Positions 1 to 64,000 of a stretch of 64,000 nucleotides of DNA are shown here, one piece after another. The notes under the pieces are model-generated. The model did not search any database. It was not told where the DNA came from and saw only the letters and a program-made list of their open reading frames with translations. Origin of the DNA: Deltaproteobacteria bacterium. GTDB lineage: Bacteria > Desulfobacterota > Binatia > HRBIN30 > CADEER01. The position numbers were made by a program, and so were the translations under genes. Location of the stretch: NCBI GenBank assembly GCA_029262455.1, contig JAJCZJ010000020.1:325078-389077 (forward strand), in the 5' to 3' direction. How positions within the stretch are numbered: position 1 is the stretch's first letter; each line of letters begins with the position of its first letter.

Positions 1-3000
1 GTCAGATTCCAGAGTGAGAAACGTGACTGTGTCGCGCCCGACTCGATACGGGACTCGCGGATCACATGCCTCAAAGCGGCAAGGTACGATGGCCTGGCCA
101 CTTGGGACAACCTGGCGGGCCTCAAGGTCATACACGTACAGGACGTCGTCCTCGACGTCTCCGTCATCGTTTAGAGGCTTTCCGCCCTGAGAGGCCTCGC
201 TGACTCGATAAGCGAGCAAGGTGGGTGCACAACGATCTTCGTCTCCGCAGTCAGCCTCGGAAGCGCAGGGGCAGCCCGTCGCCCAACAGAACTTTGGACC
301 GAAGACGAAATCCTCGACTGCGAATCCCCCGCCAATGCTCAAGGGGGCATCGCGTTCCGCGTCATAGAGCTGCAGAACCCGATCCTCGACGTCATCGTCC
401 CCATTCAGGTCTTCAGAGCTGGTCTCGGACCGCTCTTCGGCGATGAACGCAACGAACGGCCCCGACGCTTCAATCACGTCGGCTCTCATTTCGACATTGA
501 CCCACGACTCCGGCGCAAGCATCGCCTCGACACCGTGAACACGAACAAAACCATCGCCATCGATCACAGCGATCCACTCAGAAGACATGGATACGTCGGT
601 CGCGATCAATTCCAAACTGACGTCCTCGCCGCCGACAAATCGATGCACCACACCACCATTGAAACTCCCGGTTGCCTCCAAATTCGCCACCGACCCAGCA
701 GGTCCTTCGGGAACCAGATAGCTCGCTCCGCCATTCGCCACCGACACAATCCCAGCAGGACCCAGGATCCGAGTCTCATGGTTACCCGTATCCACTACGT
801 AGAGAACCGTGTCGTTGAAGTCTCCATCCCCCGAATGGTCTACATCACTGCCCTGGATCTGATCACAGCCATGCACAAACACCTGAACAGACTCGTCGCC
901 GTCCGGGCCTAAAACCGCCTGCACTTTAGATTCGAAGACGACAAAATCGCCATCTGCGGAAATCGTCGGAGTAATATGATCAGTCGATCCCAGCACATCG
1001 GCGAACGAAAAAGAGCTGGTCTTGCTAACGAGGGCTGTCATGCCGGTCAACGAATCGTGAATGAACACACCGCCGACGCCTGGGGAATCAGACGGCAGCA
1101 AGGCCGTTGAATTGGTCTCGAAGACTACGAATCGACCATCAGCAGAAATCGACGGCCGATCACTCAATCCGCTCGCTTGCTCACCGCCGGAACCAACAGA
1201 CACACGGCGCGTTACGCCCTCCCCCCGATCTCGAACGAAAACGTCGAAGTCGTTGTTCGTGTCCCCGGCAACGTGCAAAGACCCGTGATCTGCGAACGCA
1301 ACAAATCGCCCATCGCGAGATAGGACGGGAAAGATCCCGCCCGTCGGAACCCGCCGGCCTGACGGGTCAAGCGTTAATCTCTCGTTGGCAGCCGTCCGAT
1401 CATTGAACTCACCGTCGCCATCCGGGTCCCTTTCACGCACATAGAGGGCAAGCCCATTACCAGAGTTTGGACCGCTAGTATCGTTGGGGGTCATGAGCTC
1501 ATCAACAGCCTGAAACACCGCCACCTTCCCGTCTGCCGAGAGTGCGGGTGGGCGAACCGCGGATCTTGTCACCTCGAAGTTCTGGTCCCGGTTGAGGATC
1601 TCACTCGCATCGACATCGTAGTTCCAAACACGCGCATTTTTGAGCGTGCCAAACGCTACAGACCGACCATCGCTCGAAACAAACGAAAGCCCATCAGACA
1701 CGCGGGTACTACCAAATTGCTCTCCGTTTTCATCGACGCTGACCAGCTCCGTATAGACAGAGTCGGGCTCGTCGAATATTCCATCGCCGTCAAAATCTCG
1801 GTCATGAAGAAAGACGTCCCAGCCACACGCGCCCTCACGCGTGTCCCAGTCGACAGAGCACTCGTTCCGGCAGTCCTCGTCAAGACAGAGAGCTACACAC
1901 TTTTCGAAAACTTGACAAGAATTCTCCGCACAGTTGACATCGCCGACAGCGAGATTCGAAGCGAGGCTTTGAAAGACAACGAACCTCCCGGTTTCGGAGA
2001 GCACCGGATCCACACTGAAACAGTTTGCTGGCTCGCGATTCAACCCTCGATTGATCAAGATATTCGCTACATCGCCTGCTTCATCAAAAGTACCATCGCC
2101 GCCAACGTCACGATCACGGACGAAAACACCGCCCCAAAAAGGCGTCTCAACGTCAGCCGCAATCGCCTCGCTGAGCGAAACGAACGCAACATATCTCCCG
2201 TTCGCCGAAATCGAAGGAAGCCCCGCACCCCCGGTGGGATTGAGATCCGGGTCAGTGCTCACGATATGCACGTCGTCGCTCCGACATGCCGCCCGTTCGC
2301 TCGTGCGTACGAAAACCCGCCCCTCCGATACCACGACGCTTCTGCCGTCTACGATTGGAGCAGCATCGACAGCGATAGACTTCGAGAGGTCCACCGAATT
2401 TCCCCCGATCTCGTAAACACGAAGAATCGAGTCAAACTCATCGCCGTCCTGGTTCTTGTCCCTATTCCCTGGTGCCCCCTGAGCAGGTTCGGATTCGAGA
2501 ATCGCGAGAACACCTCCGTCAGTTGCAAGTGCCGGCAAACGAAATGGCCCCTGGGAGACACGCACCACCGCACGACCGCTTTCAGCCTCCTCGCCCAATG
2601 CCTGCACCTCCCCCGTGCTGCGGTCGAATAGGAGAACAACATCATCGTCGGCGTCCTCATCACCGTTCACATCGCGACCGTCAACTCCCTCATCCAGCAC
2701 AACAACCAAGGCTTCGTCACTCAGTGTCAGCCCATCAATCGCGACCGGAAACCCCGCTGTCATCTGGAAGCCAACACAACGACTCCCCGCGCACTGGGCG
2801 TCACTGGTGCAAGGGGCCCCCGAGGCCACACCGGCCTGACAGATACCCTGCTCGAGTCCTGCCGATCCTGAGGTCGCCAGGTCGCCAGTGTCCTGTTCGA
2901 GCAACCGCCGGACCAGAATCGGCCCAAACCCCAAGTGATAACGCGAGGCGAAGTCAAATATTGGGTCGCACTCGTCGCCAGCACACCCTGGAGCGCGACG

Positions 3001-4053
3001 CAGGATGCGGAGCACGGTGCGCGCCGCGTCGACAGTGCCGAAGACGATCGATGCGTCCGACACGCTGCCGTCGGTCCGAGGGTCGAAAACGGGCGGGAGT
3101 AGAGACCCTTCTGGCGACAAGGACTGCAGGAAGTCATTGCTGGGGATTCGGATCGGCGCTGGGTCATCGGGAAACGCCGGGATCGCCAACGCCCCACTCA
3201 GGAGACGCCCGGCCCGTAACAATGGCGACGGCAATACGCCACTCCAGTCCATCGACAATAGGAGATTCCCTTCAGCGTCGGTTGTCATACGAAGCTGCGA
3301 GGCCCCGGGGGCGCAGGGCGGAACAGGATCAAAGCAAAGAGCCTGGAAGTTATTTTCGGGCGGGAGCGCAGTGAAGGATCCAAAGAGCTCGTGTGGCGAG
3401 TCGTCGCAGCTACCATTCGCGGCAAACAGCGAATCGATACACGCCAATCCCTGCGGCGCGGCGGTACAGTCAGCCGTCGCCGCGGCACAAGGCAAAGGAC
3501 TATTGGCAAGACTGACCACAATGCGTGCTGGACCTGCCAGAGTGAGATCGTCAGTGTCGGTACCCACCAGCTCATCCGTATCTGGGAAGACAAACCGAAG
3601 CTTCTTGTCGCCCTCAAGGCTGATCGACGGCACTGCCGCTCCCGGGTCAATCTCGACGCACGAAGTCCCACCAGTCAGGGCCATACACTGCGCGAGCTGC
3701 GGTCGGAGGGAGCTGCAATCGGTAGCCAACGTAACCGCACTAGGCGGCCCACCTGGCGGGATAAAGAAGACCGTAACAACAAGATCTTCGACCAGATCCC
3801 CAAAGGTCGGCACATCCCCATCACACAATGGGCTCAACGTGACTTCGACAACATCGCCAGGGCCAGCGTGCGGACGATCCAGGCTCCCGACTGAGCCGCG
3901 GAGATTCTTCGACACACCCGGAATCACGTTACACGCCGCACCCGCATCCCGAGGCGCCATCAACAACACAGTCACGATCAGCAACGGAACGAAACAGCGG
4001 TACGAGTCGAGATCGGTACGATTCGTGACGAGACTTGCAGCAAACTGAAACAT
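1..4053 (-). CDS. Large secreted repeat protein, C-terminus cut by the window edge; PD40/TolB-like beta-propeller blades plus Asp-rich DxDGD loops
   Basis: Absent from the ORF track because it has no in-window stop. My reverse translation from ATG 4053 gives MFQFAASLVTNRTDLDSYRCFVPLLIVTVLLMAPRDAGAAC (signal-like) and remains in frame to nt 1 (...KPLNDDGDVEDDVLYVYDLEARQVV...TFLTLESD). Repeats SADGRFVVFES, SRDGRFVAFAD and DPDGDGEFND. All listed minus-strand ORFs here are in another frame. Confidence 0.75.
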   Translation of the reverse strand, partial: MFQFAASLVTNRTDLDSYRCFVPLLIVTVLLMAPRDAGAACNVIPGVSKNLRGSVGSLDRPHAGPGDVVEVTLSPLCDGDVPTFGDLVEDLVVTVFFIPPGGPPSAVTLATDCSSLRPQLAQCMALTGGTSCVEIDPGAAVPSISLEGDKKLRFVFPDTDELVGTDTDDLTLAGPARIVVSLANSPLPCAAATADCTAAPQGLACIDSLFAANGSCDDSPHELFGSFTALPPENNFQALCFDPVPPCAPGASQLRMTTDAEGNLLLSMDWSGVLPSPLLRAGRLLSGALAIPAFPDDPAPIRIPSNDFLQSLSPEGSLLPPVFDPRTDGSVSDASIVFGTVDAARTVLRILRRAPGCAGDECDPIFDFASRYHLGFGPILVRRLLEQDTGDLATSGSAGLEQGICQAGVASGAPCTSDAQCAGSRCVGFQMTAGFPVAIDGLTLSDEALVVVLDEGVDGRDVNGDEDADDDVVLLFDRSTGEVQALGEEAESGRAVVRVSQGPFRLPALATDGGVLAILESEPAQGAPGNRDKNQDGDEFDSILRVYEIGGNSVDLSKSIAVDAAPIVDGRSVVVSEGRVFVRTSERAACRSDDVHIVSTDPDLNPTGGAGLPSISANGRYVAFVSLSEAIAADVETPFWGGVFVRDRDVGGDGTFDEAGDVANILINRGLNREPANCFSVDPVLSETGRFVVFQSLASNLAVGDVNCAENSCQVFEKCVALCLDEDCRNECSVDWDTREGACGWDVFLHDRDFDGDGIFDEPDSVYTELVSVDENGEQFGSTRVSDGLSFVSSDGRSVAFGTLKNARVWNYDVDASEILNRDQNFEVTRSAVRPPALSADGKVAVFQAVDELMTPNDTSGPNSGNGLALYVRERDPDGDGEFNDRTAANERLTLDPSGRRVPTGGIFPVLSRDGRFVAFADHGSLHVAGDTNNDFDVFVRDRGEGVTRRVSVGSGGEQASGLSDRPSISADGRFVVFETNSTALLPSDSPGVGGVFIHDSLTGMTALVSKTSSFSFADVLGSTDHITPTISADGDFVVFESKVQAVLGPDGDESVQVFVHGCDQIQGSDVDHSGDGDFNDTVLYVVDTGNHETRILGPAGIVSVANGGASYLVPEGPAGSVANLEATGSFNGGVVHRFVGGEDVSLELIATDVSMSSEWIAVIDGDGFVRVHGVEAMLAPESWVNVEMRADVIEASGPFVAFIAEERSETSSEDLNGDDDVEDRVLQLYDAERDAPLSIGGGFAVEDFVFGPKFCWATGCPCASEADCGDEDRCAPTLLAYRVSEASQGGKPLNDDGDVEDDVLYVYDLEARQVVPSGQAIVPCRFEACDPRVPYRVGRDTVTFLTLESD

Positions 4054-4393
4054 TCCCACCCCCGTCGTGCGTCTAGTCTAACAGATAGTACTCGTTCTCT
4101 ACTGAGCAATTCCCGCGCCACCCCGAAGACCCGCTTAGCACTAAAGCTCACTTCGACCGGAGTGGGCAAACGTCTTCTCACTCGATCCGCCGACGAGCAG
4201 ATTGCTACCCGGTGCCATCCGCCCGGCATCGCCCAGGCCGAGCTGAGTGAGGGCGGCACGAAACTTGACCTCCCTCCAAGCCATGACTCGACACAGCTTC
4301 GGTTCGATCGAAAAGGCTTACGAAACGATCGGCCCCCGAGAGCTCAATCAGGGAAGGGAACGCTCGGCGAGCGGCCCAAGGAGAGGAGCACCA

Positions 4394-5590
4394 ATGACAA
4401 ATCTTGTTCAAGGACTCGTAAACGATCAGCGATCACGGATAGCCAAAATCGAACATGCCTCGGCGCCGAGGCATCGGACCAACCGGGCCAGCCGGTACGT
4501 CCTAGCCGCGTACGCCGCCCTCGCGATCGGCTTGGCTGGCACTTCCATCGCCTACGCCGAGTGCACAACTCGGATCGAAGGCAACAACTTCATCATTGAG
4601 GGGTGCAACGTTCACGTCCGGGATGGCAGCGGCGGTACCGACTGCGACACTTTGGCCGGCTGCAGCGGTCTCGGCAACATCGTACTCGGCTACAATGAAG
4701 ACACCGGGGACCCAAGCCCCAGAGGCGGCCAGCACAACTTGGTGGTCGGCCCTGACCACAGCTACACGAGCTCGGGAGGCTTGGTTGCCGGCCGGTCGAA
4801 CACTGTGAGTGGTGCAAACTCTTCGGTGTTTGGCGGCGGCGGGAATGTCGCTAGCGGCCTTGCTTCGTCGATCACTGGGGGAGGACTAAACATCGCAAAC
4901 GGCTGGGCCGTCACTGTCGGCGGCGGAATCAGGAATAAAGCCACCGGACCGTTCTCGACAGTTGCCGGCGGGTCCGACAATTGGACCCCCGGTCTCTTCA
5001 GCTCGGCCACGGGAGGCTTCGGAAACACAGCAGCCGGAGACCGGTCAGCAGTCACAGGCGGGTCCGAAAACACCGCGTCAGGATTCGCTTCAAGTGTCGT
5101 CGCTGGAATCGACAACGCAGCCACCGGAGCTGGTGCTTCGGTGGTCGGCGGTCGGACGAACATCGCTAGCGGCAACGGCAGCACGGTCTCGGGCGGCGAG
5201 AACAACACCGCGCAGGGCATCTCTTCCTCTGTGTCCGGTGGTGGCGACTCAGATCCAGCCAACGGGAACATAGCGTCTGGCGACTATGCGTCGGTATCCG
5301 GCGGAGGAAAGAACCAAGCAAGCGGCCCGTACGCTGCCGTCAGCGGCGGCGCAAACAACAATGCTAGCGCGGAACTGTCGAGCATCAACGGCGGCGCCGG
5401 CAACATCGCGAGCGGACAGTCCGCGACGGTCAGCGGTGGCGTTTCGAACGAGGCGTCGGGTTTGGAGTCGGTCATCAGCGGCGGCGTCCAGAATACGGCC
5501 GACGACATCGGTTCGACAGTAAGCGGCGGCGATCAACTGACGACGACGAGCCTCTTCGATCATCAGCCAGCTTGCAGCTGCGGGCCTTGA
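4394..5590 (+). CDS. Secreted or membrane-anchored protein made of 14-15-residue Gly/Ser/Asn repeats (YadA-head / Hep_Hag-like beta-roll), no autotransporter anchor
   Basis: ORF 4247..5590. Start moved to ATG 4394, preceded by GGAGAGGAG. N-terminal hydrophobic segment YVLAAYAALAIGLAGTSIAYA. About 20 repeats of the type S.VSGG..N.A.G.. Confidence 0.7.
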   Translation: MTNLVQGLVNDQRSRIAKIEHASAPRHRTNRASRYVLAAYAALAIGLAGTSIAYAECTTRIEGNNFIIEGCNVHVRDGSGGTDCDTLAGCSGLGNIVLGYNEDTGDPSPRGGQHNLVVGPDHSYTSSGGLVAGRSNTVSGANSSVFGGGGNVASGLASSITGGGLNIANGWAVTVGGGIRNKATGPFSTVAGGSDNWTPGLFSSATGGFGNTAAGDRSAVTGGSENTASGFASSVVAGIDNAATGAGASVVGGRTNIASGNGSTVSGGENNTAQGISSSVSGGGDSDPANGNIASGDYASVSGGGKNQASGPYAAVSGGANNNASAELSSINGGAGNIASGQSATVSGGVSNEASGLESVISGGVQNTADDIGSTVSGGDQLTTTSLFDHQPACSCGP

Positions 5591-5692
5591 TTCGGGCTCC
5601 GTCCACACTCCGAAGCACTGTCTTGCAGCCGTCGAGCCCATTCCGTGGCCAGCAAGTTCAGTACACATCGCGCACCTATCGGGAGGAAGACA

Positions 5693-7879
5693 ATGAAACA
5701 GCGAACAAAACACGTCCGCAAACCCGCGACCTCAAAATCGATGGTGATCATCGTATCGGTCGCACTCTCGTTGTCGCTACACGTCGCGACGGCCGACGCA
5801 GCTGTCTGTAACGCTGCGGATCTCTGCAGCCCAGGTCTGACCCTCTGCACGATCAACGGCACACACGAAATCGGCGACTTCTGCGAGCTCGATTTTCGCG
5901 GTCTGGCCGTTGCCAAGGTCGTACTGAACGGAACGCTGCAATCCGAAATCCCTGGTGGAGGTTTCGACATTCTCTCCAACGAGTTCACCCTGAACGGGAC
6001 GATCGCTGCATCTGGATCGATCGACGACACCGGCGGATCTATTTGGATCAACGCCGCGGGCGATTTCATACTCGCCAGCGGAAGGATCAATGTCTCCGGC
6101 CCGTCAGGCGCCGGAGACATTGACATCACCGCGACCGGGTCTGTCGACCTCCTGTCCGGCAGCGGCGCTGGGTTGCGCGCCGAGGGAACTACGCGAGAGG
6201 CTGACGGCGGAGCCGTCGCGATTGATGCCACGGGCCCCCTGCGCATTCATCGCAAGATCGCTACCTCCGGCGGCAACGACTCGAGCGGCGGCGACATCAA
6301 TCTCCGCGGCGCCACGATTGATATCGACGCTGAGCTCGATGTCCGCGCAAACTCCTCCGGATTGATCGAAGTGCTGGCAACTGGCGACCTGGAGATCGGC
6401 CCTAGCGGTCGCCTGCTGACGAAGGCCGTGCCCTTCGAGGACTCGGCGTCGTCCGCCGGAGATGTCGACCTCTTCTCTTTCGAAGGTAGCATCCTCATCG
6501 ACGGACAGATCGATGTCGACGGCGCCGCCGACACCGACGGCGCCGTCGTTTACCTCGACGCCGAGACCGACCTCACAGTGAACGGCGAGATTTTCGCAAG
6601 AGGAGGCAGCCTCTCAGCGAGTGGCGGTAGTATCGAAGCCTTCGCTAAGGGCGATCTGTCACTCTCCGGAAAGCTGTCGGTCGACGGCAACGGCGGCGAG
6701 AACGACGCCGGAGCCATCTCGATCGATGTCGACGGAGTTGCGCAAGTCACGGGTGAAGTGTCGGCAAACGGCGGTGCTCTATTCGGAAGCGGCGGATACA
6801 TCGACATCTTCGCAGACCAACTAAGCGTTCAGTCGCCAAGTAGTCTCCAAGTCAACGGTGGCGGCGGCGGCGGCTCTATCTTCGCAGAATCCCGCGCCGG
6901 CGACGCGATAGTCGGCGGTACTATGAAAGCAAACGGAACGGGAGGTAGCTTTGCCGGCGACATCGAGGTCCAAGCTCGCTGCCTGGTCGAAATCGGCGGA
7001 ACTGTAGAGGCCAAAGGAGAACCCGACGGTGCGATAACCCTCCAAGGCGAACAGATCTCAATTCTCTCCAACGCCAAGTTGATGGCAGCCTGCGGTCCCG
7101 CCGCTGACTGTATCCTCTTCCGAATCCGCCAAGTTTCTCCGACGAATCCAGACGTTCATCCACAGGCCATGGTCGATCCTCCTCCAACCGTCCAAGAGAT
7201 CCCCACGCTTCCAGCCTGTATCCCGCCAACACCGACACCAACCAGCACGCCGACAGCGACGCCCACCGCGACGCCGACCGCGACCGCAACCCCGACGGCG
7301 ACAGAATTACCCAGCGCAACCGCGACACCGACCCTAAGCACTCTGTGCGATACGGAGCCTAGGGACGATTGCGCCGAAGCGACGAGATCGTCCCTGTTGA
7401 TAAGGACGGACGCCGATCCAGAGCGCCAGAAGCTCATTTGGAAATGGTTGGGCGACGACCCCAACGGTTCTTTTTCGTTCGGCGCTCCCGACTCCATGAC
7501 GCGGTACCAATTCTGTGTGTACGAACAAATCGACCTCTTCGCGGCGCTTGAAATACCTCCCGCAACGACTTGCGGAACGAAACCGTGCTGGAAGCGCCTC
7601 GGGCCTACCTCCGAGCCACGGGGCTTTCGCTACAAAGATACCGATCTATCTTCAGACGGAATTCGCGTCCTACTCCTCAAAGCCAGCCAGGCAGGGACAA
7701 CGAAAGCAAAGGTCCTAGCAAAGGACGAAAACCTTCCATTCCCGTCTGCACTGGCGCTGGCACCTGAGGTCACGGTACAACTCGTCAACGATCTGGCCGC
7801 TAGTCCCTGCTGGTCGACGACGTATCAAGAAGAAGATGTGGTTCGGAACGACGACTCGCAGTTCAAAGCAAAACGTTGA
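5693..7879 (+). CDS. Secreted beta-helix-like repeat protein with a Pro-Thr linker and a Cys-containing C-terminal domain
   Basis: ORF 5645..7879. ATG 5693 follows GGGAGGAAG. Signal-like MKQRTKHVRKPATSKSMVIIVSVALSLSLHVATADA. Repeats GG.I.I.A.GDL.L.G.L.VDG. PT linker PTPTPTSTPTATPTATPTATATPTA at about nt 7223-7337. Confidence 0.75.
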   Translation: MKQRTKHVRKPATSKSMVIIVSVALSLSLHVATADAAVCNAADLCSPGLTLCTINGTHEIGDFCELDFRGLAVAKVVLNGTLQSEIPGGGFDILSNEFTLNGTIAASGSIDDTGGSIWINAAGDFILASGRINVSGPSGAGDIDITATGSVDLLSGSGAGLRAEGTTREADGGAVAIDATGPLRIHRKIATSGGNDSSGGDINLRGATIDIDAELDVRANSSGLIEVLATGDLEIGPSGRLLTKAVPFEDSASSAGDVDLFSFEGSILIDGQIDVDGAADTDGAVVYLDAETDLTVNGEIFARGGSLSASGGSIEAFAKGDLSLSGKLSVDGNGGENDAGAISIDVDGVAQVTGEVSANGGALFGSGGYIDIFADQLSVQSPSSLQVNGGGGGGSIFAESRAGDAIVGGTMKANGTGGSFAGDIEVQARCLVEIGGTVEAKGEPDGAITLQGEQISILSNAKLMAACGPAADCILFRIRQVSPTNPDVHPQAMVDPPPTVQEIPTLPACIPPTPTPTSTPTATPTATPTATATPTATELPSATATPTLSTLCDTEPRDDCAEATRSSLLIRTDADPERQKLIWKWLGDDPNGSFSFGAPDSMTRYQFCVYEQIDLFAALEIPPATTCGTKPCWKRLGPTSEPRGFRYKDTDLSSDGIRVLLLKASQAGTTKAKVLAKDENLPFPSALALAPEVTVQLVNDLAASPCWSTTYQEEDVVRNDDSQFKAKR

Positions 7880-9401
7880 TGCGCGCGGCGGAACCGCCAC
7901 TGGAGCACAGGCCATCTGCCTCCTGGTCGGTTCCGTCGTTGCCTATTCGACGACATTCGCACCCTGGAACGCTTCCGCACTGTCATGGATCGCCCTGACT
8001 CCCCTATTCTGGATCCTACAAAGCCAGACACCGGCCCAAGGCGCTCTCATTGGCCTGGCCTGGGGGACGGGCGCCATTTGGGGTGTCGGCTACTGGGTCC
8101 CTTCAGCCCTCGCGCATTACTACCAGCAGCCTCTGTGGTTCGGTTACCTGTTCGCCATCGGCGCGTCGCTTATCTTCGCGGGATCTTACACCGCTGGGTT
8201 CGCCGCCTGCGCGGCGTACGTCAGCTCGAAGCGATCGGGTTTGGCTAGAATCTTGACGGTCACTTGCCTGTGGGTCGCATGGGAACTAGCGCGAGCGCGT
8301 CTACTGACCGGCGACCCCTGGCTGCTCAGCGGATACGGCATCCTCACCTACAATCATCTGGCACAGACCGCAGACATCGGCGGTGTTTACATGCTTTCGT
8401 TCCTAATCGCACTGGTCAACGCAACCATGGCCGAGGTGATCGCGACCCGACCACTACAAAGAATTGTACCGCTTGCATTGATGACCGCCTGCATTCTGGT
8501 CGTCGCCAATGGTTACGGCTCTTTTCGGCTTCATCAACCTTTCCCATCTGAACCCGAGCTTGCCATCGCGGTCGTCCAGGGAAACAACGACGTCGGTTCC
8601 CAGTGGGAGTCCAAACATTACGGCCAAGGCTTGCGCACCTATCTTCAGCTCAGCACTGACGCTGCCGACAGCAAGCCCCGCTTGCTCGTATGGCCTGAAA
8701 ACGCGGTCACATTCTTTCTTGCGCACGAACCGACTTATCGATCGATAATCGGCAGAACCCTAAGTAGTCTCAACGCGGACCTGATCATCGGGACACCACA
8801 CTTCGAATCGGAAGATCCCGCACGACCGATCTATTTCAATTCAGCTTTCTACCTCTCAAAGAACGGCGAGATTCGCGACCGCTACGACAAAGTGCACCTG
8901 TTGCCCTTCGCAGAATATTTCCCACTCCACGCGATCGGGCTGTTGCGAAGAAACTTCGCGCGCGTCCGGTCGTTCGAAGAGGGGCGGGAGACCCGTCCCC
9001 TCGATACACAGTTCGGCCCAATCGCCACCTTGATCTGTTTCGAGGGCATCTTTCCTGAACTCGCACGCAGTCAGATGAACCAGGGAGCTTCCCTCCTTGT
9101 CAACCTATCAAACGACGCTTGGCTCGGCTCCACCATCGGTGCCGAACAGCACCTCTCGATGGTCGCTCTACGCGCCATCGAGAACCGTACATGGGTCATA
9201 CGCGCAACGACGACCGGCATCTCAGCGATCGTCGCCCCCGACGGACGCGTGGTGGCCCGAACAAACTCCCTCGAGAAAGCCTTGCTCCAGAAAACGGTAA
9301 TCCCGATGCAGATTTCGACTTTCTACAAACGGTGGGGCGATCTGTTCGCTTACGCGTGCTTGACATTCGCCGTCATCGGCACGGCAACTCGCCGCCACTG
9401 A
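7836..9401 (+). CDS. lnt: Apolipoprotein N-acyltransferase
   Basis: Multi-TM N-terminus plus CN-hydrolase motifs VVQGN, LLVWPENAV, FNSAFYL, YDKVHLLPFAEYFP, ICFEGIFPE, NLSNDAW. Start uncertain: 7836 overlaps the upstream stop by 44 nt. Confidence 0.85.
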   Translation: MWFGTTTRSSKQNVDARGGTATGAQAICLLVGSVVAYSTTFAPWNASALSWIALTPLFWILQSQTPAQGALIGLAWGTGAIWGVGYWVPSALAHYYQQPLWFGYLFAIGASLIFAGSYTAGFAACAAYVSSKRSGLARILTVTCLWVAWELARARLLTGDPWLLSGYGILTYNHLAQTADIGGVYMLSFLIALVNATMAEVIATRPLQRIVPLALMTACILVVANGYGSFRLHQPFPSEPELAIAVVQGNNDVGSQWESKHYGQGLRTYLQLSTDAADSKPRLLVWPENAVTFFLAHEPTYRSIIGRTLSSLNADLIIGTPHFESEDPARPIYFNSAFYLSKNGEIRDRYDKVHLLPFAEYFPLHAIGLLRRNFARVRSFEEGRETRPLDTQFGPIATLICFEGIFPELARSQMNQGASLLVNLSNDAWLGSTIGAEQHLSMVALRAIENRTWVIRATTTGISAIVAPDGRVVARTNSLEKALLQKTVIPMQISTFYKRWGDLFAYACLTFAVIGTATRRH

Positions 9402-9587
9402 ACTCGGGCTGTGATCTGGGGAAGCGATAGCGCATTCCGACACCATCTCGGGTACAACTGCCATGTCCAAAGCTACCGACAAGCCTGTATTGAAAACGAA
9501 GCGAGAAATTGTAGGCTCCTGAATGTCTCTGGGCCCGACGCGACTTTTCGCCGAAAACTGCCCAGCACTCTTTAAGGAGCGGTTCTC

Positions 9588-10637
9588 ATGCGCAGCGCCA
9601 AAGACTTCTTCAAACCCCTAGCGATCGGTGCCCCGGAGCCACTTCGCGAAGTTCCGTTCCGGCCTTCGCGCATGATCCATTTTTTCGATCCGAGCAATCC
9701 GAAGATGGCGGCGAAGGTGCCGGACATCGCGAAACGCTGCGATGTCGTCCTCGGCAATCTCGAGGATGCTGTCGCCGCCGACCGCAAGATTGCCGCGCGC
9801 GAGGGGCTGGTCAAGATCGGCCGCGACACCGATTTCGGCAATGCGCAGCTGTGGACACGCATCAACAGCTTGGACTCACCTTGGGCGCTGGACGATCTCA
9901 CCCAACTCATCTCTGAAATTGGCGACAAGTTGGACGTGATCATGATCCCCAAAGTCGAAGGCGATTGGGACATTCACTACGCCGACCGCCTGGTCGCCCA
10001 ACTCGAGGCCCGTGCCGGACTCAAGAAGCCTCTGCTCTTCCATGCAATTCTCGAAACGGCCACCGGCGTCAGCAACGTCGAAGAGATTTGTGGCGCTAGC
10101 CCGCGCATGCAAGGGCTCTCGCTCGGACCGGCTGACCTCGCCGCGTCGCGGCGAATGAAAACGACACGGGTCGGCGGCGGGCACCCAGGATATATCGTCC
10201 GCACCGATCCCGACCCGGCCAACGAAGACGCGCCCCGCCCTACCGCGCAACAAGATCTTTGGCACTACACCTTGGCGCGCATGGTCGACGCCTGTAACGC
10301 ACACGGCATCCTGCCGTACTACGGACCGTTCGGCGACATCAAAGACACCCTCGCTTGCGAGGACCAGTTCCGAAACGCCTTCCTCCTGGGATGTGTCGGG
10401 GCGTGGAGTTTGCACCCGGTTCAGATCGACATCGCCAAGAAAGTCTTCTCTCCCCCCGCCGAGGAAGTGCTGTGGGCCAAGCGGGTCATCGCCGAGATGG
10501 GTGACGGCACCGGCGCCGTCATGATCGACGGCAAGATGCAGGACGACGCCACGTTCAAGCAGTGCGTCGTCATGGTCGACCTGGCCGAAAAGCTCGCCGC
10601 CAACGACGACGATCTCAAGAAGGCTTACGAACTCTAG
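9588..10637 (+). CDS. mcl: L-malyl-CoA/beta-methylmalyl-CoA lyase (HpcH/HpaI aldolase / CitE-like family)
   Basis: Collinear with Chloroflexus/Rhodobacter Mcl as I recall them: [92 protein letters not shown] at 9574-9579. Confidence 0.9.
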
Positions 10638-10644
10638 TCGTCGC

Positions 10645-11640
10645 TCATCTCTGGGCGCCGGCGGCCACGTAGGCGACCGTGTGCCCATCATCGCGGAGAC
10701 TCGCAAAGACATCTTCGAGTCGGTCCCCGCCGCCGCTCAGGTATGTGTCGTAGAACGCAATCATCACCTCTGCGGCGACGTCGAGCAACGGATCCGGTTG
10801 CTCTAAGAAGCGTTCGATCATGTTGACGTGATTGCCGCCAACCATCTCGATGAGGATCTTGGGAGCCTCGAGTGCCGCGTGAAAATCGCGCGAAGCTTGT
10901 GGTGGGATTGGGAAATCGACGTCGCCCTGGAAGGTCAATGTCGGTGGACCAGCCGCGCCGAACGGTTCGCCAAAAAATGGAGCGACGGCGGTCGCGGCGG
11001 GCTCGACGAACACTGTGGCCGCGATCCGGGAATCGGCACAACAAGGCGATCGGGTTGCCGCGATCACAGTCGTTCCGCCGAGAGAGTGCCCCATGGCACC
11101 GACACCGCGGTCGTCGACGCGCTGATACAATGGATCGCCCGGATCGTTGCTCGCCTCGAGTAGCGCGTTGACAACAACCGACAGGTCCTGTGGTTGCTCG
11201 CGAACATCGCCAATGCCGCTATTAAAGCCCCCCGGGGCGTCCTGATTCGTCAGCGGGAAGGCAACGGCGACGGCTATGTAGCCGGCCGCCGCCAGACGTT
11301 GTCCGATCGCATCAAAGCGTTCCGTCCTGCCACCGAAACCGTGAGCGAGCAGGACGAGCCTGCAGCGACTACCGCGGCACGCCGGCCGACTCAGTGGCGT
11401 GGCGGCGTACCAGAGCCGGGTTTCCAGCACCCGATCAATGCGCCCCGCAAAGTCGCCGTTTGGCGGCGTTGCCCGTGTCGAGTCGGTGATCGTGCGTGTT
11501 TCTTCGATCACATCTTCAAGAGCGACGTCGGTCGGAAAACCGCCACCGTCGTCATCCCCACACGAGATTGCGAGCGACGCAGCCGCAACCACGACCACGA
11601 TTTGTTTCGCCATGAGCCGGTCGCTTGCCAGATACCTCAT
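10645..11640 (-). CDS. Lipoprotein alpha/beta-hydrolase (dienelactone hydrolase / PAF-acetylhydrolase / chlorophyllase-like)
   Basis: ORF 10645..11871 trimmed to ATG 11640, which has a GGGAGGA SD upstream. Lipobox-like LAISC. VLLAHGFGG and nucleophile elbow GHSLGG. Confidence 0.75.
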   Translation of the reverse strand: MRYLASDRLMAKQIVVVVAAASLAISCGDDDGGGFPTDVALEDVIEETRTITDSTRATPPNGDFAGRIDRVLETRLWYAATPLSRPACRGSRCRLVLLAHGFGGRTERFDAIGQRLAAAGYIAVAVAFPLTNQDAPGGFNSGIGDVREQPQDLSVVVNALLEASNDPGDPLYQRVDDRGVGAMGHSLGGTTVIAATRSPCCADSRIAATVFVEPAATAVAPFFGEPFGAAGPPTLTFQGDVDFPIPPQASRDFHAALEAPKILIEMVGGNHVNMIERFLEQPDPLLDVAAEVMIAFYDTYLSGGGDRLEDVFASLRDDGHTVAYVAAGAQR

Positions 11641-11741
11641 CGGGCGCAGTCCTCCCTGTAGCCATCGTTGAAGTCGAATGAACAGACCCGTGGATATACT
11701 TCGACGGCTGCGAGCAGTACAGCACCGCGATCCGAACCCGA

Positions 11742-13133
11742 TCACAGTGCAGGCGACGGTCTCGAGACCCACCACAACCGCGCGCTCAACAAGCACGCTG
11801 CCGTGGCGAGACCAGCGAGTAAGCCATACCACACACCCGTAGCACCAATCGGGGTAAAAAGCCCGAGCCAAGCGGAGACGGGAAACCCGACCAACCAGTA
11901 GCTGACGAATGTGATGTACATCGGCAAGCGAACATCTTTCAGCCCACGCAGCGCTTGGTTGGCGGAAACCTGTGTCGCGTCAAAGAGGGCGAAGGTCGCC
12001 GCAATCGGCAGGAACGACGATGCAAGACCGAGCACTGTCGCGTTCAACGGGTCAGCCGCATCGAGGTAGAGTCCCGCGATCCCGGTGGGGACCGTCATCG
12101 CCGGCACCGCTACGAACATGATCGCTCCGATGCAAGACAGGATGGAAACCACCGCTGCGCGGCGCACCCCCGCTGCGTCGCGCGCACCCGCCATGAGTCC
12201 GACGCGCACCCCGCCGGCCATCGACAAGCCCAACGGCATCATGAACGCAAGCGCCGCGACATTGAGCGCAACTTGGTACGCAGCCATTTCGTCGATGCCG
12301 ATGCGTCCCATCAGGAAGACAGCCGCGTTGAACAACATCGCCTCGAAAAACATGGTGAAGCCGATGGGCCAGCTCAGCTGCACCAACTCATCGAGGCTCA
12401 CCCAACAGGGCTTGGAAAAGTTCGAGAAGAGCGCAAAGCGCCGGCTCGCAGATTCCAGATTGATGTAAGCGACGAGAGAGAAGAAGCCAGCGGCGTGCGA
12501 GATCGAGGACGCGATCCCAGCTCCCACGAGTTCGAGCCGGGGAAATCCCCAATTGCCGTAGATGAGCAGCCAATTGAGGAGCGCGTTGAGCAACGTCGAA
12601 ATGACGATAATGACAAGCGGTGCGCGCGTCCGTTCGATCGCAGCAAGAAAATTGCGCAGCGCCACGACTCCGAGAGCAAACGGCAATCCCGCGGCGAGCG
12701 CTAACACGTAGGGCTCGGCCATCGCAGCCGGGAGAGCCGGCTGACCGAGAATCTGGGCGATCTCCTCCGTAAAGAGAAAGGTGATCGACAGGATCGGGAT
12801 ACAGACGCCAATCGTCCACAACCCCATGCGCACCGCTCGTCGCACGCTCGCGGTATCATCTGGATCGGCACCGAGCGCCTGGGAGACCATCGGCGACACG
12901 GCCATCGCCGGACCGAAGCCGAAAAGAAACATCGCGTAAAAAATGACTTGGCCAAGTGACGCGCTCGCCAACGCCTCCGGCCCGAGCCGACCGATCATCA
13001 AGACGTCCACGGTGTTGATGGAGAACTGGACGAGCTGCGTCAGTCCCATCGGGATGCCGATGGCCAGGAGCGCAAGAAATTCGCGCCGCCAGGGGCCCGC
13101 TGGAGTGTTCGATCGGTTCGCTGAAGTCGCCAT
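11742..13133 (-). CDS. MATE family efflux transporter
   Basis: 463 aa, about 12 hydrophobic helices. N-terminus REFLALLAIGIPMGLTQLVQFSINTVDVLMIGRLGPEALAS is typical of NorM/DinF-type MATE. Confidence 0.85.
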   Translation of the reverse strand: MATSANRSNTPAGPWRREFLALLAIGIPMGLTQLVQFSINTVDVLMIGRLGPEALASASLGQVIFYAMFLFGFGPAMAVSPMVSQALGADPDDTASVRRAVRMGLWTIGVCIPILSITFLFTEEIAQILGQPALPAAMAEPYVLALAAGLPFALGVVALRNFLAAIERTRAPLVIIVISTLLNALLNWLLIYGNWGFPRLELVGAGIASSISHAAGFFSLVAYINLESASRRFALFSNFSKPCWVSLDELVQLSWPIGFTMFFEAMLFNAAVFLMGRIGIDEMAAYQVALNVAALAFMMPLGLSMAGGVRVGLMAGARDAAGVRRAAVVSILSCIGAIMFVAVPAMTVPTGIAGLYLDAADPLNATVLGLASSFLPIAATFALFDATQVSANQALRGLKDVRLPMYITFVSYWLVGFPVSAWLGLFTPIGATGVWYGLLAGLATAACLLSARLWWVSRPSPAL

Positions 13134-13445
13134 GATATTCGACCGAAGATGCTACAAGAGGCTAGCTGGCGATAGGGCCTCGATTTCGACGATCGACGAA
13201 CCATCGCGCGCGATCGCGCATGAGACCAGAAGTGGCGGCGAACCACGACGTGTGCAGTCGGCCAGCTTAATCCCAACCTACGTCAACCCAAAATCCTGGC
13301 TCGCTTCCTTGCAAGCCAGGGAACTTCCGAGTCAGATCGTTGGTTCTCCTGTCGGCAATACGCTTTGACGAACCGTCCAAAGAATTGGACGCGGTGCAAT
13401 CTGCCAACGGTCATCAATTCCCACACCAATCAAAGGAGCATACTC

Positions 13446-15086
13446 ATGAAGGCAAGTGACCTATTGGTCCGCGCCCTGGAGAACGAGGGGGTCGAGTACA
13501 TCTTCGGCATTCCCGGCGAAGAGAATCTCGATTTACTCGAATCACTCAGATCCTCAAAAATCCGCTTGATCCTGACACGCCACGAACAGGCAGCTGGATT
13601 CATGGCCGCAACGGTCGGCCGGCTCACCGGCAAGGTCGGCGTGTGTCTATCGACGCTCGGACCAGGCGCGACCAACTTCATGACCGCCGCATCCTACGCT
13701 TTGCTGGCCGGACTGCCGGTCTTGTTCATCACAGGTCAAAAGCCAATCAAGAAGAGCAAACAGGGACGTTTTCAGATCATCGACATCGTGCGGATGATGG
13801 AGCCGGTAACCAAGCTCAGCAAGCAGATCGTCGACGGCAACAACATCCCCTACTTCGTACGCGAAGCCTTCCGCGTCGCCCGACAAGAGAAACCCGGGCC
13901 AATCCATCTGGAACTACCGGAGGATATCGCGGCCGAAGAAGTCGACCGCCATCCGTTTGCAGTGACCGAGCCGACACCGCCGGGAGCGAGTCACTCCGCT
14001 CTCAAACACGCCGCAGAATTGGTCATGCAAGCCAAGCGCCCGCTGCTCTGCGTCGCGGCCGGCGCAAACCGGCAAGACACACGCGCCGCGCTCGAGCAGC
14101 TGATCAACAACACCGGACTATATTTCGTAACCACTCAAATGGGCAAAGGCGCGGTCGACGAACGCCACGACCGTTTTCTCGGCACGACAGCTCTTTCGAG
14201 TGACGACTACGTTCATTGCGCCATTGAGCGTGCGGACCTCATCGTCAACTTCGGTCACGACCTGAGCGAAAAACCGCCGTTCTTCATGAAGGAGGGGGGT
14301 CGAACCGTGATCCACGTGTCCTACTCACCGGCCGAAATGGACGACGTGTACTTCCCGCAACACGAGGTGATCGGCTGCACCGCGGCCAACGCGACATCCC
14401 TGAGCGATCTCATCAAGCCCTCGGAGCATTGGGATCTCGACTACTTCGCAAGGGTCAAAGAGCAGGTCGATACGCACGTACTGCACCACTTCGGCGACGA
14501 ACGCTTTCCGTTCCTGCCACCGCGCGCTGTGCACGAGGTGCGCTCCGCGGTGAAGAGCGACGCCATCCTTTCGCTGGACAACGGTATGTACAAGATCTGG
14601 TTCGCCCGAAACTACCAGGCGCACGCCCCGAACACCGTGCTGCTCGACAATGCCCTGGCGACCATGGGCGCCGGTCTACCGGTCGCGATCGGGGCCAAAC
14701 TTCTCCGGCCCGATCGCCAGGTGATAGCCGTCTGCGGCGATGGCGGCTTTATGATGAACTCACAGGAATTGGAAACCGCGGTCCGACTCGAACTGGATCT
14801 CGTCGTCCTCGTGCTACGCGACGACTCCTACGGAATGATTCGCTGGAAGCAGGAGTCCGTCGGCTTCCCCGACTGGGGGTTGGAGTTCAAGAACCCCGAC
14901 TTCGTTCGCTACGCCGAATGCTACGGCGCCACGGGACACCGCGTGAAAGAAATCGGCGGTCTCGAAGAAACAATGCGCCGGGCGTTGGCCGCGGGCGGAG
15001 TCCATCTGATCGAAGCGCCGATCGACTACTCGGAAGACAATCACGCGCTCGGAGAGGCCCTGCGCGAAAGAACATGTGCAATCTGA
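13446..15086 (+). CDS. Thiamine-diphosphate enzyme, acetolactate synthase large-subunit-like
   Basis: ATG 13446 follows AAAGGAG. GIPGEENLDLL, RHEQAAGFMA, GPGATN, ThDP-binding GDGGFMMNSQELET. Confidence 0.85.
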   Translation: MKASDLLVRALENEGVEYIFGIPGEENLDLLESLRSSKIRLILTRHEQAAGFMAATVGRLTGKVGVCLSTLGPGATNFMTAASYALLAGLPVLFITGQKPIKKSKQGRFQIIDIVRMMEPVTKLSKQIVDGNNIPYFVREAFRVARQEKPGPIHLELPEDIAAEEVDRHPFAVTEPTPPGASHSALKHAAELVMQAKRPLLCVAAGANRQDTRAALEQLINNTGLYFVTTQMGKGAVDERHDRFLGTTALSSDDYVHCAIERADLIVNFGHDLSEKPPFFMKEGGRTVIHVSYSPAEMDDVYFPQHEVIGCTAANATSLSDLIKPSEHWDLDYFARVKEQVDTHVLHHFGDERFPFLPPRAVHEVRSAVKSDAILSLDNGMYKIWFARNYQAHAPNTVLLDNALATMGAGLPVAIGAKLLRPDRQVIAVCGDGGFMMNSQELETAVRLELDLVVLVLRDDSYGMIRWKQESVGFPDWGLEFKNPDFVRYAECYGATGHRVKEIGGLEETMRRALAAGGVHLIEAPIDYSEDNHALGEALRERTCAI

Positions 15087-15096
15087 GGAGATAGGG

Positions 15097-16482
15097 ATGT
15101 CCATCCGAATCGAAGCGGCCTACGACGGAAGCCTGATCGAGGAACTGCCACTGCACACAGAAGCCGAGGCCATCGAGATGATGAGCGCTGCCCACGCCGC
15201 GTACATGGATCGCACTCGGTGGCTGCCGGCCCACCAGCGCATCGCCATTCTCGAGAAAGTAGCCGACGCAATTTCGTCACGCACGGAAGAGTTGGCCCTG
15301 CAGGCAGCCCGAGAAGGAGGCAAGCCGCTGCAAGATTCCCGCGTCGAAGTCGCCCGGGCTGTAGACGGTGTGAAGACCGCGATCGAGACATTGCGGCAAT
15401 TGGGTGGCACAGAAATTCCGATGGGCATCACCCCTTCGTCTGCGGGACGGACTGCGCACACCTACCGCGAGCCACGCGGTGTGGTGCTGGCGATCAGCGC
15501 CTTCAACCACCCCTTCAACCTGATCGTGCACCAAGTCGTCACCGCAGTGGCGGCAGGATGTCCGGTGGTGGTCAAGCCCGCCGCCACCACTCCCTTGTCT
15601 TGCCGATCCCTCGTACGGATCGTGCAAGAAGCGGGACTGCCGACCGATCTGTGCCATTTCGTCTTGTGCGAGCGAGATGTTGCTGAACGCCTTGTGACCG
15701 ATCGGCGAACGGCTTTTCTCACATTCATCGGCTCAGCCCGGGTCGGCTGGAGTCTGCGCTCGAAGTTACCACCCGGGGCGGCATGTGCCCTCGAGCACGG
15801 CGGTGTGGCACCAGCAGTCGTCGATGCTACGGCCGACATCGACGATGCCCTGCCGCTCCTCGTCAAAGGCGGCTTCTACCACGCCGGCCAGGTCTGCGTG
15901 TCGGTCCAGCGCATCTACGTCGACGACACGATCGCAGACGACTTCGTGCAGGGCTTCGAGCAGCAAGTGCGCGACCTGAAGGTCGGCGATCCTACGGATC
16001 CCGGTACCGAGGTCGGCCCGTTGATCCTGCCGCGCGAGGTCGACCGTGTAGACGAGTGGGTCAAGGAAGCTGTCGCCGCGGGCGCCGAACTGCGATGCGG
16101 CGGCGAGAGAGTTTCACCCCACGTCTACGCCCCAACGATTCTCGTCGATCCACCCGACGACGCACGCGTCACAACTTCCGAGATTTTCGGGCCCGTGGTT
16201 TGCGTCTACCGATACAAAGATCTCGACGAGGCGGTGCGGAGGGCCAACGCCCCCGACAGCTACTTCCAGGCGTCGGTCTTTACGCAGCGACTCGATGTCG
16301 CCTTGGATCTGTCCAGGCGCTTGAATGGCATGGCGGTGATGGTCAACGATCACACCGCCTTTCGCGTCGACTGGATGCCGTTCGGCGGGCACCGCCAATC
16401 CGGTCTCGGTCGCGGCGGCATCGGATACACGATCGAAGACATGTCGATCGAGCGCATGGTGGTCTTCCGAACGCCGCATTGA
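15097..16482 (+). CDS. NAD(P)-dependent aldehyde dehydrogenase
   Basis: ATG 15097 follows GAGGAG. VVKPAATTPLS, LEHGGVAP, GQVCVSVQR (catalytic Cys context), EIFGPV. Confidence 0.85.
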   Translation: MSIRIEAAYDGSLIEELPLHTEAEAIEMMSAAHAAYMDRTRWLPAHQRIAILEKVADAISSRTEELALQAAREGGKPLQDSRVEVARAVDGVKTAIETLRQLGGTEIPMGITPSSAGRTAHTYREPRGVVLAISAFNHPFNLIVHQVVTAVAAGCPVVVKPAATTPLSCRSLVRIVQEAGLPTDLCHFVLCERDVAERLVTDRRTAFLTFIGSARVGWSLRSKLPPGAACALEHGGVAPAVVDATADIDDALPLLVKGGFYHAGQVCVSVQRIYVDDTIADDFVQGFEQQVRDLKVGDPTDPGTEVGPLILPREVDRVDEWVKEAVAAGAELRCGGERVSPHVYAPTILVDPPDDARVTTSEIFGPVVCVYRYKDLDEAVRRANAPDSYFQASVFTQRLDVALDLSRRLNGMAVMVNDHTAFRVDWMPFGGHRQSGLGRGGIGYTIEDMSIERMVVFRTPH

Positions 16483-16732
16483 GAAAGCCCGTGTGGCATA
16501 CGCGGTTTGACGAATCGGCAGAATGGGCTAGTTCTTCCACAATGGTTAGACTCCTGCCTCCCACTGCCACAACGATGTTCTCGTCGACCTACCCGGCGGC
16601 TCTTTCGAACGCCGAGGCGACGTCATTGGCGGCGTTCGCCATGCTAGGGGTTTACCGACTCGGAAAGCCAGGCCACTGGGCCTGAGAAACCGCCCGCTCG
16701 GCCTCAACATCTAAGACCACGACAAAGGGCGT

Positions 16733-18856
16733 ATGGTTTCAGAAAACCAAGTCGGTTCGAGTTTGCGCTGGTGGGCCATCGTCGGGCTTGGGATCGCAGG
16801 ATATCTCGCTGCCTTCGCCCTATGGCAGATCTCGGACACCGAGCTGCCGGCAACCGGACCACCGGGACGCGGCGCTGATCTGAAGTCGTACTTCCTTCCC
16901 GGTATGGCTTTCATTCGCCAGTCATTGCTCGACGGCGAGCTGCCGCTTTGGAATCCATACGCACTGGCCGGCTCTCCGTTCATCGCGCTACACCACCCGG
17001 GCGCTCTTTACCCACTGCTCGTCGCCTTCGCTCCCCTGCCCCCACACCTAGCCATCGCTGCGCACGGACTCCTCCACCTCGCACTCGCGGGCATTTTCAC
17101 CGCCGTCTACGCGAGAAAAGTCGGCCTGCAGGCCGGAGCCTGTCTCGCTGCAGGCCTTGCGTACATGGGTTCCGGGCCCTTGATTACGGCCCTGTTCAAC
17201 ACTGCCTACCTGTCGACCTTCGTCTGGCTTCCGGCGATCCTTTGGGCCATCGAGCACCTTTGCGACAGGCCAGGTCGACTTGCAGCGGTGCGAATGGCTG
17301 GCGCGATCGCCCTTTGCTTTCTCGCCGGGCACGTACAGGCCTTTGTCTATTCAGTCCAATTCGCTGCGCTCTATGGAGCCGCCCGGTTGTTCGCCTCACA
17401 ACCGAGACAACGCTGGCTAGCCACCATCGGGTGGAGCTTTGCAGCGGGCCTACTAGCTGTTGGATTAATCGCCATACAGCTACTCCCAACGGCAAGCCAT
17501 GCAGCTTCGGCGGCTCGCAGTTTGGAGGGCCTTGTATACAATCTAGCCCGCTGGTCTCAGCTGCGATGGACGGCACTGCCGGAAATTCTCGCCGGCCAAG
17601 GCCACTACCCGTTCAGTCTGCCGTTCCTTTTCGCCCCTTTGGTCGTCGCAGCGCTGTTGTCGAGCCAGCGCATGGTCGCCGCAACGCTCTTGGCGATCTT
17701 CCTCCTTTGCTTCGACTTCATGACCGGGGGGCATGCCTTTGGTTCCAGATTCTACTACGCCCTCCCCGCTGGAAATCTGTTTCGCTTCCCCACGCGCATG
17801 GACTTTGCCTATCACTTCGCAGCCGCCACACTTATCGGATTCGGGGCGAATTTCTTTATCCTGCAGGCCAAGCGACGGAGTTCCCGATTCGCGCTCATCG
17901 CTAGCATCCTGATTCCTTCGCTCCTGGCGATCGACCTATTCTCGCGCAATCGTCTCCCGTATCACTACGACCTCTGGAGCGACCCGTTCTCAACCAGTGC
18001 CGTAGACAACACGGTCGATCTAGCCGCGACCGCCGGCTACGATCGGATGTTCATTCAGAACCACGCCTGGGTGACCGTACCGCTCAAGTTCGGGACGCTG
18101 CGCGGCGTTTTCGCTCTGCCGGATTACGATCCGATGCCACCTGGCCTCTACACTGAGTTCTTCGAAGTGCCAGGTGCGCTGTGGCACGGCCGACTCGAAG
18201 TCGTCGATCCGTGGCCAGGAAAGCAGAAAAACCGAAACCTGCAGCCGGCCAGCAGGCTCGACCTACTCAGTGTTCGTTACTACGTTGACGCACGGACAAA
18301 CGCTGTCAGAACCGGCCCCAACGGCATGGCTACCGTGGCCAAAGCCCACCGCATTCGCAGAGGCCCCCCCGCGGCTTACAAGCGCGAATCGGCCCTGCCT
18401 CGGACCTACATCGTCAAGGACGTTATCGCAGCGACGTCGGACGATGAAGCCTTGGCGCGAGTCAAAGCGCTCGACTTTGACCCCAGGCAAACCGCTGTTG
18501 TCATCGGCACCGACGCATTTCCATCAACACCGCTGAGCCCTGACGACAGCGCCCGGATCACCGCCTTCAGGCGCAACGATGTCTCGATCGAAGCCTCTTG
18601 CACTTCCGATTGCCTGCTCGTACTCACAGACCTCTACGACCCAGACTGGTCCGTGCACGTCGACGGAGCACCGCGCGAACTCCTGCGCGCCAACTACCTG
18701 GTGCGCGGAGTCCGACTCGAGGCGGGAACCCACAGGGTCGACTTCCACTACCGCGCGCCCGCGTTCTGGACCGGCGCGGCGACCACCTTGATCACCATGA
18801 CCATCGCCATATACCTGGCCGCAAGCGGACGACGGAGGCCCTCTCGTGAGCCCTGA
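16733..18856 (+). CDS. YfhO-like polytopic membrane glycosyltransferase (GT-C-like), paralog 1
   Basis: LKSYFLPGMAFIRQSLLDGELPLWNPYALAGSPF, many TM helices. C-terminal DLYDPDWSVHVDGAPRELLRANYLVRGVRLEAGTHRVDFHYRAP is typical of the YfhO C-terminal domain. Confidence 0.7.
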   Translation: MVSENQVGSSLRWWAIVGLGIAGYLAAFALWQISDTELPATGPPGRGADLKSYFLPGMAFIRQSLLDGELPLWNPYALAGSPFIALHHPGALYPLLVAFAPLPPHLAIAAHGLLHLALAGIFTAVYARKVGLQAGACLAAGLAYMGSGPLITALFNTAYLSTFVWLPAILWAIEHLCDRPGRLAAVRMAGAIALCFLAGHVQAFVYSVQFAALYGAARLFASQPRQRWLATIGWSFAAGLLAVGLIAIQLLPTASHAASAARSLEGLVYNLARWSQLRWTALPEILAGQGHYPFSLPFLFAPLVVAALLSSQRMVAATLLAIFLLCFDFMTGGHAFGSRFYYALPAGNLFRFPTRMDFAYHFAAATLIGFGANFFILQAKRRSSRFALIASILIPSLLAIDLFSRNRLPYHYDLWSDPFSTSAVDNTVDLAATAGYDRMFIQNHAWVTVPLKFGTLRGVFALPDYDPMPPGLYTEFFEVPGALWHGRLEVVDPWPGKQKNRNLQPASRLDLLSVRYYVDARTNAVRTGPNGMATVAKAHRIRRGPPAAYKRESALPRTYIVKDVIAATSDDEALARVKALDFDPRQTAVVIGTDAFPSTPLSPDDSARITAFRRNDVSIEASCTSDCLLVLTDLYDPDWSVHVDGAPRELLRANYLVRGVRLEAGTHRVDFHYRAPAFWTGAATTLITMTIAIYLAASGRRRPSREP

Positions 18857-21008
18857 GAACCCCGACGCGAGTTCAGATGCCGTTCGGAACAACCGCCACG
18901 CAACCTTGCGATGGTGGTTGGTCGTCGGGCTCGGGATCGGGGGATTCCTCGCTGCGTTTATCGTCTTCCGCCTACTCGACCAGAGCCTTCCGCTCACCGG
19001 CCCGCCGGCGAACGGCGCCGACCTAAAGTCCTATTTCATTCCGGCGATGGCGTTCATGCGACAGGCCTTCTTCGACGGCGAGCTGCCCCTGTGGAACCCG
19101 TACCAACTCGCCGGGTCTCCGTTCATTGCGCTCCATGGACCAGGCGCGCTCTACCCGTTGCTCTTCATCTTCACTCCACTACCGCCCCACGTCGCGCTGA
19201 TCGCACACGCCCTGCTCCACTACGTTCTCGCTGGACTGTTCAGCGCGCTGTACGCGCGAAAGATCGGTCTACCAAGTGCCGCATGTCTCGTGGCTGGACT
19301 CGCGTACGTGGGCTCGCCGCCACTCGTCGACGCCGCATTCAACACGGGATACCTGTCGACCTTCGTCTGGCTTCCGGCGATCCTGCTGGCAGTCGAGAGC
19401 ATCTGCGACACGCCCGGGCGTCGGACGGCGGTTCTCCTAGCCGGAGTCCTGGCGCTCTGCTTTTTGGCCGGACACCCCCAGGCGTTCGTTTATTCCGTCT
19501 TCATCGCCGCACCCTACGGCGCCCTGCGCCTGTTGACCTCCCAACCTTCTGCAAAGTGGGTGTCGATTCTCGTCTGGAGTACGACAGCAGGCTTGCTGGC
19601 GGCTGGTCTGATGGCGATACAGATCCTACCGACCGCCAGCCACGCCAACACCGCCGCCAGAAACCTCGACGGTCTCAACTATCATCTCGCACGATGGTCG
19701 GCCCTGCGATGGCATCATCTACCTAGCCTTCTCACCGGCCAAGACGGCCCCCCGCTCGGTCTACCATTTCTCTTCGCGCCCCTAACCATCGCTGCGCTCT
19801 TCTCGCGCCAACGCGTACTCGCGCTGACTCTGCTGTCGATCTTTCTATTGTCCTTCGACTACATGACCGGCGTCAGCGCACTCGGGTCAAAACTCTACTA
19901 TGCCTTGCCTGCGGGGAATCTGTTTCGTCTCCCCCAACGAATGGCATTTGCGTACCACGCGCTTGCCGCTGCATTAATGGCGCTCGGCGTGAGCGCCGTA
20001 ATCTCCGGAGCCAAACGCTGGGGATCTACCCTCGCGATCATCGCGGCAATCACGATCCCGGCGATCCTCGCACTCGATCTCTTCGTCCGTAATCCACTTC
20101 GTTTTCGCTACGACCTCTGGCGCGCCCCCTGGTCGGTCCCCGGAGCCGCAGAAACCTCACCCCTATTGAACGCAGCCGGCTTCGACCGACTTTTCATCCA
20201 GAATCGGGCCAAAGTAACAATACCGCGAAAATTTGGAATGTTGCATCGAGCGTTCATCCTGCCGGACTACGATCCGTTGCTCCCCGGCATCTACCGCCCG
20301 TTCTTTCAGATCCCGCCGAAAGGGCTGTGGCACGGTACCCTCGACATTGTCGATCCGTGGCGCGGCAGACCGCTAAATTCTGTGCGCAAGCCGATTCTGC
20401 AACCCCCAACACGCCTCGATTTACTCAGCGTTCGCTACTACGTGGATGCTCGCCACGGAGCCGCTAGCGACCCGAAAAAACTAGGCCCGGCCTCCCAACT
20501 CGCGGACATCCACGTCGGGCAACACGCTGTCTACAAACGTGAGACGGCAGTGCCCCGCACGTACATCGTGAAGGACATCGTCGGTGTGAATTCGGAGGCA
20601 GATGCCTTGGCGAGAGTGCACGCCCTCGACTTCGACCCTGCTCGGACGGCCATTGTCGTCGGTCCCCCTGCACAATCCTCAGAAACTCCGGCGGCGAACG
20701 AAGGGGCGCGCATCACGTCTTTTCGCCGCAACGACGTTCGCATCGAAGCATCCTGCAATTCGGATTGCCTGCTCGTCCTGACCGACCTGTACGACCCCGA
20801 TTGGTCAGTTCAGGTCGACGGGCAACCTACAACGTTGCTGCGCACCAACTACTTGGTTCGTGGCGTCCGGCTCAACCCTGGAACCCACACCGTAGATTTC
20901 CACTATCGCGCCCCCGCCTTCTGGACCGGTGCTGCGATCACGCTTGCGGCGCTGCTGGTGTCAGGCTACCTCGCCCTGTCCGGAAGAGAACATAAGCGAG
21001 TCGGCTAG
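18846..21008 (+). CDS. YfhO-like polytopic membrane glycosyltransferase, paralog 2
   Basis: GTG start overlaps the upstream stop by 11 nt. Long blocks identical to paralog 1, for example a 34-nt identical DNA stretch at about 17209-17242 and about 19351-19384. Confidence 0.7.
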   Translation: MSPENPDASSDAVRNNRHATLRWWLVVGLGIGGFLAAFIVFRLLDQSLPLTGPPANGADLKSYFIPAMAFMRQAFFDGELPLWNPYQLAGSPFIALHGPGALYPLLFIFTPLPPHVALIAHALLHYVLAGLFSALYARKIGLPSAACLVAGLAYVGSPPLVDAAFNTGYLSTFVWLPAILLAVESICDTPGRRTAVLLAGVLALCFLAGHPQAFVYSVFIAAPYGALRLLTSQPSAKWVSILVWSTTAGLLAAGLMAIQILPTASHANTAARNLDGLNYHLARWSALRWHHLPSLLTGQDGPPLGLPFLFAPLTIAALFSRQRVLALTLLSIFLLSFDYMTGVSALGSKLYYALPAGNLFRLPQRMAFAYHALAAALMALGVSAVISGAKRWGSTLAIIAAITIPAILALDLFVRNPLRFRYDLWRAPWSVPGAAETSPLLNAAGFDRLFIQNRAKVTIPRKFGMLHRAFILPDYDPLLPGIYRPFFQIPPKGLWHGTLDIVDPWRGRPLNSVRKPILQPPTRLDLLSVRYYVDARHGAASDPKKLGPASQLADIHVGQHAVYKRETAVPRTYIVKDIVGVNSEADALARVHALDFDPARTAIVVGPPAQSSETPAANEGARITSFRRNDVRIEASCNSDCLLVLTDLYDPDWSVQVDGQPTTLLRTNYLVRGVRLNPGTHTVDFHYRAPAFWTGAAITLAALLVSGYLALSGREHKRVG

Positions 21009-21114
21009 GCGAAACGACCTTCCGCCGTCCAGCGCAGGATCGGCTCTTGCGAGCCGAACAATCGCCGAGGCCCCCGACGCACGTAACCCCTGGAAGCGTG
21101 AAATCATCCAGACT

Positions 21115-21939
21115 ATGTTATCTCGGATGAGCCAAGGAGCGACATTCCCAACTCCCCCCCTCTCTGTGGTAATACCGGCCTTCGAGGAGTCCAGTCGCAT
21201 CGGCCCTCCACTCGCAAAAATTTGCCAGTATATTGCACAGAACCACCCGGGCACTGAGATCATCATCGTCGACGACGGCAGTCGCGACAGTACCTCGGAA
21301 ACGGTTGAGAAGCTCGCCCCGGATCTGCCATGCCCGGTCACCCTGTTGCGCTATGAGAAAAATCGCGGCAAGGGCTACGCGCTGCGCGTAGGTTTCGCGC
21401 ACAGCAGCGGGCAGCGCGTCCTGTTTACCGATTGCGATCTTTCGACGCCGATCGAGGAACTCGATCGGCTTCTCCCCGCGATCGAGGATGGCGCCGATGT
21501 GGTGATCGGCTCGCGGAAGATGACCGGTGCCGACATCGTCGTTCATCAAAAATGGTACCGCGAGCGGCTCGGCAAAGTCTTTACGTTTCTCGTCAACATC
21601 GCAATCGCCAACGTCAGCGACGCAACGTGCGGTTTCAAGCTCTTCGACGGTGACGTTGGCCGGAAACTCTTCGCACTCGGTCAAATCGACGACTGGAGTT
21701 TCGACGCCGAAATCCTCTTCCTAGCCAGCCGACAGAACCATCGCATCGTCGAGATTCCCGTAACCTGGCGCGATGCCGAGGGCACAAAAGTCCGCCTTGG
21801 CCGCGACGCGCTCGCGGCCCTGACTGGGCTGATGCGCATTCGATGGCTGGCGCTGCGCGGCGTCTATCGGGAGGCTGCTTCTCCGAGCCTGGACTCCTCC
21901 GTCGAAGTCAAGATGCTGCCTGACCGGCTCATATCGTGA
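21115..21939 (+). CDS. GT2 polyprenol-phosphate glycosyltransferase (DPM1/GtrB/CsbB/ALG5-like)
   Basis: ORF 20929..21939 trimmed to ATG 21115. LSVVIPAFEE, IIIVDDGSRDST, NRGKGYAL, FTDCDLSTP, DAEILFLA. Confidence 0.8.
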   Translation: MLSRMSQGATFPTPPLSVVIPAFEESSRIGPPLAKICQYIAQNHPGTEIIIVDDGSRDSTSETVEKLAPDLPCPVTLLRYEKNRGKGYALRVGFAHSSGQRVLFTDCDLSTPIEELDRLLPAIEDGADVVIGSRKMTGADIVVHQKWYRERLGKVFTFLVNIAIANVSDATCGFKLFDGDVGRKLFALGQIDDWSFDAEILFLASRQNHRIVEIPVTWRDAEGTKVRLGRDALAALTGLMRIRWLALRGVYREAASPSLDSSVEVKMLPDRLIS

Positions 21940-24116
21940 GCACAGGTAGTTCCCCGCAACTCGTCAAGCAGACAAACGTCGATTCCTGGCAGTGGTGGAC
22001 ACTCGTAGGGCTGGGGCTCGGCGCCTTCCTCGCGGTATTCATAGCACTTCGGCTCACGGACCCCACATTGCCTCCAAGCGCGCCGCCGGCCCGCGGTTCC
22101 GACCTCAAGTCCTACTTCCTCCCCTCGATGGTGTTCATTCACCAATCACTGATGGATCTCGAGCTGCCACTCTGGAACCCGTTCCAGCTCGCCGGCTCTC
22201 CGTTCATCGCCAGCCATCACCCCGGCGCCCTCTATCCCCTGCTCGTCGTGTTCGCACCGCTACCTCCACATCTGGCGCTCGCCGCCCACGCACTCCTCCA
22301 CTACGCACTCGCCGGTATATTCACTGCCCTATACGCACGAAAAATCGGCGCCCAGGCCGGTGCTTGCCTCGCTGCCGGAGTTGCCTACATGGGTTGCGCA
22401 CCAATGGTGAACGCCGCCTTCAACACCGCCTATCTGTCGACCTTCATCTGGCTGCCGGCGATTCTGCTGGCCATCGAGCACATGTTTCAGAAACCCGGCC
22501 GCCGGGCAGCCGTGATATTGGCCGCCACACTTTCCCTCAGCTTTCTGGCCGCGCATGCGCAGGCATTCGTTTACTCGGTCGAAGTTGGCGCACTCTACGG
22601 AATCGCACGACTGGCCGCGTCGCAGCCAAGAGCGCAATGGCCACGCATCGCGGGTTGGAGTATCGCTGCCGGATTGATCGCCGCGGGGCTGGTCGCGATC
22701 CAGTTGCTTCCCGCAGTCGAACACGCATCCGCCGGCGGGCGCAATCTCGAAGGCGTCAACTACGGTATCGCTCGTTGGCCTGGTCTCTATTGGCAGCAGG
22801 TCCCTCGAATCCTCTCCGGACTCGACCATCGAGGCACAGGTGTCCCCTTCCTTTTCGTCCCCTTAGCCATCGCGGCAATTTTTTCCCGCTGGCGGACACT
22901 TGCCCTCACGTTCCTCGTAATCTTCTTTCTCTGCATCGATTTCATGGCCGGATCCACCGGATTCGGGTCAAAGTTGTACTACGCTCTTCCCGCCGGAAAT
23001 TTGTTTCGCTTTTCAACCCGAATGGGATTCGCATATCAGCTCGTCGCCGCTGTCATCATGGGCCTCGGCACCAGTGCGGTCATCACGCGATCACAACGAT
23101 GGGGCCCAAAAGCAGCAGGCGCCGTCGGCATCGCACTTCCTGCCCTCCTCGCTCTCGATCTCTTCTGGCGCAATCCCCTGCCCTACCGATTCGACCTGTG
23201 GAGCGACCCGTGGGACGTGAGCGCCGTCAACGCCACCGCCGATCTAGCGAAAACCACCGAATACGACAGACTCTTCATTCAGAATCACGCGTGGGTGACC
23301 GTTCCAACGAAAGTCGGGATGCTGCACAGTGCCTTCGTCGTCCCGGACTATGACCCGCTACTGCCGGGGGCTTACAAGCACATGTTCGGGTCTGGTTCGA
23401 AAGTTGTCTGGCAAGGGCGCCTCGATATGGTCGATCCATGGCCTGGCGAGAGAAAGAAAAACCACAAGCCCCCCGTCCTCCAACCACCCACGCGACTCGA
23501 TCTGCTCAGTGTTCGGTACTACGTCGACGCCCGCACAATCGCGAGGCTAGGTCCTACCAAGCTGGGATCCGTTTTAGACGCCAAACAGATCCGCGAGGGA
23601 CCACCGCCGGTCTACGAACGCACGACTGCGTTGCCGCGTACCTACATCGTCAAGAATGTGATTGCCGTCGCGTCCGAGGACGATGCTCTGAAGCACGTGC
23701 ACGAGCTCGCCTTCGACCCGACCGAAACGGCTATCGTCGTCGGGAACACCACCCTAGACACGCAGCCGCTGACTGCAGACGATCAGGCTCACATCACGTC
23801 GTTCCACCGCAACGACGTATCCATCGAAGCATCCTGCACTTCGGAATGTTTGCTCGTCCTAACCGATCTCTTCGATCCCGATTGGACTGTGCATGTAAAC
23901 GACCAGCCGCACGAAATATTGCGCACGAACTATCTGGTACGTGGCGTCCGCTTGGAAGCGGGTACCCATCGCGTCGATTTCCACTACCGCGCGCGAGAGT
24001 TCTGGAAAGGCGCAATCATCACTCTCGCAGCACTCCTGGTTTCGGCGTACCTGCTGGCAACGGGCGACCCGACTCTCCACCGCCCTGCGACCAACACCGC
24101 TCGCAGTACCGGCTGA
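21936..24116 (+). CDS. YfhO-like polytopic membrane glycosyltransferase, paralog 3
   Basis: GTGA start/stop overlap with the GT2 gene. Same conserved N- and C-terminal blocks as paralogs 1 and 2. Confidence 0.7.
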   Translation: MSTGSSPQLVKQTNVDSWQWWTLVGLGLGAFLAVFIALRLTDPTLPPSAPPARGSDLKSYFLPSMVFIHQSLMDLELPLWNPFQLAGSPFIASHHPGALYPLLVVFAPLPPHLALAAHALLHYALAGIFTALYARKIGAQAGACLAAGVAYMGCAPMVNAAFNTAYLSTFIWLPAILLAIEHMFQKPGRRAAVILAATLSLSFLAAHAQAFVYSVEVGALYGIARLAASQPRAQWPRIAGWSIAAGLIAAGLVAIQLLPAVEHASAGGRNLEGVNYGIARWPGLYWQQVPRILSGLDHRGTGVPFLFVPLAIAAIFSRWRTLALTFLVIFFLCIDFMAGSTGFGSKLYYALPAGNLFRFSTRMGFAYQLVAAVIMGLGTSAVITRSQRWGPKAAGAVGIALPALLALDLFWRNPLPYRFDLWSDPWDVSAVNATADLAKTTEYDRLFIQNHAWVTVPTKVGMLHSAFVVPDYDPLLPGAYKHMFGSGSKVVWQGRLDMVDPWPGERKKNHKPPVLQPPTRLDLLSVRYYVDARTIARLGPTKLGSVLDAKQIREGPPPVYERTTALPRTYIVKNVIAVASEDDALKHVHELAFDPTETAIVVGNTTLDTQPLTADDQAHITSFHRNDVSIEASCTSECLLVLTDLFDPDWTVHVNDQPHEILRTNYLVRGVRLEAGTHRVDFHYRAREFWKGAIITLAALLVSAYLLATGDPTLHRPATNTARSTG

Positions 24117-24157
24117 GCATCGGCTCACCCAACAAACCGGCCCCACACGCCAAGCCT

Positions 24158-24916
24158 TCACAGGATCTCCCAGCCTTCACAATAGAGATCCTGCCAATTT
24201 CGAGGGCCTGCCGGTTTGAACCAAGTGCGTGGGGCGACAGTCGGCCCACCGCCAAGCCAAGCCGCCCACCAGCTATAGGTACTGTTCGCAATGACATGGG
24301 CGTGGCACAGCGCCATCGCGCACATGTCGACATGTGCGTCGTTCCCCGAGACGACGACCTGGCTGTCAAAGTGCCGACGACACCAGTCAGGGTCATCAGA
24401 GAAGACAATCGGGCTGTGACCTTCGAACCTTGCCAACGCTTGCCTGTACCACGACAAAGGCAGATTGGAGTGGATCCGGCTCTTATCCGTGTAATCGCCC
24501 CGACGCACGTGAACCGACACACGTGAAGTGCGAACGCCGGCAAGCACCTCCTCTGCCCGTTCCCGCACTTCGTCGGTGAATGTGAAGTTGCTTCGCACAA
24601 TCTCTTCGCAATGCGCGAAATACTTGGGACTCTGGTAGTAACCCAAGAGATCGAAGTCGCGCCGCTCGCTGAGGCCGAACACCTCCCGCGAGAACGAGAA
24701 GCGAGGCTCGCGAAAGCTTTCTACGGGCGGCGGGACAGATTCGTCGAGAACCGAACCGAGGATGAAACCCCGAGCAAGATCGGACGCCGAGATCGGCGCG
24801 CACGGATCGTGGCCGGTAATGATCGATGCACCCAAGACGGCAGCATATTGAAACATCTGGTTTCCCAAACGCCCCTGAATCCCAATAGAGTTATGTCCGA
24901 GTCTCGCCACGTTCAA
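24158..24916 (-). CDS. GT11 alpha-1,2-fucosyltransferase-like
   Basis: GRLGNQMFQYA, VSVHVRRGDY, IANSTYSWWAAWLG. Confidence 0.8.
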   Translation of the reverse strand: MNVARLGHNSIGIQGRLGNQMFQYAAVLGASIITGHDPCAPISASDLARGFILGSVLDESVPPPVESFREPRFSFSREVFGLSERRDFDLLGYYQSPKYFAHCEEIVRSNFTFTDEVRERAEEVLAGVRTSRVSVHVRRGDYTDKSRIHSNLPLSWYRQALARFEGHSPIVFSDDPDWCRRHFDSQVVVSGNDAHVDMCAMALCHAHVIANSTYSWWAAWLGGGPTVAPRTWFKPAGPRNWQDLYCEGWEIL

Positions 24917-24940
24917 CCATGAGTGAATCAGCGCGGGCGG

Positions 24941-27472
24941 TCAAAGTCCGATCACGTGCGTAATGGCGGGAATGGGCTTCGCCAAGGCCGGCAGGCGGAT
25001 CCCAATGTGGACCGTCGCCAACTCGCCTGTCGTTCCGGGAGCGAAACGCGGCTGCACCTCGACACACTTGCCGTTTCGAATCGGACGCGGCGCCGACGCC
25101 GGCTTCTTGCCGTCGAGGAGGAACTTGACGCCGGCCTCCAACATCGCCTGGCCGCACTTCTTCTTCGAACAACACACCGCAACAAATCCCAAGCGCATCT
25201 GCGGCATCGAGAACGTCAGCCAGCCTGCCTGCTGCGAAGCGCGTGTCACCAGCCCCGCGCACGCTGCGGGGTGCCGGCACTCGGGCATGCTGCGTTCGTT
25301 GTCGGGAATGTAGCGCCCGCCCTCCTCCGCCTTCCATCGTGTCCAACCCGCGTCCGAAGTTTGCGCAAGAGCCCGGTGCGGATTCTTCTCAGCCATCGCA
25401 TCGAGGCGCGCGAAGTGCTGTTCTCCAAACGTCGGCACTTCGTAGTTGGTACACCGCGGCGGTTCAGAAACCGCACACCACTCCGCCGGGCAAGCCAGCG
25501 GCTTGGGCAGGACCGAGGCCGACGGCTGACGGGGACGCTTCGGCCAGCGCACAGTCGGATAAGGCTCAGCAGAAACTCGACCCAACGCCAGGAGCAACGC
25601 GTCCGAAAGTTTGTACGCCAGCGCGTCGGCAGTCGTCTGAAACAGAAGCGGACCGGGATGCCAATTGCGGAACACGACGCCCAACGACTGGCGGCGCCGT
25701 TCAGACACGCCCGCTGCCTCCCCCTCCCGCGTCGTCTCGTGAAGCGTGTCACCAACCACACCCCACTCCTTGCCGGGGTAGCCAACGCTCTTGATGCCAC
25801 GCTCCATACAGAGCACATCCGCGCCAAACGGACCGTAGACATCAAGCAACACCTGGTCCTCGGCCGGCAGACGCGAGCAGTCATGCGTATAAAGAATCTG
25901 CGGCACCGGGCTGCGCTCCATCAGCAGCGACCAGCGATAGAATAGCTCGTGGTAGAGCTGGAGATCTTCCGCGGAGCTGCCGGCCTCGAAATAGGTCCAC
26001 GAGTAGTGCGTCATGTCGACGTCGTCGCCCACCAGCGTGCGCAAACACCAAACCTGGTTATCGAACGAGTCGCCGCAATCCCCACCCTGGCCGGTGTTCC
26101 GCACTTCAAACTCGACGCCGGCGGTATTCCAGACCGGAGCCATCAGGCGTTCGAGCTGGAGCTGGTAAGAATCGTAGTGACAGTTGTCGAAACCCGCGGT
26201 CACCGAGCTTCCGATCGTGCCGATGACGAAGCGGTCTCGCCAAACCAGGGCCCGCGCAAGCTTGTCAGCCAAGAAGTCGATTCCTTGCTGGTAGCGGCGG
26301 TCGTTTGGTTGCAAATACCAAGTCTTACGCAACACATCGGGACCACCGTAATAGTCCTCGAGCATCGAGCGCATCTTCTCCACCTCGGCCCGGATTACGG
26401 CATAGCGGGCGCCCTCTGCGTCGGAATCGCCGGCACCGCCTCCTTGTCGCAGCGAGAGTTTCTCGCGAACTGCCGGAACAGCGATCAGCTCCCGCCAAAA
26501 CGCACGCGCAAAGCGCTCGCCACTGTCGCGATTCAGGTGTGAGCCGTCGCTCGTTGCCAAGTCCGCGACGTCGGGCAAAACGACCGGAACCCCGAGAGCA
26601 TCGCCCAAATGAGGAAGATGGCCGGTCTGGGTTTGCGCGTAGGGAGTGAGAGTCACCACCATGAGAGCACCGCGCGATCTCAGTTCACTCTGGAGTTCTC
26701 GCGCTGCCGGCACCACTCGGTCGTAGTTCCGGTCCTCCCGAGTCCAGCCAACCGCATAACTCGCAGCCGGCTCAACTGCGGGTCGCCACCAACCAGTTCG
26801 CGAAGACCGATAGATGACCCATTGCGAAGCGATCTCATCGCCAAACCAATCCAGCTTCGGCACAATGGTGTGAAGCCAACGCTGCAAGCCCCACCGAGCC
26901 CGGGTCTCGATCCATAGCTTGTGGGCCTGCCACCAAGTCAACTGCATCGCCGCGACCGCACGATCCGACACTCGATCGCCGAAGAAGTGCGGCCCGCCGG
27001 CGACGACCACCACCTTCGGTCGCAGATCATGTCGACGGATCAGCTCCAGGGCAAAACCCAGCCCTTCCGAGTGCCCCATGCCGAGAGAAAAGACTCTTGA
27101 CCCCATCACCTCAGCGGCAGGCACTATACCGTCCTCACGCAGACCGAGCGGCATGCGCGAATTACCGATGAAGAGAACATCGGCCCGGCGCGCGTTTGAA
27201 ACCGAGTCTCCGATGTCGTGAAACAGCGCGACATGACTCAGTTCATCACCAACCGAATACGTGAAGAACGCGTCGTCCCCCGGCACCTCGAACGACGGCA
27301 TCCACTGCATCCGGGCCTGGCGCCCATCGGGCAAGGACAACTTCGGTAAGAGCAATGCCGTCAGCACAAAAGAAGAAAGAAAAAGAAGAACCGCGGATGA
27401 ACGCTGATCAACGCTGATGCGCCGCGGGAAGCCACGGCTGACATCGGACGATCTGCGTTCACCTGCGTTCAT
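24941..27472 (-). CDS. Membrane-anchored protein with two SGNH/GDSL-like domains and a Cys-rich C-terminal domain; probable partner of the adjacent MBOAT
   Basis: ORF 24941..27571 trimmed to ATG 27472 to avoid a 74-nt overlap. TM SSAVLLFLSSFVLTALLLP. Domain 1 has FIGNSR ... DGSHLN, domain 2 has IGTIGSSVTAGFDN ... GQGG. Tail is rich in Cys. Confidence 0.65.
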   Translation of the reverse strand: MNAGERRSSDVSRGFPRRISVDQRSSAVLLFLSSFVLTALLLPKLSLPDGRQARMQWMPSFEVPGDDAFFTYSVGDELSHVALFHDIGDSVSNARRADVLFIGNSRMPLGLREDGIVPAAEVMGSRVFSLGMGHSEGLGFALELIRRHDLRPKVVVVAGGPHFFGDRVSDRAVAAMQLTWWQAHKLWIETRARWGLQRWLHTIVPKLDWFGDEIASQWVIYRSSRTGWWRPAVEPAASYAVGWTREDRNYDRVVPAARELQSELRSRGALMVVTLTPYAQTQTGHLPHLGDALGVPVVLPDVADLATSDGSHLNRDSGERFARAFWRELIAVPAVREKLSLRQGGGAGDSDAEGARYAVIRAEVEKMRSMLEDYYGGPDVLRKTWYLQPNDRRYQQGIDFLADKLARALVWRDRFVIGTIGSSVTAGFDNCHYDSYQLQLERLMAPVWNTAGVEFEVRNTGQGGDCGDSFDNQVWCLRTLVGDDVDMTHYSWTYFEAGSSAEDLQLYHELFYRWSLLMERSPVPQILYTHDCSRLPAEDQVLLDVYGPFGADVLCMERGIKSVGYPGKEWGVVGDTLHETTREGEAAGVSERRRQSLGVVFRNWHPGPLLFQTTADALAYKLSDALLLALGRVSAEPYPTVRWPKRPRQPSASVLPKPLACPAEWCAVSEPPRCTNYEVPTFGEQHFARLDAMAEKNPHRALAQTSDAGWTRWKAEEGGRYIPDNERSMPECRHPAACAGLVTRASQQAGWLTFSMPQMRLGFVAVCCSKKKCGQAMLEAGVKFLLDGKKPASAPRPIRNGKCVEVQPRFAPGTTGELATVHIGIRLPALAKPIPAITHVIGL

Positions 27473-27497
27473 CTGCGGTTCAAATCCCTTGCTCGGC

Positions 27498-28907
27498 TCA
27501 AAACTGGAAGTAAATGAACTGCTGTTCCGTCGTGTACAGCGCAAGGACCGCCGCCAACATGGCACCGGCATAGATCGGCATCTCGAAGCGCTTCATTCCG
27601 AGTCCCGAGCTCCGGATCATTGCGGACCGCAAGTGAAGCGCCACGACCGGAGCGACGAAATACCAACCGAGTACTGTCAGATCGTCTAGGGAGCCAAGCC
27701 CACCACCAACCAACGAGACGATCCCCGCCACTGCATTGCCGACAACTCGCGTGCTCTGCGATAGATCCTCGGCGCGGAACAGGCCCATGCTCAGGATCCA
27801 CGTCACTTGCACGACGAGATACCAGCCCATCGAGGCCAGACGTCCCTGAGGTCCGCGCGAGAAACCCAAGGTCCGCTCGATCGCGAGCGCCAGCCCGTGC
27901 AACGCCCCCCACATCACGAAGGTCCAACTCGCACCATGCCAAAGTCCAGCGATCACCATGACCGCTGTGACGTTCACCAACGTGCGAGCTCGTCCGTGCC
28001 GGTTCCCCCCCAACGGGATGTACAGGTAGTCGCGGAACCAACGCGAGAGCGTGATGTGCCAACGACGCCAGAAATCGCTGAAGGTTGCCGCGATGTAGGG
28101 AGCGTCAAAATTGATCGGCAAGCGAAAGCCAAGCTGATAGGCAAGCCCGCGCGCAATGTCGGTATATCCCGCGAAGTCACAGAACAGCTGGCAGGAGAAA
28201 AAGGCGAGCATCGAGAGAGCCAGCAATCCGCCACCGGTTTCCGACGCGGCGCTCTCCCAATGCGTATCGACGACGCGTCCGAGGTTGTCAGCGACGACGA
28301 CCTTGAGAAACAGGCCGCGAACGATCAGGTAGGCGCCTTCGAAGAAGACTCTACCTCTGAAACCACGGTCGCGTTCCAACTGATAGAGAAAATCCCGCGC
28401 TCGAACGATCGGGCCCGCGACGAGCTGCGGAAAGAAGGCGATATAGCAGGCGAGTCGGACAAAGCTTTTCTCAGCCGGGATGTCGCCGCGGTAAACGTCG
28501 ATCGTGTAGCTCATCGACTGAAACGTATAGAACGAGATCCCAATCGGGAGGACAATCTCCGGATCCACAAACTGCCAAAGGCCCGAGGTCGCAATGTTCT
28601 GCGCCACAAAGCCACCGTACTTGAAGTAGCCGAGCAGCCCCAGATTGAGCAGCAGAGAAAGCGAAAGAATGCCCTTGCGCCGTGCCGTAGCCGACCCTGG
28701 CGCAGCGGCAATCACGCGGGCAGCGAAATAGTCGACACACGTGCTGAAGAGAATGAGGGCGAAGTACTTGGGGACGTGCCAGGAATAAAACGCCCAGCTC
28801 AGCAACAAGAGCCCGAAGACGTACGATCGGTTCGATCGGCGCGTCGCACCGCGCAGCGCCAACGCCAAAAAGAACAGGAACAAGAAAGAGACAGAAAGAA
28901 AGCTCAC
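27498..28907 (-). CDS. MBOAT family O-acyltransferase (AlgI/DltB/PatA-like)
   Basis: 469 aa polytopic protein. FWRRWHITLSRWFRDYLYIPLGGNR with the conserved His. Confidence 0.85.
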   Translation of the reverse strand: MSFLSVSFLFLFFLALALRGATRRSNRSYVFGLLLLSWAFYSWHVPKYFALILFSTCVDYFAARVIAAAPGSATARRKGILSLSLLLNLGLLGYFKYGGFVAQNIATSGLWQFVDPEIVLPIGISFYTFQSMSYTIDVYRGDIPAEKSFVRLACYIAFFPQLVAGPIVRARDFLYQLERDRGFRGRVFFEGAYLIVRGLFLKVVVADNLGRVVDTHWESAASETGGGLLALSMLAFFSCQLFCDFAGYTDIARGLAYQLGFRLPINFDAPYIAATFSDFWRRWHITLSRWFRDYLYIPLGGNRHGRARTLVNVTAVMVIAGLWHGASWTFVMWGALHGLALAIERTLGFSRGPQGRLASMGWYLVVQVTWILSMGLFRAEDLSQSTRVVGNAVAGIVSLVGGGLGSLDDLTVLGWYFVAPVVALHLRSAMIRSSGLGMKRFEMPIYAGAMLAAVLALYTTEQQFIYFQF

Positions 28908-29405
28908 GTTTTCGGCGCCGGATTGAAGTGCGAAAACACATAGCGGCCGGAGAGGCAGATGTCAGCGACCGAGGACATCGGGGGTAGTGGGTCACTTTGA
29001 TCCTGAGCTCGGCGCAACCGGAGCGAAGTTGGGAGGGCACGGCACCGCCGAGCCTTTCCGGGGTGGAGTCTTGTCACAGCTACCACCCGCAGGAGCTATG
29101 CGCGGCTCGGCGGCGCCGCGCCCTCCCGGGACCCGGCTGCTCCCGTCCGCTTCGATCAAACCGACCCACCACCGGACATCGAACGCGGTACGCGTATTCT
29201 CCCTCGAAGGCCCGTTCCAAGGCGGCCTCATTCACACCCCGGTCGTAACGCAGCAAGGAGCCGTCTGCATACGCGCGCTGCGCTGTTTCCGGGTCTATGG
29301 AAATGCCACTCCGTTCCGCATTCATTTCCGTCATTTGCAGTTTCCGACACAAACCAATCCGCCCTCTTGCGGAGCCACCCAGGTCGCGCCAGGATCGCAT
29401 CCCTT

Positions 29406-30590
29406 ATGCCGAAAGAAGAGATCGAGGTCGAGGTTCGGGTTCGGCTGCGCGGAGGGCATTCCTACGATCTCACCCTATCATCCAACTCCGCTCTTCTGCG
29501 CGACTTGATCACGACGCTCGGCGGGTCGAGAAACTCGGTCCAGCCCCGACTCTTCCAGCTACCCCTCGACGGCGGCCAAACCTCCGCAACATTCGCCAGC
29601 GATCAGATATCAGCGATCGACACCCGTCCGCCACTCGACTGGAACACCATCACAACTGGTACGGAAGAGCGGTCCGCAAAAAGCCTCGGCGATGGTCCGC
29701 CTCTCGTCCTACGCGGCGCCCGCAACATTACACGCCAGCCATCCTACGAGGCAGCAGAGCGACGAGCGCGGCGGCTGATGGAACCGTTCGTGGCGCATCG
29801 ACAAGCCCGCCGTGCCGCACTGAAGAGCACTTGCGACGAGCTCGGCGGAAACACCTTCGTCGTCTCCCCCTTCAACCAAGGCTTCGTCCCGCTACTGCGC
29901 AACTGGGCCGCATCCTGTGATCGTTCCGGCATCGACTGCCGCGCCAGGACGGTACTGTTTCCGACCGACAACGGCGCCGACACTGCAGCACGCGAGCTCG
30001 GATTCGCAACCCTCTTCGACGGCGTCTCGTTTGACGGTGCCCCGCGCGACGCTATCAAAGTCTACGGGGACGCCCACTTTGCCGATTGTGTCTTCGCCAA
30101 GCTCGGCGCAGCAATCGACATGCTCGCTCTCGGCTACGACATCCTACTCCAGGATATGGATCTCGTCTGGTTCAAAGACCCGCTCCCCGGACTCAAAACT
30201 CGAGCGATGGCCGACGATCTGGACTTACAGTTCATGCGCGACATGAATCCGCGCTTCCAGCCGCTGTACTACAACTCCGGCTTCGTATTTATGCGCAACA
30301 ACGAATTCACCCGCCAAACCTGGAACACCATCTTCGACGCCTTTGCGGCGGTCGTGTTCTACCGCTCCGATCAAACCGTCGTGAACCAGGTCGTCGACTG
30401 CTACAAAGAGCGAGGATTGCGAGCCGCCCGTCTTCCAGATCGCTACGTAGATGGACAACTGCTGATCCGGGCCCAAACAAAACGCCGGCCTCTACCGCCA
30501 GATTCGATCGTGGCTCACGTCAACTGGACCGGAAACCTTGCCGAGAAGATCGCTCGGCTCAAAGCACTCGAACTGTGGTTCATCGACTGA
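29406..30590 (+). CDS. Unassigned N-terminal ~75-aa domain fused to a GT77/PF03407-like nucleotide-diphospho-sugar transferase
   Basis: ORF 29367..30590, ATG 29406. ILLQDMDLVWFKDPLPGL (DxD) and PLYYNSGFVFMRN are typical of Nucleotid_trans/GT77. N-terminus is described in the findings. Confidence 0.65.
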   Translation: MPKEEIEVEVRVRLRGGHSYDLTLSSNSALLRDLITTLGGSRNSVQPRLFQLPLDGGQTSATFASDQISAIDTRPPLDWNTITTGTEERSAKSLGDGPPLVLRGARNITRQPSYEAAERRARRLMEPFVAHRQARRAALKSTCDELGGNTFVVSPFNQGFVPLLRNWAASCDRSGIDCRARTVLFPTDNGADTAARELGFATLFDGVSFDGAPRDAIKVYGDAHFADCVFAKLGAAIDMLALGYDILLQDMDLVWFKDPLPGLKTRAMADDLDLQFMRDMNPRFQPLYYNSGFVFMRNNEFTRQTWNTIFDAFAAVVFYRSDQTVVNQVVDCYKERGLRAARLPDRYVDGQLLIRAQTKRRPLPPDSIVAHVNWTGNLAEKIARLKALELWFID

Positions 30591-30673
30591 TCGATGCAAA
30601 TCACTTGCCGTGTCACAAGTTTTCCCCTTTTAAGCTTGACAGGAAGTCAGCGAACGTCGAGACTGCCTCCCGG

Positions 30674-31942
30674 ATGCCGACATTTGTTGGCGACACCTTA
30701 CCGGAGGCGCTTCGAGCCTTGGACTGCTCAAAATCCATCGAAACTCGTGTCCTGCCGCGCGCAGTGGCCTTCGGTCGCTTGCTTCTCGCTATCGCGGCGG
30801 CACTTGCCGTGGTGACAGCTCCGCATAGGGCGCCGGCAGCCCAGATCAAGTTCACGGGATTTGCCCAAATCAACGGCGCCCCGAGCGGACCGTTCGCAGC
30901 ATTCACAATGAATGAGGTCGTCGATATGACGATCACGATCGACGAGACTACGGCCGATTCGAATGGCGCCGGCGGCGCCGGATCATACAGCGATCCGACC
31001 TCGACCGCATTGTTCGAGGGACAGACCTCCGTGCAGATGGTCACTTTCACCGGCTTCGGCTTCGAACTCCTCGATTCGACGCGACTCGACCCGGCCAACG
31101 GCCTCGTCTCATCGAGCCCGAGCGCGGCGTACGTCGAGGACTGGGACCTGACCAACCTGTCGCCGATTTCGAACGTCGACGACCTTCCGACCATCATTGC
31201 CGAGTTGCCCAATGTGAACATTGGAACCGTCAGCGCCAACTTTTCGATACAACAACTGCCCGCCGGCCCGACCACGCTCTTCCTCGGGCTCAAGCCAACC
31301 GTCACGGTCACCGACTTTTGCGGCAACGGCATCGTCGAGGCCCCGGAAGCGTGTGACGATCCGGTGTGTTGCAACCCGACCTGCACCGCAATCATAGCGA
31401 ACGGAACTGAATGCCGCGCTTCAGCCGGCGTCTGTGATGTGGCCGAGACCTGCAGCAACGGCGCATGCCCCGTCGACGGCTTCGCCTCGATCGGCACCGT
31501 GTGCAACCCGTCATTGGGCGTCTGTGATCCAGAGGAAGTGTGCAGCGGCTCGAGCGCGGAATGCCCGCCGGACACGCTGACTCAGTTCACCTGTGGCACG
31601 ATCTGCGGCGCCCCGGTAGACGAGTGCGACGTTGCCGACATCTGCGTCTCCGGCAACGTCGATTGCCCACCGATGGGGACAATGTGCACACCGACACCGG
31701 TTCCGACTCCGACGCCCACGCCCGTTCCCGAAAATGGGTCCGGGGACGGGGCTTGCAGCGACGGTCTCGACAACGACAACGACAACCTCATCGACTGCGA
31801 CGACCCTGATTGCCTCGACGTCGAGGCATGCGAAACCGTGCACGCACCGACGCTCTCGCCAGGTGGATTGACGATCACCGTGCTCATCCTCGCCCTCATC
31901 GGCTTGTTGGCGATGGGGCGGGCAGTGCTCCGGAAGAACTGA
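30674..31942 (+). CDS. Secreted Cys-rich protein with disintegrin-like motifs, a PT linker, a DxDxD motif and an IPTL-CTERM-like tail
   Basis: Inner part of ORF 30086..31942. Start is ATG 30674 or GTG 30764 (MAFGRLLLAIAAALAVVTA signal). CGNGIVEAPEACDD, three copies of C-x5-CD-x2-E-x-C-x(4,5)-CP-x-D, TPTPVPTPTPTPVP, DGLDNDNDNLIDCDDPDC, APTLSPGGLTITVLILALIGLLAMGRAVLRKN. Confidence 0.7.
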   Translation: MPTFVGDTLPEALRALDCSKSIETRVLPRAVAFGRLLLAIAAALAVVTAPHRAPAAQIKFTGFAQINGAPSGPFAAFTMNEVVDMTITIDETTADSNGAGGAGSYSDPTSTALFEGQTSVQMVTFTGFGFELLDSTRLDPANGLVSSSPSAAYVEDWDLTNLSPISNVDDLPTIIAELPNVNIGTVSANFSIQQLPAGPTTLFLGLKPTVTVTDFCGNGIVEAPEACDDPVCCNPTCTAIIANGTECRASAGVCDVAETCSNGACPVDGFASIGTVCNPSLGVCDPEEVCSGSSAECPPDTLTQFTCGTICGAPVDECDVADICVSGNVDCPPMGTMCTPTPVPTPTPTPVPENGSGDGACSDGLDNDNDNLIDCDDPDCLDVEACETVHAPTLSPGGLTITVLILALIGLLAMGRAVLRKN

Positions 31943-31962
31943 CGGCCGAGGTGCCTGATCAA

Positions 31963-32469
31963 ATGAGCGACTCCAAAAAGACAAGAAAGCAGCTAATCGA
32001 AGAACTCGAACAACTTCGTGGTCAAGTCGCGCAGCGACAGCAGTCGCAGTCGGACAACAGTGCACCGGCGCTTGCCGGCGACGTTTCACGACGCACCGCG
32101 CTAAAGGTCGCCTGGACCGCGCCGGTCATTTTGGCAATCCCTCTCCAGGCCGATCGCTCTGGCGCCCAACCTCCGGTCGGAACGGTGGCCCCGGGCTGTC
32201 CCACCATGACCCCGACCAACGCGGCCCCTCCGACTAGCTCGCCGACCTTGTTCCCAACGACCGCTGAGCCGACGATTTCGCCGACTCAACCAGTCCCGAC
32301 CACCAGGTTGCCAACGTCCAGTCCCACGAACGACCCGACATTGCGTCCGACCACCAGCCCGACGATCCCTGCCCCGACGGCTATGCCGACGGCGAGGCCG
32401 ACCACCAGCCCGACGATCCCTGCTCCGACGCTTTCCCCGACCCCTGGTTTCCCGACGCTTTCCCCGTAA
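31963..32469 (+). CDS. Pro/Thr-rich small protein with a conserved N-terminal helix and an SRRTALK Tat-like motif; candidate substrate/precursor 1
   Basis: Inner part of ORF 31810..32469, ATG 31963 lies 20 nt after the upstream stop. MSDSKKTRKQLIEELEQLRGQV...DVSRRTALKVAWTAPVILAIPL, then about 90 aa with about 26 Pro, mostly as P-T. Paralog of 45413..45892. Confidence 0.7.
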   Translation: MSDSKKTRKQLIEELEQLRGQVAQRQQSQSDNSAPALAGDVSRRTALKVAWTAPVILAIPLQADRSGAQPPVGTVAPGCPTMTPTNAAPPTSSPTLFPTTAEPTISPTQPVPTTRLPTSSPTNDPTLRPTTSPTIPAPTAMPTARPTTSPTIPAPTLSPTPGFPTLSP

Positions 32470-32473
32470 TCAT

Positions 32474-32520
32474 CGGCGGTCAGCCCGCAATTCGGTTGAG
32501 AAACCGCCGTCGCTTTCTTC
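32474..32520 (+). terminator. Weak stem-loop directly after the candidate precursor gene (possible attenuator)
   Basis: CGGCGGT (32474-32480) pairs with ACCGCCG (32503-32509) across a 22-nt loop, followed by TCGCTTTCTTC. Not a canonical intrinsic terminator. Confidence 0.2.
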
Positions 32521-32611
32521 AGAGGACTTTCATCGTCCCCGCCCAATCGTGTCGAACACCATACCGGGCCTCATCCGCGTCAGCGCAAGCACCGTTCCGA
32601 AAAGCTAGCAA

Positions 32612-33976
32612 ATGTCGTCAGGAAACAGCGTAGAAACGCCGCCTACCAACTCTGGAGACTCCCCACGAGCACGGGGTGCGGCGGCTCGGCGGGTACGTCC
32701 GCGGCAGCGGGGCGGGCTCGAGACTTTCGAAGTACACAACGAAATCGTCGTGCTTCCCGGCGAGGGGGACCGCGTTTACGCGCTGAACGAGTCCGGTAAG
32801 GAGATCTTCGGCCTCTGCGACGGTCGCCACACCCTAGAGGCAATGGTCGACCAACTGGCGTCGAGGTACGACGCGCCTGACGTCGCGATCATGGGCGACG
32901 TGTCCGCAGCGATATTCGACCTCCACGGCCTCGGGCTGGTCGATATTCCTCCACCGGCTGACGCAGCTGCATCGATCGAGCCGCAGACCTCGGTCAAGGC
33001 ACGACCCAACGTGCGTTTCGTCTTCGGCATAGAGGACGTGCCCTATTTCCACTGGCAGCTTGCCATCCTCTTCGAGTCGCTCGTCGGCCAATTGCCCGAC
33101 GGTTGGGACGTCACCGTCGTCGTTTGCAACGACGAAGCACCGATTTCCGACGAGCTCATGAAGATCGTTTCCGAGTACGGTGTTCGCATCATGACCGGCA
33201 CCAGTCTCGCCGATCGCCACAGTCTCGACTTCGCCGGCGGCGGTGATCGCTACGTTCCGATGAACCGAGTCGAAGCACTCAGCGTCATTCGGCAAATCGT
33301 CGAACCCGAAGACGTCGTTTGCCTTCTGGACACCGACGTCTTCCTGTACGGCAACCTTCAAGAACAACTCTTCCCGACCGGCAACGCAATGGCCCGCAAC
33401 TGGATCATCTCCGAAGATCGGTACTTCGCGTTCTCGACCAACAACGAACGAGGACTGTCGCTCCCGAAGCTGCTCGAAGCCCTGGGGTGCGAGCAGGAGT
33501 TCAAACCCGGTGGCGTAGCGGTCTTCTTGACGGGAGAGACGATCCAACGCGAGCGCGTCATCCCCGACATTTTCCGTTTCCTTCAGGTTCTGTTCCTGCT
33601 CGGGAAAATCGTCGACGCACCAGCGCACGGCGTTTGGGTCGCCGAAATGGCATGCTTCGCAATGGCCATGTACCCCAACGAAATCGACTACGAGCTTCTC
33701 GACATCCCGCAATTCGCCGTCCAGGAGCAGCATGCTGAAGTCGCCCCCGACGGTTCGTTCTTCCACTACTACACCGACATCAACGACGGCGGGGGATCAA
33801 ATGGTCCGTTTTTCGAATCGCAGTGGCATAAACAGTTATTTCACCAGTCCAACATGCTCCTCGAAGACTTCGACAGCTTCAGAGTGAACGCCAAAGGCCG
33901 CCTCGAGCAGCGCTTCTTCGAAATCGCCGACAAGGCGAGAAAGCGCCTTTACGGCATCGAACGCACGGGCAAGTAG
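32612..33976 (+). CDS. PqqD-like domain fused to a GT95/GT96-like (HPAT / peptidyl-Ser galactosyltransferase-like) glycosyltransferase
   Basis: PqqD-like VYALNESGKEIFGLCDGRHTLEAMVDQLASRYD...AIFDLHGLGLV. GT part: FVFGIEDVPYFHWQLAILFESL, VVCLLDTDVFLYG, VWVAEMACFAMAMY. Confidence 0.6.
   Translation: MSSGNSVETPPTNSGDSPRARGAAARRVRPRQRGGLETFEVHNEIVVLPGEGDRVYALNESGKEIFGLCDGRHTLEAMVDQLASRYDAPDVAIMGDVSAAIFDLHGLGLVDIPPPADAAASIEPQTSVKARPNVRFVFGIEDVPYFHWQLAILFESLVGQLPDGWDVTVVVCNDEAPISDELMKIVSEYGVRIMTGTSLADRHSLDFAGGGDRYVPMNRVEALSVIRQIVEPEDVVCLLDTDVFLYGNLQEQLFPTGNAMARNWIISEDRYFAFSTNNERGLSLPKLLEALGCEQEFKPGGVAVFLTGETIQRERVIPDIFRFLQVLFLLGKIVDAPAHGVWVAEMACFAMAMYPNEIDYELLDIPQFAVQEQHAEVAPDGSFFHYYTDINDGGGSNGPFFESQWHKQLFHQSNMLLEDFDSFRVNAKGRLEQRFFEIADKARKRLYGIERTGK
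32717..32947 (+). other. PqqD-like (RRE-type) domain, copy 1, N-terminal
   Basis: aa 36-112 of ORF 32612; pattern L.LN..g..IW.LCDG..T..EI...L matches PF05402 by eye. Confidence 0.6.
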
Positions 33977-33980
33977 AGCC

Positions 33981-34598
33981 GTGTTGTCAATGTTCGATAC
34001 GCCCGCACACCTCGAGCAGCAGACGCGCGAGCAACAGGCCGCAGCCCGGTACTGCGGGCTCGGCTTCAAAAAGGCCACGCTGCCCTCCGAGGTCTTGCAA
34101 CGGTTGCGCCAACACCTGGAAACGAACAGCCGCCGATTCCGCGCCGAGGAGCCCATCGACTACCTCGTCAACCCGGACCCCGGGAAGATTCCGGCCCTTT
34201 ATTTCGAGGACAAAGAATTCAACGCCACCCTAAGTCGCGAGCTACAAGGATTGCACGAAGAGTGGGCCGGAAGGAGTCTGACCGAGTCCGCCTGCTACGG
34301 CATCCGCGTCTATCAACGCGGCAGCTTTCTCTACAACCACGTCGACCACACCGACACACACATCATCAGCTCTTCGATCTGCGTCGACCACCGCCTCGAC
34401 AAGCCGTGGCCCCTCTACGTCGAGGATATCGACGGCAATCCCCACCAGATCGATCTCGACCCTGGCGACATACTGTTCTACGAGGGAGCCCGCCTGCGAC
34501 ACGGCCGTGCCTATCCACTCGAGGGTGACTACTACGCATCCATTTTCGTCCACTATCGACCCGCAAATCTCTGGTCTTCGCGGCTCGTTGGCACCTAG
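33981..34598 (+). CDS. 2OG-Fe(II) oxygenase, prolyl 4-hydroxylase-like
   Basis: YGIRVYQRGSFLYNHVDHTD (HxD) and distal GDILFYEGARLRHGRAYPLEGDYYASIFVHYRP. Lies 4 nt after the upstream stop. Confidence 0.7.
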   Translation: MLSMFDTPAHLEQQTREQQAAARYCGLGFKKATLPSEVLQRLRQHLETNSRRFRAEEPIDYLVNPDPGKIPALYFEDKEFNATLSRELQGLHEEWAGRSLTESACYGIRVYQRGSFLYNHVDHTDTHIISSSICVDHRLDKPWPLYVEDIDGNPHQIDLDPGDILFYEGARLRHGRAYPLEGDYYASIFVHYRPANLWSSRLVGT

Positions 34599-34640
34599 TC
34601 GCCGATTTCGTTAAGAACACCCGAAAACGCAGTATTACTC

Positions 34641-36644
34641 GTGAGACATCTACTCTATACAAACTACCAGTCCGGTCAGTCGGGTTTGAGCAACGGCATC
34701 ATGTCGATCGAGCTGGGCGTGGTCCTCGCGTTCCTGACGAATCGGTTTCTCCTGCTCGATGGCAACATCTCCCCGCCGGCCAATATCGTGTCGTACGGCG
34801 ATCGAGTCGACAACAGCCAGCCGAGCCGCGTCACCGACCTGATCGACCTACCGGTCGCCTGGAGTGAGCCAGGAAGCGTCGACGTGTCCAAGTTGCCGTT
34901 CCTCGAATTGAGCGACGACCATCTGGGGAGTGCCGCGTTCTATGTCCCCGGCACCGTCGACATCCGATCCGCCGACGCGGAAGCGTTCGCCAACGGCAGG
35001 ACAGTGTGGCTCAACGCTGGCGGCTCGCTCGACGAGATCCCGGTGCTGCGAGTGTCCGAGGATCACAGCAAAGACAATCTTCGATACAATCTCAACTACT
35101 ACTCGTACTTCTTCTACCTCGACGACGAAACGCGTCGCTCCGTCTACCGCATGCTCGAGCGGATGCAACCAAAGCAGGACCTAGGGGAGCTGGCGAAGCG
35201 CGTCGCCGGCGATCTCGGAGCATTCAACGCGGTGCACTTGCGACGCGGTGACTTCAAGGTGACCTATGGAGTCACCACCCTCGACCGTCAACCTTGGGAA
35301 GCAATCGAGGCGCTCGAGCATCACTTCAAACGCGACGACACTCTGGTCTTCGTGACCGACGAGCGCGACGACCCGTTCTTCGACGAGATCAAGAAGGTCT
35401 ATACGCATCACGTATTCATCGATCACCACATCCTCGACGACTACGAGAAGGACTTCGCCGCATTGCAGCACCGCGACAGCATCGCCTTGGCCTATCTTTC
35501 CCAGCTCGTGGCGGCCGAATCCGCCGACTTCATTGGCACCATGACCAGCACGTTCACCGCCATCATCCAGCGCTACCGCGGCAATCGCGGCAAGGCCGAG
35601 AGTTTCAAGTACCTTTGGAACGAGCTCCCGGACGACGGCGATCGTCTCGAACGCGGCCGTCATCCGGTTAGTGAGTGCGTCCCGATGGACCGCGGCATGA
35701 TGGTCGAAGAGTCGTCGGGTCCGTACTCATGGAATCGCTACAACAAGAGGATCGCCGCCAACTGGATGCGCGAATGGCCCGAAAGTTTTCTGACCCAAGA
35801 GAGCCTCGAAACCGGCAAATTGACGACCGGGGCCAGCCCCGTTGCCCGCCCCATCGTTCTGGTTCGTCCCGAAAGGACGAAAGTCGAGGTCGCGTTCGAC
35901 GGCTTGAGCATCATTCTAAACTCGCAAGTGCCTCGCGTTGCGACCAAGCTGAGCGAAGCCTTCGAATCACGCCAAGCTGCGAGTCCAGCGAACGTCATCG
36001 GGGAGTTCGAGGTTGCTGAAGAAGACGGCGACTTCCGTCTTCTGCAACGCGGCCAGGAAATCGCCACCGCAGCAAGCTACGAGGAGTTGGCGCGCACGTT
36101 AAAACTCCGCATGGTGCCGATCTTTGTCGGTGCGCGCCGCCGGCACGTGTGGCTGGAAGCTTTTTCCTTCCGTAGAGCAGGCCATGCGCTGGTTCTCGCC
36201 GGCGACATGGGTCCTCCATCGGACTGGCTGCCGGACGCCATGTGCTCGAACGGCTGGGAGCTGCTGTGGGACGAGATCGTCCCGATCCGCCTGGAAGACT
36301 GTACCGTCACACCGTTCGGCCGCACGACCTGGCCGAAGGGCGCAGCCCTGCGCATCGACCGTACGCCCTGTCGCGTCAGCGGCCTGATCGTCACCAGCCG
36401 ACAAGTCCAGCGCCGCGACACCTTGACCGTCTTGTCCCCAGCCACCGGGGTGGCGGAGTTGATCGGCCGCTGCGTCGACTTCCGCACCGACCGCAAGCGG
36501 GCGGTAGAACGCCTGTGCAAGCTGGTCGAGAAACGAACCGTAGGCAGACTGTCCTTCAGCCGCGCCGAGACCGCTGTCGATCTCCTCACGCGCCCCTTCC
36601 TCGACGCGGAGCGTGAGTCCGCCCACGGTACAAAGTCTGCATGA
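34641..36644 (+). CDS. O-fucosyltransferase-like (PF10250-type) GT domain fused to an HprK-related-kinase-like domain with a degenerate P-loop
   Basis: GLSNGIMSIELGVVLAFLTNRFLLL, FNAVHLRRGDF, ADFIGTMTSTFTAIIQRYRG. C-terminal half: VEVAFDGLSIILNS...HVWLEAFSFRRAGHALVLAGDMGPPSDWLPDAMCSNGWELLWDEIVPI. Confidence 0.55.
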   Translation: MRHLLYTNYQSGQSGLSNGIMSIELGVVLAFLTNRFLLLDGNISPPANIVSYGDRVDNSQPSRVTDLIDLPVAWSEPGSVDVSKLPFLELSDDHLGSAAFYVPGTVDIRSADAEAFANGRTVWLNAGGSLDEIPVLRVSEDHSKDNLRYNLNYYSYFFYLDDETRRSVYRMLERMQPKQDLGELAKRVAGDLGAFNAVHLRRGDFKVTYGVTTLDRQPWEAIEALEHHFKRDDTLVFVTDERDDPFFDEIKKVYTHHVFIDHHILDDYEKDFAALQHRDSIALAYLSQLVAAESADFIGTMTSTFTAIIQRYRGNRGKAESFKYLWNELPDDGDRLERGRHPVSECVPMDRGMMVEESSGPYSWNRYNKRIAANWMREWPESFLTQESLETGKLTTGASPVARPIVLVRPERTKVEVAFDGLSIILNSQVPRVATKLSEAFESRQAASPANVIGEFEVAEEDGDFRLLQRGQEIATAASYEELARTLKLRMVPIFVGARRRHVWLEAFSFRRAGHALVLAGDMGPPSDWLPDAMCSNGWELLWDEIVPIRLEDCTVTPFGRTTWPKGAALRIDRTPCRVSGLIVTSRQVQRRDTLTVLSPATGVAELIGRCVDFRTDRKRAVERLCKLVEKRTVGRLSFSRAETAVDLLTRPFLDAERESAHGTKSA

Positions 36645-37630
36645 CAGACCAAGCAACCGCACCGCGCCAGATCGACATCCGCATCTCCACCATCGGCGGG
36701 CACGAGTATCGGTTGAATCTCCGCGAAGACGCCGTCCATTTGCGCGACCTCTTTACTCGATTCGTCAACCGACCGGCGACTGGGGCTGTCCGAGCTCCTG
36801 AATTCATCCAACTGCCCCTCGACGGAGGCAACGCTTCCTGCACGATCGCCGTCGATCAGATTGTGTCGATCGTCACCACGCCACCAGTCGTCATCGAAGT
36901 GCAACAACCCGCCGTCGAGCCAAACGTAATTCCAGATGTGCCGGCAGTGGTCGCGCCACCCCAGATCCGGCGCGCACACTACACGGTGATCGACGACTTT
37001 CTCACCGTCGATGAGCACCGAGACATGCTGGCGTTGGCATTGAGCGAGAAGGACAGCTTCGAACCCGGTACGGTGCAGGGTGAACCGAGTCCACACCGAC
37101 GAAACAGCGTCATCATGAACTTCGCAGACTCGGCGCACGGAACACTGCTGACAAGTCGTCTGCTCGTTTGGTTTCCATTGATCGCAAAGGCGCTGAAGGA
37201 ACCACTGTTTCCGCTCAAGACGGTCGAGTCGCAACTGACCGCCGCCAACGACGGAGACTACTATAAGCCTCACCTCGATACCGACGGGAAGACCCCCGAT
37301 TTCCGGGTCATCGCGTGCGTCTACTATTTCTTCCGCGAGCCAAAAGGGTTCACGGGCGGCGACCTACGCCTCTATGATTCCATCGAAACAGGTGGCGAAA
37401 TCTGTCAGGCGGATTCCTTCCAAGACATTCGGCCGGCAAGCAATCGCTTGGTCGCATTCACCTGCGAGACCTTCCACGAGCTGCTCGCGACTCGCTGCCC
37501 GTCCAAGGATATCGAAGACAGTCGTTTTGCGGTGACCGCGTGGTTTCACCGCAGCGGCGCACCGGACCCCGACGCCAAGTTCGGTTGGGGACATTATCGT
37601 TGCGGCGAAGTTCCGGAGGCACTGCGGTGA
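36641..37630 (+). CDS. Unassigned N-terminal ~80-aa domain fused to a 2OG-Fe(II) oxygenase (PF13640-like)
   Basis: ATGA overlap with the upstream stop. YYKPHLDTDG (HxD), GGDLRLYD, NRLVAFTCETFHEL, RFAVTAWFH. Confidence 0.7.
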   Translation: MTDQATAPRQIDIRISTIGGHEYRLNLREDAVHLRDLFTRFVNRPATGAVRAPEFIQLPLDGGNASCTIAVDQIVSIVTTPPVVIEVQQPAVEPNVIPDVPAVVAPPQIRRAHYTVIDDFLTVDEHRDMLALALSEKDSFEPGTVQGEPSPHRRNSVIMNFADSAHGTLLTSRLLVWFPLIAKALKEPLFPLKTVESQLTAANDGDYYKPHLDTDGKTPDFRVIACVYYFFREPKGFTGGDLRLYDSIETGGEICQADSFQDIRPASNRLVAFTCETFHELLATRCPSKDIEDSRFAVTAWFHRSGAPDPDAKFGWGHYRCGEVPEALR

Positions 37631-37802
37631 GCAACGCGAGGGCTCGCTGCTCGAGACCACCGATCCTCGCGCTTTCGACCAAAGGTAGCGAAGGCGCGCC
37701 CCCCGCCGCACCGGGTACTGTCATCAGCAGCCGGCGAGTCAGCCACCTCGCTTTCGCAGGCTTGACCGAAGCCCCCGGGATCAGAGGCAGAGTGCGTTTG
37801 TC

Positions 37803-38930
37803 ATGATCTTCACGGTTTTCGTCGCACCGGTCGAACCAACGCAACAGTGGCGTGCCGATCTCCTCGAATACTCATGGCGACGCATCAAGCAGAGCGGCGA
37901 ACTGATCCGGCTGGCGCCAACCGCCCCCGGACGCGCACCAGGTAGCAGAGGGAGAGTCGGGAGAACCGTCAAAACGTTCGACTGGAACCCCCACCCGTAC
38001 ACCCAGGACGTGTACGCCGGCTATCAGACAACCGCCGGCGTACTCGAGTGGTTGTTCAACGAGCCGGCCGAAGGAACAGTCCTTTTGCTGGATTCGAGCT
38101 GCATCCTACGCCACCCGGTTACAGCAGAGGTCGAACCAGGCCACGTGCGCGGGTCGTCGTGGCCGGAGATCCCACTTGGCACGGACGGCCCATTCGGCCT
38201 GCATGATGATCTGAAGTTTCTCGAATCCTATTGCGTCAACCGCAAGCTCCCCCTCGCTCCCGTGCGGATGCCGATTTTGATCCACACGGCGGACCTGCGA
38301 AAAATCGCGGCGCGCTGGCTCGAGCTTACGGCGTTGATTCGATCCCATGCCGTAGGCGTTCACGGAAAATACCTTCATGCAGATCGCGTCGCCTACACCG
38401 TCGCCGCCGCCGAATACCGCATCCTCCACACCCTTGACGACCTCGGCACTACGACGTCGGATACCGGCAAAGACGTTCCGATCGTCGACTACAGCACACC
38501 GATCAAGTCCAAACAGGGAGAGATCGTCTGGGACCGAAAGGTCTATCGACCATGGGAGGCAGTCTACACCGAAAATGCGCGCGCAGGCGCAGGCAGAGAC
38601 GTACTCGGGATCCTGAACGAGATGGTGACGCGCCGCGAATCGGGAGCCGAGCTTGCGGCAACACGTCCACAGCGGTGCTACGGGGTGCGGGAAGCACGAA
38701 TTCTCGACGACATTCATCTCGAAGTACCTGGGTGTGCCGACTTGATGTCGCTGAATCAATCCGCGGCTGCCATCTGGGAGCTGTGCAACGGCGAGAACAC
38801 ACTCGCCGAGATCGTCAGCGAGCTCGAGAGACAATTCGACGCGTCACGCGAAACCCTCATGACATCCGTCGAATCGACGGCGAGGGATTTGGAAAGCTCA
38901 GGTGCCATCGAGCTGGAGGAGCTGTTCTGA
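37803..38930 (+). CDS. GT95/GT96-like glycosyltransferase fused to a C-terminal PqqD-like domain
   Basis: IFTVFVAPVEPTQQWRADLLEYSWRRIKQSGELIRL, AGVLEWLFNEPAEGTVLLLDSSCILRHPV, ILIHTADLRKIAARWLELT, ADRVAYTVAAAEYRILH. C-terminus: LMSLNQSAAAIWELCNGENTLAEIVSELERQFD. Confidence 0.6.
   Translation: MIFTVFVAPVEPTQQWRADLLEYSWRRIKQSGELIRLAPTAPGRAPGSRGRVGRTVKTFDWNPHPYTQDVYAGYQTTAGVLEWLFNEPAEGTVLLLDSSCILRHPVTAEVEPGHVRGSSWPEIPLGTDGPFGLHDDLKFLESYCVNRKLPLAPVRMPILIHTADLRKIAARWLELTALIRSHAVGVHGKYLHADRVAYTVAAAEYRILHTLDDLGTTTSDTGKDVPIVDYSTPIKSKQGEIVWDRKVYRPWEAVYTENARAGAGRDVLGILNEMVTRRESGAELAATRPQRCYGVREARILDDIHLEVPGCADLMSLNQSAAAIWELCNGENTLAEIVSELERQFDASRETLMTSVESTARDLESSGAIELEELF
38679..38927 (+). other. PqqD-like domain, copy 2, C-terminal
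   Basis: Last ~82 aa of ORF 37803..38930. Confidence 0.6.
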
Positions 38931-40156
38931 TGGCATCCAAAGCAAAACCAAGCGCCAAAAAGTCCGTGCCGACCACAAAAACAAAGCACGCAGCAAAACG
39001 TGCCAAAGCCTCGGCCAAGAAAACAGCCAAAGCGCCGCCCGGAAAAGCCACGACAGCACGGGCGAAGAAGACCACCAAGACTCCGGCCTCCAAGAGCCCC
39101 AAAACCCGGACCCAAAGGACCCGGGCCCAAAAGCCCCGGGCCCGCAAAGCCGCGCTCAAAGTATCGCAAACGGTGTCGCCCAAAGGATCGCAAACGACTT
39201 CGAAGACGGAGCGAACGACCCCATCGCCTCGCGCAAAGTCGCGGCAGGCCACAAAACAACCCCAGATCTTCGTGTCGATCGCCTCCTACCGCGACCAGTT
39301 TCTTCACTTCACCATCGAGTCGGTGCTCAAACAGGCGACGTACCCAGAACGGTTGACCTTCGGCCTCTGCTGGCAAGCCGACGACACCGAGCAACTCGAT
39401 CAATACCTGCACGATCCGCGTTTCCGCATTCGCAAGTACCCGTACTACGCGAGCCTCGGCTACGGTTGGGCAAGAGCCGAGATCCAAAAACTATACGCCG
39501 GCGAAGAGTACCATCTACTGATCGATTCTCACACGTATCTCGCCAAGGGGTGGGACGAGAATCTGATCGCGCAACTCGAGAGCAAGCCGGGCGAGAAGCC
39601 GCTACTGACGACCAGCTCACCCCCTTTCACCTTCGACAATGACGGCAACGTCGTAATCCCGTGGCAAGGGACCGAACACGACGGCGTGCCGCTGATGAAG
39701 TGCGCACGAATCCAACCGGCAGGGTGGGTCGACATCCAGATGTCCAATGAGCGCAAGTCCACCAAACATCAAACCACCGGATTGGTGTGCTGTAACTTTG
39801 TCTTCACGCACGGGGCTTGGATCCGCGAAGTGCCCGAGGATCCGGCGATGATCAACGCCGGCCACGAGTCAGCCCTTTCGGTTCGTACCTTCACCCACGG
39901 ATACGACATCTACCTGCCCGACGAAATTCAAATCTGGCACCTCGACTACAACAACTACCCGAACGGTGAGCGCAACAAGGTATGGGAAGCAAAGTCCGAC
40001 AGTTGGCAGTCTGAGGGCACCGAGATCATGCTGCGGCGGCTGCAAGCGCTGTTCTACAACCGCGGCGACCGCGCCTCGCTCGGCCGCTACGGACTCGGTC
40101 GATCCCGCACCGTAGCCGACTGGGCGGAGATCACCGGACTCGACCTCAGTGACTGA
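38930..40156 (+). CDS. Lys/Ala/Thr/Pro-rich basic N-terminal extension (~111 aa) fused to a GT60 Gnt1-like (PF11397) glycosyltransferase
   Basis: Inner part of ORF 38552..40156. ATGA overlap with the upstream stop, GGAGGAG SD at 38915-38921. MASKAKPSAKKSVPTTKTKHAAKRAKASAKK..., then QIFVSIASYRDQFL, LLIDSHTY. Confidence 0.65.
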   Translation: MASKAKPSAKKSVPTTKTKHAAKRAKASAKKTAKAPPGKATTARAKKTTKTPASKSPKTRTQRTRAQKPRARKAALKVSQTVSPKGSQTTSKTERTTPSPRAKSRQATKQPQIFVSIASYRDQFLHFTIESVLKQATYPERLTFGLCWQADDTEQLDQYLHDPRFRIRKYPYYASLGYGWARAEIQKLYAGEEYHLLIDSHTYLAKGWDENLIAQLESKPGEKPLLTTSSPPFTFDNDGNVVIPWQGTEHDGVPLMKCARIQPAGWVDIQMSNERKSTKHQTTGLVCCNFVFTHGAWIREVPEDPAMINAGHESALSVRTFTHGYDIYLPDEIQIWHLDYNNYPNGERNKVWEAKSDSWQSEGTEIMLRRLQALFYNRGDRASLGRYGLGRSRTVADWAEITGLDLSD

Positions 40157-41942
40157 CGTCGACTCCGCACTACTGCCAATTCCCCAACCCGAGTGGCGTG
40201 CTTCTTTATCCGGCGACGGCGCGGCAGTTGATGTCCTGATTTTAAGCAAGGACCGCGCCTGCCAACTCGACGGACTGCTGCGCACGATGCGCGCGTTCCT
40301 GACCATCCCACACCGGAAATACGTACTGTACAAGACGTCTAATTTGGCGTTCGAGCGCGGCTACGACATGCTCCGCCGGTGGAATCCCGAGGTCGAGTTC
40401 ATCGACGAGGCGCAAACGTTTCGACAATGCTACCTCGACCTCGTGGCAAGGATCGCCGCCGGGCCTGGTCGCTACTGGATGCCGGTGATGGACGACATGA
40501 TCTTCACTCGCACGTTCACCGCACAGCCACTCATCGACCTCCTCGACACAGACGAGGACGTGCTGGCGATCTCTCTGCGCCTCGGCGAGAACATTACCTA
40601 TTGCTACACCCGAAACGCTCCAACCACACCTCCGGACTTCAGCAACGGACACCGTTGGGAATGGAGAACAGCCAGCCCAGGCTACTGGAACTATCCAATG
40701 TCCGTCGACGCCAACATCTACCGCACGGCGGAAATGGCCGAATACATCCCGACCCTCCAATTCGGCAAGGCTGAAGTCATCGAGGCACGCATGGCCGGGG
40801 TGCCCTTGAACCGCCCCCATATGCTGTGTGAACCGACCCCCAGCGTACTCAATCTCGCGATCAACCGCGTTCAACACACCTTCAAGAATCGGCACGGCAC
40901 AATCACGCCAGAAGCCCTGAACGGCGCTTTCCTCGCGGGTTTCGCGATGGATGTGCGCCCGTTGCTGGGTCGAACCTTCAACGCCTGTCACGTCGAGGTC
41001 GAGCTGTCCTTGGTCCCCGATGCGCGCGAGCGCCCCGGCGCAACGCCCCTCTCTTCGACCGGCTGGAAACCACAGCGAAACGGCGCCGTCGTCGTGACCG
41101 AGAGCCATGCTGTCGTGACGCTCAAGAGGAACGGAACGAAGCTCAAACTCAATCAGAGCGCCGAAGAGATCTGGAAACTGTGCGACGGAACACGAACGCC
41201 CGAGGACATCCAAAACGAGCTCGCGCAACATTTTGACGCAACCCCGCGCCAGCTTCACAGCGGCGTACGAAGCGCCCTGGCGAATTTCATCAATCACGGC
41301 CTTCTCCGTCAGGAACGCCCGGAAGGCGCATACCGCCGCATCGACCTGCGCCAGATTCCCTGCTTCGTGATCAATTGCGAAGCCGATGCTGAGAAGGACA
41401 CGTTGATGAAGCGTCAGCTCGCTGAGCTCGGGATACCGTACGAACGTGTACCCGGGATCGCCGCAAGCCCGGATTGGGTCGGCGTCGCGCTGTCGCACCT
41501 CAAAGTGCTTCGCCTGACCCGCTCGACGACACCCTTCCTGGTGCTCGAGGACGATTGCTTGTTCAACGACCGCTTCCAACCAGTGTGGCAAGTACCGGTC
41601 GAGGCCGACGCCCTGTATCTCGGCGTTTCCGAGTTCGGCCTCGAGACCCCCGGTCACTTCAGCTGGGGCCGCCGGCGCAAGAACCAATGGAGACCCTACG
41701 ACCGGTCCTTCCTCCGCATTTTCAACATGCTCGCACGCCATGCGGTCGTGTACCTTTCCAACGACTACTGCGAGCAAGTCATCCAATCGCAAATCGAAGC
41801 ACTGACGAATCGAAGTTTGCCGTACCCTGGGGACATCGGCTGCGCGATGCTGCAAGCATCGCACGTCGTCCTGACCCCGAACGAACCGATCTGCCGGCAA
41901 ACCGGTCGTGACTCGACCGTGCGTCCGTTGCCGGAGCTCTGA
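40149..41942 (+). CDS. Three-domain protein: GT-A-like domain, central PqqD-like domain, GT25-like domain
   Basis: VDVLILSKDRACQLDGLLRTM; central KLKLNQSAEEIWKLCDGTRTPEDIQNELAQHFD; C-terminal IPCFVINCEADAEKDTLMKRQLAELGIPYERVPGI...FLVLEDDC. Confidence 0.6.
   Translation: MTDVDSALLPIPQPEWRASLSGDGAAVDVLILSKDRACQLDGLLRTMRAFLTIPHRKYVLYKTSNLAFERGYDMLRRWNPEVEFIDEAQTFRQCYLDLVARIAAGPGRYWMPVMDDMIFTRTFTAQPLIDLLDTDEDVLAISLRLGENITYCYTRNAPTTPPDFSNGHRWEWRTASPGYWNYPMSVDANIYRTAEMAEYIPTLQFGKAEVIEARMAGVPLNRPHMLCEPTPSVLNLAINRVQHTFKNRHGTITPEALNGAFLAGFAMDVRPLLGRTFNACHVEVELSLVPDARERPGATPLSSTGWKPQRNGAVVVTESHAVVTLKRNGTKLKLNQSAEEIWKLCDGTRTPEDIQNELAQHFDATPRQLHSGVRSALANFINHGLLRQERPEGAYRRIDLRQIPCFVINCEADAEKDTLMKRQLAELGIPYERVPGIAASPDWVGVALSHLKVLRLTRSTTPFLVLEDDCLFNDRFQPVWQVPVEADALYLGVSEFGLETPGHFSWGRRRKNQWRPYDRSFLRIFNMLARHAVVYLSNDYCEQVIQSQIEALTNRSLPYPGDIGCAMLQASHVVLTPNEPICRQTGRDSTVRPLPEL
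41079..41315 (+). other. PqqD-like domain, copy 3, internal
   Basis: aa 311-389 of ORF 40149..41942. Confidence 0.6.
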
Positions 41943-41977
41943 TCGAACGAGCCGTTCCTCCAAGCCGGATCCATACA

Positions 41978-44900
41978 GTGAAAAAGGGCACAATCCACGA
42001 TCTCTTCTCCCGCACCGCTTGCGTCGTGTCCGACAGGCACCGATTCATCTATTTGACGGCGCAAAACGCCACGTCTTCCCTGAAGGCCGAGCTGTCGAAC
42101 GAGCACTGCGGCGGCGTTGTCCTCGCCCGCGCACAGGTGGCTGATAAACTCTGGAACCAATACTTTACGTTCGCCTTCCTGCGCGACCCGCTGACGCGCT
42201 TTCTCTCCGCCTATCAGGAAGTGTCTCTGCACATGGAGCGTGACAAACTCGAACCGCGCCCTTTCGGCCGGATGCCCGACGGCCTCGATCGCTTTCAGGC
42301 ATTTCTCGCGGACGTCGAGCAGAACGGTCCGTGGAACGAGCACATTGCACTCCAGCTAGCCTTCGTCGAGCGCCGAAGAATCGACTTTTGGGGGCTCGTC
42401 GAAACGCTGCAAGACGACTTCCAACAAATCTACACCCGGCTGGGATTGGGGACCTGTCCCGTTCTGCCAAAACGCCGCTCTCGCAGCGGCCGTGAGGAAA
42501 AGGACGGCATCTCGCGCTTCGCCTTCCATCCGGAGGACCTCGATGCGACGACAATTGAGCGCATCTACGACCTCTACCGTGAGGACGTCTTGCTGATTCG
42601 AGCGGTTCGCCCCGACGCACCTGAAATGCAGCCGCACTCAACCCGTGCCGCACCGCCCCCCGGAATGGTGCAGGTGGCGATCGCCCTGGCCAACGGCGGC
42701 GAATACTCCCTCGAACTTCCGCCCGGCCAACCAGAGCTGGGCGCTCTGCAAGCTGTGGTATCACCACAACAATCCGATGGACGTTTTCTCGGCCCGCAAG
42801 TTCTGCAGGTTCCACTGCGTGGTGGCAATTCCGCGCTGACGTTTTCCACGCAGCACCTCGTTCGTCTCGAGCTACGCCCCCCCGACGCCCGAGAACTGCG
42901 CCGAATCGAGGCGCCGGCCACCGGCACGGGCAACTCCGGAGTGAATCTAATAAACGTCGGGAACAAGCGGCCGCCAACCGAGGACCCATCGAGCAATATC
43001 GACGAGGCGCATCTCGGTGGCTACATTCGTGCGGCCAATACACCGATTCTCCACAGCGCCGCAGGCCCACACGGGGACCGGGGAACCTGGAATCCGCTGC
43101 TGTGGCGTTGGGCAATCGAAGATCTCGACGTGCGATCAGTGATCGATATCGGATGCGGCGAGGGACACGCCGCCGGATTTTTCTCCGACGGCGGGTGTGA
43201 AGTGCTCGCGCTCGATGGCAGCCTTCAAGCGCGCTATTCCAGCGTTGTTCCAGATCGCCACGTCGTACACGACTTCGTCGAGGGACCTTTCGTCCCAGAG
43301 AAAAGCTTCGACATGGCCTGGACCTGCGAGTTCGTCGAACACGTCGAGGCGCGTTTTCTCCACAATTTCCTGGCTACGATCGCATCGAGCCGCAAGTACG
43401 TGATGATGACGTTCGCCAGCCCGACACAAACAGGCTGGCATCACGTCAATTGCCAAGAACAGGGTTACTGGGTCGATCAGTTGGGACGCCTCGGGTTTCG
43501 CCTGGACGACGATCTAACCGAGAGAGGCCGAGCCTTGGCTCACTCTCATTTTCGCGAACGTGGCCTGGTCTTCGTCCGGCACCATCGAAAAGGCGAGTCA
43601 TCGAAGTCCACAGAACCGTCGCTGCGCGCGACTGCCGAGAGTCACTGTCTCGACCCGCTGCCGGTCCAATCCATGCAGGTCGCACAGCGCGAGAGCGATG
43701 CCTTCTACCTGTTTGTCGACATCTTCGTGCATCCGACCGCACCGAGAATCGTGGCGATCTCACCACCCTATGGCGAAGACTGGAATCCTAACGTTGTCGG
43801 CATCGACTACGATGCCGTCGACCTTGTATTCGGTGACATACGCGTCCGCGGCCGCTGCCTGCGGCACCGTCTCGACTCCTGGGAGCCTTGCATGCTTCTC
43901 GAGTTCGAGGACGAAGACCTAACAGAGCGCATTCGGGCCAACGACGAGATCAACGTCACGATCGAGGCCGGCTCGCATTCGTCGTCCTTCGTCCTGACGA
44001 CCCGCCCAGCGCCAGCCTACGATGTCGCAATGAGCCTCGTCGTACGCAACGAAAACCGCTGGATCCGCACGTTTCTCGACTACTACCTCGACTGCGTCAA
44101 AGCCGACCACGTCTTCATCTACGACAACGGAACGTCGGAACAAGACCAGCTGCTTTCCATTCTTCACCCGTACCGAGAGCGCGGGCAAGTGACGTACATC
44201 CCGTGGGATTTTCGCTGGCGCAACCGCATCGACCGCAAGATGATCGGCCAACCGACACAGGAGGCTCACTCCCTTGCAAGATTCGCAAACACCGGGTGGA
44301 TCGGCTTTCTCGACATCGACGAGTTCCTGCGCTTGCCGCACAGCACCCTGCCACAATTTCTCGCTCGCTTCGCGTCCGCGGAGGTCGACGGACTCTCGTT
44401 CGGTATCCGGTGGTTTTCTTACGAGGGCCCGCTTGCACTCGATGAGATTACGAGTGTGCCACTGCAATTCCTCCACTCGCGCCGCAATGAGCTCGGCCGA
44501 AAACGGCAGAAGTTCTTCGTCAAAGGCGGCGGCTCGAAGTTTCTTCGCTTGCATTGGCTCGAAGACGGAGGTCGCGAACTGCCCATCGACGACACCGAGA
44601 TCTACTTTCACCACTACGATCAACGTCCCGGCCGTTTCGAAGAAGGAAAGCAAATCGGAGGAGCGCGCGACGAATACATGCTGCGCTTCGCCGACCAGCT
44701 CTCGCGCCCCGAGCGGCACAGAGCCCCTCTAACCGAGAGAGGATGGATCACCCACATCAACTCTTCGATCGAACGCGCCGAACGCGACACCTCCAAACTC
44801 ACCCCGGAAGTCCTCGCCGTCGACGGCATGTGCGGGCGCTACACCCGTCACTTCTACAACAACCTCTGCAGCTTCGGAGGATGCCGCTACCTCGAGATCG

Positions 44901-45385
44901 GCAGCTATCACGGGGCCAGCACCTGCGCGGCAATCTTCGGCAACGACGTATCCGCCGTGTGCATCGACAATTGGACACAGTTTCACGGCAAGCGAAGCCG
45001 CTTCGAGGATGCCCTACGACGCTTCCGAGGAGATCGCTCGGTCCGAGTCATCGAGCAAAACTGCTTCGAAGTAGACGCCTCAAGCCTCGGCCCATTCGAC
45101 ATCTATCTCTACGATGGCGACCACAGCCAGCAGAACCAGTACCGAGCCTTGCAGCACTTCGTTCAGACGCTGGCCAAGCTCGCCGTAGTCGTCATCGACG
45201 ACTGGAATCGTCGGCATATCCGTCGGGGGACACAGGACGCGATTCGGGACCTCGAACTCGATGTAATCTTCGACCGAGAGATCCTACTGCCAACCGACCA
45301 GACGGCGGATGAAAACCGTGACGCTGGAGCGCGAACTTGGTGGAACGGACTCTACATCATGCTCGTTCGCAGTAGAACGCAGTAG
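41978..45385 (+). CDS. 1135-aa five-module enzyme: sulfotransferase, shared ~75-aa domain, class I SAM-MTase, GT92/Glyco_tranf_2_4-like, second SAM-MTase (Methyltransf_24-like)
   Basis: FTFAFLRDPLTRFLSAY; MVQVAIALANGGEYSLELPP...LQVPLRGGNSALTF; VIDIGCGEGHAAGF; SLVVRNENRWIRTFLDYYL...FIYDNGTS...FLDIDEFL; YLEIGSYHGAST...IYLYDGDHS...VVIDDWN. GTG start has a weak SD. Confidence 0.65.
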   Translation: MKKGTIHDLFSRTACVVSDRHRFIYLTAQNATSSLKAELSNEHCGGVVLARAQVADKLWNQYFTFAFLRDPLTRFLSAYQEVSLHMERDKLEPRPFGRMPDGLDRFQAFLADVEQNGPWNEHIALQLAFVERRRIDFWGLVETLQDDFQQIYTRLGLGTCPVLPKRRSRSGREEKDGISRFAFHPEDLDATTIERIYDLYREDVLLIRAVRPDAPEMQPHSTRAAPPPGMVQVAIALANGGEYSLELPPGQPELGALQAVVSPQQSDGRFLGPQVLQVPLRGGNSALTFSTQHLVRLELRPPDARELRRIEAPATGTGNSGVNLINVGNKRPPTEDPSSNIDEAHLGGYIRAANTPILHSAAGPHGDRGTWNPLLWRWAIEDLDVRSVIDIGCGEGHAAGFFSDGGCEVLALDGSLQARYSSVVPDRHVVHDFVEGPFVPEKSFDMAWTCEFVEHVEARFLHNFLATIASSRKYVMMTFASPTQTGWHHVNCQEQGYWVDQLGRLGFRLDDDLTERGRALAHSHFRERGLVFVRHHRKGESSKSTEPSLRATAESHCLDPLPVQSMQVAQRESDAFYLFVDIFVHPTAPRIVAISPPYGEDWNPNVVGIDYDAVDLVFGDIRVRGRCLRHRLDSWEPCMLLEFEDEDLTERIRANDEINVTIEAGSHSSSFVLTTRPAPAYDVAMSLVVRNENRWIRTFLDYYLDCVKADHVFIYDNGTSEQDQLLSILHPYRERGQVTYIPWDFRWRNRIDRKMIGQPTQEAHSLARFANTGWIGFLDIDEFLRLPHSTLPQFLARFASAEVDGLSFGIRWFSYEGPLALDEITSVPLQFLHSRRNELGRKRQKFFVKGGGSKFLRLHWLEDGGRELPIDDTEIYFHHYDQRPGRFEEGKQIGGARDEYMLRFADQLSRPERHRAPLTERGWITHINSSIERAERDTSKLTPEVLAVDGMCGRYTRHFYNNLCSFGGCRYLEIGSYHGASTCAAIFGNDVSAVCIDNWTQFHGKRSRFEDALRRFRGDRSVRVIEQNCFEVDASSLGPFDIYLYDGDHSQQNQYRALQHFVQTLAKLAVVVIDDWNRRHIRRGTQDAIRDLELDVIFDREILLPTDQTADENRDAGARTWWNGLYIMLVRSRTQ

Positions 45386-45412
45386 AAACGCCGCAAATAT
45401 CGAAACCGGGAA

Positions 45413-45892
45413 TTACTCCTCGCCCTTGGTTTCTTTTCCCACGGGAGCCGGTCGGCCCTCGTCGTCATCCGAAGCAATGAGCTTTTTAGCACCGAAGCCA
45501 AAGAGCGCCGCTGCGGCCACAGCCGCGGCGCCGCCTGAAACCACAGGCGCATCGACTGCTGCCTGAAAGGCGGTCGGAACCGCCGTACTGGGAAGGCCCG
45601 GATCGAGGACCGTCGGGACCTGCGTCGGTGCGGCAGTAGGATTGAGGCAAAGTGACGGCGAATTGGTACATTGCGTCGTCCCAGCTTCGACAGGCGCGAC
45701 GAATCCAAGATCAGACGAGACCGGTACCGATAAGATCACCGGCGTTACCCAGGCAATCTTGAGCGCCGAGCGCCTTGAAATATCGTCGGAAAAAGTCGGC
45801 CGCGCCGCCTTCCCGTCCGTCACCAGCTCGCCCCGCAGCCGCTCGATCTCCTCGAGAAGCTCCTTTTTCGTCTTCGTTCCGTCACCCGCCAT
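45413..45892 (-). CDS. Pro/Thr-rich small protein, paralog of 31963..32469, with a C-terminal hydrophobic anchor and acidic tail; candidate substrate/precursor 2
   Basis: ORF 45413..45997 trimmed to ATG 45892, which has a GGAGAGGG SD upstream. MAGDGTKTKKELLEEIERLRGEL...DISRRSALKIAWVTPVILSVPV, P/T/S/A-rich middle, GGAAAVAAAALFGFGAKKLIASDDDEG. Confidence 0.65.
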   Translation of the reverse strand: MAGDGTKTKKELLEEIERLRGELVTDGKAARPTFSDDISRRSALKIAWVTPVILSVPVSSDLGFVAPVEAGTTQCTNSPSLCLNPTAAPTQVPTVLDPGLPSTAVPTAFQAAVDAPVVSGGAAAVAAAALFGFGAKKLIASDDDEGRPAPVGKETKGEE

Positions 45893-46048
45893 TATAGACC
45901 CTCTCCAATGCTGCCGCTGCCATAGCAAGAATCCGACCCAAATCCCAGGCCTGCGACATCGATTTCCTGGATTCGCGGTGAGACACCCCCTGCGCACTCG
46001 TAGCAGCGGCTCGGCAGCCTATCCCGATCAAGTGGGAGAATGGGCGTG

Positions 46049-46744
46049 TCATCCCACCCCGCAGACCTCCCGACCCGTGGCTTCACGATAGTAGGACACA
46101 TCCTCGGCGCAAATGCGCAAAGCCAGTTCTCGCGTCTCCCCATCATAGAAAAGCTCCGGAACCGGCATCCCGTGCCGGCGAAGCCAGCCCGGGGAACGAT
46201 CTGTCGCGCGCTCTCGAATCGTCACGTCCTGCGGCGAAGGATTCTCGTGCAGGACCGGCGCGGAAACCGAAACTCTCTCGTTTAAGCTCGCCAGCCCCCG
46301 CGAGAGATCTTCCACCGCAACGACTTCGTCGAAGTCTATCTGATGCGTGTTTCGGACCTGCGGCACCAAATGGTGCTGGGGTTCGATCCCGCGGGTCTGA
46401 ACATGCTGCAAGGTGTAGAGGAACTTGCGAAAGCTCTTGTCCCGCAGCGAGAGCTTCCGGTCATCGTCGGCAAAGCACCACAACGTTTCATCGCGCACGA
46501 CCCACAAGGTGTAGAACCCGACGAGTCGGCGAAGCGGATCGCGCACAAAGAAGACCTTCCAATAGTCACGACAGCGGTCGATGTCGCCGTGCCAAATCAG
46601 GAAAGCGTCAAGGTCTTCGACCGGTTGCTTCGTCTTCTCCTCAATCGCTGCCTTGCACCACGATCGGATGCTGTTCGAACCACACTTGGGACTATAGACG
46701 GCAAGTACTTCGAGTGGATCCGCGGCTAGGAAGAAGTGGGCCAT
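46049..46744 (-). CDS. Sulfotransferase (Sulfotransfer_2-like)
   Basis: MAHFFLAADPLEVLAVYSPKCGSNSIRSW (5'-PSB-like), KVFFVRDPLRRLVGFY (3'-PB-like). The frame stays open upstream through the heptamer repeat to GTG 46900, so an N-terminal HESPVTS-repeat extension cannot be excluded. Confidence 0.65.
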   Translation of the reverse strand: MAHFFLAADPLEVLAVYSPKCGSNSIRSWCKAAIEEKTKQPVEDLDAFLIWHGDIDRCRDYWKVFFVRDPLRRLVGFYTLWVVRDETLWCFADDDRKLSLRDKSFRKFLYTLQHVQTRGIEPQHHLVPQVRNTHQIDFDEVVAVEDLSRGLASLNERVSVSAPVLHENPSPQDVTIRERATDRSPGWLRRHGMPVPELFYDGETRELALRICAEDVSYYREATGREVCGVG

Positions 46745-46759
46745 GGGGATTCTATGTGT

Positions 46760-46878
46760 GTGATTGGTGACTGGTGATTCGTGACTGGTGACTGGTGATT
46801 CGTGACTGGTGACTGGTGATTCGTGACTGGTGACTGGTGATTCGTGACTGGTGACTGGTGACTGGTGACTGGTGATTG
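46760..46878. repeat. 17 tandem heptamers GTGAYTS, with a 21-bp super-repeat GTGACTGGTGACTGGTGATTC
   Basis: Counted by hand from the sequence: 119 bp = 17 x 7, lying between the GT60-like stop (46893) and the sulfotransferase ATG (46744). Confidence 0.9.
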
Positions 46879-46892
46879 GTTGGGCAAAAGTT

Positions 46893-47900
46893 CTACACAC
46901 CGGCGCCGGCCTGGTACTCTTCGAAAGTGACGCAGCTCTCCCAGTCGGACGGCGACCGGATTGTCACTGGGTCGGGGTTCGCGCCACTAAACGCATCCGG
47001 ATGCGCGCGTTTGGCTCGGAAGTCAAAGCCCGAAAAAATCTCGTAGTCCCGCAAGGTCCGCACCCGACCGAAACCGTACGGTCCGGGCAGCGGTGATTCA
47101 TAGCTCGAGAGCAGCTGTTCCAAACGGGCAAACGCCTCGCGGTTGCGGCGCTCGACGACGTCTTCCCCCTGCTCCCAATGGCGCCGCGGCGGCCCGTCGT
47201 TGTGCTGCATGTGCCATGCCACGACTTCCGTTGGAAGAAAGAAGTCGTACCCCCAGGTGTACGAACGAATGGTCACATTCAGCTCTTCGCCCCAATAGTA
47301 TTGTCCGGGATCCTGCGGCACCTCGACATTCCAGATGCCGCGCGAGAACGCGAAGTTGCCGTTGACAAACCGTGTACGCCCCGGCTTCTTGACGTTGGGG
47401 GCTCCAAAGTCGAACCACGGCGCCCAATGGTCCGACGCGCTCCAGCCGCTCACCTTGGTCGTCGGCACACCCATTTCAGTACGACGCTGCGGCACACCAT
47501 CCTCGTCGTACCAGAATAGGGGAGCATTCATGCTGAGAACGGGTTTCTCACTGGGGAGAGCCTCCAGCATCTCGATCAGCCGCGCGTCCCAGTCGGGCTC
47601 GAGCTTCATATGGGAATCGATCTGCAGAGTGTAGGGTTCACCTCGCCACAGAGACTGCGCAATATTACGCGCCCAGGGGCCGCCCTGGCTTGCCGCAATC
47701 GTCGTATCCACAAACCGAAACCGCGGATCTCGGCGAAAATCCTCCAACGGCACCGGCGCTTTTGGGTCACGCTGCCAGCAAATTCCGAAACGCAGCGAAT
47801 CTGGAGCACTTGCCGTTTCGATCGCGTCACGCAAGGTGCGCGGCAACTCGGGGTCCGTGTACGACGCGATCGCGACGAAGATCTGAGGGTGGGAAGCCAC
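46893..47900 (-). CDS. GT60 Gnt1-like (PF11397) glycosyltransferase, paralog of 38930..40156 without the basic extension
   Basis: MASHPQIFVAIASYTDPEL, LQIDSHMKL, and the C-terminal GFGRVRTLRDYEIFSGFD parallels GLGRSRTVADWAEITGLD. Confidence 0.65.
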   Translation of the reverse strand: MASHPQIFVAIASYTDPELPRTLRDAIETASAPDSLRFGICWQRDPKAPVPLEDFRRDPRFRFVDTTIAASQGGPWARNIAQSLWRGEPYTLQIDSHMKLEPDWDARLIEMLEALPSEKPVLSMNAPLFWYDEDGVPQRRTEMGVPTTKVSGWSASDHWAPWFDFGAPNVKKPGRTRFVNGNFAFSRGIWNVEVPQDPGQYYWGEELNVTIRSYTWGYDFFLPTEVVAWHMQHNDGPPRRHWEQGEDVVERRNREAFARLEQLLSSYESPLPGPYGFGRVRTLRDYEIFSGFDFRAKRAHPDAFSGANPDPVTIRSPSDWESCVTFEEYQAGAGV

Positions 47901-48115
47901 GATTCATACTCTTGCCGAAGCCAAGGTCGCACCGCAAGTGACAGAGACACCCGTCTATAGCCGCTCCACCGCTTGAATCTTGGTCGAGGACTCGGGATTC
48001 CAAACAACCTCCTCATGGCTCCAAGATCGGGATCTTCGCAGACAATCGACCCGCAAGGTTGCCCGAGCCACTGCGAGCGCGGCCGCAAACCCACCCGATC
48101 CACTCGACCCCCGGA

Positions 48116-49114
48116 TCAGACCTTGTGGGCGAGCCCCTTTTCCCGCGCCGTGTACTGATCGAAGATCCAGGCGTAGGTTTTCTCGATACCGTCGCGCAAT
48201 GAAGTAGACGGAGCCCAACCGAGCTTCTCAATGATCATCGTGTTGTCGCTGCTCCGCCCGTCGACACCCTTCGGAGCATCCAGTTTATAGGTTCGCTCGA
48301 GCCGAATTCCGGCAATCTCTTCGACGACATCGACCAGATCATTGATGGACACTGTCTCACTTGAGCCGAGATTGATCGGGTCCGAGACACTGCTCTCCAT
48401 CAGCCGACGAATTCCCTCGATGCAGTCATCGATGTACGTAAACGAGCGACCCTGGTTTCCATCGCCCCAGATTTCAATGCGATGATCGCCGCGGACTTTT
48501 GCTTCGATCACCTTTCGACAGATCGCCGCGGGTGCCTTCTCGCGACCACCGTCCCAGGTCCCATGAGGCCCATACACATTGTGGAAGCGAGCCACTCGCG
48601 TCCGCATCCCAAAGTCCTCCATGAAATGGCGGCACATACGCTCGGAGAACAGCTTCTCCCACCCGTACCCATCTTCCGGCATCGCCGGGTACACGTCGTC
48701 CTCTTTCAAGGGAGTGACATCATAGCCACGTTGCTTGTCCGCCCTGTATACGCATGCCGACGACGCGTAGAAAAAGCTCTCGGTGCCGCACACATTCGCA
48801 GCTTCCAACAGATGGGTATTGATCAAGACGTTGAGCATGCACAGAGCCTTGTTGCTCTCGATGAAGCCCATGCCGCCCATATCACAGGCCATCTGGTACA
48901 CGACTCCGACCCCCTCGCAGACATCCATGCACGGACTCCGCAACCGCAGATCCAGCTGCCGATTGTCGACGTCGTCGAAGCACTGGTACCACTCTTCGAT
49001 CGGTTTGAGATCGACCGCGCGTAGGTTGGGCTCACCACGCTGGCGCAAGTCGGCAACAATCTGCCCCCCGATAAACCCGCCCGCGCCTGTGACTAGAACA
49101 GTAGAAGCAACCAT
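48116..49114 (-). CDS. GDP-mannose 3,5-epimerase-like extended SDR
   Basis: VTGAGGFIGG, ACDMGGMGFI, FFYASSACVY, RFHNVYGPHGTWDGGREKAPAAICRK, EIWGDGNQGRSFTYIDDC, GVDGRSSDNTMIIEKLGWAP. Collinear with plant GME as I recall it. Confidence 0.8.
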   Translation of the reverse strand: MVASTVLVTGAGGFIGGQIVADLRQRGEPNLRAVDLKPIEEWYQCFDDVDNRQLDLRLRSPCMDVCEGVGVVYQMACDMGGMGFIESNKALCMLNVLINTHLLEAANVCGTESFFYASSACVYRADKQRGYDVTPLKEDDVYPAMPEDGYGWEKLFSERMCRHFMEDFGMRTRVARFHNVYGPHGTWDGGREKAPAAICRKVIEAKVRGDHRIEIWGDGNQGRSFTYIDDCIEGIRRLMESSVSDPINLGSSETVSINDLVDVVEEIAGIRLERTYKLDAPKGVDGRSSDNTMIIEKLGWAPSTSLRDGIEKTYAWIFDQYTAREKGLAHKV

Positions 49115-49228
49115 GGTCAGTCTGTATTTGCCTCTAACAGCTCACGTTGCAAGGATCAGCCGGGAACAATCGATGCATTCACTTCCTCATGCTTCGCCCG
49201 AAAGAGTAGACTCGAAGGTCAGGCAACA

Positions 49229-51316
49229 ATGACTGAGAAATCGCCCTGGCATGACGCTCTGAAGCTGGCGGCGTCAGGAAGTCGCAACGGAGTAGCGGCC
49301 ATCGTAGACGAGGCGCTCGCGGCTTCTGCTGTCAGCTCGAAGTACGAAACTATAGCTGCGAGAATCTTCCTTCTCGCCGCAGACTTCCCAAAGGCCGTCG
49401 CAGCTTGGGAACGTGCTCGACAAAAGGCGCAGACGGACGAAGACACTCGTGAGGTGAACATCGTGCGCGCGCTCGTTTCAGGGATGCTCGGAGACTTCGC
49501 GACCTCTCTGGACACCTACCACCAAGTCGTCAACGAGGGTTCCGACATCGCAACAATCCTCGCCGCAATCGAGGTCGCAGTGCGCGCCGAAGCCTGGGAA
49601 AAAATCCAACGTTGGCAACCGATCCTGGAAAAGCACGCGTCAGCAAAGCTCGAGCACAACCTGCGCCTCGCCGATCAGCTTCGACTCGCTGGCCGAGTCG
49701 ACGATGCTCGAGCGCTCATCCTCAGAGCCGTCGCGGCATCGACAGATCCGAAGGTCGCCAGGCCAGCGGCCGCACAACTTCTGATCGTCTGCGGCGCCTA
49801 CGACGAAGCGAGGCAGCTGTTCGAAGCACAGATCTCAGCAGGCGTAGCCTGTGCTTCGTCTCATGCGGGCATGTCTACCCTTCAGCTGTGGCACGGAGAC
49901 GTGGGCACCGCGTTGCAGGCCGCAGCAAACGCCTGCCGAATCAATCCGGAACTGAAGACAACGCGAAAAGTTGAGGCCATTGGGAAACTTCTCGACGGGG
50001 AGCACGCAGCGGCCATCGAGGCTTTGGACTCTTTGGTGAACTCCGGCGAAGCAAACGATGCTGAAACTCATGCATGGCGCGCTGAAGCGCTTGTGAGACA
50101 GGGCAAACACGATCTCGCAATGGCTGCCGCGCGCAACGCTGGAGATCTCAGTCCAGATCACGCCACTTTCATCGCGGTGCGCGTCATCGAAGCGCTCACG
50201 GCAGTACGCAGCGGGCGACGACCAACGGGAGACGGCACACTCGTCCGTGCCGTTGAGGTGCTCTGCGGTGCGCGCGACGCGTCTCTGCTACGAAAAACAA
50301 TGCGGCGCGTCGCGGCCGGTCCCTGGATGGGTCCGGACAGAGTATTGGCAGCTGGGACACGGTGGCTCCGCCGCATCGGGATCCCTGTCGCCGAAATCGC
50401 CACACCGGCGGAGGTCGAATCCATTTTGGAACGAAGTCTGGAGGCCATGGGTGGAAATCGTAGCCCCTTTCATCCGACACGAGTGGAGGGTGGAAAGCTC
50501 AAGCCGCTGCGCGTCGAAGCGCCGCCGCGCACACTCGTGAGAGATGCCCAACACGCGGTTCGGTTCGGCGGCTACGAGACCGCGCGCCGACGGCTCGACC
50601 TATTGATCGAGCGTTACCCTGGCTGGCCGCAGCCTTGGTACTACCGCGCCGAGATCTTGATGTGGCTCGGTCGCTACGACGAAGCTCGGGAAGACCTGGA
50701 GATCGCCCTGTCCCGGAAGCACAGTGATCCGGAAATCGAACACGGATACTGGCACCACATCGGCCTCGCCGGCGTGCATCTCATGCAAGGGAGACCCGAG
50801 ATCGCGCTGCGAACCATTGATCGCGTGCGGCGCCGTATGATCGGATCTCCGGCCCAACCGTACTACGCCTGGCGCGGCGAGATCCTTCGAGCCTTGGGAC
50901 GAAGCGAAGAAGCAAGGGATGCGCTGCAGGAGGTTTGCCCACCTGGCGGTCGCCGTCTCGGTTCGTGGCTTACGTTGGCAATGGTCTGCCACGATCTCGG
51001 AGAAACTCAGCGAACCAGGCAGATCCTCGTGCAAGCGGCGGAGAGCGCACCATCCTTGATGCTCGACCTTGCGCGGTCACCACAAGTCGCCCGATCTCTC
51101 AATCGGCTACAAGGTCAATCCGGCTGCGACACACTGTCGGACCGGGAGGTTCTCGAACTCCTAGCTCGAATGACAAAAGCTCTGCGCGGCAATCGCAGTG
51201 CCTCTTGTGTCACCTTTGTCGACTCCGATGGGAGTCTCCGTGCGATCCCACCGAACGGCTTCTACGAAAACGTCGCCCGACACATCGAGATTGATGGCAT
51301 TCGCGCCAAGTTGTAG
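49229..51316 (+). CDS. TPR-like all-helical repeat protein, function unknown
   Basis: 695 aa, Ala/Leu/Arg-rich helical repeats (for example YYRAEILMWLGRYDEAREDLEIAL). Divergent from the epimerase gene. Confidence 0.6.
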   Translation: MTEKSPWHDALKLAASGSRNGVAAIVDEALAASAVSSKYETIAARIFLLAADFPKAVAAWERARQKAQTDEDTREVNIVRALVSGMLGDFATSLDTYHQVVNEGSDIATILAAIEVAVRAEAWEKIQRWQPILEKHASAKLEHNLRLADQLRLAGRVDDARALILRAVAASTDPKVARPAAAQLLIVCGAYDEARQLFEAQISAGVACASSHAGMSTLQLWHGDVGTALQAAANACRINPELKTTRKVEAIGKLLDGEHAAAIEALDSLVNSGEANDAETHAWRAEALVRQGKHDLAMAAARNAGDLSPDHATFIAVRVIEALTAVRSGRRPTGDGTLVRAVEVLCGARDASLLRKTMRRVAAGPWMGPDRVLAAGTRWLRRIGIPVAEIATPAEVESILERSLEAMGGNRSPFHPTRVEGGKLKPLRVEAPPRTLVRDAQHAVRFGGYETARRRLDLLIERYPGWPQPWYYRAEILMWLGRYDEAREDLEIALSRKHSDPEIEHGYWHHIGLAGVHLMQGRPEIALRTIDRVRRRMIGSPAQPYYAWRGEILRALGRSEEARDALQEVCPPGGRRLGSWLTLAMVCHDLGETQRTRQILVQAAESAPSLMLDLARSPQVARSLNRLQGQSGCDTLSDREVLELLARMTKALRGNRSASCVTFVDSDGSLRAIPPNGFYENVARHIEIDGIRAKL

Positions 51317-51498
51317 TGCCCGCTCAAATCCTCCGATACCAGCCGACTGCTACGGAGCAAAGCAAGTAGTGCGCTTGGCCCGTTTTGCGAGACAGGAGCC
51401 TGCTATTCGGGGGCCGGGGGTGGATACGGCTGGGTGCGCCGAACTCGTGGGCATCACCGGGTGGGCGCTCGCACCGTCGGCCTGCTATCGTGTCGGTC

Positions 51499-52260
51499 AT
51501 GAACGAGAACCTCTCGAAAAATCCACACCTGGCAGCGCTCCTCGTAGCCATGCTCGCGACGACCTCCGCCCTAGCCGAACCGCCGCCAGCCTATTTGAGC
51601 GCGGCAGTTGCCAATCCCGATCGCAACGCCGCCGACCGTGCCAGGGATGAGAATCGCAATCCCGCTGAAGTGCTTGCGTTCTTCGGGATCGAACCAGGCA
51701 TGACGGTGGTCGACCTCATGGCGGGTCGGGGCTACTACTCGGACCTGCTGTGTCGCGCTGTCGGCGACACAGGCAAAGTCTTCGTACATAACAATCGCTT
51801 CGTGCTAGAGCGCTTCGCCGAGAAAGCCGTCGCCGAGCTGGTTGCAAAGCCCGAGTTCGCTCATTGCAAGAGGTTGGATCGCGAGCTGGACAATCTCGGC
51901 CTTGGCGACGGGACCCTCGACGCTGCCGTCATGGTGTTGTTCTACCACGACACCTATTGGCAGAAGACTGATCGGACAAAGATGAACGCGGGCATCCTTC
52001 GAGCGCTGAAACCAGGCGGCGTTTTTGGAGTCGTCGACCACCACGCTGAGCCGGGCTCCAAAGACCGCGATGTGAGCACACTACATCGAGTCGAGGCCAC
52101 CATCGTGAAGCGTGAAATCATCGACGCCGGATTCGTTCTCGAAGCGGAGAGCGAGCTACTCCGCCATCCCGACGATGATCGCACGCTCAACGTCTTCAAG
52201 CCGGAGATACGCGGCAAAACAGACCGCTTTATCTACCGCTTCCGCAAGCCGACCGAGTAG
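51499..52260 (+). CDS. Secreted class I SAM-dependent methyltransferase-like protein
   Basis: ORF 51385..52260 trimmed to ATG 51499. Signal LAALLVAMLATTSALA. VVDLMAGRGYYS, LKPGGVFGVVDH. Confidence 0.65.
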   Translation: MNENLSKNPHLAALLVAMLATTSALAEPPPAYLSAAVANPDRNAADRARDENRNPAEVLAFFGIEPGMTVVDLMAGRGYYSDLLCRAVGDTGKVFVHNNRFVLERFAEKAVAELVAKPEFAHCKRLDRELDNLGLGDGTLDAAVMVLFYHDTYWQKTDRTKMNAGILRALKPGGVFGVVDHHAEPGSKDRDVSTLHRVEATIVKREIIDAGFVLEAESELLRHPDDDRTLNVFKPEIRGKTDRFIYRFRKPTE

Positions 52261-52266
52261 CACGAC

Positions 52267-53163
52267 ATGACTTCCAGTGACACGAACGGCAAGCGGGTCC
52301 TCGTCGCCGGGGCAACAGGTTACCTCGGCAAGTTTGCAGTCCAGCAGTTCAAGCGGCGCGGATACTGGGTTCGAGCTCTAACCCGCAGCGAGGAGCGACT
52401 GCGACGCGGCGGCCCGTTCACGGCTCCCGCCATCGCACCAGAAGACTGCGACGAAATCTTTGTGGGTGAGGCTACAAAACCGGAGACGCTCGCAGGCCTG
52501 CTGGACGGAATCGACATTGTCTTCTCGTCGATTGGGATCTCGCGCCAACGCGACGGCCTGACCTTCGAGCAGGTCGACTATCAGGCCAACCGCAATCTGA
52601 TCGACCTTTGCTCAGGGACGTCGGTCGAAAACTTCGTCTATGTCTCCATGCTCGGGGCAGAGCAGATTTCCAACCTTGCCATCACCATCGCGCACGAACG
52701 GGTCGTCGAAACATTGCGCACCTCTGGTCTCGAATACACCATTGTCCGGCCCTCCGGGTACTTCTCCGATATGGGAGTACTGCTGGATATGGCAAAGCGT
52801 GGTCGGGCGTTGTTGGTCGGCAGCGGGAACAACCGCTTTACCCCTATCCACGGTCGCGACCTCGCCGATGTTTGCGTCGACGCGGCCGCCGGAAGTGATC
52901 GAGAGGTCGAAGCCGGCGGCCCTGAGACGATGACCCAACGCGAAGCCGCCGCGCTGGCATTCGACGTTGCGGGCAAGCCGGTGAAGATGACCGTCATACC
53001 CCTGTGGCTGGCCAAAGGATTGGCCCGAACCATCGGGCTGCTCAACACACAGTTCGGCGATCTCGCAGAGTTCATCGTCACCGCCGGTGAAGTCGACGCC
53101 GTCGCTCCAACACGCGGCAGAACCACCCTGCGCAGCTACTTCGAGAGCTTGAACGATAGTTGA
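52267..53163 (+). CDS. NAD(P)-binding NmrA/atypical SDR family protein
   Basis: VLVAGATGYLGKFAVQQFKRRGYWVRALTRS Rossmann motif. Confidence 0.75.
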   Translation: MTSSDTNGKRVLVAGATGYLGKFAVQQFKRRGYWVRALTRSEERLRRGGPFTAPAIAPEDCDEIFVGEATKPETLAGLLDGIDIVFSSIGISRQRDGLTFEQVDYQANRNLIDLCSGTSVENFVYVSMLGAEQISNLAITIAHERVVETLRTSGLEYTIVRPSGYFSDMGVLLDMAKRGRALLVGSGNNRFTPIHGRDLADVCVDAAAGSDREVEAGGPETMTQREAAALAFDVAGKPVKMTVIPLWLAKGLARTIGLLNTQFGDLAEFIVTAGEVDAVAPTRGRTTLRSYFESLNDS

Positions 53164-53226
53164 GGACGCCGGCACAACGAGGTGCCAACGCGCCGACATT
53201 GCTCAGCACCCCGCAACGGCCTGCGG

Positions 53227-54837
53227 CTAGTGGTCCCGAGCTTTCCCAGCCGAACCCGGTCGCCCTTGGGCAAACCAGGCGTGCTCGGGACGAGCGAGGA
53301 TCTCTGCAATCAGCGTATCGATCGCCGACGCCGCCACACCCTCACCGCGCGCTGCCGCATGCTCGGCGATCTCACGCGCTTGCGGCAGTAGCTCCTGATA
53401 AAATCGTTCCGCAACCTCGTACATCCCGTGCCACTGAGTGTAGTCCGGCGCCATCATCGCCGCACCCATGCGCGCGCGACGGCCTTCGTGGTGCCAGAGG
53501 TAGAACCAGGTCCATTCGATCTCCTCATCAAAGGGAGTCGCCGTGATCAGATCGTTCGTCTTGAGCGCCTTCATGATCGACTGACCTGGCGCTGCAAACT
53601 TCTCGTTGTAGAGAGTCACGAGATCGTCATACTGCCGGTAAAACCCGCTCGTGTGGTCGTCCGTGTGGCAGTGCGAGCAAACTTCGCGCATCCGTCCGCG
53701 CTTATCGGCGGCGCTATCGGTCACCAGCTCACGCCGCTTCTGTGGGTCGAGCTCACGTACAATCGCCCCATCTTTATCGGTGTCCATCTGCAGACTCAGA
53801 GGCGGTCGGTTGTTCCAAGAGATCCGCTCGCGCGGATCATGCGTGATCTTGCCACCGTTTCGTGAGTGTCCAGACATGTGGCAGGTAGCGCAGGTCGGTG
53901 CCTGCGCGTAGTCGCGGCCGAGCACCCAGCTGTCGCCGTCCAGGTCCATGTCTTCGCGCAGGTCGCGGTAGGCGACACCGTGCTTCGACTCCTCATAGAT
54001 CTCCTTTTGCGGATGGTCGGGTCCGAGGTGGCATTTGCCGCAATTCTCCGGCTGTCGCGCACGTCGCGGCGAAAAATCGTGACGGCTGTGGCAGGCGGAA
54101 CACGAGCCGCGTGATCCGTCGAGGTTCAACCGGCCAATTCCCGTATTCGGCCAAGTCCCGGTGTCGAGGAGCGGACGGCCATTGTCGTCGCGCAGCACGC
54201 GAGCAACCGCGTCGAGGTCCGTTGGCTTGCCGTCAACGCCAGGCTTCAAGTCCACAAACGTGATCGACTCCCCGGTGGTCGCTCGCAGTGCGACCTTGCT
54301 CCCGTGGCATTGCTGGCAGCCAGAGAGGGCTGCGGCCATACCGTCGACTTCATCTCCTCGCGCAATTGCTTCGGGCGAATGTGGTGAAAAAGCCACGCGA
54401 GAGCCCTCGACCGTCTCGGCGAGAAAGTTGTCCAACGAGGCAAGGATGTTGCCGGCCGCAGCGTGATGACTCCGCTCGAACTCGTCGGCCACCTGCGGGT
54501 GACATCCCGCACAATCGCGCGGCGTTACGATCGTCGCTATGTCTGCGCCGTAATGGGAGAACGCATCCGCCTCATCGCGTTCGGCTCGGTGACAGTCTAG
54601 GCAGGCGACACCGACCTCCGCGTGCTTGCTGCTGCGCCAGTGCGTCACGATGCCGGGATGTGCTTGACTGTGGCAGGCTACACAGCCCTCGCTACTCGAA
54701 GCCACCGAAATGATCGGCTCGCGCATCCCACCCTCTACTTCGCGTCGTACGATCTCCATGCGTTGCACGAAGAACAGAGAACCGACGAAGATCAGGGCCG
54801 CTGCGATCAGCACCAGTCGTTTGGCGTTCAAATCCAT
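53227..54837 (-). CDS. Membrane-anchored octaheme cytochrome c, hydroxylamine-oxidoreductase (HAO) family-like
   Basis: Eight CxxCH motifs: CVACH, CLDCH, CAGCH, CQQCH, CSACH, CGKCH, CATCH, CSHCH. N-terminal TM LVLIAAALIFVGSLFFV. HAO-like WRSSKHAEVGVACLDCH, PTCATCHM, LWHHEGRRARMGAAMMAPDYTQWHG. Confidence 0.65.
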   Translation of the reverse strand: MDLNAKRLVLIAAALIFVGSLFFVQRMEIVRREVEGGMREPIISVASSSEGCVACHSQAHPGIVTHWRSSKHAEVGVACLDCHRAERDEADAFSHYGADIATIVTPRDCAGCHPQVADEFERSHHAAAGNILASLDNFLAETVEGSRVAFSPHSPEAIARGDEVDGMAAALSGCQQCHGSKVALRATTGESITFVDLKPGVDGKPTDLDAVARVLRDDNGRPLLDTGTWPNTGIGRLNLDGSRGSCSACHSRHDFSPRRARQPENCGKCHLGPDHPQKEIYEESKHGVAYRDLREDMDLDGDSWVLGRDYAQAPTCATCHMSGHSRNGGKITHDPRERISWNNRPPLSLQMDTDKDGAIVRELDPQKRRELVTDSAADKRGRMREVCSHCHTDDHTSGFYRQYDDLVTLYNEKFAAPGQSIMKALKTNDLITATPFDEEIEWTWFYLWHHEGRRARMGAAMMAPDYTQWHGMYEVAERFYQELLPQAREIAEHAAARGEGVAASAIDTLIAEILARPEHAWFAQGRPGSAGKARDH

Positions 54838-54859
54838 GGAATCCCCCGTGGTCTTCGCC

Positions 54860-55906
54860 TCAGTGGGCGACGGCCGCCTCCCAAATCATGAGAACCGAGA
54901 TCAGGACAACGGCCAACAGACCAATCCAAACACTCGCTTCGGAAAATCTCGTTTTTCGACGAATCAAGTCGTCGATAAAAGGCCAACAGAACATCGTGAA
55001 GACCACGAAGCCCATGCTGAGAATGGCCACGGTTCCGGAAAAAAGTTTCAGCCAACGAAACGCCACATAGAAGAACCACTCGGGTTTGATCACTTCGGGA
55101 GTCGTCAACGGATCGGCCAAAGGACCCATCGTGGCCGGGAACACAGTCGCCAACGCGCTCAGGAGAACCATCAACGACAGTCCGATGGTCAGCTCCATAT
55201 AGACGTGATCGGGGAACAGATTGAACGTTCCACCTCCGTCCGGCTCCTCCTCGAACGAGAGCTCGCTGACACCCTGCAACCGGACGATCGCGATGTGCAC
55301 AACGATCAACAGAGTCAGAATGATCGGCAACACCGCTCCGTGAAGGACAAAGAAGCGCGCCAGGGTATGGCTATTGTACGAATCGCCTCCGAGCAGCATG
55401 CGCTTGACGGTCGACCCGATCAGGGGAACGCCATCGGCGATGTTGGCGCCGACCGTCGCCCCCCAGTAGCTCAGCTGCTCATAGACGAGGCTGTAGCCGG
55501 TGAAGGCAATCGTCAGAGTGCAGACGAGCATCGACATACCGATCATCCAGTTGATCTCGCGCGGCTTGCGATAAGCCCCGGAAAAAAACACCCGCATCTG
55601 ATGGAGCACGATCGCGGCGATCATGAAGGTTGCGCCCCACTTGTGCACGCTCCGGACGTACCAACCAAATGGGACTTCGTCGGTGACATAGGCCACCGAC
55701 TGGTACGCGCGCGACGGCGACGGTTCGTAGTAAAAGGCGAGCAACAACCCCGTCACGATCTGAATCGCGTAGAGGTACGCCGGCGTACCTCCGAGGGCGA
55801 ACCACCATCGCTTCATGTGATTCGGCACCGGCTCGTTGGTGAGCCAACGTAAATCCTCACCGCTCACATCGAGTCGTTCCCCGAACCAATGGCGCACCGA
55901 CATCAT
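54860..55906 (-). CDS. Cytochrome b of a Rieske/cyt b complex (b6 plus subunit IV-like fusion)
   Basis: WFALGGTPAYLYAIQIVTGLLLAFYY, VRSVHKWGATFMIAAIVLHQMRVFFSGAY, YWGATVGANI, RFFVLHGAVLP. Confidence 0.85.
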   Translation of the reverse strand: MMSVRHWFGERLDVSGEDLRWLTNEPVPNHMKRWWFALGGTPAYLYAIQIVTGLLLAFYYEPSPSRAYQSVAYVTDEVPFGWYVRSVHKWGATFMIAAIVLHQMRVFFSGAYRKPREINWMIGMSMLVCTLTIAFTGYSLVYEQLSYWGATVGANIADGVPLIGSTVKRMLLGGDSYNSHTLARFFVLHGAVLPIILTLLIVVHIAIVRLQGVSELSFEEEPDGGGTFNLFPDHVYMELTIGLSLMVLLSALATVFPATMGPLADPLTTPEVIKPEWFFYVAFRWLKLFSGTVAILSMGFVVFTMFCWPFIDDLIRRKTRFSEASVWIGLLAVVLISVLMIWEAAVAH

Positions 55907-55915
55907 GCTCTGCCC

Positions 55916-56455
55916 CTAGGTCCGAAGCGCGCCCGTAGTGGACGGGATCAAGTCGGCTTCCGCCAACTCGATGAAAAGAAGGTTTCCTTCGACCTTTAGA
56001 TTGTACGGGATCAGATCGAGCCCCTGCTCCCCTGGCGGGCCACCCGTACCCTTGCCGGTCGAATCAAACACACCATTGTGACAGGGACAGAAATAGCGTT
56101 GGTCCCTACTCTGCCAATGAACCTTGCACCCGAGATGCGGGCAGACGTCCGAAAGCGCAGTGAATGTCACCGCGTCGACGTCATCGGCCTGGCGCGCAAT
56201 CACGACAGTCGCGCCGCTCGGTGTCGTATACTGAATCGTGCCCTCGACTCCCAGCCGGTCCAAGTCGCCGACATAGAGCCATTGCCCGAGGTTGCGCTGC
56301 GGCGGATAGAGGAACCTCGCGGCCAGTGAGGCAAACCCACCATAGGCCGTGACTAGGCTGACGAACAAACCACCCGACAAGAGCCTGGCAAAAAAGGCGC
56401 GACGCGGCGGTTGCTCCGGAATCTTCTTCCCCGATGACTCCTGCAGTATTGCCAT
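55916..56455 (-). CDS. Rieske [2Fe-2S] protein
   Basis: CPHLGCKVHW ... CPCHNGVF. N-terminal PRRAFFARLL followed by a TM segment. Confidence 0.85.
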   Translation of the reverse strand: MAILQESSGKKIPEQPPRRAFFARLLSGGLFVSLVTAYGGFASLAARFLYPPQRNLGQWLYVGDLDRLGVEGTIQYTTPSGATVVIARQADDVDAVTFTALSDVCPHLGCKVHWQSRDQRYFCPCHNGVFDSTGKGTGGPPGEQGLDLIPYNLKVEGNLLFIELAEADLIPSTTGALRT

Positions 56456-56458
56456 GAC

Positions 56459-56908
56459 CTATGCGACAGCCGACGACGCGTTTGCCAGACGCTGTCCAAG
56501 AAAACGCAGGCAATCGGTTTCGCTAACCAGGCCCACGATCTCGTCCCCCGCCGCACCGCCGACGACAGGCAAACAACCGATGCGCTTCTCCAACATCGTC
56601 GCGACAGCATGCCGAAGCGGCGTCGTCTCGCGCGCGGTTTCGACATGCCTGGTCATCACGTGGCGAACTTCAATCTTTGAAAGCCATTCACGTTGTGGCC
56701 CCGGCTCGAACTCAAGCACTGACGAGATCGCAGCGCGGAATAAATCTCGCTGCGAAAGGATTCCGGCAAGGCGGTTGTTGACCACTACAGGCATATGGCG
56801 GATTCGGCCAAGCCGCATGATGTCATCGGCCAGATCGAGGGCGTCATCCACCTTTAGAGTGACGACCTCGCCCTGCATGATGTCTCTCAGAATCGGTTCA
56901 TCAGACAT
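56459..56908 (-). CDS. CBS-domain pair protein
   Basis: ILRDIMQGEVVTLKVDD...IRHMPVV...LAGILSQRDL and a second CBS repeat. Lies 4 nt upstream of the Rieske gene. Confidence 0.75.
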   Translation of the reverse strand: MSDEPILRDIMQGEVVTLKVDDALDLADDIMRLGRIRHMPVVVNNRLAGILSQRDLFRAAISSVLEFEPGPQREWLSKIEVRHVMTRHVETARETTPLRHAVATMLEKRIGCLPVVGGAAGDEIVGLVSETDCLRFLGQRLANASSAVA

Positions 56909-57393
56909 GACAGTGACATCAGCAATTGTCGTACCGTCATTCCGCTGGTCCGTACGAACAGCGAACGAGAACAGGGATTCTCAAAATCACTGCTGGCAGC
57001 CGCTGGGTTTCTCACGTATGGGAAACCTGAATTCCAAATTCTCTGACCTGCGCGGTGGGTGGTACGACAAATCTAGTAGGGTCAGTGCGAGTCGTGCGCC
57101 GGCATCGAGGCAAAGGTATTTCGCCAAGTCGATCAAGCTTCTCTACGCCGCTTACTTCGGCGCGCTGAACACCTATTCAGCAGCAGCGCTCCAGTCGATC
57201 CAGAAGAAGGTGCCGATCTACGTACCCGACTTGGCGTTCGGCGTGCTAGGCGTCAGCCCTACCGAAGTAGCCCGACGCACTCGTCCGCGCAGGTGAACAA
57301 CCCGTCCGACGAATAACGTCGGCCGATGCCGCCCTCAGATCGTTGGTAACATTTTCTTGCTGCAATCCAGCAATCCTGGTCTACTTCGAACTG

Positions 57394-58962
57394 ATGAAAC
57401 AGACTCACCTCGTATTCCTCGCGCTGGGCCTCAGCACCCTATGCACGCACCCGATCGCGGCGCAGATCGAACCCATTGGCAACAGTATTCAAGTCGGTAC
57501 CAACGACGGCACCAACCAATTTCTGCCAACGGTCGCCGCGGCGCCGAACGGCAACTTTGTGGTTGCTTGGAGTCGTGCATTTGACTTCCCATTCATGGGG
57601 CAGATGATCCCGGTGCGCCAGCTACAAGCGCGCGCCTTCGACAGCGCCGGAGCGCCAGTGGGCTTCGAATTCAACATTCGTTCGGGGTACCAAACCGCGT
57701 TCATTCCAGACGCCACCGCGATCGATGGCGGATTCGTTGTGGCTTGGGAAAAACAGTTTGACTACGGCGTCCACGCGATAAAGCTCGACGCGTCGGGAAG
57801 CGCGCCCACCGGAGCGGAGTTTCTCGTCGACTCCACGGTTGTTTACAACAACCCGCCCGGCGAACCCGGCGACACCCTCAACCCGGAACAACCTGTCGTC
57901 GCTGCGACTGCCAACGGCGGTTTCGTCGTCGTGTGGTCCCGCGTCTACCTCGAGTGGCCCCCCACTGGAATCAGAGAGGGGCGTGGTGTGCACGGACGTC
58001 TCTATGACAGCAACGGCACGCCGGGTTCGAAGTTTCAGGTAAACACCACCCAACCAATGGAACACGCAGCCGCGGGACGCGACGTCGCCTCGGATCCCTC
58101 TGGAAACTTCGTTGCCGTCTGGGACTTTGAGAACGACGACGCAATCTTCGGGCAACGGTTTAACTCGAACGGGACACCGGTCGGCACCGAATTCTCAGTG
58201 AGCGGTCCGCCGGACACTCGCACCGACCCATCGACCTGCATGCACTCTGACTCCAGCTTCGTCGTCGAGTGGACGGCAACGGACGGCTCGGGGAACCCAC
58301 GCATTCAAGCCCAACGCTTCGACAGCGGTGGCACTTCCCAAGGCACAGATTTTCGAGTCAGCTTACCTTCGGCGACCTCAGCGCAGTACGGAGAGATTGT
58401 TTGCACCGGCGATGGCGGCTTCACCATTGCCTGGGACGAGCCCAGCGGCTTCTTCGGCCGTCGTTACGACGCCGCGGGCGATCCAGTCGGGACACGGGTA
58501 TCGTTACATGCGTCCGGACAGTCGCTTGACTCGCGTCCGCGCCTCGCGGCGCAGACGTTTCCCAATCTACTGATGGTGCATGACAGCAGCGCTATTACCG
58601 CTCAGCGAATGCGGGCGTCAGGAGAGGGATTCCCGGTCGACAGCTTCAAATGCTACAAGGCTATCGACCGAGAGGCGCCGCCGTTTCAGTCGCTGAGTGT
58701 AACGCTGGCGGACCAGTTCGCCATCAACGACGGCACTTTCAAGGTCGTCAAACCGCGCCTCCTCTGCAACCCCGTGGCAGTGGACAGCGAGGGGATTAAC
58801 CGACCTGACGAACACCAGGTTTGCTATAAGATCCGCGGACCAAGAATAGACCGCGACGAGAGACCCCTCATCTCCGTGAGCAGCGACTTCGGGGTTTCGC
58901 AGCTGGAGATCGTCAGACCATTGTACTTGTGCATACCTTCTCTCAAGACGGTACTTCCCTAG
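57394..58962 (+). CDS. Secreted beta-propeller-like repeat protein with a 4-Cys C-terminal domain
   Basis: ORF 57343..58962 trimmed to ATG 57394. Signal MKQTHLVFLALGLSTLCTHPIAAQ. Repeats G.EF.V......P.VA....G.FVV.W....QRF...G. Tail: FKCYKA...LLCNP...QVCYKI...LYLCIP. Confidence 0.7.
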   Translation: MKQTHLVFLALGLSTLCTHPIAAQIEPIGNSIQVGTNDGTNQFLPTVAAAPNGNFVVAWSRAFDFPFMGQMIPVRQLQARAFDSAGAPVGFEFNIRSGYQTAFIPDATAIDGGFVVAWEKQFDYGVHAIKLDASGSAPTGAEFLVDSTVVYNNPPGEPGDTLNPEQPVVAATANGGFVVVWSRVYLEWPPTGIREGRGVHGRLYDSNGTPGSKFQVNTTQPMEHAAAGRDVASDPSGNFVAVWDFENDDAIFGQRFNSNGTPVGTEFSVSGPPDTRTDPSTCMHSDSSFVVEWTATDGSGNPRIQAQRFDSGGTSQGTDFRVSLPSATSAQYGEIVCTGDGGFTIAWDEPSGFFGRRYDAAGDPVGTRVSLHASGQSLDSRPRLAAQTFPNLLMVHDSSAITAQRMRASGEGFPVDSFKCYKAIDREAPPFQSLSVTLADQFAINDGTFKVVKPRLLCNPVAVDSEGINRPDEHQVCYKIRGPRIDRDERPLISVSSDFGVSQLEIVRPLYLCIPSLKTVLP

Positions 58963-59031
58963 CGCGAACTCAAGGACGCCAATGCGGCGGCACAGACGGC
59001 ACCACCCGTCGCGGAGGCAATCAACTAAGCT

Positions 59032-60456
59032 ATGGGCGACGAGATCAATCAGCGCTACTACGACGCCGATGACTTCAGCGACTTTCGACACAATCTCGAT
59101 GAGGAAACAGCGCTACTCGGCAATCTCTTTCAACAAGACGACTTCAGCAAGCGCGGAGACATGGCAGGCTTCGAGCTCGAAGCCTGGCTGATCGACGACC
59201 AGGGGGATCCATTCCCGGACAACGAAAGTTACCTGAAGGCCCTCGACAACCCACTCGTCGTTCCCGAGCTCGCTAGGTTCAACGTCGAATTGAACGGAAG
59301 CCCGACTGCCCTCACTGGCCGGGTGTTTTCACGCTTGCAAGATGAACTCGATGCAACCTGGCGATCCTGCCGCAAAGCAGCGGACCGATTGAAGTGTCAC
59401 CTCCTGACAATCGGTATCCTGCCGACCGTCAAGGAAGCCATGTTGTCGGACGAGTACATGTCGCACATGGTCCGCTATCAGACGTTGAATGATCGGGTCA
59501 TGGCGCTGCGCGACGGAAAGCCGCTCGAGCTCAACATCGAAGGCACGCCCAACCTCCTCGCGACACATTCCGACGTCATGCTCGAGGCCGCCGCCACGTC
59601 GTTTCAGGTCCACCTGCAATGCCTGCCCGACCGGGCGGTGCGCGACTTCAACGCGTCGCTGATCGCGTCTGCACCGATGGTCGCCGTCTCGGCGAATTCA
59701 CCCTTTCTGTTCGGACACGCGCTCTGGGACGAAACCCGCATCCCGCTATTTGAACAGGCAGTTGACCTCGGCGAGCGATTCCCGTCCAGAGTCAGTTTCG
59801 GCAAGAGCTATGTAAACGAGTCGCTCTTCGAAATCTTCGAAGAGAACCAGCGCGAGCATCCGATCCTGATTCCGGCGGTCCAGGAGCAACCGGCGAACCA
59901 ATTCGCTCACGTGCGCTTCCACAATGGGACACTGTGGCGTTGGAATCGCCCCTTGATCGGCTTCGATTTCGACGGCCAGGTGCATCTGCGGATCGAACAC
60001 CGGGTCATTCCAGCCGGCCCCACGATCAAGGATTGTATCGCCAATTGCGCCTTCTACTTTGGTTTGGTGCGCGGCTGGGGCCTGGACAAGGAGCCACTGG
60101 AGAACCACATCCCCTTCGAAGTCGCGCGCGACAACTTCTACAACGCCGCCCGATACGGTTTGGGCGCTCGGGTCCGATGGTCGCGCGATGGCACCGAGAG
60201 TGAAGTCTCGATTCGATCCCTGATCATCGACGAACTATTGCCAATCGCTCGCGCCGGCCTTCAGTCGAGATCAATTCCGGACTCGGAGATCGACGACTAC
60301 CTGGGAGTGATCGCAGCGCGCGCCGAATCGTCACAGAACGGCGCGGCCTGGCAACGGCGTTGGATCGAAGAGAACGGTCCAGACTTCAACGGTCTGGTCC
60401 TCGCATACCGCGAACAACAGAACCGGGGTTGCCCGGTTCACGAATGGACGCTTTAA
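59032..60456 (+). CDS. Glutamate-cysteine ligase family 2 (carboxylate-amine ligase)-like protein
   Basis: GFELEAWLID, RFNVELNGSP, ATSFQVHLQ, VSANSPFLFG. Confidence 0.65.
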   Translation: MGDEINQRYYDADDFSDFRHNLDEETALLGNLFQQDDFSKRGDMAGFELEAWLIDDQGDPFPDNESYLKALDNPLVVPELARFNVELNGSPTALTGRVFSRLQDELDATWRSCRKAADRLKCHLLTIGILPTVKEAMLSDEYMSHMVRYQTLNDRVMALRDGKPLELNIEGTPNLLATHSDVMLEAAATSFQVHLQCLPDRAVRDFNASLIASAPMVAVSANSPFLFGHALWDETRIPLFEQAVDLGERFPSRVSFGKSYVNESLFEIFEENQREHPILIPAVQEQPANQFAHVRFHNGTLWRWNRPLIGFDFDGQVHLRIEHRVIPAGPTIKDCIANCAFYFGLVRGWGLDKEPLENHIPFEVARDNFYNAARYGLGARVRWSRDGTESEVSIRSLIIDELLPIARAGLQSRSIPDSEIDDYLGVIAARAESSQNGAAWQRRWIEENGPDFNGLVLAYREQQNRGCPVHEWTL

Positions 60457-60465
60457 GTCCGTCTC

Positions 60466-61461
60466 GTGCAAGAGCTTACAACCCTCCCGAAGCACCTACT
60501 GGAATGCCCTGCGACCGAGCTCAAGGCGCTGCTGGGTGGACCAACTCTGCTGCACTTGCAGGGAGAGAAAGAGCCGGCGCTCTTCGTCTCACTGCTCCTC
60601 CACGGTAACGAGGTGAGCGGATGGGACGGCCTTCGCCGCCTGCTGGCGGCGAATCCGGACTTGCCGCGGTCGATGTCGATTTTCATTGGAAACATAGACG
60701 CCGCGGAGCAACGCGTCCGCACACTGCCGAATCAGCAAGACTTCAACCGAATCTGGCGCGGTGCGACCGGCCCAGAAGGACAGATGGCGGCATCCGCCCT
60801 CCGGTCGATGACCGCGCGCAAGCTCTTTGCCGCCGTAGACTTGCACAACAATACTGGACGCAACCCCCACTACAGCGTGCTCACTGACCTGAGCGCCAGC
60901 AACTTCGGGCTGGCGTACCTGTTCTCAAACAATGCCGTCTACATCCGAGAGCCCGACACGGTGTTGACCAGCGTGCTCTCCGAACACTGTCCAGCAATCG
61001 CGCTGGAACTCGGCCCGGTCGGCGATCCGAGATGCGCCGAACGCTCGTACGACTACCTCACAAGACTTCTCCAACTCGAAGAGGTGCCCACGGCAACCCC
61101 CGACAACTTCAACCTCTTCCGTACCGTCGTACGCGTACACATCCCCGAGGGCATCGAGTTCTCGTTCGCTGACACCCCCACAGACAGCGGCGAGCTCGTA
61201 CTCACCGCGGGCATCGAGAGCATCAACTTCCACGAGATGCCCGCCGGCACGAGCTTCGGCCTCACCAACCGGCCCCTGAACGAGTCCCTCCGGGCCCTCG
61301 ACGTGGTTCACGACGATGTTACCGACCGGTACTTTCAGGTGACGGACAACGAGATCCGCACAAGAAAAAGTATCGTACCCGCCATGTACACCACCGACCC
61401 TCAGGTCATTCGGCAGGACTGCTTGTGCTACTTCATGGAACGAATCACCGGGCTTGTTTGA
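60466..61461 (+). CDS. Succinylglutamate desuccinylase/aspartoacylase (AstE/AspA, M14-like) family protein
   Basis: PALFVSLLLHGNEVSGW (HxxE zinc motif), DLHNNTG. Confidence 0.65.
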   Translation: MQELTTLPKHLLECPATELKALLGGPTLLHLQGEKEPALFVSLLLHGNEVSGWDGLRRLLAANPDLPRSMSIFIGNIDAAEQRVRTLPNQQDFNRIWRGATGPEGQMAASALRSMTARKLFAAVDLHNNTGRNPHYSVLTDLSASNFGLAYLFSNNAVYIREPDTVLTSVLSEHCPAIALELGPVGDPRCAERSYDYLTRLLQLEEVPTATPDNFNLFRTVVRVHIPEGIEFSFADTPTDSGELVLTAGIESINFHEMPAGTSFGLTNRPLNESLRALDVVHDDVTDRYFQVTDNEIRTRKSIVPAMYTTDPQVIRQDCLCYFMERITGLV

Positions 61462-61541
61462 CGGATCAGAGCCAACCGTCTTCATGACGACACGGGATGG
61501 AATGGCGTTCAACTGGTTGAACGCCAGCCGTTGGCCGTGGC

Positions 61542-62876
61542 CTAACGAATCGGTTGGAAATCGAGATTCGGGAGCTCACGTATTGCCGGCCGCAGCAGCA
61601 GCTCCTGCATCAGGGTTCGCCGATGCAGGCAACGGATCAACTCTGCATCGCGACTGCGGTCATCTTCCCAGACGAAACGCTCGAGTTCCGAGTCGGCCTC
61701 AGCCCAATCGCCGACGGATTTTCCAACGAGAACCGACACCAGCGCGAGATCTTCCTTGTCGGCAGCATCGCCCCAGAGGTCGACGGAGCGCGCCGCCTGC
61801 GCCATACGCAGCGCGGTTCCGAACTCATAGTCGGTCCTTTCGCGCTCGAGGGTTTTCACGAGCAGCTCGAACATTCCCGCGTGCCGCGATTCGGCCGCCT
61901 CGGGCAGCGCCACGGAATCGAGCTCAACTCCCTCGACACCGGCAATCGTCTCGATCGCCATGCGCCCAAACACCAGATACCAACTGAGGTACTGCGGAAG
62001 ATTCAGTCCGGCGAAAGGCTTGGCACACACTGCGGCCACCGCCATCGGCGTGTTCAACGAGAATCGCGCCGAGTGGTAGGCAATGACGCCGAGATCGATC
62101 TCTTCTCCGGTAATCTCTGCGTACTTGCGATACGCCCGTGCGATATCCCCGAGTGGTTCCGAAACATCGCGACCACGAAAAGCAGCCAGGTCGCCGAGCG
62201 GATCGCCGAGATGCGATAATTCAAAATCGAGAACAGCCGTCACCTTTCCGTCGTCGAAGAGAAACTGCGCCGCGTCCCCGGTTACGAACGTCGTCCGACT
62301 GCGATGCATCGGCACATTGCGCTTGAGCCAAAGCAAAGCAAACTCGATCAGCGGCTCCGGTCTCTGCTTGCCCTGTCGATAGCCCTTTTCCCAGACCGGC
62401 AAGTCGTCGAGCCCGATCTGCCGTGCCCCCTCGGGGCGTTGCAGACCGATCGCGTCGAACGCCGCCAGATCGATCGAGTGCATGCGTGCCAAGATAGCGA
62501 CGTACTCGTCCATCACCGCGCAACGCTCCGCTTCGTCCTGAGCGGTTGCCAGGTTCGCCCGACCGGGGGCACAGGCCATGACGATACCGCGAGGATCTTC
62601 GCAGAAACCGTAGAGCCGAGGCACAGGAATCCCGTGGTCTTCGAGAACCCGCATCACCTCGTACTCATGCCGGATGTCGTATGTCCCCTGCCCCATCTCA
62701 CGGTCGCCACGGTAGTAGACTCGCACGACCTCACCGTCGCATTCGACCTCGAGAAACCACGCCGGACGCCAGCGCGGTTGGCGTTCGACGCGAAGCGCCC
62801 GACCGCCAACCATGCGGCCAACTTCCGCGAACACGCGCTGCCAGCGATCCTCCTTTACTTGCTCGACTGGGATCAT
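61542..62876 (-). CDS. Phosphotransferase (APH/choline-kinase-like) family protein
   Basis: ORF 61542..62990 trimmed to ATG 62876, which has a CAGGAGGGG SD. FVTGDAAQFLFDDGKVTAVLDFELSHLGDPLGDLA. Confidence 0.7.
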   Translation of the reverse strand: MIPVEQVKEDRWQRVFAEVGRMVGGRALRVERQPRWRPAWFLEVECDGEVVRVYYRGDREMGQGTYDIRHEYEVMRVLEDHGIPVPRLYGFCEDPRGIVMACAPGRANLATAQDEAERCAVMDEYVAILARMHSIDLAAFDAIGLQRPEGARQIGLDDLPVWEKGYRQGKQRPEPLIEFALLWLKRNVPMHRSRTTFVTGDAAQFLFDDGKVTAVLDFELSHLGDPLGDLAAFRGRDVSEPLGDIARAYRKYAEITGEEIDLGVIAYHSARFSLNTPMAVAAVCAKPFAGLNLPQYLSWYLVFGRMAIETIAGVEGVELDSVALPEAAESRHAGMFELLVKTLERERTDYEFGTALRMAQAARSVDLWGDAADKEDLALVSVLVGKSVGDWAEADSELERFVWEDDRSRDAELIRCLHRRTLMQELLLRPAIRELPNLDFQPIR

Positions 62877-63096
62877 ACCCCTCCTGGGTTGCAAGGTCCG
62901 ACTCTGAGTTGGCTCGACGCACCGCACAATGCAAGCGAGCAAGCGATGACAAGCGAAGAAACCCAGATATCGGTTCACTGGGCGCTCCAAATCTGGGTCG
63001 ACGCCGAAAGGTTGCGTCCTTACCTGGGGAGGCGTTATTGTCCGAAAGCGTGTCGCATTTTTGACCGCGAGCTAGGCAACCAAGGGGGGACATCGC

Positions 63097-64000
63097 ATGA
63101 AGACTCGGACCAGGAGTTTTGTGTTTGCGTTAGCTGCGTCGATCGTGATCGCCAGCGGAAGCGCCAGCGCCAATACCGTTACACAAAACACATCGTGGAC
63201 GATTGACCGCAGCGGCACCGGCACAACCTACCGCGTCGTCGCCTACGGCGATTCAATCTACGCTGGGTACTACGGCTCGATCTCGAGGGTAGCCCGGCGA
63301 GCCGCACCCTGGATCGAGGGCGAATACCTCTCGGCACATTGGAACGCCGACATCGAAGTCATCCGCCGCACGAAGTCAGGAGCTGTCGCCTCCGACATTT
63401 ATCAAAACAAAATCGTCGCGGAAGATTCCCACATGCAAAGCGCGAACACCCGCGTCGTCACGTTCGAGATGTGCGGTAACGACGGCCTGCAAGCGCGGTC
63501 GGACTTCGCCGGCCAGTCGGGAACCTGCAACTACGCCCCGTTGGACAATGCGTTGGCGAACTGCACGACCTACCAAGAGCTAGCGATGCAGTACATCAAT
63601 GCCAACGCCCATGCCAACACCGAACTCAAGATCGTCGCCAACCTTTACTATCCGGGTTACGACGCCGACAACGGCTTGGCGAACTGCAACGATCCAACGA
63701 CCGGCCAGCCACCGAGCAGGCAAGACATCATGATGCCGTATCTCGTGCGCATGAACTGGCGGGCCTGCAACTTCGCCAACACTTACGGCTTCGAGTGCGC
63801 CGACAGTTTCGCGGAGTACATGGGCGCCGACTACGACACCAACGGCGACAGCCTGATCGACTCGGACGCGCTGCGCTACGTGCAAGGCGAGAGTGAAGCG
63901 GACTACGTGACCCGGCTGACACAAACTCTGCGCTCAACGGTGCGTGACGCCAGCTTCCACTTCGTAAACAACACGACTAGCTTCGACTACATCCAGTCGG
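63097..64000 (+). CDS. Secreted SGNH/GDSL hydrolase, 3' end cut by the window edge
   Basis: Not in the track (no stop). My translation from ATG 63097 (AAGGGGGGA SD) gives MKTRTRSFVFALAASIVIASGSASA...RVVAYGDSIYAGYYG...VTFEMCGNDG... Confidence 0.75.
   Translation, partial: MKTRTRSFVFALAASIVIASGSASANTVTQNTSWTIDRSGTGTTYRVVAYGDSIYAGYYGSISRVARRAAPWIEGEYLSAHWNADIEVIRRTKSGAVASDIYQNKIVAEDSHMQSANTRVVTFEMCGNDGLQARSDFAGQSGTCNYAPLDNALANCTTYQELAMQYINANAHANTELKIVANLYYPGYDADNGLANCNDPTTGQPPSRQDIMMPYLVRMNWRACNFANTYGFECADSFAEYMGADYDTNGDSLIDSDALRYVQGESEADYVTRLTQTLRSTVRDASFHFVNNTTSFDYIQS

Follow-up and report, generated by a model that had tools for sequence, protein, structure and literature searches.

The glycosyltransferase GT60a, the 408-aa translation product of ORF 38930-40156 on the plus strand of the 64-kb window (the whole stretch of DNA analysed here), carries a polycationic N-terminal tail of 111 residues, which is very probably translated and which, judged against orthologous loci, is an in-frame insertion of ~102 codons. 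Our best guess at the role of this tail is that of an electrostatic tether; for the explanation as a whole, i.e. a translated tail that tethers an enzyme belonging to a gene cluster, we put the likelihood just short of even. The window comes from a metagenome-assembled genome of an uncultured organism, and its relevant features are collected in Table 1.

Table 1 Features of the GT60a gene and the surrounding cluster, with positions in the window
Feature	Position	Strand	Basis
GT77-type nucleotide-diphospho-sugar transferase (PF03407) with shared ~75-aa N-terminal module	29367-30590	+	Pfam; module comparison
PqqD-domain protein, third in the cluster; 408 aa when called on the Logan contig	32750-33976 (window ORF 32612-33976)	+	Profile searches
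Large conserved protein; weak O-fucosyltransferase-like and weak HprK-related-kinase-like regions, both below curated cutoffs	34641-36644	+	Pfam, NCBIfam
2OG-Fe(II) oxygenase, prolyl-4-hydroxylase (P4H) type, with ~75-aa N-terminal module	36641-37630	+	PF13640 E=4e-15; PDB 6t8m E=4e-5
Upstream gene: putative N-domain of the hydroxyproline O-arabinosyltransferase (HPAT) type, C-terminal PqqD domain; stop overlaps GT60a start	37803-38930	+	PqqD E=1.9e-13; HPAT via orthologs
Shine-Dalgarno-like GGAGGAG (38915-38921), 8-nt spacer, ATG (38930-38932)	38915-38932	+	Sequence; ortholog loci
GT60a tail coding region: 111 aa, polycationic, predicted-disordered N-terminus	38930-39262	+	Translation, composition, T depletion, pLDDT, ortholog comparison
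Short repeats within the tail: 15-nt unit x3.3 at 39096-39143; 20-nt direct repeat at 39153/39177	39096-39196	+	Repeat search
GT60a catalytic domain PF11397, from motif QIFVSIASYRD; invariant D199-S200-H201 (DxH), W336-H337	39263-40156	+	Pfam, alignment, AF2, Foldseek
Downstream enzyme: central PqqD domain, weak GT25-like C-terminal part	40149-41942	+	Pfam; kept downstream of GT60a in L002, L009, L010
Multi-domain tailoring enzyme: sulfotransferase, methyltransferase, GT92/GT2-like, second methyltransferase	41978-45385	+	Pfam; ortholog loci
Candidate substrate/precursor, 159 aa	45413-45892	-	Homologs adjoin PqqD gene in 5 loci; alignment; PF04886 in one homolog
GT60b, tail-less old paralog, 335 aa, GTG start	46893-47900	-	ORF, PF11397, ortholog clusters

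Residues 1-111 of GT60a comprise 24 K, 20 A, 19 T, 12 S, 11 P, 10 R, one E and no D (K 22%, A 18%, P 10%, R 9%, D+E 1%, T+S 28%), giving a net charge of +33 and a pI of 12.0, while the remaining 297 residues have a pI of 5.4 and a net charge of -11. Translation and residue counts thus confirmed the original prediction of a K-rich N-terminus of ~111 residues with a single Glu and no Asp. Its term 'histone-H1-like' proved apt for composition (acid-free, Lys/Ala/Pro-rich, disordered) but not beyond it, as the S/T-P-x-K/R motif was absent and no homologs of the tail were detected. Disorder is predicted by the AF2 model, in which residues 1-97 had pLDDT values below 50. The single P-T dipeptide of the tail occurs in VPTT, and its remaining prolines stand in T/S-P contexts.

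No second Lys-rich, acid-poor stretch was present across the six reading frames of the window. At the nucleotide level, the tail DNA had the lowest T content of the 64 kb (2.7-5% per 150 nt; next lowest elsewhere 6.7%), and the depletion extended to third codon positions (4% T versus 15% in the genes of the window), with AAA used more often than AAG, opposite to the window's other genes. That T is scarce even at synonymous sites suggests a bias acting on the nucleotides, or an insertion that has not yet equilibrated, rather than long selection at the protein level. The tail RNA was more weakly structured, by ~2 SD, than other segments of 333 nt.

The case for translation of the tail was built on comparative analysis of start codons. 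The TGA stop of the upstream gene (38928-38930) shares one base with the ATG of GT60a (TGATG), and an overlap or abutment of stop and start was seen at the GT60a ATG in all seven orthologous loci (L002, L003, L004, L005, L007, L008 and L010), the two codons overlapping by at most 4 nt or meeting without a gap. In these seven loci 9-10 codons separate the ATG from the IF[VI]S motif, versus 112 codons in the window. Because the overlap and the Shine-Dalgarno-like motif are both kept, yet the ATG lies 112 codons ahead of the motif, the tail is read as an insertion. The other in-frame candidates (GTG 38966, 39173 and 39272) were not preceded by a Shine-Dalgarno-like motif; starting at GTG 39173 would still leave a basic extension of 30 aa, and with a start at GTG 39272 the conserved residues I113 and F114 would be lost. 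The start codon chosen in the original prediction is therefore the best supported of the candidates.

The open frame itself was set aside as evidence of translation, since T depletion opens all three forward frames across the tail; the maximal ORF extends back to 38552, inside the upstream gene. A synonymous-codon score did not favour frame 1 (+0.05, with +0.25 for frame 3). This scoring was judged uninformative: the better score of frame 3 (the frame +2 reading) can arise from the C in the middle of Ala, Thr, Pro and Ser codons, and that frame is out of register with the conserved catalytic domain. Two antisense ORFs (38756-39487 and 38857-39252) were dismissed as Phe/Leu/Gly-rich artefacts of the Lys/Ala-rich frame that overlap conserved genes, and minus-strand 'terminators' over the region as a reflection of the T-richness of that strand. 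On the plus strand, scans of the tail segment showed neither promoter nor terminator patterns, and an Rfam scan of it gave no RNA.

Homologs were compared for presence of the tail, as had been proposed, and among the 120 listed (60-83% identity, across phyla) the window's GT60a was the only one to carry it, the ~120 orthologs all being tail-less; the 8-12 residues ahead of IFVSIAS varied among them. A tail-only search of 5.8 billion proteins gave no homolog at E<=0.01, and a tail-peptide scan of JGI metagenome contigs gave no relative. Tail DNA shared 12-mers with the rest of the window at four scattered positions or clusters (six matches, probably due to chance), and by this measure no donor sequence lay within the window. 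Several apparent tailed homologs were discarded: in L006 the frame simply stays open ahead of an internal Met, P0044 and P0049 are longer by ~25 residues without being rich in Lys there, and P0011 and P0118 are domain fusions. Elsewhere, P0213 is a PqqD-GT60 fusion. Among ~150 representatives, a distant GT60 of Polynucleobacter paneuropaeus has a K-rich N-tail unrelated to that of GT60a, and this single case may represent the background rate of such tails.

The second GT60 of the window, GT60b, matched PF11397 with 150 bits (E=1.1e-43) and shared 35-38% identity with GT60a. Absence of the tail from this paralog was correctly predicted, and the gene is on the minus strand. By sequence comparison, GT60b is no recent duplicate; its orthologs form a second conserved GT60 subfamily, whose members occur in this cluster in other phyla too. 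The paralog was consequently the wrong comparator for the tail, the informative comparison being that with the ~120 tail-less orthologs.

GT60a matched the PF11397 (GlcNAc) profile with 153 bits (E=1.9e-44, cutoff 21 bits) in two stretches, the best of which covered profile positions 92-350 of 352; the predicted membership of its catalytic part in GT60 is thereby borne out, and the objection that the domain might not be GT60-like fails. Alignments to 3473 representative relatives began at query residue ~100-113, and D199-S200-H201 was invariant across 28 sequences. As a PDB sequence search with GT60a gave no meaningful match, a fold search was run on the AF2 model (core pLDDT 80-98). Its best Foldseek matches in the PDB were all polypeptide GalNAc-transferases (GalNAc-T2, PGANT9 and TgGalNAc-T3; E ~1e-9, TM ~0.47, 12-16% identity). 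The predicted fold is GT-A with a DxH metal-binding motif, related to GT27. Characterised GT60 members transfer alpha-GlcNAc to the hydroxyproline or threonine of polypeptides: Gnt1 of Dictyostelium and Toxoplasma modifies Hyp of Skp1, and the trypanosomatid enzymes modify Thr. Transfer of GlcNAc by GT60a to Hyp or Thr would be compatible with the cluster context, as the P4H-like oxygenase together with the PT-repeat precursor fits either acceptor.

From its gene content (P4H-like oxygenase, HPAT-like protein with PqqD, two GT60s, GT77, GT25-like protein with PqqD, sulfo- and methyltransferases), we infer that the surrounding cluster is a conserved, horizontally spread operon that would hydroxylate, glycosylate, sulfate and methylate a Pro/Thr-repeat precursor before export. 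At least two sulfotransferase domains are encoded in it, and the stop-start overlap between the upstream gene and GT60a suggests translational coupling. PqqD is the fold of RiPP recognition elements (RRE); PF05402 (PqqD) matched the products of 37803-38930, 40149-41942 and 32612-33976 (E 1e-11 to 1e-14), and GT60a has no such domain. The HPAT profile PF23452 (cutoff 23.9 bits) was passed by two orthologs of the upstream gene product (P0295, 25.4 bits; P0287, 27.2 bits), the window copy reaching only 12 bits, and a precomputed HPAT match was found in ~25 of 120 homologs of this product. The oxygenase, encoded two genes upstream of GT60a, has an N-terminal module of ~75 aa that is common to two other cluster enzymes, and its sole PDB sequence match was 6t8m, a prolyl 4-hydroxylase (E=4e-5), a code cited in the paper on the crystal structure of Dictyostelium PhyA, the Skp1 prolyl hydroxylase. 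These oxygenase and HPAT matches, the latter in the orthologous group of the upstream gene, strengthened the lead towards the Skp1 pathway given in the original prediction. Membership in that pathway is not claimed, because what the conserved cluster encodes is a PT-repeat precursor. None of ten cluster proteins matched a system-specific NCBIfam family, the only matches being sub-threshold ones to PqqD and HprK-related models, and the literature searched offered no description of such a cluster or system.

The precursor candidate (45413-45892) consists of an N-terminal helix (KTKxELLxEI), a twin-arginine motif with a hydrophobic segment (SRRSALKIAWVTPVILSVP), a Pro/Thr-rich core, a C-terminal hydrophobic segment and an acidic end. 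Its N-terminal helix is conserved, with K9, L12, E15 and R20 invariant in an alignment of six precursors; the repeated motif is x-P-T, and the PF04886 PT repeat was matched in one homolog. As the Pfam Tat-signal model matched none of the six precursors, the twin-arginine reading is taken from the motif itself. This protein is the putative substrate of the cluster enzymes. No correlation between the charges of tail and precursor was observed: the precursor ends in an acidic segment in the window and in L005, yet the L005 GT60a has no basic tail.

In the reading that we prefer, GT60a would be a cytoplasmic GT-A glycosyltransferase performing one step of a precursor-modifying operon, into whose short, variable N-terminal segment ~102 codons would have been inserted in frame, right behind the kept start (Met-Ala), in one lineage. 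The insertion product, a translated and intrinsically disordered tail of net charge +33, may serve as a non-specific electrostatic tether, keeping an otherwise acidic enzyme at a polyanionic cytoplasmic surface. Candidates for this surface would be the sulfated, part-modified precursor, acidic partner enzymes, the inner-membrane leaflet with its membrane-targeted precursor, and nucleic acid or polyphosphate. Tethering to polyanions appears physically plausible and could raise the local concentration or the processivity of GT60a; most of the other predicted soluble cluster enzymes carry charges of -5 to -27. Precedents are the Lys-rich tails of HBHA, which binds sulfated glycans, and of AlgP, which associates with polyphosphate granules, and the unrelated K-rich N-tail of the Polynucleobacter GT60 also speaks for this reading. 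Catalysis would be independent of the tail, because every ortholog is tail-less, and the pathway would not require it, because two orthologous clusters (L009 and L010) encode sulfotransferase domains and manage with a tail-less GT60a.

A more elaborate scenario, to which we lend only tentative credence, is that of a hitherto undescribed, widely transferred bacterial system: a ribosomal precursor would be hydroxylated on Pro and O-glycosylated in the cytoplasm, then receive sulfate and methyl groups, and leave the cell as a glycoprotein resembling extensin or mucin. Its leader helix would be read by the PqqD/RRE domains and by the ~75-aa module acting in docking, its twin-arginine segment would direct export, and its Pro-Thr core would be modified by relatives of the eukaryotic P4H, GT60, HPAT/GT95 and GT77 enzymes. 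The tail would then be a newly evolved scaffold on the sulfated intermediate or on acidic partners, a disordered analogue of the GT27 lectin domain.

The main rival explanation, possible if somewhat doubtful, is that the tail is translated but functionless, a low-complexity insertion grown from an A/C-rich seed, through replication slippage or local duplication, within a permissive, non-conserved N-terminal segment and simply tolerated. Its confinement to one lineage, the lack of relatives in protein and metagenome searches, the short internal repeats and the atypical synonymous-site composition all agree with this, as do the variable residues before IFVSIAS, which mark a permissive site. However, a +33 appendix on an acidic cytoplasmic enzyme would probably bind nucleic acids and, if useless, come at a cost, the stop/start overlap is preserved together with the reading frame, and a second GT60, that of Polynucleobacter, has independently gained a K-rich N-tail. 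That the tail is untranslated, with the true start downstream (GTG 39173 or a non-canonical codon) and 38930-39170 forming an A/C-rich, weakly structured spacer, strikes us as improbable. The indifferent codon score and the leader-like lack of RNA structure would suit such a spacer, and an ORF in DNA where T is rare proves nothing against it. Nevertheless, it is ATG 38930 that keeps the overlap seen in all seven loci and has the sole Shine-Dalgarno-like motif, no orthologous locus has anything like a gap of 240-330 nt, GTG 39173 would still leave a basic extension and GTG 39272 would cut into conserved residues, and signals of a promoter, terminator or Rfam RNA are missing from the segment.

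It was also suggested originally that the T/S/P-rich tail might itself be a substrate. As an in-cis acceptor or pseudo-substrate, its Thr, Ser and Pro would be hydroxylated or glycosylated, yielding auto-regulation or a second product. The abundance of these residues is in keeping with the idea, as is the fact that GT60 enzymes and their structural neighbours in GT27 modify disordered Pro/Thr-rich polypeptides. We nonetheless judge it quite unlikely, given that the cluster encodes a dedicated precursor with x-P-T repeats and the tail contains one P-T, that the tail lacks the leader helix and twin-arginine segment of the precursor, and that the orthologs are tail-less. Least credible of all is an artefact of assembly or sequencing, for instance a false frame produced by an indel or a chimeric join. 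The metagenomic source and the extreme composition might raise this suspicion, but a Logan contig (L001) assembled independently, by a different pipeline, from the reads of SRR15505514 was identical to the window over 9781 nt, including the whole gene, and both flanks are collinear with orthologous loci.

The tail of GT60a offers a clean natural experiment, in which a disordered appendix of +33 stands at a defined site and ~120 tail-less relatives are available as controls; such a tailed/tail-less pair makes the role of a polycationic disordered region on a cytoplasmic enzyme directly testable. The cluster context may weigh more than the tail, combining bacterial relatives of four families known from eukaryotic hydroxyproline glycosylation (P4H/PhyA, GT60/Gnt1, HPAT/GT95 and GT77) with RiPP-type recognition domains and a PT-repeat precursor. 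If true, bacteria would have a route of their own to glycoproteins linked through hydroxyproline or threonine, and the eukaryotic enzymes a candidate source in evolution.

Among known systems, GT60a resembles the Gnt1-type enzymes in its PF11397 match and predicted GT-A fold with DxH, and the position of a P4H-type oxygenase with 6t8m as sole PDB match two genes upstream recalls the Skp1 pathway (PhyA-Gnt1-PgtA-AgtA). It differs in being bacterial and operon-encoded, in having partners with PqqD/RRE domains, and in its likely acceptor, which would be the PT-repeat precursor and not Skp1; to our knowledge, no characterised GT60 enzyme has a polycationic tail of 111 aa. The GT27 enzymes, besides being the best structural matches, share the DxH metal motif and also act on disordered Pro/Thr/Ser-rich polypeptides. 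Their appended lectin domain binds already-modified substrate, and by analogy the tail is proposed to act as an attached module for binding substrate. However, identity is only 12-16% and GT60a lacks a lectin domain, its appendage being an N-terminal disordered polycation as opposed to a C-terminal folded domain.

Bacterial Lys/Ala/Pro-rich 'histone-H1-like' tails are further known from PhaM and the C-tail of mycobacterial HupB. A long, acid-free, Lys/Ala-rich disordered segment is likewise found in Pseudomonas AlgP, whose tail associates with polyphosphate granules (PMC9239181), and in mycobacterial HBHA, whose tail binds heparin or sulfated glycans (PMC3293801). Unlike these, the GT60a tail has neither homology to them nor KKAA, PAKK or S/T-P-x-K/R units, is unusually rich in Thr and Ser (28%), and is attached to a glycosyltransferase instead of a nucleoid, granule or adhesin protein.

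RRE-guided RiPP pathways are paralleled by three cluster enzymes with PqqD and by a precursor N-terminus conserved ahead of a variable core, whereas the presumed product here is a glycoprotein of 120-180 aa with a twin-arginine/hydrophobic segment in place of a small peptide, and GT60a has no RRE. Finally, although the cluster would operate in the bacterial cytoplasm and not in the Golgi, and its HPAT assignment is made via orthologs only (window copy 12 bits), it resembles the plant machinery for hydroxyproline-rich glycoproteins in placing relatives of P4H, HPAT/GT95 and GT77 beside a Pro-rich repeat protein.

GT60a, the putative transferase under study, was recovered from the ORF list and by direct translation as a 408-residue product, and its first 111 residues were identical to the sequence for which the original prediction had described a Lys-rich, acid-poor N-terminus (24 Lys, 20 Ala, 19 Thr, 12 Ser, 11 Pro, 10 Arg, one Glu and no Asp). 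This tail has a net charge of +33 and a pI of 12.0, and the remaining 297 residues are acidic (pI 5.4, net charge -11). Across the six frames of the window, no other Lys-rich, acid-poor stretch was present. The description of the tail as histone-H1-like held for composition only, as neither homology nor repeat units of that kind were found. Internal repeats were weak and short (a 15-nt unit in 3.3 copies, a 20-nt direct repeat), which is compatible with growth through local duplication. Two copies of a separate 22-nt imperfect direct repeat, 77% identical and lying 276 nt apart, enclose the greater part of the tail, and could be due to chance in A/C-rich sequence or be a trace of the insertion's origin.

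Coordinates of features discussed (positions in the window unless another locus is named)
Feature	Sequence	Coordinates	Strand	Remarks
YfhO-like proteins	window	16733-18856, 18846-21008, 21936-24116	+	PF09586
GT77-type transferase	window	29367-30590		PF03407
ORF overlapping GT77 ORF	window	30086-31942	+	
Large conserved protein	window	34641-36644	+	
Oxygenase	window	36641-37630	+	P4H-like
Upstream gene	window	37803-38930	+	HPAT-like-PqqD
GT60a	window	38930-40156	+	408 aa
GT60a tail	window	38930-39262	+	residues 1-111
22-nt repeat	window	38959-38980, 39235-39256		
~75-aa module	window	29367-29650, 36641-36900, 42629-42900	+	in GT77, oxygenase and sulfotransferase/methyltransferase/GT92 protein, respectively
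Candidate precursor	window	45413-45892	-	
Precursor homologs	L004	3553-4050		
	L005	~3330-3872		
	L007	3608-3979		
	L008	~3420-3935		
	L010	3335-3859		
GTGACTG repeat	window	46760-46880		
GT60b	window	46893-47900	-	335 aa, GTG start
P0224	L011 (JAANFK010000001.1)	10001-11467		MBT8543380.1

The assignment of the catalytic domain to GT60 was borne out by a Pfam match to PF11397 (GlcNAc; 153 bits against a cutoff of 21), by the DxH motif and by a predicted fold nearest, among solved structures, to that of polypeptide GalNAc-transferases. In an alignment of 28 sequences, D199-S200-H201 and W336-H337 were invariant, and the AlphaFold model built from it reached pLDDT values of 80-98 across the bulk of the catalytic domain, with residues 1-97 under 50. 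The best Foldseek matches of this model in the PDB were all mucin-type polypeptide GalNAc-transferases (GalNAc-T2, PGANT9 and Toxoplasma GalNAc-T3; E ~1e-9), followed by K4CP, GlfT2 and TarP, while a sequence search of the PDB with GT60a detected no solved structure. By profile and predicted fold GT60a is thus a GT60 member with a predicted transferase activity. An exhaustive HMMER search returned 3473 representative relatives, nearly all with alignments beginning at query residues 100-113, which places the tail outside the GT60 family. Elsewhere, GT60 domains were seen fused to a PqqD-like domain (P0213), to a sulfotransferase and a methyltransferase (P0118) or to an unassigned N-domain (P0011), and in tandem arrays of up to four in proteins of 1000-2400 aa (P0121-P0133 range).

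Comparison with homologs, proposed as a check in the original prediction, covered the 120 best, which show 60-83% identity, are nearly always 300-310 aa long and come from groups that include Binatia, Halieaceae, Lysobacterales, Nitrotoga, Acidobacteriota and Polyangia. Among them the tail was confined to GT60a, which formed a singleton cluster. Several longer candidates were rejected: P0011 and P0118 as domain fusions, P0044 and P0049 because their extensions are short and not rich in Lys, and the related locus L006 because its apparent extension is an open upstream frame. Queried on its own, the tail matched none of 5.8 billion proteins and no JGI metagenome contig. Within the 150 family representatives of highest similarity, one further Lys-rich tail was seen, in P0224 from Polynucleobacter paneuropaeus. 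The GT60 domain of P0224 is 33% identical to GT60a, its K/V/A-rich stretch of ~80 residues runs directly up to IFVQIASYRD, and its gene neighbourhood differs (methyltransferase/epimerase/TPR, without PqqD genes). Since this stretch is unrelated to the GT60a tail, such tails arose at least twice in the family, although one in ~150 may simply reflect the background rate.

The surrounding gene cluster was conserved across phyla when window proteins were compared with nine related loci by tblastn. GT60b typically comes first, followed by a small protein, a PqqD-domain protein, a protein of 205 aa, a large protein resembling O-FucT, a 2OG oxygenase, a second PqqD-domain protein directly upstream of GT60a, GT60a itself, a PqqD/GT25-like protein, a sulfotransferase-methyltransferase-GT92-methyltransferase protein, 876-aa and MBOAT proteins on the opposite strand, and an epimerase. 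Cross-phylum identity was 60-83% for GT60a orthologs versus 34-68% for neighbouring genes, which suggests unusually strong sequence constraint on GT60a. GT60b, which the original prediction had named as a tail-less paralog, proved to be a real GT60 protein (PF11397, 150 bits), although encoded on the minus strand; its identity is 64-70% with its own orthologs versus 35-38% with GT60a and, judging from these values, it is an ancient cluster member conserved in its own right. Orthologs of the HPAT-like-PqqD upstream gene pass the Pfam cutoff for PF23452 (hydroxyproline O-arabinosyltransferase), with the window copy falling below it at 12 bits. PqqD domains, which have the fold of RiPP recognition elements, occur in three cluster enzymes, and a PqqD-GT60 fusion exists elsewhere (P0213). 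We also observed a module of ~75 aa common to three proteins (BLASTP E=7e-18 and 2e-10; consensus ..GGxxYxLxL....LxxL......P...QLPLDGGN.S.TF....I..I...PP), located internally in the sulfotransferase/methyltransferase/GT92 protein; alongside PqqD, it may represent another type of docking domain.

Other features of the region were recorded alongside. The large conserved protein shows sub-threshold O-fucosyltransferase similarity (PF10250, 25.5 bits versus a cutoff of 31.5) and, near its C-terminus, resembles HprK-related kinase A at a level well under the cutoff (TIGR04352, E=1e-6). A further ORF with a sub-threshold disintegrin-domain match (32.8 bits versus 35.1) runs into the GT77 ORF over ~500 nt, and one of their start assignments must therefore be wrong. 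Three large YfhO-like membrane proteins lie in tandem upstream of the cluster; YfhO proteins are extracytoplasmic glycosyltransferases, and sugar addition by these three may follow export. The heptanucleotide GTGACTG is repeated 17 times (21-nt super-period, 5.8 copies, 96% matches) in the stretch that separates the GT60b stop from the probable ATG (MAHFF...) of a minus-strand sulfotransferase, and reads as SPVTSHE repeats if the sulfotransferase starts at the upstream GTG 46900. This array could serve as a slipped-strand switch, or it could be a second N-extension of low complexity that is specific to this lineage and lies in the same cluster.

The small PT-repeat protein is the likely substrate, or precursor, for the enzymes of the cluster, and in five loci its homologs immediately precede the first PqqD gene. 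In the alignment, an N-terminal helix with invariant K9, L12, E15 and R20 (consensus KTKxELLAEIxALRxxL) is followed by an invariant Arg-Arg and a hydrophobic W-V-x-P-V-I-L-x-x-P, often then A-x-A. This segment resembles a twin-arginine signal, from which motif Tat export may be inferred, but a Pfam scan with the Tat-signal model gave no match in the precursors. The core is a Pro/Thr repeat (e.g. PTGAPTGAPT or MPTNMPTNMPT), matched by the Pfam PT repeat in one homolog (E=6e-9), and the C-terminus is either IPVEISEFDIS or a hydrophobic segment with a charged tail. Because of the gene content taken together (P4H-like oxygenase, GT60, PqqD, ~75-aa module and precursor), the most economical reading would be leader-guided cytoplasmic hydroxylation and glycosylation of the PT-repeat precursor, followed by sulfation/methylation and then export.

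The strongest evidence that the tail is translated came from comparison of start codons. In L002, a Candidatus Binatia MAG and the closest genomic relative (catalytic domain 82% identical, gene order unchanged), the upstream gene's stop and the GT60 start overlap ('gtttaATGGCAgtt'; 'ttctgATGGCAtcc' in the window), and the ATG overlapped or abutted the upstream stop in all seven orthologous loci (L002, L003, L004, L005, L007, L008 and L010), as TAATG, TGATG, ATGA or TAAATG. The distance from this ATG to the IF[VI]S motif is 9-10 codons in all seven versus 112 in the window, where the overlapping ATG is kept; the tail is thus, on this comparison, an in-frame insertion of ~102 codons in a short variable segment just behind Met-Ala. 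Its origin as an artefact is extremely improbable, since L001, a Logan contig independently assembled from SRR15505514, was identical to the window across 9781 nt. That the tail is not translated also seems improbable, and translation of its full length is very likely. GGAGGAG precedes ATG 38930 with an 8-nt spacer, and no such motif precedes the other in-frame candidates GTG 38966, 39173 and 39272, the last of which would remove invariant I113 and F114; the latest plausible start, GTG 39173, still gives a 30-residue basic extension. No plus-strand promoter/terminator pattern or Rfam family was found in the tail segment. Codon statistics lend no support to translation: frame 1 had a synonymous-codon score of +0.05 against +0.25 for frame +2, as expected with 54% C at position 2 (Ala, Thr, Pro and Ser codons). 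The open frame is likewise no evidence, because T is so rare here (2.7-5% in 150-nt windows, the minimum of the 64-kb window; next lowest elsewhere 6.7%) that all three forward frames are open, the maximal ORF extending back to 38552 within the upstream gene.

The tail would be dispensable for catalysis and pathway function, since orthologs lack it, including those of the sulfotransferase-domain clusters L009 and L010. The suggestion that it is itself an acceptor substrate was not convincing, and we consider such a role in cis very improbable: the precursors repeat x-P-T, whereas the tail has one P-T, with its remaining prolines in T/S-P contexts, and neither leader nor twin-arginine segment. 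The main rival, a tolerated low-complexity insertion without function, is possible but rather unlikely; it draws on the orphan status of the tail, its internal repeats and a non-equilibrated synonymous composition, with third-position T at 4% versus 15% in reference genes and AAA commoner than AAG, opposite to the rest of the window. The likeliest function, tentatively and at close to an even chance, is that of an electrostatic tether or scaffold. A disordered segment of charge +33 on an acidic enzyme would bind polyanions; other predicted soluble cluster enzymes are mostly acidic (net -5 to -27), and the pathway should yield a sulfated, hence anionic, intermediate. Precedents for this tether reading are the Lys-rich tails of HBHA, which binds sulfated glycans (PMC3293801), and of AlgP, associated with polyphosphate granules (PMC9239181).

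What is new about the tail is the presence of a lineage-specific polycationic disordered region on GT60, a known enzyme family. Taken by itself it holds moderate interest; more remarkable is the surrounding cluster, which merits separate follow-up. The searchable literature yielded no account of such a leader-guided hydroxylation/glycosylation system. The oxygenase matched a single PDB sequence, 6t8m (E=4e-5), which carries a prolyl 4-hydroxylase annotation and whose code is cited in the paper that presents a crystal structure of PhyA, the enzyme that hydroxylates Skp1 on proline in Dictyostelium (PMC7864055). The GT60a cluster resembles the Skp1 system in its enzyme families rather than in its likely substrate.

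Follow-up and report, generated by a model that had tools for sequence, protein, structure and literature searches.

A tri-domain GT-A/PqqD/GT25-like protein in a bacterial gene cluster that appears to glycosylate Pro/Thr-rich proteins

A gene cluster that is conserved in bacteria and undescribed appears to hydroxylate and heavily glycosylate Pro/Thr-rich proteins by way of a leader of the RiPP type. It encodes a tri-domain protein that is, on balance, probably a soluble cytoplasmic bifunctional glycosyltransferase, docked through a RiPP-recognition element (RRE) and extending glycans on these proteins after the GlcNAc-transferase GT60a. The novelty is larger for the cluster as a whole than for the tri-domain enzyme, and our full-text literature search found no description of such a gene cluster. 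The features are collected in Table 1, where positions refer to the window, that is, the whole stretch of DNA analyzed (64,000 nucleotides of contig JAJCZJ010000020.1).

Table 1. Features of the gene cluster and of the tri-domain protein, in window positions.
Feature	Position	Strand	Remarks
Nucleotide-diphospho-sugar transferase, PF03407	29367..30590	+	Family profile
Candidate substrate 1, 168 aa	31963..32469	+	Leader block A KTRKQLIEELEQLR, block B SRRTALKVAWTAPVIL, Pro/Thr/Ser tail
RRE1: N-terminal PqqD and ~340 aa of no known function	32612..33976	+	L001 gene call begins at 32750
205-aa protein	33981..34598	+	No family match; HxD...H pattern in L003 orthologue
O-fucosyltransferase-like protein	34641..36644	+	PF10250 match, sub-threshold
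Prolyl-4-hydroxylase-like 2OG-Fe(II) oxygenase	36641..37630	+	PF13640 E=3.9e-15; PDB 6t8m E=4.2e-5
RRE2: ~300 aa of no known function and C-terminal PqqD	37803..38930	+	Family profile
GT60a, PF11397 GlcNAc-transferase	38930..40156	+	E=5e-44; directly upstream of tri-domain gene
Tri-domain glycosyltransferase ORF	40149..41942	+	597 aa, GTG start
N-terminal GT-A fold domain	40227..41018	+	~Residues 27-290
DxD-type acidic motif D115-D116 (VMDDMIF) of N-domain	40491..40496	+	Conserved in alignments
PqqD / RRE domain of tri-domain enzyme	41076..41318	+	~Residues 310-390
C-terminal GT25-like GT-A domain	41340..41939	+	~Residues 398-597
EDD metal-binding motif E467-D468-D469 (FLVLEDDC) of C-domain	41547..41555	+	Invariant; GVALSH upstream
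1135-aa sulfotransferase/methyltransferase/GT92/methyltransferase protein	41978..45385	+	Directly downstream of tri-domain gene
Candidate substrate 2, 159 aa	45413..45892	-	Same leader blocks as candidate substrate 1
Sulfotransferase	46049..46900	-	In 46049..47900 pair
GT60b, second PF11397 GlcNAc-transferase	46893..47900	-	In 46049..47900 pair
NAD-dependent sugar-nucleotide epimerase/dehydratase-type enzyme	48116..49114	-	Weak SDR subfamily matches

One gene with three domains

The start codon of the tri-domain gene overlaps the GT60a stop codon by 8 nt, and the ALLPxP peptide that immediately follows this start is kept in the orthologue alignment. A sequence-only reading of this DNA had described a single ORF with three modules and had named a sequencing frameshift as the event that would undo it. 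All four of the peptide strings that it quoted are present in the translation, and the order of N-domain, PqqD domain and C-domain recurs in 12 full-length orthologues from independent assemblies (42-68% identity, alignment A1); among the representative genomes scanned, the nearest homologue belongs to a Candidatus Binatia MAG and shares 68% identity. An artefact of assembly or frameshift joining two or three genes has a practically negligible probability, being refuted by the 12 continuous orthologues, by an identical protein (P0001) that is found in both NCBI and Logan and was assembled independently in the Logan run, and by RRE-less variants in which the N-domain is joined in frame to the C-domain.

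Within the cluster family the N- and C-domains are always paired. The orthologues of five loci (L004, L008, L009, L010 and L012, of which L004 and L008 are the same sequence) are missing the PqqD insert, and there the N-domain is fused straight to the C-domain. No transmembrane segment is indicated in the enzyme, with a Kyte-Doolittle maximum of 1.04 over 19 residues. Searching the PDB with the sequence of the full protein returned nothing useful, and the matches of a profile search against the same database were limited to PqqD proteins and R655.

The PqqD domain and its companions in the operon

The fold of the central domain consists of three beta-strands followed by three helices, as in a winged helix. 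PF05402 recognizes it over residues 330-386 with a score of 43.7 bits, above the cutoff of 23.4 (E=3.6e-11), and the same profile also matches 16 of the 22 relatives of the tri-domain enzyme. The operon encodes three paralogous PqqD domains with the common motif LN.S...IW.LC.G..T, two of them in RRE1 and RRE2, for which PDB searches with the non-PqqD parts yielded nothing informative. Since the RRE is missing from five loci in which the N- and C-domains are still fused, docking through it is not essential.

The C-terminal domain is a divergent GT25 relative

The C-domain has a GT-A fold, and the solved structures nearest to it are GT25 enzymes, including ColGalT1. The window protein falls below the Pfam GT25 (PF01755) cutoff of 24, scoring 17.5 bits over its full length and 20.5 bits when the domain is searched by itself, whereas all 22 relatives match PF01755 at E<=0.01 (best 1.3e-7), which identifies the domain as a divergent relative of GT25. 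The EDD motif is accompanied by the upstream G-x-x-L-S-H pattern of this family; in the orthologue alignments GVALSH and LEDD are invariant, and they align with the same motifs in R655, where the latter reads LVLEDD. In ColGalT1, the EDD motif binds Mn2+ (PMC12003778).

The sequence-only reading had taken this pattern as typical of GT25 and had made profile support of the domains its test. The resemblance to GT25 and the invariant EDD stand, and the PqqD domain lies well within its profile; the window protein itself misses the Pfam GT25 threshold, and the N-domain matches no family.

The N-terminal domain belongs to a large unnamed family

The N-domain adopts a Rossmann-like GT-A fold, with its acidic motif placed after a hydrophobic strand. 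It is a member of a large unnamed family and of no named glycosyltransferase family such as GT13 or GT2: at E<=1 it has zero matches in Pfam and NCBIfam, six standalone relatives likewise have zero matches in Pfam, and its identity to GnT-I is 12-14%. This uncurated family comprises more than 4,000 sequence clusters and has no Pfam model. Its conserved positions are nevertheless clear, for D115, D116 and N239 are 100% conserved across 146 family representatives, D187, E212 and H281 are at least 93% conserved, and both aspartates are invariant in alignments A1, A2 and A4.

Whether both transferase domains are catalytic bears directly on the number of sugars added. In the GT-A+GT25 tandem of ColGalT1, the N-terminal GT-A domain (GT1) is structural and the GT25 domain (GT2) is catalytic (PMC12003778). 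By this precedent, and given that the N- and C-domains never occur unpaired in the cluster family, the N-domain could be a structural element or a donor-binding pseudo-transferase, and one sugar rather than two would be added. We regard this as quite unlikely, as the relatives of the N-domain are mostly standalone proteins of ~265 aa with the conserved residues listed above, and as the domain is fused to many transferase families in the manner of an independent module. Among the 45 longest relatives, the fusion partners are mostly transferases (GT2 in 23, GT92 in eight, GT4 in five, GT25 in four and GT6 in three), and the standalone members have GT25, GT2 or GT4 genes as neighbors. The DxD motif is also conserved in the structural GT1 domain of ColGalT1, so conservation by itself does not decide whether the N-domain is catalytic.

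Enzymes encoded by the neighboring genes

GT60a is the constant upstream neighbor of the tri-domain gene in every locus that reaches that far, and a PF11397 gene lies immediately upstream in L002, L003, L004, L005, L006, L008 and L009. Because conservation of GT60a begins only at ~residue 100, its real start may be later than the one given in Table 1. The PDB match of the oxygenase, 6t8m, is a prolyl 4-hydroxylase alpha. The 205-aa protein is likely a second 2OG oxygenase, judged by the HxD...H pattern of its orthologue rather than by a profile. PDB searches with this protein and with GT60a yielded nothing informative. In other lineages, the equivalent of the 1135-aa protein is fused to the unit formed by the N- and C-domains. 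The PF03407 family of the sugar transferase is one that we take to be CAZy GT77. For the epimerase, NCBIfam gave weak matches to several SDR subfamilies, the best being GDP-fucose synthase, whose 113 bits fall short of the cutoff of 500.

Candidate substrates share a conserved leader

Both candidate substrates have a conserved helical block at the N-terminal end, followed by a twin-arginine/hydrophobic block and then by a tail rich in Pro, Thr and Ser. The tail of candidate substrate 1 contains 28% Pro, 25% Thr and 10% Ser; candidate substrate 2 has a shorter Pro/Thr region and ends in a hydrophobic anchor and an acidic tail. Seven precursor-like genes from six loci, two in the window and five elsewhere, carry KT[KR]K[EQ]L[IL].EL..LR and [ST][RK]R..L...W..PV[IV]L before variable Pro/Thr-rich repeats, as expected of cognate leader-bearing substrates near an RRE. 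A gene of this type adjoins the homologues in L002, L003, L005, L009 and L010, and the leader motifs are confined to loci that encode at least one PqqD protein, being absent from the PqqD-free L004 and L008. The precursor-like proteins span 160-340 aa, unlike classical RiPP precursors, and belong to no family in Pfam or NCBIfam.

Block B resembles a Tat signal, with [ST]RRxxLK followed by a hydrophobic stretch of ~15 residues. Six segments of block B were all missed by the Pfam TAT_signal model, even with the threshold relaxed to E<=10, and Tat export is therefore proposed from the resemblance of the motif. Among the genes of the cluster we saw neither a leader peptidase nor a dedicated exporter.

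Several orthologues do without the PqqD insert, and classical GT25 enzymes act on lipo-oligosaccharide as acceptor. The PqqD-like domain could accordingly be a mere interdomain winged-helix scaffold in an enzyme acting on polysaccharide or lipo-oligosaccharide, with the Pro/Thr-rich genes unrelated to it. This explanation is very unlikely in our view: the leader-bearing gene accompanies the cluster in MAGs whose labels assign them to several different phyla, three PqqD fusions occur within one operon, and the P4H-like oxygenase and the PF11397 GlcNAc-transferase are protein-directed companions. Moreover, the ORFs scanned in and beside the cluster included none for polysaccharide export or for a polymerase.

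Proposed function of the enzyme and the cluster

What we infer about the sugars, the acceptor and the order of action of the tri-domain enzyme can be set out as a sequence of steps. The RRE would bind the conserved N-terminal region of both cluster-encoded Pro/Thr/Ser-rich proteins and would thereby keep the enzyme attached as modification of the long, repetitive tail proceeds. Hydroxyproline would be produced by the 2OG oxygenases, and the translationally coupled GT60a would place GlcNAc on Hyp or on Thr/Ser. Further sugars would then come from both domains of the tri-domain enzyme, the GT25-like domain most likely using a UDP-sugar to attach Gal or Glc in beta linkage. The O-FucT-like, GT92 and GT77 transferases, together with the sulfotransferases and methyltransferases, may complete the glycan, after which the modified protein would be exported through the twin-arginine/hydrophobic block behind the leader, with one product presumably secreted and the other membrane-anchored.

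The earlier proposal of a bifunctional transferase docked on a leader thus gains leader-bearing candidate substrates, three PqqD domains in the operon and acidic motifs in both transferase domains. It needs amendment in that PqqD is dispensable in several orthologues and that, in place of a short RiPP peptide, the candidate substrates are whole proteins (160-340 aa); the addition of two consecutive sugars, as it supposed, is conjectural.

The GT25-like domain could also initiate a glycan instead of lengthening one, by adding Gal or Glc to the hydroxyl of Hyp (or Thr/Ser), with the N-domain extending that sugar in parallel to, and not after, GlcNAc chains started by GT60. ColGalT1, among the nearest solved enzymes, glycosylates a residue hydroxylated by a 2OG oxygenase, and a cluster with a pair of candidate oxygenases and a pair of GT60 enzymes suggests several chain types. 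We consider this reading unlikely: the close coupling to GT60a, seen throughout, better fits action on the GT60a product, and LgtB and Lic2A, which are bacterial GT25 enzymes, extend sugars, while neither point is decisive.

Extension after GT60a may be part of something broader. It is possible, and we put it forward tentatively, that the cluster is a new bacterial protein-glycosylation system in which RiPP-style leader recognition recruits a eukaryote-like O-glycosylation assembly line. Recognition would involve the three PqqD domains and a possible second docking module, and the line would comprise the prolyl hydroxylase, GT60, GT77-type, GT25-like, O-FucT-like and GT92 enzymes, sulfotransferases and methyltransferases. 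Sulfated and methylated glycoproteins resembling mucins or extensins would be built up in the cytoplasm on Pro/Thr-rich repeats, the leader would provide a twin-arginine export signal with its extended N-region, and the tri-domain enzyme would act as a processive, leader-tethered chain extender.

Implications

If these proposals are true, RiPP-recognition elements guide glycan assembly on whole proteins, beyond short peptides. Bacteria would then possess a hydroxyproline/mucin-type O-glycosylation line drawn from families best known in eukaryotes, which would bear on the origin of the Skp1, collagen, extensin and mucin pathways. The unnamed N-domain family would also gain its first functional context, and a compact, leader-addressable two-step glycosyltransferase could be useful for the glyco-engineering of leader-tagged peptides.

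Comparison with known systems

The PqqD profile match and fold are shared with the lasso peptide B1 proteins TfuB1 and TbiB1. As in RRE-dependent RiPP systems, the cluster contains putative cognate genes in which a conserved N-terminal leader precedes a variable core, and several RRE-bearing enzymes are encoded in one operon. Fusions of an RRE to GT2 have only recently been noted, for PF00535 (PMC12710340). Unlike RiPP RRE enzymes, the window protein carries its RRE between two glycosyltransferase domains, and its candidate substrates differ from those of RiPP systems in being long repeat proteins with a block resembling an export signal, with no leader protease seen.

ColGalT1 (GLT25D1), the human GT25 enzyme whose partner is the lysyl hydroxylase LH3, similarly combines tandem GT-A and GT25 domains with an EDD metal motif, and its action on a residue previously hydroxylated by a 2OG oxygenase is a further likeness to what is proposed for the cluster. 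The two enzymes share only 18% identity, however, and it is the window enzyme that lies under the Pfam GT25 cutoff. ColGalT1 has no inserted RRE, its N-domain is structural whereas that of the window enzyme comes from a mostly standalone family, and its partner is a lysyl-type oxygenase, while the one beside the window enzyme is of the prolyl type.

Gram-positive serine-rich repeat adhesins are glycosylated in the cytoplasm by GtfA/B, followed by the bifunctional dGT1, GalT and GlyE, and leave through accessory Sec export. As proposed for the cluster, this system decorates long low-complexity repeats before export with lines of several soluble transferases, uses a two-domain bifunctional transferase and acts on a substrate whose N-terminal signal region is unusually long. 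The fold matches of the window enzyme include CgT/GalT1 (5hea) and GlyE (5gvv). Its transferase families and export route are different, and it does not involve an RRE, prolyl hydroxylation or sulfation.

In the Skp1 hydroxyproline glycosylation pathway of Dictyostelium and Toxoplasma, the prolyl hydroxylase PhyA is followed by Gnt1 (GT60), the bifunctional PgtA and AgtA (GT77). The cluster has the same succession of a P4H-type oxygenase, a GT60-type GlcNAc-transferase and a two-domain glycosyltransferase, along with a GT77-type gene, so that the families are partly the same, and in both cases all the enzymes are of a soluble, cytoplasmic type. The relationship is one of analogy, not membership. 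PgtA joins GT2 to GT74, whereas the cluster enzyme joins an unnamed GT-A domain to a GT25-like one; the Skp1 pathway, unlike the cluster, operates without an RRE or leader; and it modifies a single proline in a folded protein, as opposed to the long Pro/Thr-rich repeats of the cluster candidates. Beyond the Skp1 pathway, the cluster also encodes sulfotransferases, methyltransferases, a GT92 transferase and an O-FucT-like protein.

Architecture and integrity of the target protein

The sequence-only reading had described one ORF with an N-terminal GT-A-like module, a central PqqD-like domain and a C-terminal GT25 pattern. This observation was confirmed: two GT-A modules flank a RiPP recognition element (RRE, the PqqD domain), and all peptide strings quoted in that reading are present in the translation. 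Translation starts at a GTG codon, and the ORF shares its first 8 nt with the end of the preceding gene, GT60a, including the TGA stop. The reading had also considered that the ORF might be two genes merged by a frameshift; frameshift or mis-assembly is excluded, because an identical protein (P0001) is found in NCBI and in an independent Logan assembly and because full-length orthologues carry the same three blocks. The family is rare: when 5.8 billion clusters were searched with a word index, only 25 relatives were returned; 12 of them are full-length (42-68% identity), keep the same block order and conserve the N-terminal peptide ALLPxP.

The earlier interpretation, a bifunctional transferase adding two consecutive sugars while docked on the leader, is partly supported. 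On sequence grounds the C-terminal domain of the target is GT25-like, but it does not pass the curated family threshold (17.5-20.5 bits against PF01755, cutoff 24). We chose this name because of the sub-threshold score, PF01755 matches at E<=0.01 in 22 of 22 relatives (best E = 1.3e-7), the correspondence of motifs G-x-A-L-S-H and L-V-L-E-D-D when the family profile is aligned to R655, and the invariance of E467-D468-D469 among the aligned target relatives. In the catalytic GT25 domain of ColGalT1, Mn2+ is bound by an EDD motif (E435/D437) (PMC12003778).

The N-terminal domain belongs to a large family without a name

The N-terminal domain had no match at E<=1 in Pfam or NCBIfam, and since its identity to the GT-A enzymes compared (GnT-I) is only 12-14%, it cannot be placed in any named family. 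When 1.84 billion representatives were searched with a profile of this domain (A4), 4317 clusters were retrieved at E<=1e-3, 1615 of them at E<=1e-30; this family (P0026-P0170; L014, L015, L016), clustered at 50% identity, has no Pfam model. Most relatives are standalone proteins of ~265 aa; six that were tested had no Pfam match, and the source names looked up for ten relatives read only "hypothetical protein." Across 146 representatives, D115, D116 and N239 are 100% conserved, and S33, R36, Q39, Y72, R144, W172, Y182, S185, D187, E212 and H281 exceed 90%, a sequence pattern typical of GT-A enzymes that are active and metal-dependent.

By analogy with ColGalT1, a GT-A+GT25 tandem whose N-terminal domain is structural (PMC12003778), the N-domain could be structural rather than catalytic; the mostly standalone and conserved nature of its family argues against such a role, though it is no proof of activity. 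Standalone members adjoin GT25, GT2 or GT4 genes, and the fusion partners of the 45 longest relatives are for the most part other transferases, namely GT2 (23), GT92 (8), GT4 (5), GT25 (4) and GT6 (3), with methyltransferases and sulfotransferases occurring as well. At L014, which looks like a phage or virus contig, a standalone member lies two genes from a GT25 gene.

Modules are heavily shuffled (P0026, P0011, P0013, P0024; L004, L009, L010). The 2030-aa P0026 combines N-domain, GT25, sulfotransferase, FUT8-like, methyltransferase and GT92 modules, P0023 is a sulfotransferase+PqqD+GT25 protein, and GT92+N fusions also occur. An additional GT25-like gene, standing alone and encoded on the opposite strand, is present in both L010 and L012.

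Gene cluster and its conservation

The target lies within a co-directional operon whose genes overlap or are separated by tiny gaps. Beyond the megaprotein, the opposite strand encodes a paralogue of the precursor, then a sulfotransferase, the second PF11397 enzyme and an SDR of the sugar-nucleotide epimerase type, and a PF03407 (GT77-type) gene lies upstream of the operon. The 205-aa protein is likely an oxygenase, a reading based on the HxD...H pattern of its L003 orthologue.

Features of the target cluster and its surroundings
Feature	Position	Strand	Length	Remarks
744-aa protein	5645-7879	+	744 aa	PTPTPTSTPTATPT linker
876-aa protein	24941-27571	-	876 aa	upstream of cluster; no Pfam match
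MBOAT-family acyltransferase	27498-28907	-		upstream of cluster
Cys-rich protein	30086-31942	+		beside cluster
Precursor (candidate substrate)	31963-32469		168 aa	just upstream of RRE1
RRE1				operon, first; PqqD-fused
205-aa protein			205 aa	operon, second
O-FucT-like protein				operon, third
Prolyl-4-hydroxylase-like 2OG oxygenase				operon, fourth; PF13640 E=3.9e-15; PDB prolyl 4-hydroxylase E=4.2e-5
RRE2				operon, fifth; PqqD-fused
GT60a	38930-40156	+		operon, sixth; PF11397 GlcNAc-transferase, E=5e-44
Target	40149-41942	+	597 aa	operon, seventh; GTG-initiated
Megaprotein			1135 aa	operon, eighth; sulfotransferase/methyltransferase/GT92/methyltransferase
Precursor paralogue	45413-45892	-		both N-terminal blocks of the precursor
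GT60b	46893-47900	-		PF11397 GlcNAc-transferase
QLPLDGG modules	36641-~36950, 29367-~29700, ~42590-42950	+		

By tblastn, the whole gene set is kept in L002, L005, L006 and L009, with part of it in L010 and L012. The host MAGs are labeled Candidatus Binatia, Acidobacteria, Lysobacterales, Gammaproteobacteria, Myxococcota, Spirochaetaceae and Fibrobacterota. A GT60a orthologue directly precedes the target homologue in L002, L004, L005, L006, L008 and L009; the PF11397 gene upstream in L003 is nearer to GT60b. These two PF11397 orthologue groups are kept as a pair per cluster, with ~36% identity between groups and 57-82% among orthologues within one, which hints at two initiation specificities, e.g. 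Hyp versus Thr/Ser.

A module of ~80-100 aa (signature QLPLDGG[NQ].S.T[FI]...Q...I.T.PP) with no Pfam match recurs at 36641-~36950 in the P4H-like oxygenase, at 29367-~29700 in the GT77-type protein and at ~42590-42950 in the megaprotein; it could provide another, non-PqqD way of docking the same substrates. The Cys-rich protein matches the disintegrin family and acidic double-disulfide repeats below threshold; in its L002 orthologue (L002 15-2432) there is a long linker of PTVTATPT type and an apparent secretion signal at the N-terminus.

Candidate substrates and the leader

The precursor starts with MSDSKKTRKQLIEELEQLRGQ, followed by a variable linker, VSRRTALKVAWTAPVILAIPL and a 105-aa C-terminal tail (28% Pro, 25% Thr, 10% Ser; 20 PT dipeptides). 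In its paralogue the Pro/Thr region is short, and the protein has a hydrophobic anchor (AAAVAAAALFGFGAKK) at its C-terminus as well as an acidic tail, a sequence layout suggesting a membrane-anchored glycoprotein product; the L005 precursor has a similar C-terminus. Genes of this design accompany target homologues in L002, L003, L005, L009 and L010, with a fragment in L012, and no Pfam or NCBIfam family covers them. In their alignment two conserved blocks, A and B, precede a core whose repeats differ greatly among loci (e.g. SPT, PTxSPT, PAPPT).

In motif scans, the leader blocks occurred only in loci encoding at least one PqqD protein; neither unrelated loci nor the PqqD-free L004 and L008 contained them. 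The operon's three PqqD domains, paralogues at 28-38% identity, all carry the motif LN.S...IW.LC.G..T, which fits recognition of a common leader. The fold is also found in protein lysine methyltransferases, so it may serve the target as a scaffold only, a role made unlikely by the conservation of the leader and the presence of three PqqD fusions. Because target homologues in five loci (L004, L008, L009, L010, L012) have no RRE and join N- and C-domains directly, often followed by the sulfotransferase megaprotein, the RRE of the target is, from this comparison, accessory; its function is perhaps supplied in trans by RRE1 or RRE2.

Block B combines an [ST]RRxxLK motif with a hydrophobic stretch of ~15 residues, and these features alone raise the idea of Tat export; the Pfam TAT_signal model did not match it.

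Proposed mechanism and relation to known systems

The target has no transmembrane segment, its two RRE-flanking modules have intact acidic motifs, and it is translationally coupled to a GT60-type GlcNAc-transferase and co-inherited with leader-bearing Pro/Thr-rich proteins. We propose that the RRE would tether the enzyme to the leader during glycosylation of the repetitive tail. Cluster oxygenases would make hydroxyproline, GT60a would place GlcNAc on Hyp or Thr/Ser, and the two target domains would add further sugars, probably beta-Gal or beta-Glc for the GT25-like domain; alternatively, the latter could initiate chains on Hyp itself instead of extending GlcNAc. The other transferases, sulfotransferases and methyltransferases would complete the glycan, and block B would act last, as an export signal.

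A full-text literature search found no account of the cluster. By analogy, its closest functional counterpart is the Skp1 pathway, which proceeds from P4H through the GT60 enzyme Gnt1 and the bifunctional PgtA to the GT77 enzyme AgtA; however, the bifunctional enzyme there comes from other families, and substrate and recognition mode differ. The cluster would have GT25-like chemistry on a hydroxylated residue in common with ColGalT1/LH3, and the idea of a cytoplasmic assembly line acting on repeats in common with serine-rich-repeat adhesin glycosylation. The target shares its proposed docking logic with RRE-dependent RiPP enzymes; RRE-glycosyltransferase fusions were noted only recently, for PF00535 (PMC12710340). 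The target is a tailoring enzyme in which an RRE is fused with two transferase modules, one GT25-like and one from an unnamed GT-A family, and the system surrounding it is more novel than the enzyme itself.

Follow-up and report, generated by a model that had tools for sequence, protein, structure and literature searches.

A six-module enzyme at the end of a conserved operon

Gene J lies within a 64,000-nucleotide stretch of a deltaproteobacterial genome (hereafter, the window), starts with GTG and encodes 1135 amino acids in an intact reading frame with no internal stop codon. A protein of identical length and sequence is present in a public collection (P0001), and the full-length homologues P0002 and P0003, with 1134 and 1143 aa, share its architecture; the fusion is thus not an assembly artefact. 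In a Pfam search with gathering scores as threshold, all four catalytic modules exceeded their cut-offs: J fuses one sulfotransferase, two methyltransferases and one glycosyltransferase, in the order Sulfotransfer_2, shared domain, first methyltransferase (MT1), beta-rich domain, GT92 and second methyltransferase (MT2) (Table 1). An earlier, sequence-only reading of this DNA had proposed a fused 1135-aa enzyme with these families in this order, and we find both the ORF and the family calls to hold, with every motif string it quoted in place. Its five modules are all real; the total is six, as the beta-rich module ahead of GT92 had been missed.

J closes an operon arranged as S-C-D-E-F-G-H-(I)-J, a gene order found in 13 loci that represent four or more phyla. 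Carriers include Binatia, Gammaproteobacteria, Acidobacteriota and Nitrospirales and, among cultured strains, Elongatibacter sediminis CH-27; L084 and L085 contain versions that have diverged further. Our literature search retrieved no published description of this S-C-D-E-F-G-H-I-J system. Gene C holds a conserved position directly after the substrate gene, and the PqqD domains of C, G and I all score above the Pfam cut-off, C and I having NCBIfam matches as well, PqqD-type in the case of I; Pfam detects no PqqD/RRE domain within J itself. Gene E is conserved in every cluster locus; towards its C-terminus it is similar to HprK-related kinase A, with a TIGR04352 match (E 1.3e-6) that falls far short of the cut-off. 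The nearest PDB entry to F, whose shared domain is N-terminal, is a prolyl 4-hydroxylase (6t8m, E 4e-5). The start of H overlaps the stop codon of G (TGATG), and from residue 233 of its ORF onwards H shares 80% identity with the orthologue in L002. Fusions of gene I with a J-type enzyme occur in at least six genomes (P0009, L004-L006, L012, L085). On the minus strand, M, L and K form an arm with M as its first gene, and the same arm is found in L002 and L003. No signal peptide or transmembrane segment was found in J or in any other enzyme of the cluster. The window also carries three YfhO genes along with one GT2, one MBOAT and one epimerase gene.

Table 1. Genes of the cluster and modules of J, with positions counted from the first letter of the window
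Feature	Position	Strand	Basis
Gene A, shared domain and GT77-like nucleotide-diphospho-sugar transferase	29367..30590	+	Pfam Nucleotid_trans E 4.2e-15
Gene S, substrate candidate 1, 168 aa	31963..32469	+	leader HMM, synteny, PT count
Gene C, 454 aa, N-terminal PqqD/RRE domain	32612..33976	+	Pfam PqqD E 7.6e-14, NCBIfam
Gene E, 667 aa, O-FucT-like	34641..36644	+	Pfam O-FucT weak, E 1.3e-5
Gene F, shared domain and prolyl-4-hydroxylase-like 2OG-Fe(II) oxygenase	36641..37630	+	Pfam 2OG-FeII_Oxy_3 E 3.9e-15
Gene G, 375 aa, C-terminal PqqD/RRE domain	37803..38930	+	Pfam PqqD E 1.9e-13; conserved
Gene H, GT60 'GlcNAc' transferase	38930..40156	+	Pfam PF11397 E 5e-44
Gene I, 597 aa, PqqD/RRE domain (aa 330-386) and GT25-like region	40149..41942	+	Pfam PqqD E 3.6e-11, NCBIfam
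Gene J, six-module tailoring enzyme	41978..45385	+	intact ORF, Pfam architecture, same-length homologues
J module 1, Sulfotransfer_2, aa 1-214	41978..42619	+	Pfam, motif alignment, model
J module 2, shared domain, aa ~229-303	42662..42886	+	tblastn paralogues, HMM, AF2
J module 3, MT1, class I SAM methyltransferase, aa 340-535	42995..43582	+	Pfam, invariant motifs
J module 4, beta-rich domain, aa ~562-677	43661..44008	+	AF2, conservation
J module 5, GT92-family, predicted GT-A glycosyltransferase, aa ~683-912	44024..44713	+	Pfam, motifs
J module 6, MT2, Methyltransf_24-type (cation-dependent O-methyltransferase-like), aa ~915-1135	44720..45382	+	Pfam, AF2, Foldseek
Gene K, substrate candidate 2, 159 aa	45413..45892	-	leader HMM, synteny, TM-like window
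Gene L, standalone Sulfotransfer_2 enzyme	46049..46744	-	Pfam E 4.6e-8, alignment
Gene M, second GT60 'GlcNAc' transferase	46893..47900	-	Pfam PF11397 E 1.1e-43

Catalytic modules of J and the neighbouring sulfotransferase

MT1 matches Methyltransf_23 (aa 382-473, 36.8 bits, cut-off 27) and Methyltransf_11 (25.8 bits, cut-off 21.2), and its family is marked by the signatures EGHLGGY, HGDxxTWxPxLWxW, DxGCGEGH, CEFVEHV and GWHHVNC. Both DIGCGEGH and D413-G-S, which supplies the acidic residue following strand 2, are unchanged in all 12 sequences. It is the sole module found in every cluster locus. Since homologues are mostly standalone proteins of ~200 aa in unrelated contexts, the family leaves its specificity unfixed. 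Elsewhere, MT1 is fused to GT14, O-FucT, GT2, MT24 or PqqD modules, with GT92 fusions also seen; those to GT14, O-FucT and GT2 occur outside the cluster. The beta-rich module between MT1 and GT92 has no match in Pfam or the PDB, is predicted by AF2 to consist of strands (pLDDT about 60-87), co-occurs with GT92 across loci and is conserved in all nine GT92-bearing homologues. The GT92 module itself aligns with positions 10-211 of the 249-position Glyco_transf_92 profile (aa 688-880, 40.7 bits, cut-off 23, E 2.8e-10) and keeps YDNGT and the DxD motif D779-I-D781-E in 9/9 homologues. Its AF2 model is poor beyond aa 740 (pLDDT <50 for aa 740-912), and a sequence search found no solved relative. 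MT2 (Methyltransf_24, aa 972-1076, 45.4 bits, cut-off 26.3, E 1.7e-11) conserves the motifs LEIGSxxGAS, IDNW, YDGxH and IDDW in seven of seven sequences. Its model (pLDDT ~88) retrieves the O-methyltransferases Rv0187, MycF and MeT1 in Foldseek at E ~2e-7, and on this structural comparison MT2 resembles sugar O-methyltransferases.

Is the sulfotransferase module of J active? Its Sulfotransfer_2 match covers aa 10-206 (54.5 bits, cut-off 22, E 2.4e-14). The 3'-PB motif FLRDPLTRFLSAY, of the RDPxxRxxS type, is present, with R69, D70, P71 and R74 invariant in 11/11 sequences; His122 is likewise invariant in the alignment, and in a profile alignment FLRDPLTRFLSAY falls on LRNPVDRAFSAY of sulfotransferase 3rnl. 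In the P-loop, however, J has Gln29 (codon CAA, 42062-42064) in the column where each of ten aligned relatives, which span both sulfotransferase families of this cluster type, has lysine, and the loop is also one residue shorter in the present genome. This loop sits within a strand-loop-helix of the AF2 model and aligns with the AAKCGTSS loop of 3rnl (profile alignment, with a marginal E of 0.17). In characterised sulfotransferases, the P-loop lysine touches the 5'-phosphosulfate, and its mutation severely lowers activity. The loss of PAPS- and SAM-binding residues that would have told against the sequence-only reading is seen in part: the SAM motifs and the 3'-PB motif are intact and the P-loop lysine is replaced. 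The exchange to Gln29 may impair the module. Gln29 might still permit some sulfotransfer.

It is conceivable, if doubtful, that the module is fully active despite Gln29, in which case J alone would sulfate, methylate twice and transfer a glycosyl residue. Besides the intact 3'-PB motif and His122, the remainder of the module is well conserved (53% identity to L002, comparable to the remaining modules), and as CAA and AAA differ by a single A/C, a sequencing error is conceivable; yet all ten relatives from both families keep the lysine, the very same loop carries a deletion, mutants of this phosphosulfate-contacting residue are severely less active, and a canonical sulfotransferase gene, L, lies 700 bp from J. 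The second sulfotransferase proposed earlier at 46049-46744 is indeed encoded there, on the minus strand, with a canonical P-loop (SPKCGSNS) plus FFVRDPLRRLV and QHHLVPQ. Because module 1 of J is without the P-loop lysine, L is the likely sulfating enzyme, and sulfation in the present genome would probably be performed by L rather than by J. Sulfotransferases are recurrent in this cluster type (three in L084, for instance). Consistent with the sequence-only reading, none of the ~50 window ORFs scanned contains a PAPS-synthesis domain. As to its proposal that glycan extension, sulfation and two methylations are combined in one polypeptide, the SAM and GT-A motifs are intact, and it is reasonable to join extension with methylation and, at the level of the pathway, with sulfation.

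Leader-bearing repeat proteins and the shared domain

What might these enzymes act on? Two candidates, S and K, belong to a family whose leader is conserved and which carries the motif RRxALxxxWVAPVILSVP and xxPT tetrad repeats; PT dipeptides recur at period 4 and are 3-5 times more frequent than expected from composition. In S (leader HMM E 3.6e-38), a leader helix, MSDSKKTRKQLIEELEQLRGQ, and the motif VSRRTALKVAWTAPVILAIP precede 20 PT dipeptides (7.1 expected), mainly at period 4; family members in 12 loci are always located just upstream of gene C. K (leader HMM E 2.6e-13) runs towards J, with 27 nt between it and the J stop codon, and combines a leader helix, the motif ISRRSALKIAWVTPVILSVP, a P/T-rich region, a C-terminal transmembrane segment and an acidic tail; L002 and L003 have an orthologue at the corresponding position. 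Beyond the window, 10 loci encode homologues of S and K (11 if the weaker L019 match is counted), in every case adjoining the cluster. A conserved N-terminus and a variable core beside modifying enzymes are what is expected of RiPP-type precursors, and the N-terminus of S and K would act as a leader; at about 50-200 aa, the cores are longer than is typical of a RiPP. At 40-60 aa from the N-terminus, substrates carry (S/T)RRxAL(K) and WVAPVILSVP, followed in many members by AxA. This RR-hydrophobic-AxA segment after the leader may be a signal peptide; as a twin-arginine (Tat) signal it scores 7.3-7.4 bits against Pfam TAT_signal, well below the cut-off of 22.7.

The shared domain, which the sequence-only reading placed near 42659-42883 and gave no interpretation, is real and has paralogues at the N-termini of F and A (tblastn, HMM). 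It is a rare domain of ~80 aa, modelled as beta-beta-alpha-beta-beta-beta (AF2 pLDDT 84), with no match in Pfam or the PDB and 120 representative clusters among 1.84e9 proteins. An HMM search of 81 fetched loci returned 22 copies, all confined to cluster-bearing loci. A PqqD-like RRE was considered for this domain and rejected (hhalign probability 0.2%). Among the 1.84e9 representatives, its fusion partners are 2OG oxygenases (37/65), MT1 (10) and PqqD (7), with GT92, sulfotransferase, FUT8-like, O-FucT, GT77 and GT25 modules as further partners. In L009, a PqqD domain immediately precedes MT1, the position held by the shared domain in J, which suggests a recruiting role for the latter. The domain is probably a docking module, binding its enzyme to the substrate or to an enzyme complex.

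A predicted pathway for protein-linked glycans

Taken together, J appears to be the final enzyme of a conserved bacterial pathway that puts modified sugars on proline/threonine-repeat proteins via leader-peptide recognition. As the best explanation of the observed domain families, motif conservation, synteny, substrate family and fusion patterns, we propose an acceptor, sugar identities, a step order, a docking role and export, and hold with a probability of roughly 0.6 that J is a soluble cytoplasmic enzyme for late steps of O-glycan assembly on the ribosomally made, leader-bearing xxPT-repeat proteins S and K. In this pathway, C, G and I would bind the N-terminal leader of the substrate through their PqqD/RRE domains. 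Proline hydroxylation by the P4H-like F, attachment of GlcNAc to a Hyp or Thr within the PT motif by the two GT60 enzymes (H and M), or both would follow, and the glycan would be extended by the other transferases E, I and A. The GT92 module of J would then add a hexose, and MT1 and MT2 would O-methylate sugars. Sulfation would belong to the pathway as well, here probably carried out by the standalone L. J is without an RRE of its own. It would probably be held on the substrate by the shared domain and by association with the RRE-bearing I, with which it forms fusions in other genomes. The product would be exported afterwards, with the RR-hydrophobic-AxA segment as candidate signal peptide. 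The methylated, sulfated glycan predicted earlier is a reasonable product; its attachment context, comprising PqqD/RRE, P4H-like and GT60 proteins and two xxPT-repeat substrate genes, had gone unseen.

Could J instead tailor a polysaccharide, either free or linked to lipid, such as LPS O-antigen, capsule or EPS, as the sequence-only reading implied, its PqqD and PT-repeat neighbours being incidental? Bacterial polysaccharides can bear methylated or sulfated terminal sugars; GT92, Methyltransf_24 and Sulfotransfer_2 enzymes usually act on glycans, J itself has no RRE, and the three YfhO genes and the GT2, MBOAT and epimerase genes would fit. However, the YfhO and GT2 genes are missing from all other fetched loci, and it is the PqqD, P4H, GT60 and PT-repeat genes that accompany J-type enzymes, in a constant arrangement, from one phylum to the next, with the PqqD protein I physically fused to such enzymes in at least six genomes. 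The conserved core is also devoid of Wzx/Wzy, an ABC exporter and an initiating phosphoglycosyltransferase. We therefore regard a polysaccharide target as improbable, and the glycan handled by J as probably protein-linked rather than free.

We consider it similarly improbable that at least one module of J modifies the peptide itself, for example through methylation of its side chains or its ends by MT1, or O-sulfation of Thr, Hyp or Tyr by the sulfotransferase. Peptide methyltransferases are frequent in RiPP pathways, no tailoring module other than MT1 is present in every cluster locus, and among the weak PDB sequence matches of MT1 is the cypemycin N-terminal methyltransferase (E 0.0099), but MT1 is repeatedly joined to glycosyltransferases (GT14, O-FucT, GT2, GT92) in other genomes, Sulfotransfer_2 comprises chiefly carbohydrate sulfotransferases, and MT2 matches cation-dependent O-methyltransferases, those acting on sugars among them. 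The MT1-glycosyltransferase fusions and the likeness of MT2 point to a predicted chemistry of J on glycan rather than peptide.

The proposed protein glycosylation pathway is reminiscent of several known systems. With RRE-dependent RiPP pathways, glycocins included, it shares a conserved N-terminal leader, a modified core and several PqqD-bearing modifying enzymes, and RRE-glycosyltransferase fusions have been flagged bioinformatically and noted without characterisation (PMC7470986, PMC12710340). It differs in its repeat core of 50-200 aa in place of a short peptide, its many-step glycan and ~10 enzymes, and in that J carries another small domain instead of an RRE; a dedicated leader protease was not found in the conserved core. 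In the Skp1 pathway of protists, enzymes for successive steps are often joined in one polypeptide, which may serve processive processing (PMC8724618). Its soluble cytoplasmic enzymes (P4H1/PhyA, Gnt1 of GT60, PgtA and AgtA of GT77) combine a P4H-type oxygenase with GT60, fucosyltransferase-like and GT77 activities, which find counterparts in the P4H-like F, the GT60 enzymes H and M, the O-FucT-like E and the GT77-like A. A Skp1-type P4H/Gnt1 pathway was nevertheless rejected for this cluster: both enzyme types are present, yet Skp1 is modified at a single Pro, and the adjacent substrates here are leader-bearing xxPT-repeat proteins. The cluster, moreover, is bacterial, has a candidate export signal and adds PqqD/RRE, shared-domain, methyltransferase, sulfotransferase and GT92 modules. 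GT60 polypeptide alpha-GlcNAc-transferases act on Thr/Ser/Pro-rich repeat domains (PMC8724618). The two GT60 genes beside PT-repeat substrates resemble in this the initiating enzymes of mucin-type O-glycosylation in Dictyostelium and Trypanosoma cruzi, which differ in being Golgi-resident and without leader recognition.

Rhizobial Nod factors are decorated by the fucosyltransferase NodZ, the methyltransferase NoeI, the sulfotransferases NoeE/NodH and the acetyltransferase NolL. This repertoire of fucosylation, O-methylation, sulfation and O-acylation is paralleled by FucT-like, methyltransferase, sulfotransferase and MBOAT genes here, whereas Nod-factor decoration employs separate enzymes on a lipo-chitooligosaccharide, not a protein, and does not involve leader recognition. 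Finally, GT92 galactosyltransferases include C. elegans GALT-1, which adds Gal to Fuc, and plant GALS1. The GT92 module of J resembles these in its Pfam match over the cut-off and its retained DxD, with fucosyltransferase-like modules in the same cluster, while J differs in being a bacterial, soluble six-module protein with an extra beta-rich domain before the predicted GT92.

Architecture and catalytic residues of J

The multi-module tailoring enzyme J is a single polypeptide, as the sequence-only reading had it. Its reading frame opens with GTG and is uninterrupted, an identical protein (P0001) is present in the public protein collection, and homologues of the same architecture measure 1134 aa (60% identity) and 1143 aa (54%), so the long fusion is genuine. 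Four catalytic modules, a sulfotransferase (ST), two methyltransferases (MT1 and MT2) and a GT92 glycosyltransferase, each exceed the Pfam gathering score. The modules had been counted as five; these four catalytic families hold, but the full-length AlphaFold model (mean pLDDT 65), from which we took the boundaries, raises the total to six by adding a beta-rich module. Two invariant MT1 motifs, EGHLGGY and HGDxxTWxPxLWxW, fall within the low-confidence stretch of the model. Neither a signal peptide nor a membrane segment was found in J. PDB sequence searches with ST, with the middle region plus GT92 and with GT60 gave no match, and those with MT1 and MT2 gave weak generic methyltransferase matches only. 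Two homologues, P0006 and P0007, lack MT2. At the C-terminus of P0007 (alignment columns ~2420–2600, P0006/P0007), the sequence is Arg/Ser/Pro-rich with an out-of-frame look, which suggests that its metagenomic contig has a frameshift and that the module is not truly lost.

Modules of J and genes in and around the cluster
Feature	Coordinates	Strand	Description
J	41978..45385	+	1135 aa
ST	J aa 10-206 (Pfam); 6-214 (model)		Sulfotransfer_2, E 2.4e-14
Shared domain	J aa 229-303 (model)
Low-confidence stretch	J aa 304-366 (model)
MT1	J aa 382-473 (Pfam); end at 535 (model)		Methyltransf_23/11
Beta-rich module	J aa 562-677 (model)		family unknown
GT92	J aa 688-880 (Pfam); ~683-912 (model)		Glyco_transf_92, E 2.8e-10; modelled poorly beyond aa 740
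MT2	J aa 972-1076 (Pfam); ~915-1135 (model)		Methyltransf_24, E 1.7e-11; pLDDT about 88
S	31963..32469	+	small P/T-rich ORF, upstream of J
C	upstream of J	+	N-terminal PqqD domain
D	upstream of J	+	205 aa, without family match
E	34641-36644	+	O-FucT-like; conserved
F	36641..37630	+	shared domain + 2OG-Fe(II) oxygenase
G	upstream of J	+	C-terminal PqqD domain
H	start 38930	+	GT60 "GlcNAc" transferase, E 5e-44
I	upstream of J	+	PqqD domain + GT25-like region
K	45413..45892	minus	substrate family member, convergent with J
L	46049..46744	minus	standalone sulfotransferase
M	convergent with J	minus	second GT60
YfhO/GT2 row	16733-24116		three YfhO-family membrane proteins + GT2
876-aa protein	24941..27571	minus	without Pfam match
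MBOAT	27498..28907	minus	O-acyltransferase
Cys-rich ORF	30086-31942		weak disintegrin-like match
GTGACTG array	46760-46880		heptanucleotide tandem repeat
Downstream genes	49229-53163		TPR, methyltransferase, NmrA-like
Cytochrome c/b pair	53227-55906	minus	multihaem cytochrome c + cytochrome b

Motif invariance was scored in a 12-member family alignment, wherever the respective module was present. The invariant motifs of MT1 (DxGCGEGH, DGS, CEFVEHV, GWHHVNC), GT92 (VVRNENRW, YDNGT, DxDE) and MT2 (LEIGSxxGAS, IDNW, YDGxH, IDDW) are all intact in J. Its ST module retains the 3′-phosphate motif FLRDPLTRFLSAY and the invariant His122, and its P-loop is TAQNATSS, against T(T)AKNA(T/S)ST in every relative; the loop is one residue shorter than in relatives, and Gln29 (codon CAA, 42062–42064) replaces the P-loop Lys. 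In this cluster type, standalone sulfotransferases carry SPKC(G/A)xx. At a marginal E of 0.17, a profile of these fused and standalone sequences aligns the P-loop with AAKCGTSS, and the RDP motif with LRNPVDRAFSAY, of the solved sulfotransferase 3rnl; in the AlphaFold model, Gln29 lies within a strand-loop-helix.

In characterised sulfotransferases, the P-loop Lys contacts the 5′-phosphosulfate, and with this residue replaced, the fused ST module is probably impaired in this genome, though the Q29 enzyme might keep residual activity. The standalone sulfotransferase L is canonical, and the K-to-Q change is a concrete prediction on which sulfotransferase works here. J had been credited with glycan extension, sulfation and two methylations in one polypeptide: the GT92, MT1 and MT2 motifs, including the SAM motifs of both methyltransferases, agree with extension and methylation, whereas the sulfation part suffers from the loss of the PAPS P-loop Lys.

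A conserved cluster with candidate substrates and proposed recruiting domains

The gene order S-C-D-E-F-G-H-(I)-J is repeated in 13 fetched loci from Candidatus Binatia, Acidobacteriota, Nitrospirales and several Gammaproteobacteria (Halieaceae, Lysobacterales, Congregibacter, Halioglobus and the named strain Elongatibacter sediminis CH-27); L084 and L085 are more divergent versions. Within the fetched ±10 kb flanks, every cluster locus contains MT1, and about half contain GT92 and MT2, as is also the case for a sulfotransferase. L084 (GCA_942492505.1, 4267–20984) comprises a PT-repeat gene, a shared-domain 2OG oxygenase, three GT60 genes, a GT61, two Sulfotransfer_2 genes, a Sulfotransfer_4-GT77 fusion and a faint ScmC-like match; its three sulfotransferase genes point to sulfation as recurrent, not universal.

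Among the neighbours, F has prolyl 4-hydroxylase 6t8m as its closest solved relative (E 4e-5), and D yielded insignificant matches only among PDB sequences (E 0.32). The C-terminal aa 500–570 of E weakly resemble HprK-related kinase A (TIGR04352, E 1.3e-6, far under the cut-off), a family associated with PqqD-containing peptide-modification cassettes. The start ATG of H overlaps the stop of G (TGATG). H has an N-terminal extension of ~100 aa (38930–39235) that is Lys/Ala/Thr-rich and strongly basic (MASKAKPSAKKSVPTTKTKHAAKRAK...) and holds a 15-bp repeat (39096–39143); the 80%-identical L002 orthologue does without this extension.

The candidate substrates form one family. Searching with a profile of the N-terminal ends of S and its counterpart in L001 retrieved members in 12 loci in all, with two in the window, S and K; the stop codon of K is 27 nt from that of J, and in this convergent gap no terminator or promoter was detected. 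Members start with a helix, M(S)D(S)DKTKxxLIEELExLRxQ, followed by a linker and a strongly conserved (I/L)(S/T)RRxALxxxWVAPVILSVP segment, often with AxA ~20 residues on. In the repeat region, PT dipeptides recur at period 4 (e.g. FPTSFPT, APTTAPTT, SPTVSPTV, EPTRSPTQ), 3–5 times above the composition-based expectation, and TP is rare; C-termini are in some members a membrane segment with an acidic tail, in others IPVELSEFEVS. With its RR, hydrophobic and AxA elements, the segment is organised like a twin-arginine signal peptide, a role we infer for it no more than tentatively, since the Pfam match to the Tat signal model is far under threshold. As WVAPVILSVP is near-invariant across phyla, beyond what a signal peptide needs, the sequence suggests that it doubles as a recognition element.

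How might J find these substrates? Its shared domain, proposed from the sequence alone, is real: tblastn of J against the window matched the N-termini of F and of the ORF at 29367..30590. Modelled alone (pLDDT 84), it folds as beta-beta-alpha-beta-beta-beta; Pfam offers no significant match for it and the PDB sequences none, and a divergent PqqD/RRE (leader-binding) origin was rejected, as hhalign gave a probability of 0.2% in the comparison with the PqqD domains of the cluster itself. An exhaustive profile search of 1.84 billion proteins returned just 120 representative clusters. In the 65 of these that were tallied, fusion partners were 2OG oxygenases (37), MT1-type methyltransferases (10), PqqD (7), GT92 (5), Sulfotransfer_2, Methyltransf_24 and FUT8-like domains (4 each), O-FucT (3), GT77 and GT25 (2 each), exactly the enzyme classes of J's cluster; among the fetched loci, the domain is confined to those bearing the cluster. 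In L009 (Acidobacteriota), a PqqD domain directly precedes MT1, in the slot that the shared domain occupies in J. All this fits, but does not prove, a recruiting or docking module. Moreover, P0009, L004–L006, L012 and L085 have the PqqD-bearing I fused to J-type enzymes, which suggests that I and J cooperate where they are encoded separately.

Proposed function and wider reading

GT60 enzymes initiate mucin-type O-glycans on Thr/Ser-rich repeats as well as the Hyp-linked glycan of Skp1, and Skp1-pathway enzymes are soluble and frequently fused in pairs (PMC8724618). Our main reading, with a probability of roughly 0.6 for its parts taken jointly, is that J would act late, in the cytoplasm, and transfer a hexose onto an O-glycan carried by the xxPT repeats of S and K, together with one or two O-methyl groups on the same glycan. 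Sulfation would be an accessory step of the pathway, performed here probably by L and not by J's ST module, and the shared domain and the RRE-bearing I would hold J on its substrate. Sugar identities, the attachment residue (Thr or Hyp), step order and export are what we infer within this scheme. In Foldseek comparisons, MT2 resembles O-methyltransferases of the cation-dependent type, among them MycF and MeT1, which act on sugars. MT1 or ST may possibly act on the peptide directly, but fusion partners favour glycan chemistry: beyond the cluster, most MT1 relatives stand alone (~200 aa), and the fused ones are joined to GT14 "Branch", O-FucT, GT2 or MT24 modules.

Full-text literature searches turned up no description of the cluster, RRE-glycosyltransferase fusions have been noted solely as uncharacterised bioinformatic matches (PMC7470986, PMC12710340), and NCBIfam holds no model for the substrates or J. 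Taken singly, the catalytic domains of J are members of known families; new are the way they are combined, the shared domain and the pathway around them. Beyond glycan tailoring by J, we tentatively consider an undescribed bacterial system, in which a leader-guided cytoplasmic line (PqqD/RRE plus docking shared domain) would glycosylate xxPT proteins; as a whole, the following picture is possible yet rather doubtful. The line would comprise P4H-like, GT60, FucT-like, GT77, GT92, methyl- and sulfotransferase modules, with J as its terminal multi-enzyme; the Tat-like export signal would double as leader end; and xxPT-repeat proteins would end up carrying mucin-type O-glycans with methyl and sulfate groups. 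The system would then be related, on the prokaryotic side, to the P4H/GT60 machinery that acts on Skp1 and initiates mucin glycans in eukaryotes.

If true, this would join two hitherto separate fields, RiPP-type leader/RRE-guided modification and multi-step protein O-glycosylation, and would imply that mucin- or extensin-like glycoproteins are produced by bacteria of several phyla, using homologues of the protist Skp1/mucin initiation machinery. Such homology would bear on the origin of that machinery, the rare, unannotated shared domain would be a candidate for a further, second type of module that recruits substrates, and natural GT-MT-MT(-ST) fusions could serve glyco-engineering. With E. 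sediminis CH-27 (locus L012), a named strain carries the cluster, which opens the idea to experiment.

Genes beside the cluster

J's neighbours are not a polysaccharide locus. The sole polysaccharide-type genes around, the YfhO/GT2 row, might place J in polysaccharide or LPS synthesis, but they are not conserved with J, whereas the PqqD, P4H, GT60 and substrate genes are, and this role is therefore disfavoured. The row has the make-up of an extracytoplasmic glycosylation set of the polyprenol-phosphate-sugar type; its membership of the system is unsupported, as it is absent from other cluster loci.

The GTGACTG array (x17.3, alternatively 21 bp x5.8) sits between the M stop (46893) and the L start (46744) on the minus strand. 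Homologous loci do without it; by analogy with simple-sequence phase variation, it could modulate L and K expression. Farther downstream, the genes after an epimerase encode a 695-aa TPR protein, a 291-aa class I methyltransferase and an NmrA-like NAD(P)-binding protein of 298 aa; none of them has a counterpart in the fetched flanks of other cluster loci. The multihaem cytochrome c (536 aa) and cytochrome b (348 aa), which neighbour each other, are unconnected to the J finding.

Upstream, the Cys-rich ORF carries its Cys-rich region in the C-terminal half, with a PTPVPTPTPTPVP linker next and then a membrane segment at the C-terminus; an inner hydrophobic stretch near aa 222 looks like the actual signal peptide. 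It is devoid of an S/K-type leader and has a 40% match in L002. The MBOAT gene and the adjoining 876-aa gene both lie beside the cluster in L004 and L005. In L031, MBOAT is accompanied by an N-terminal half of the 876-aa protein, and in L001 the 876-aa protein occurs alone. This pair suggests O-acylation of the exported product.
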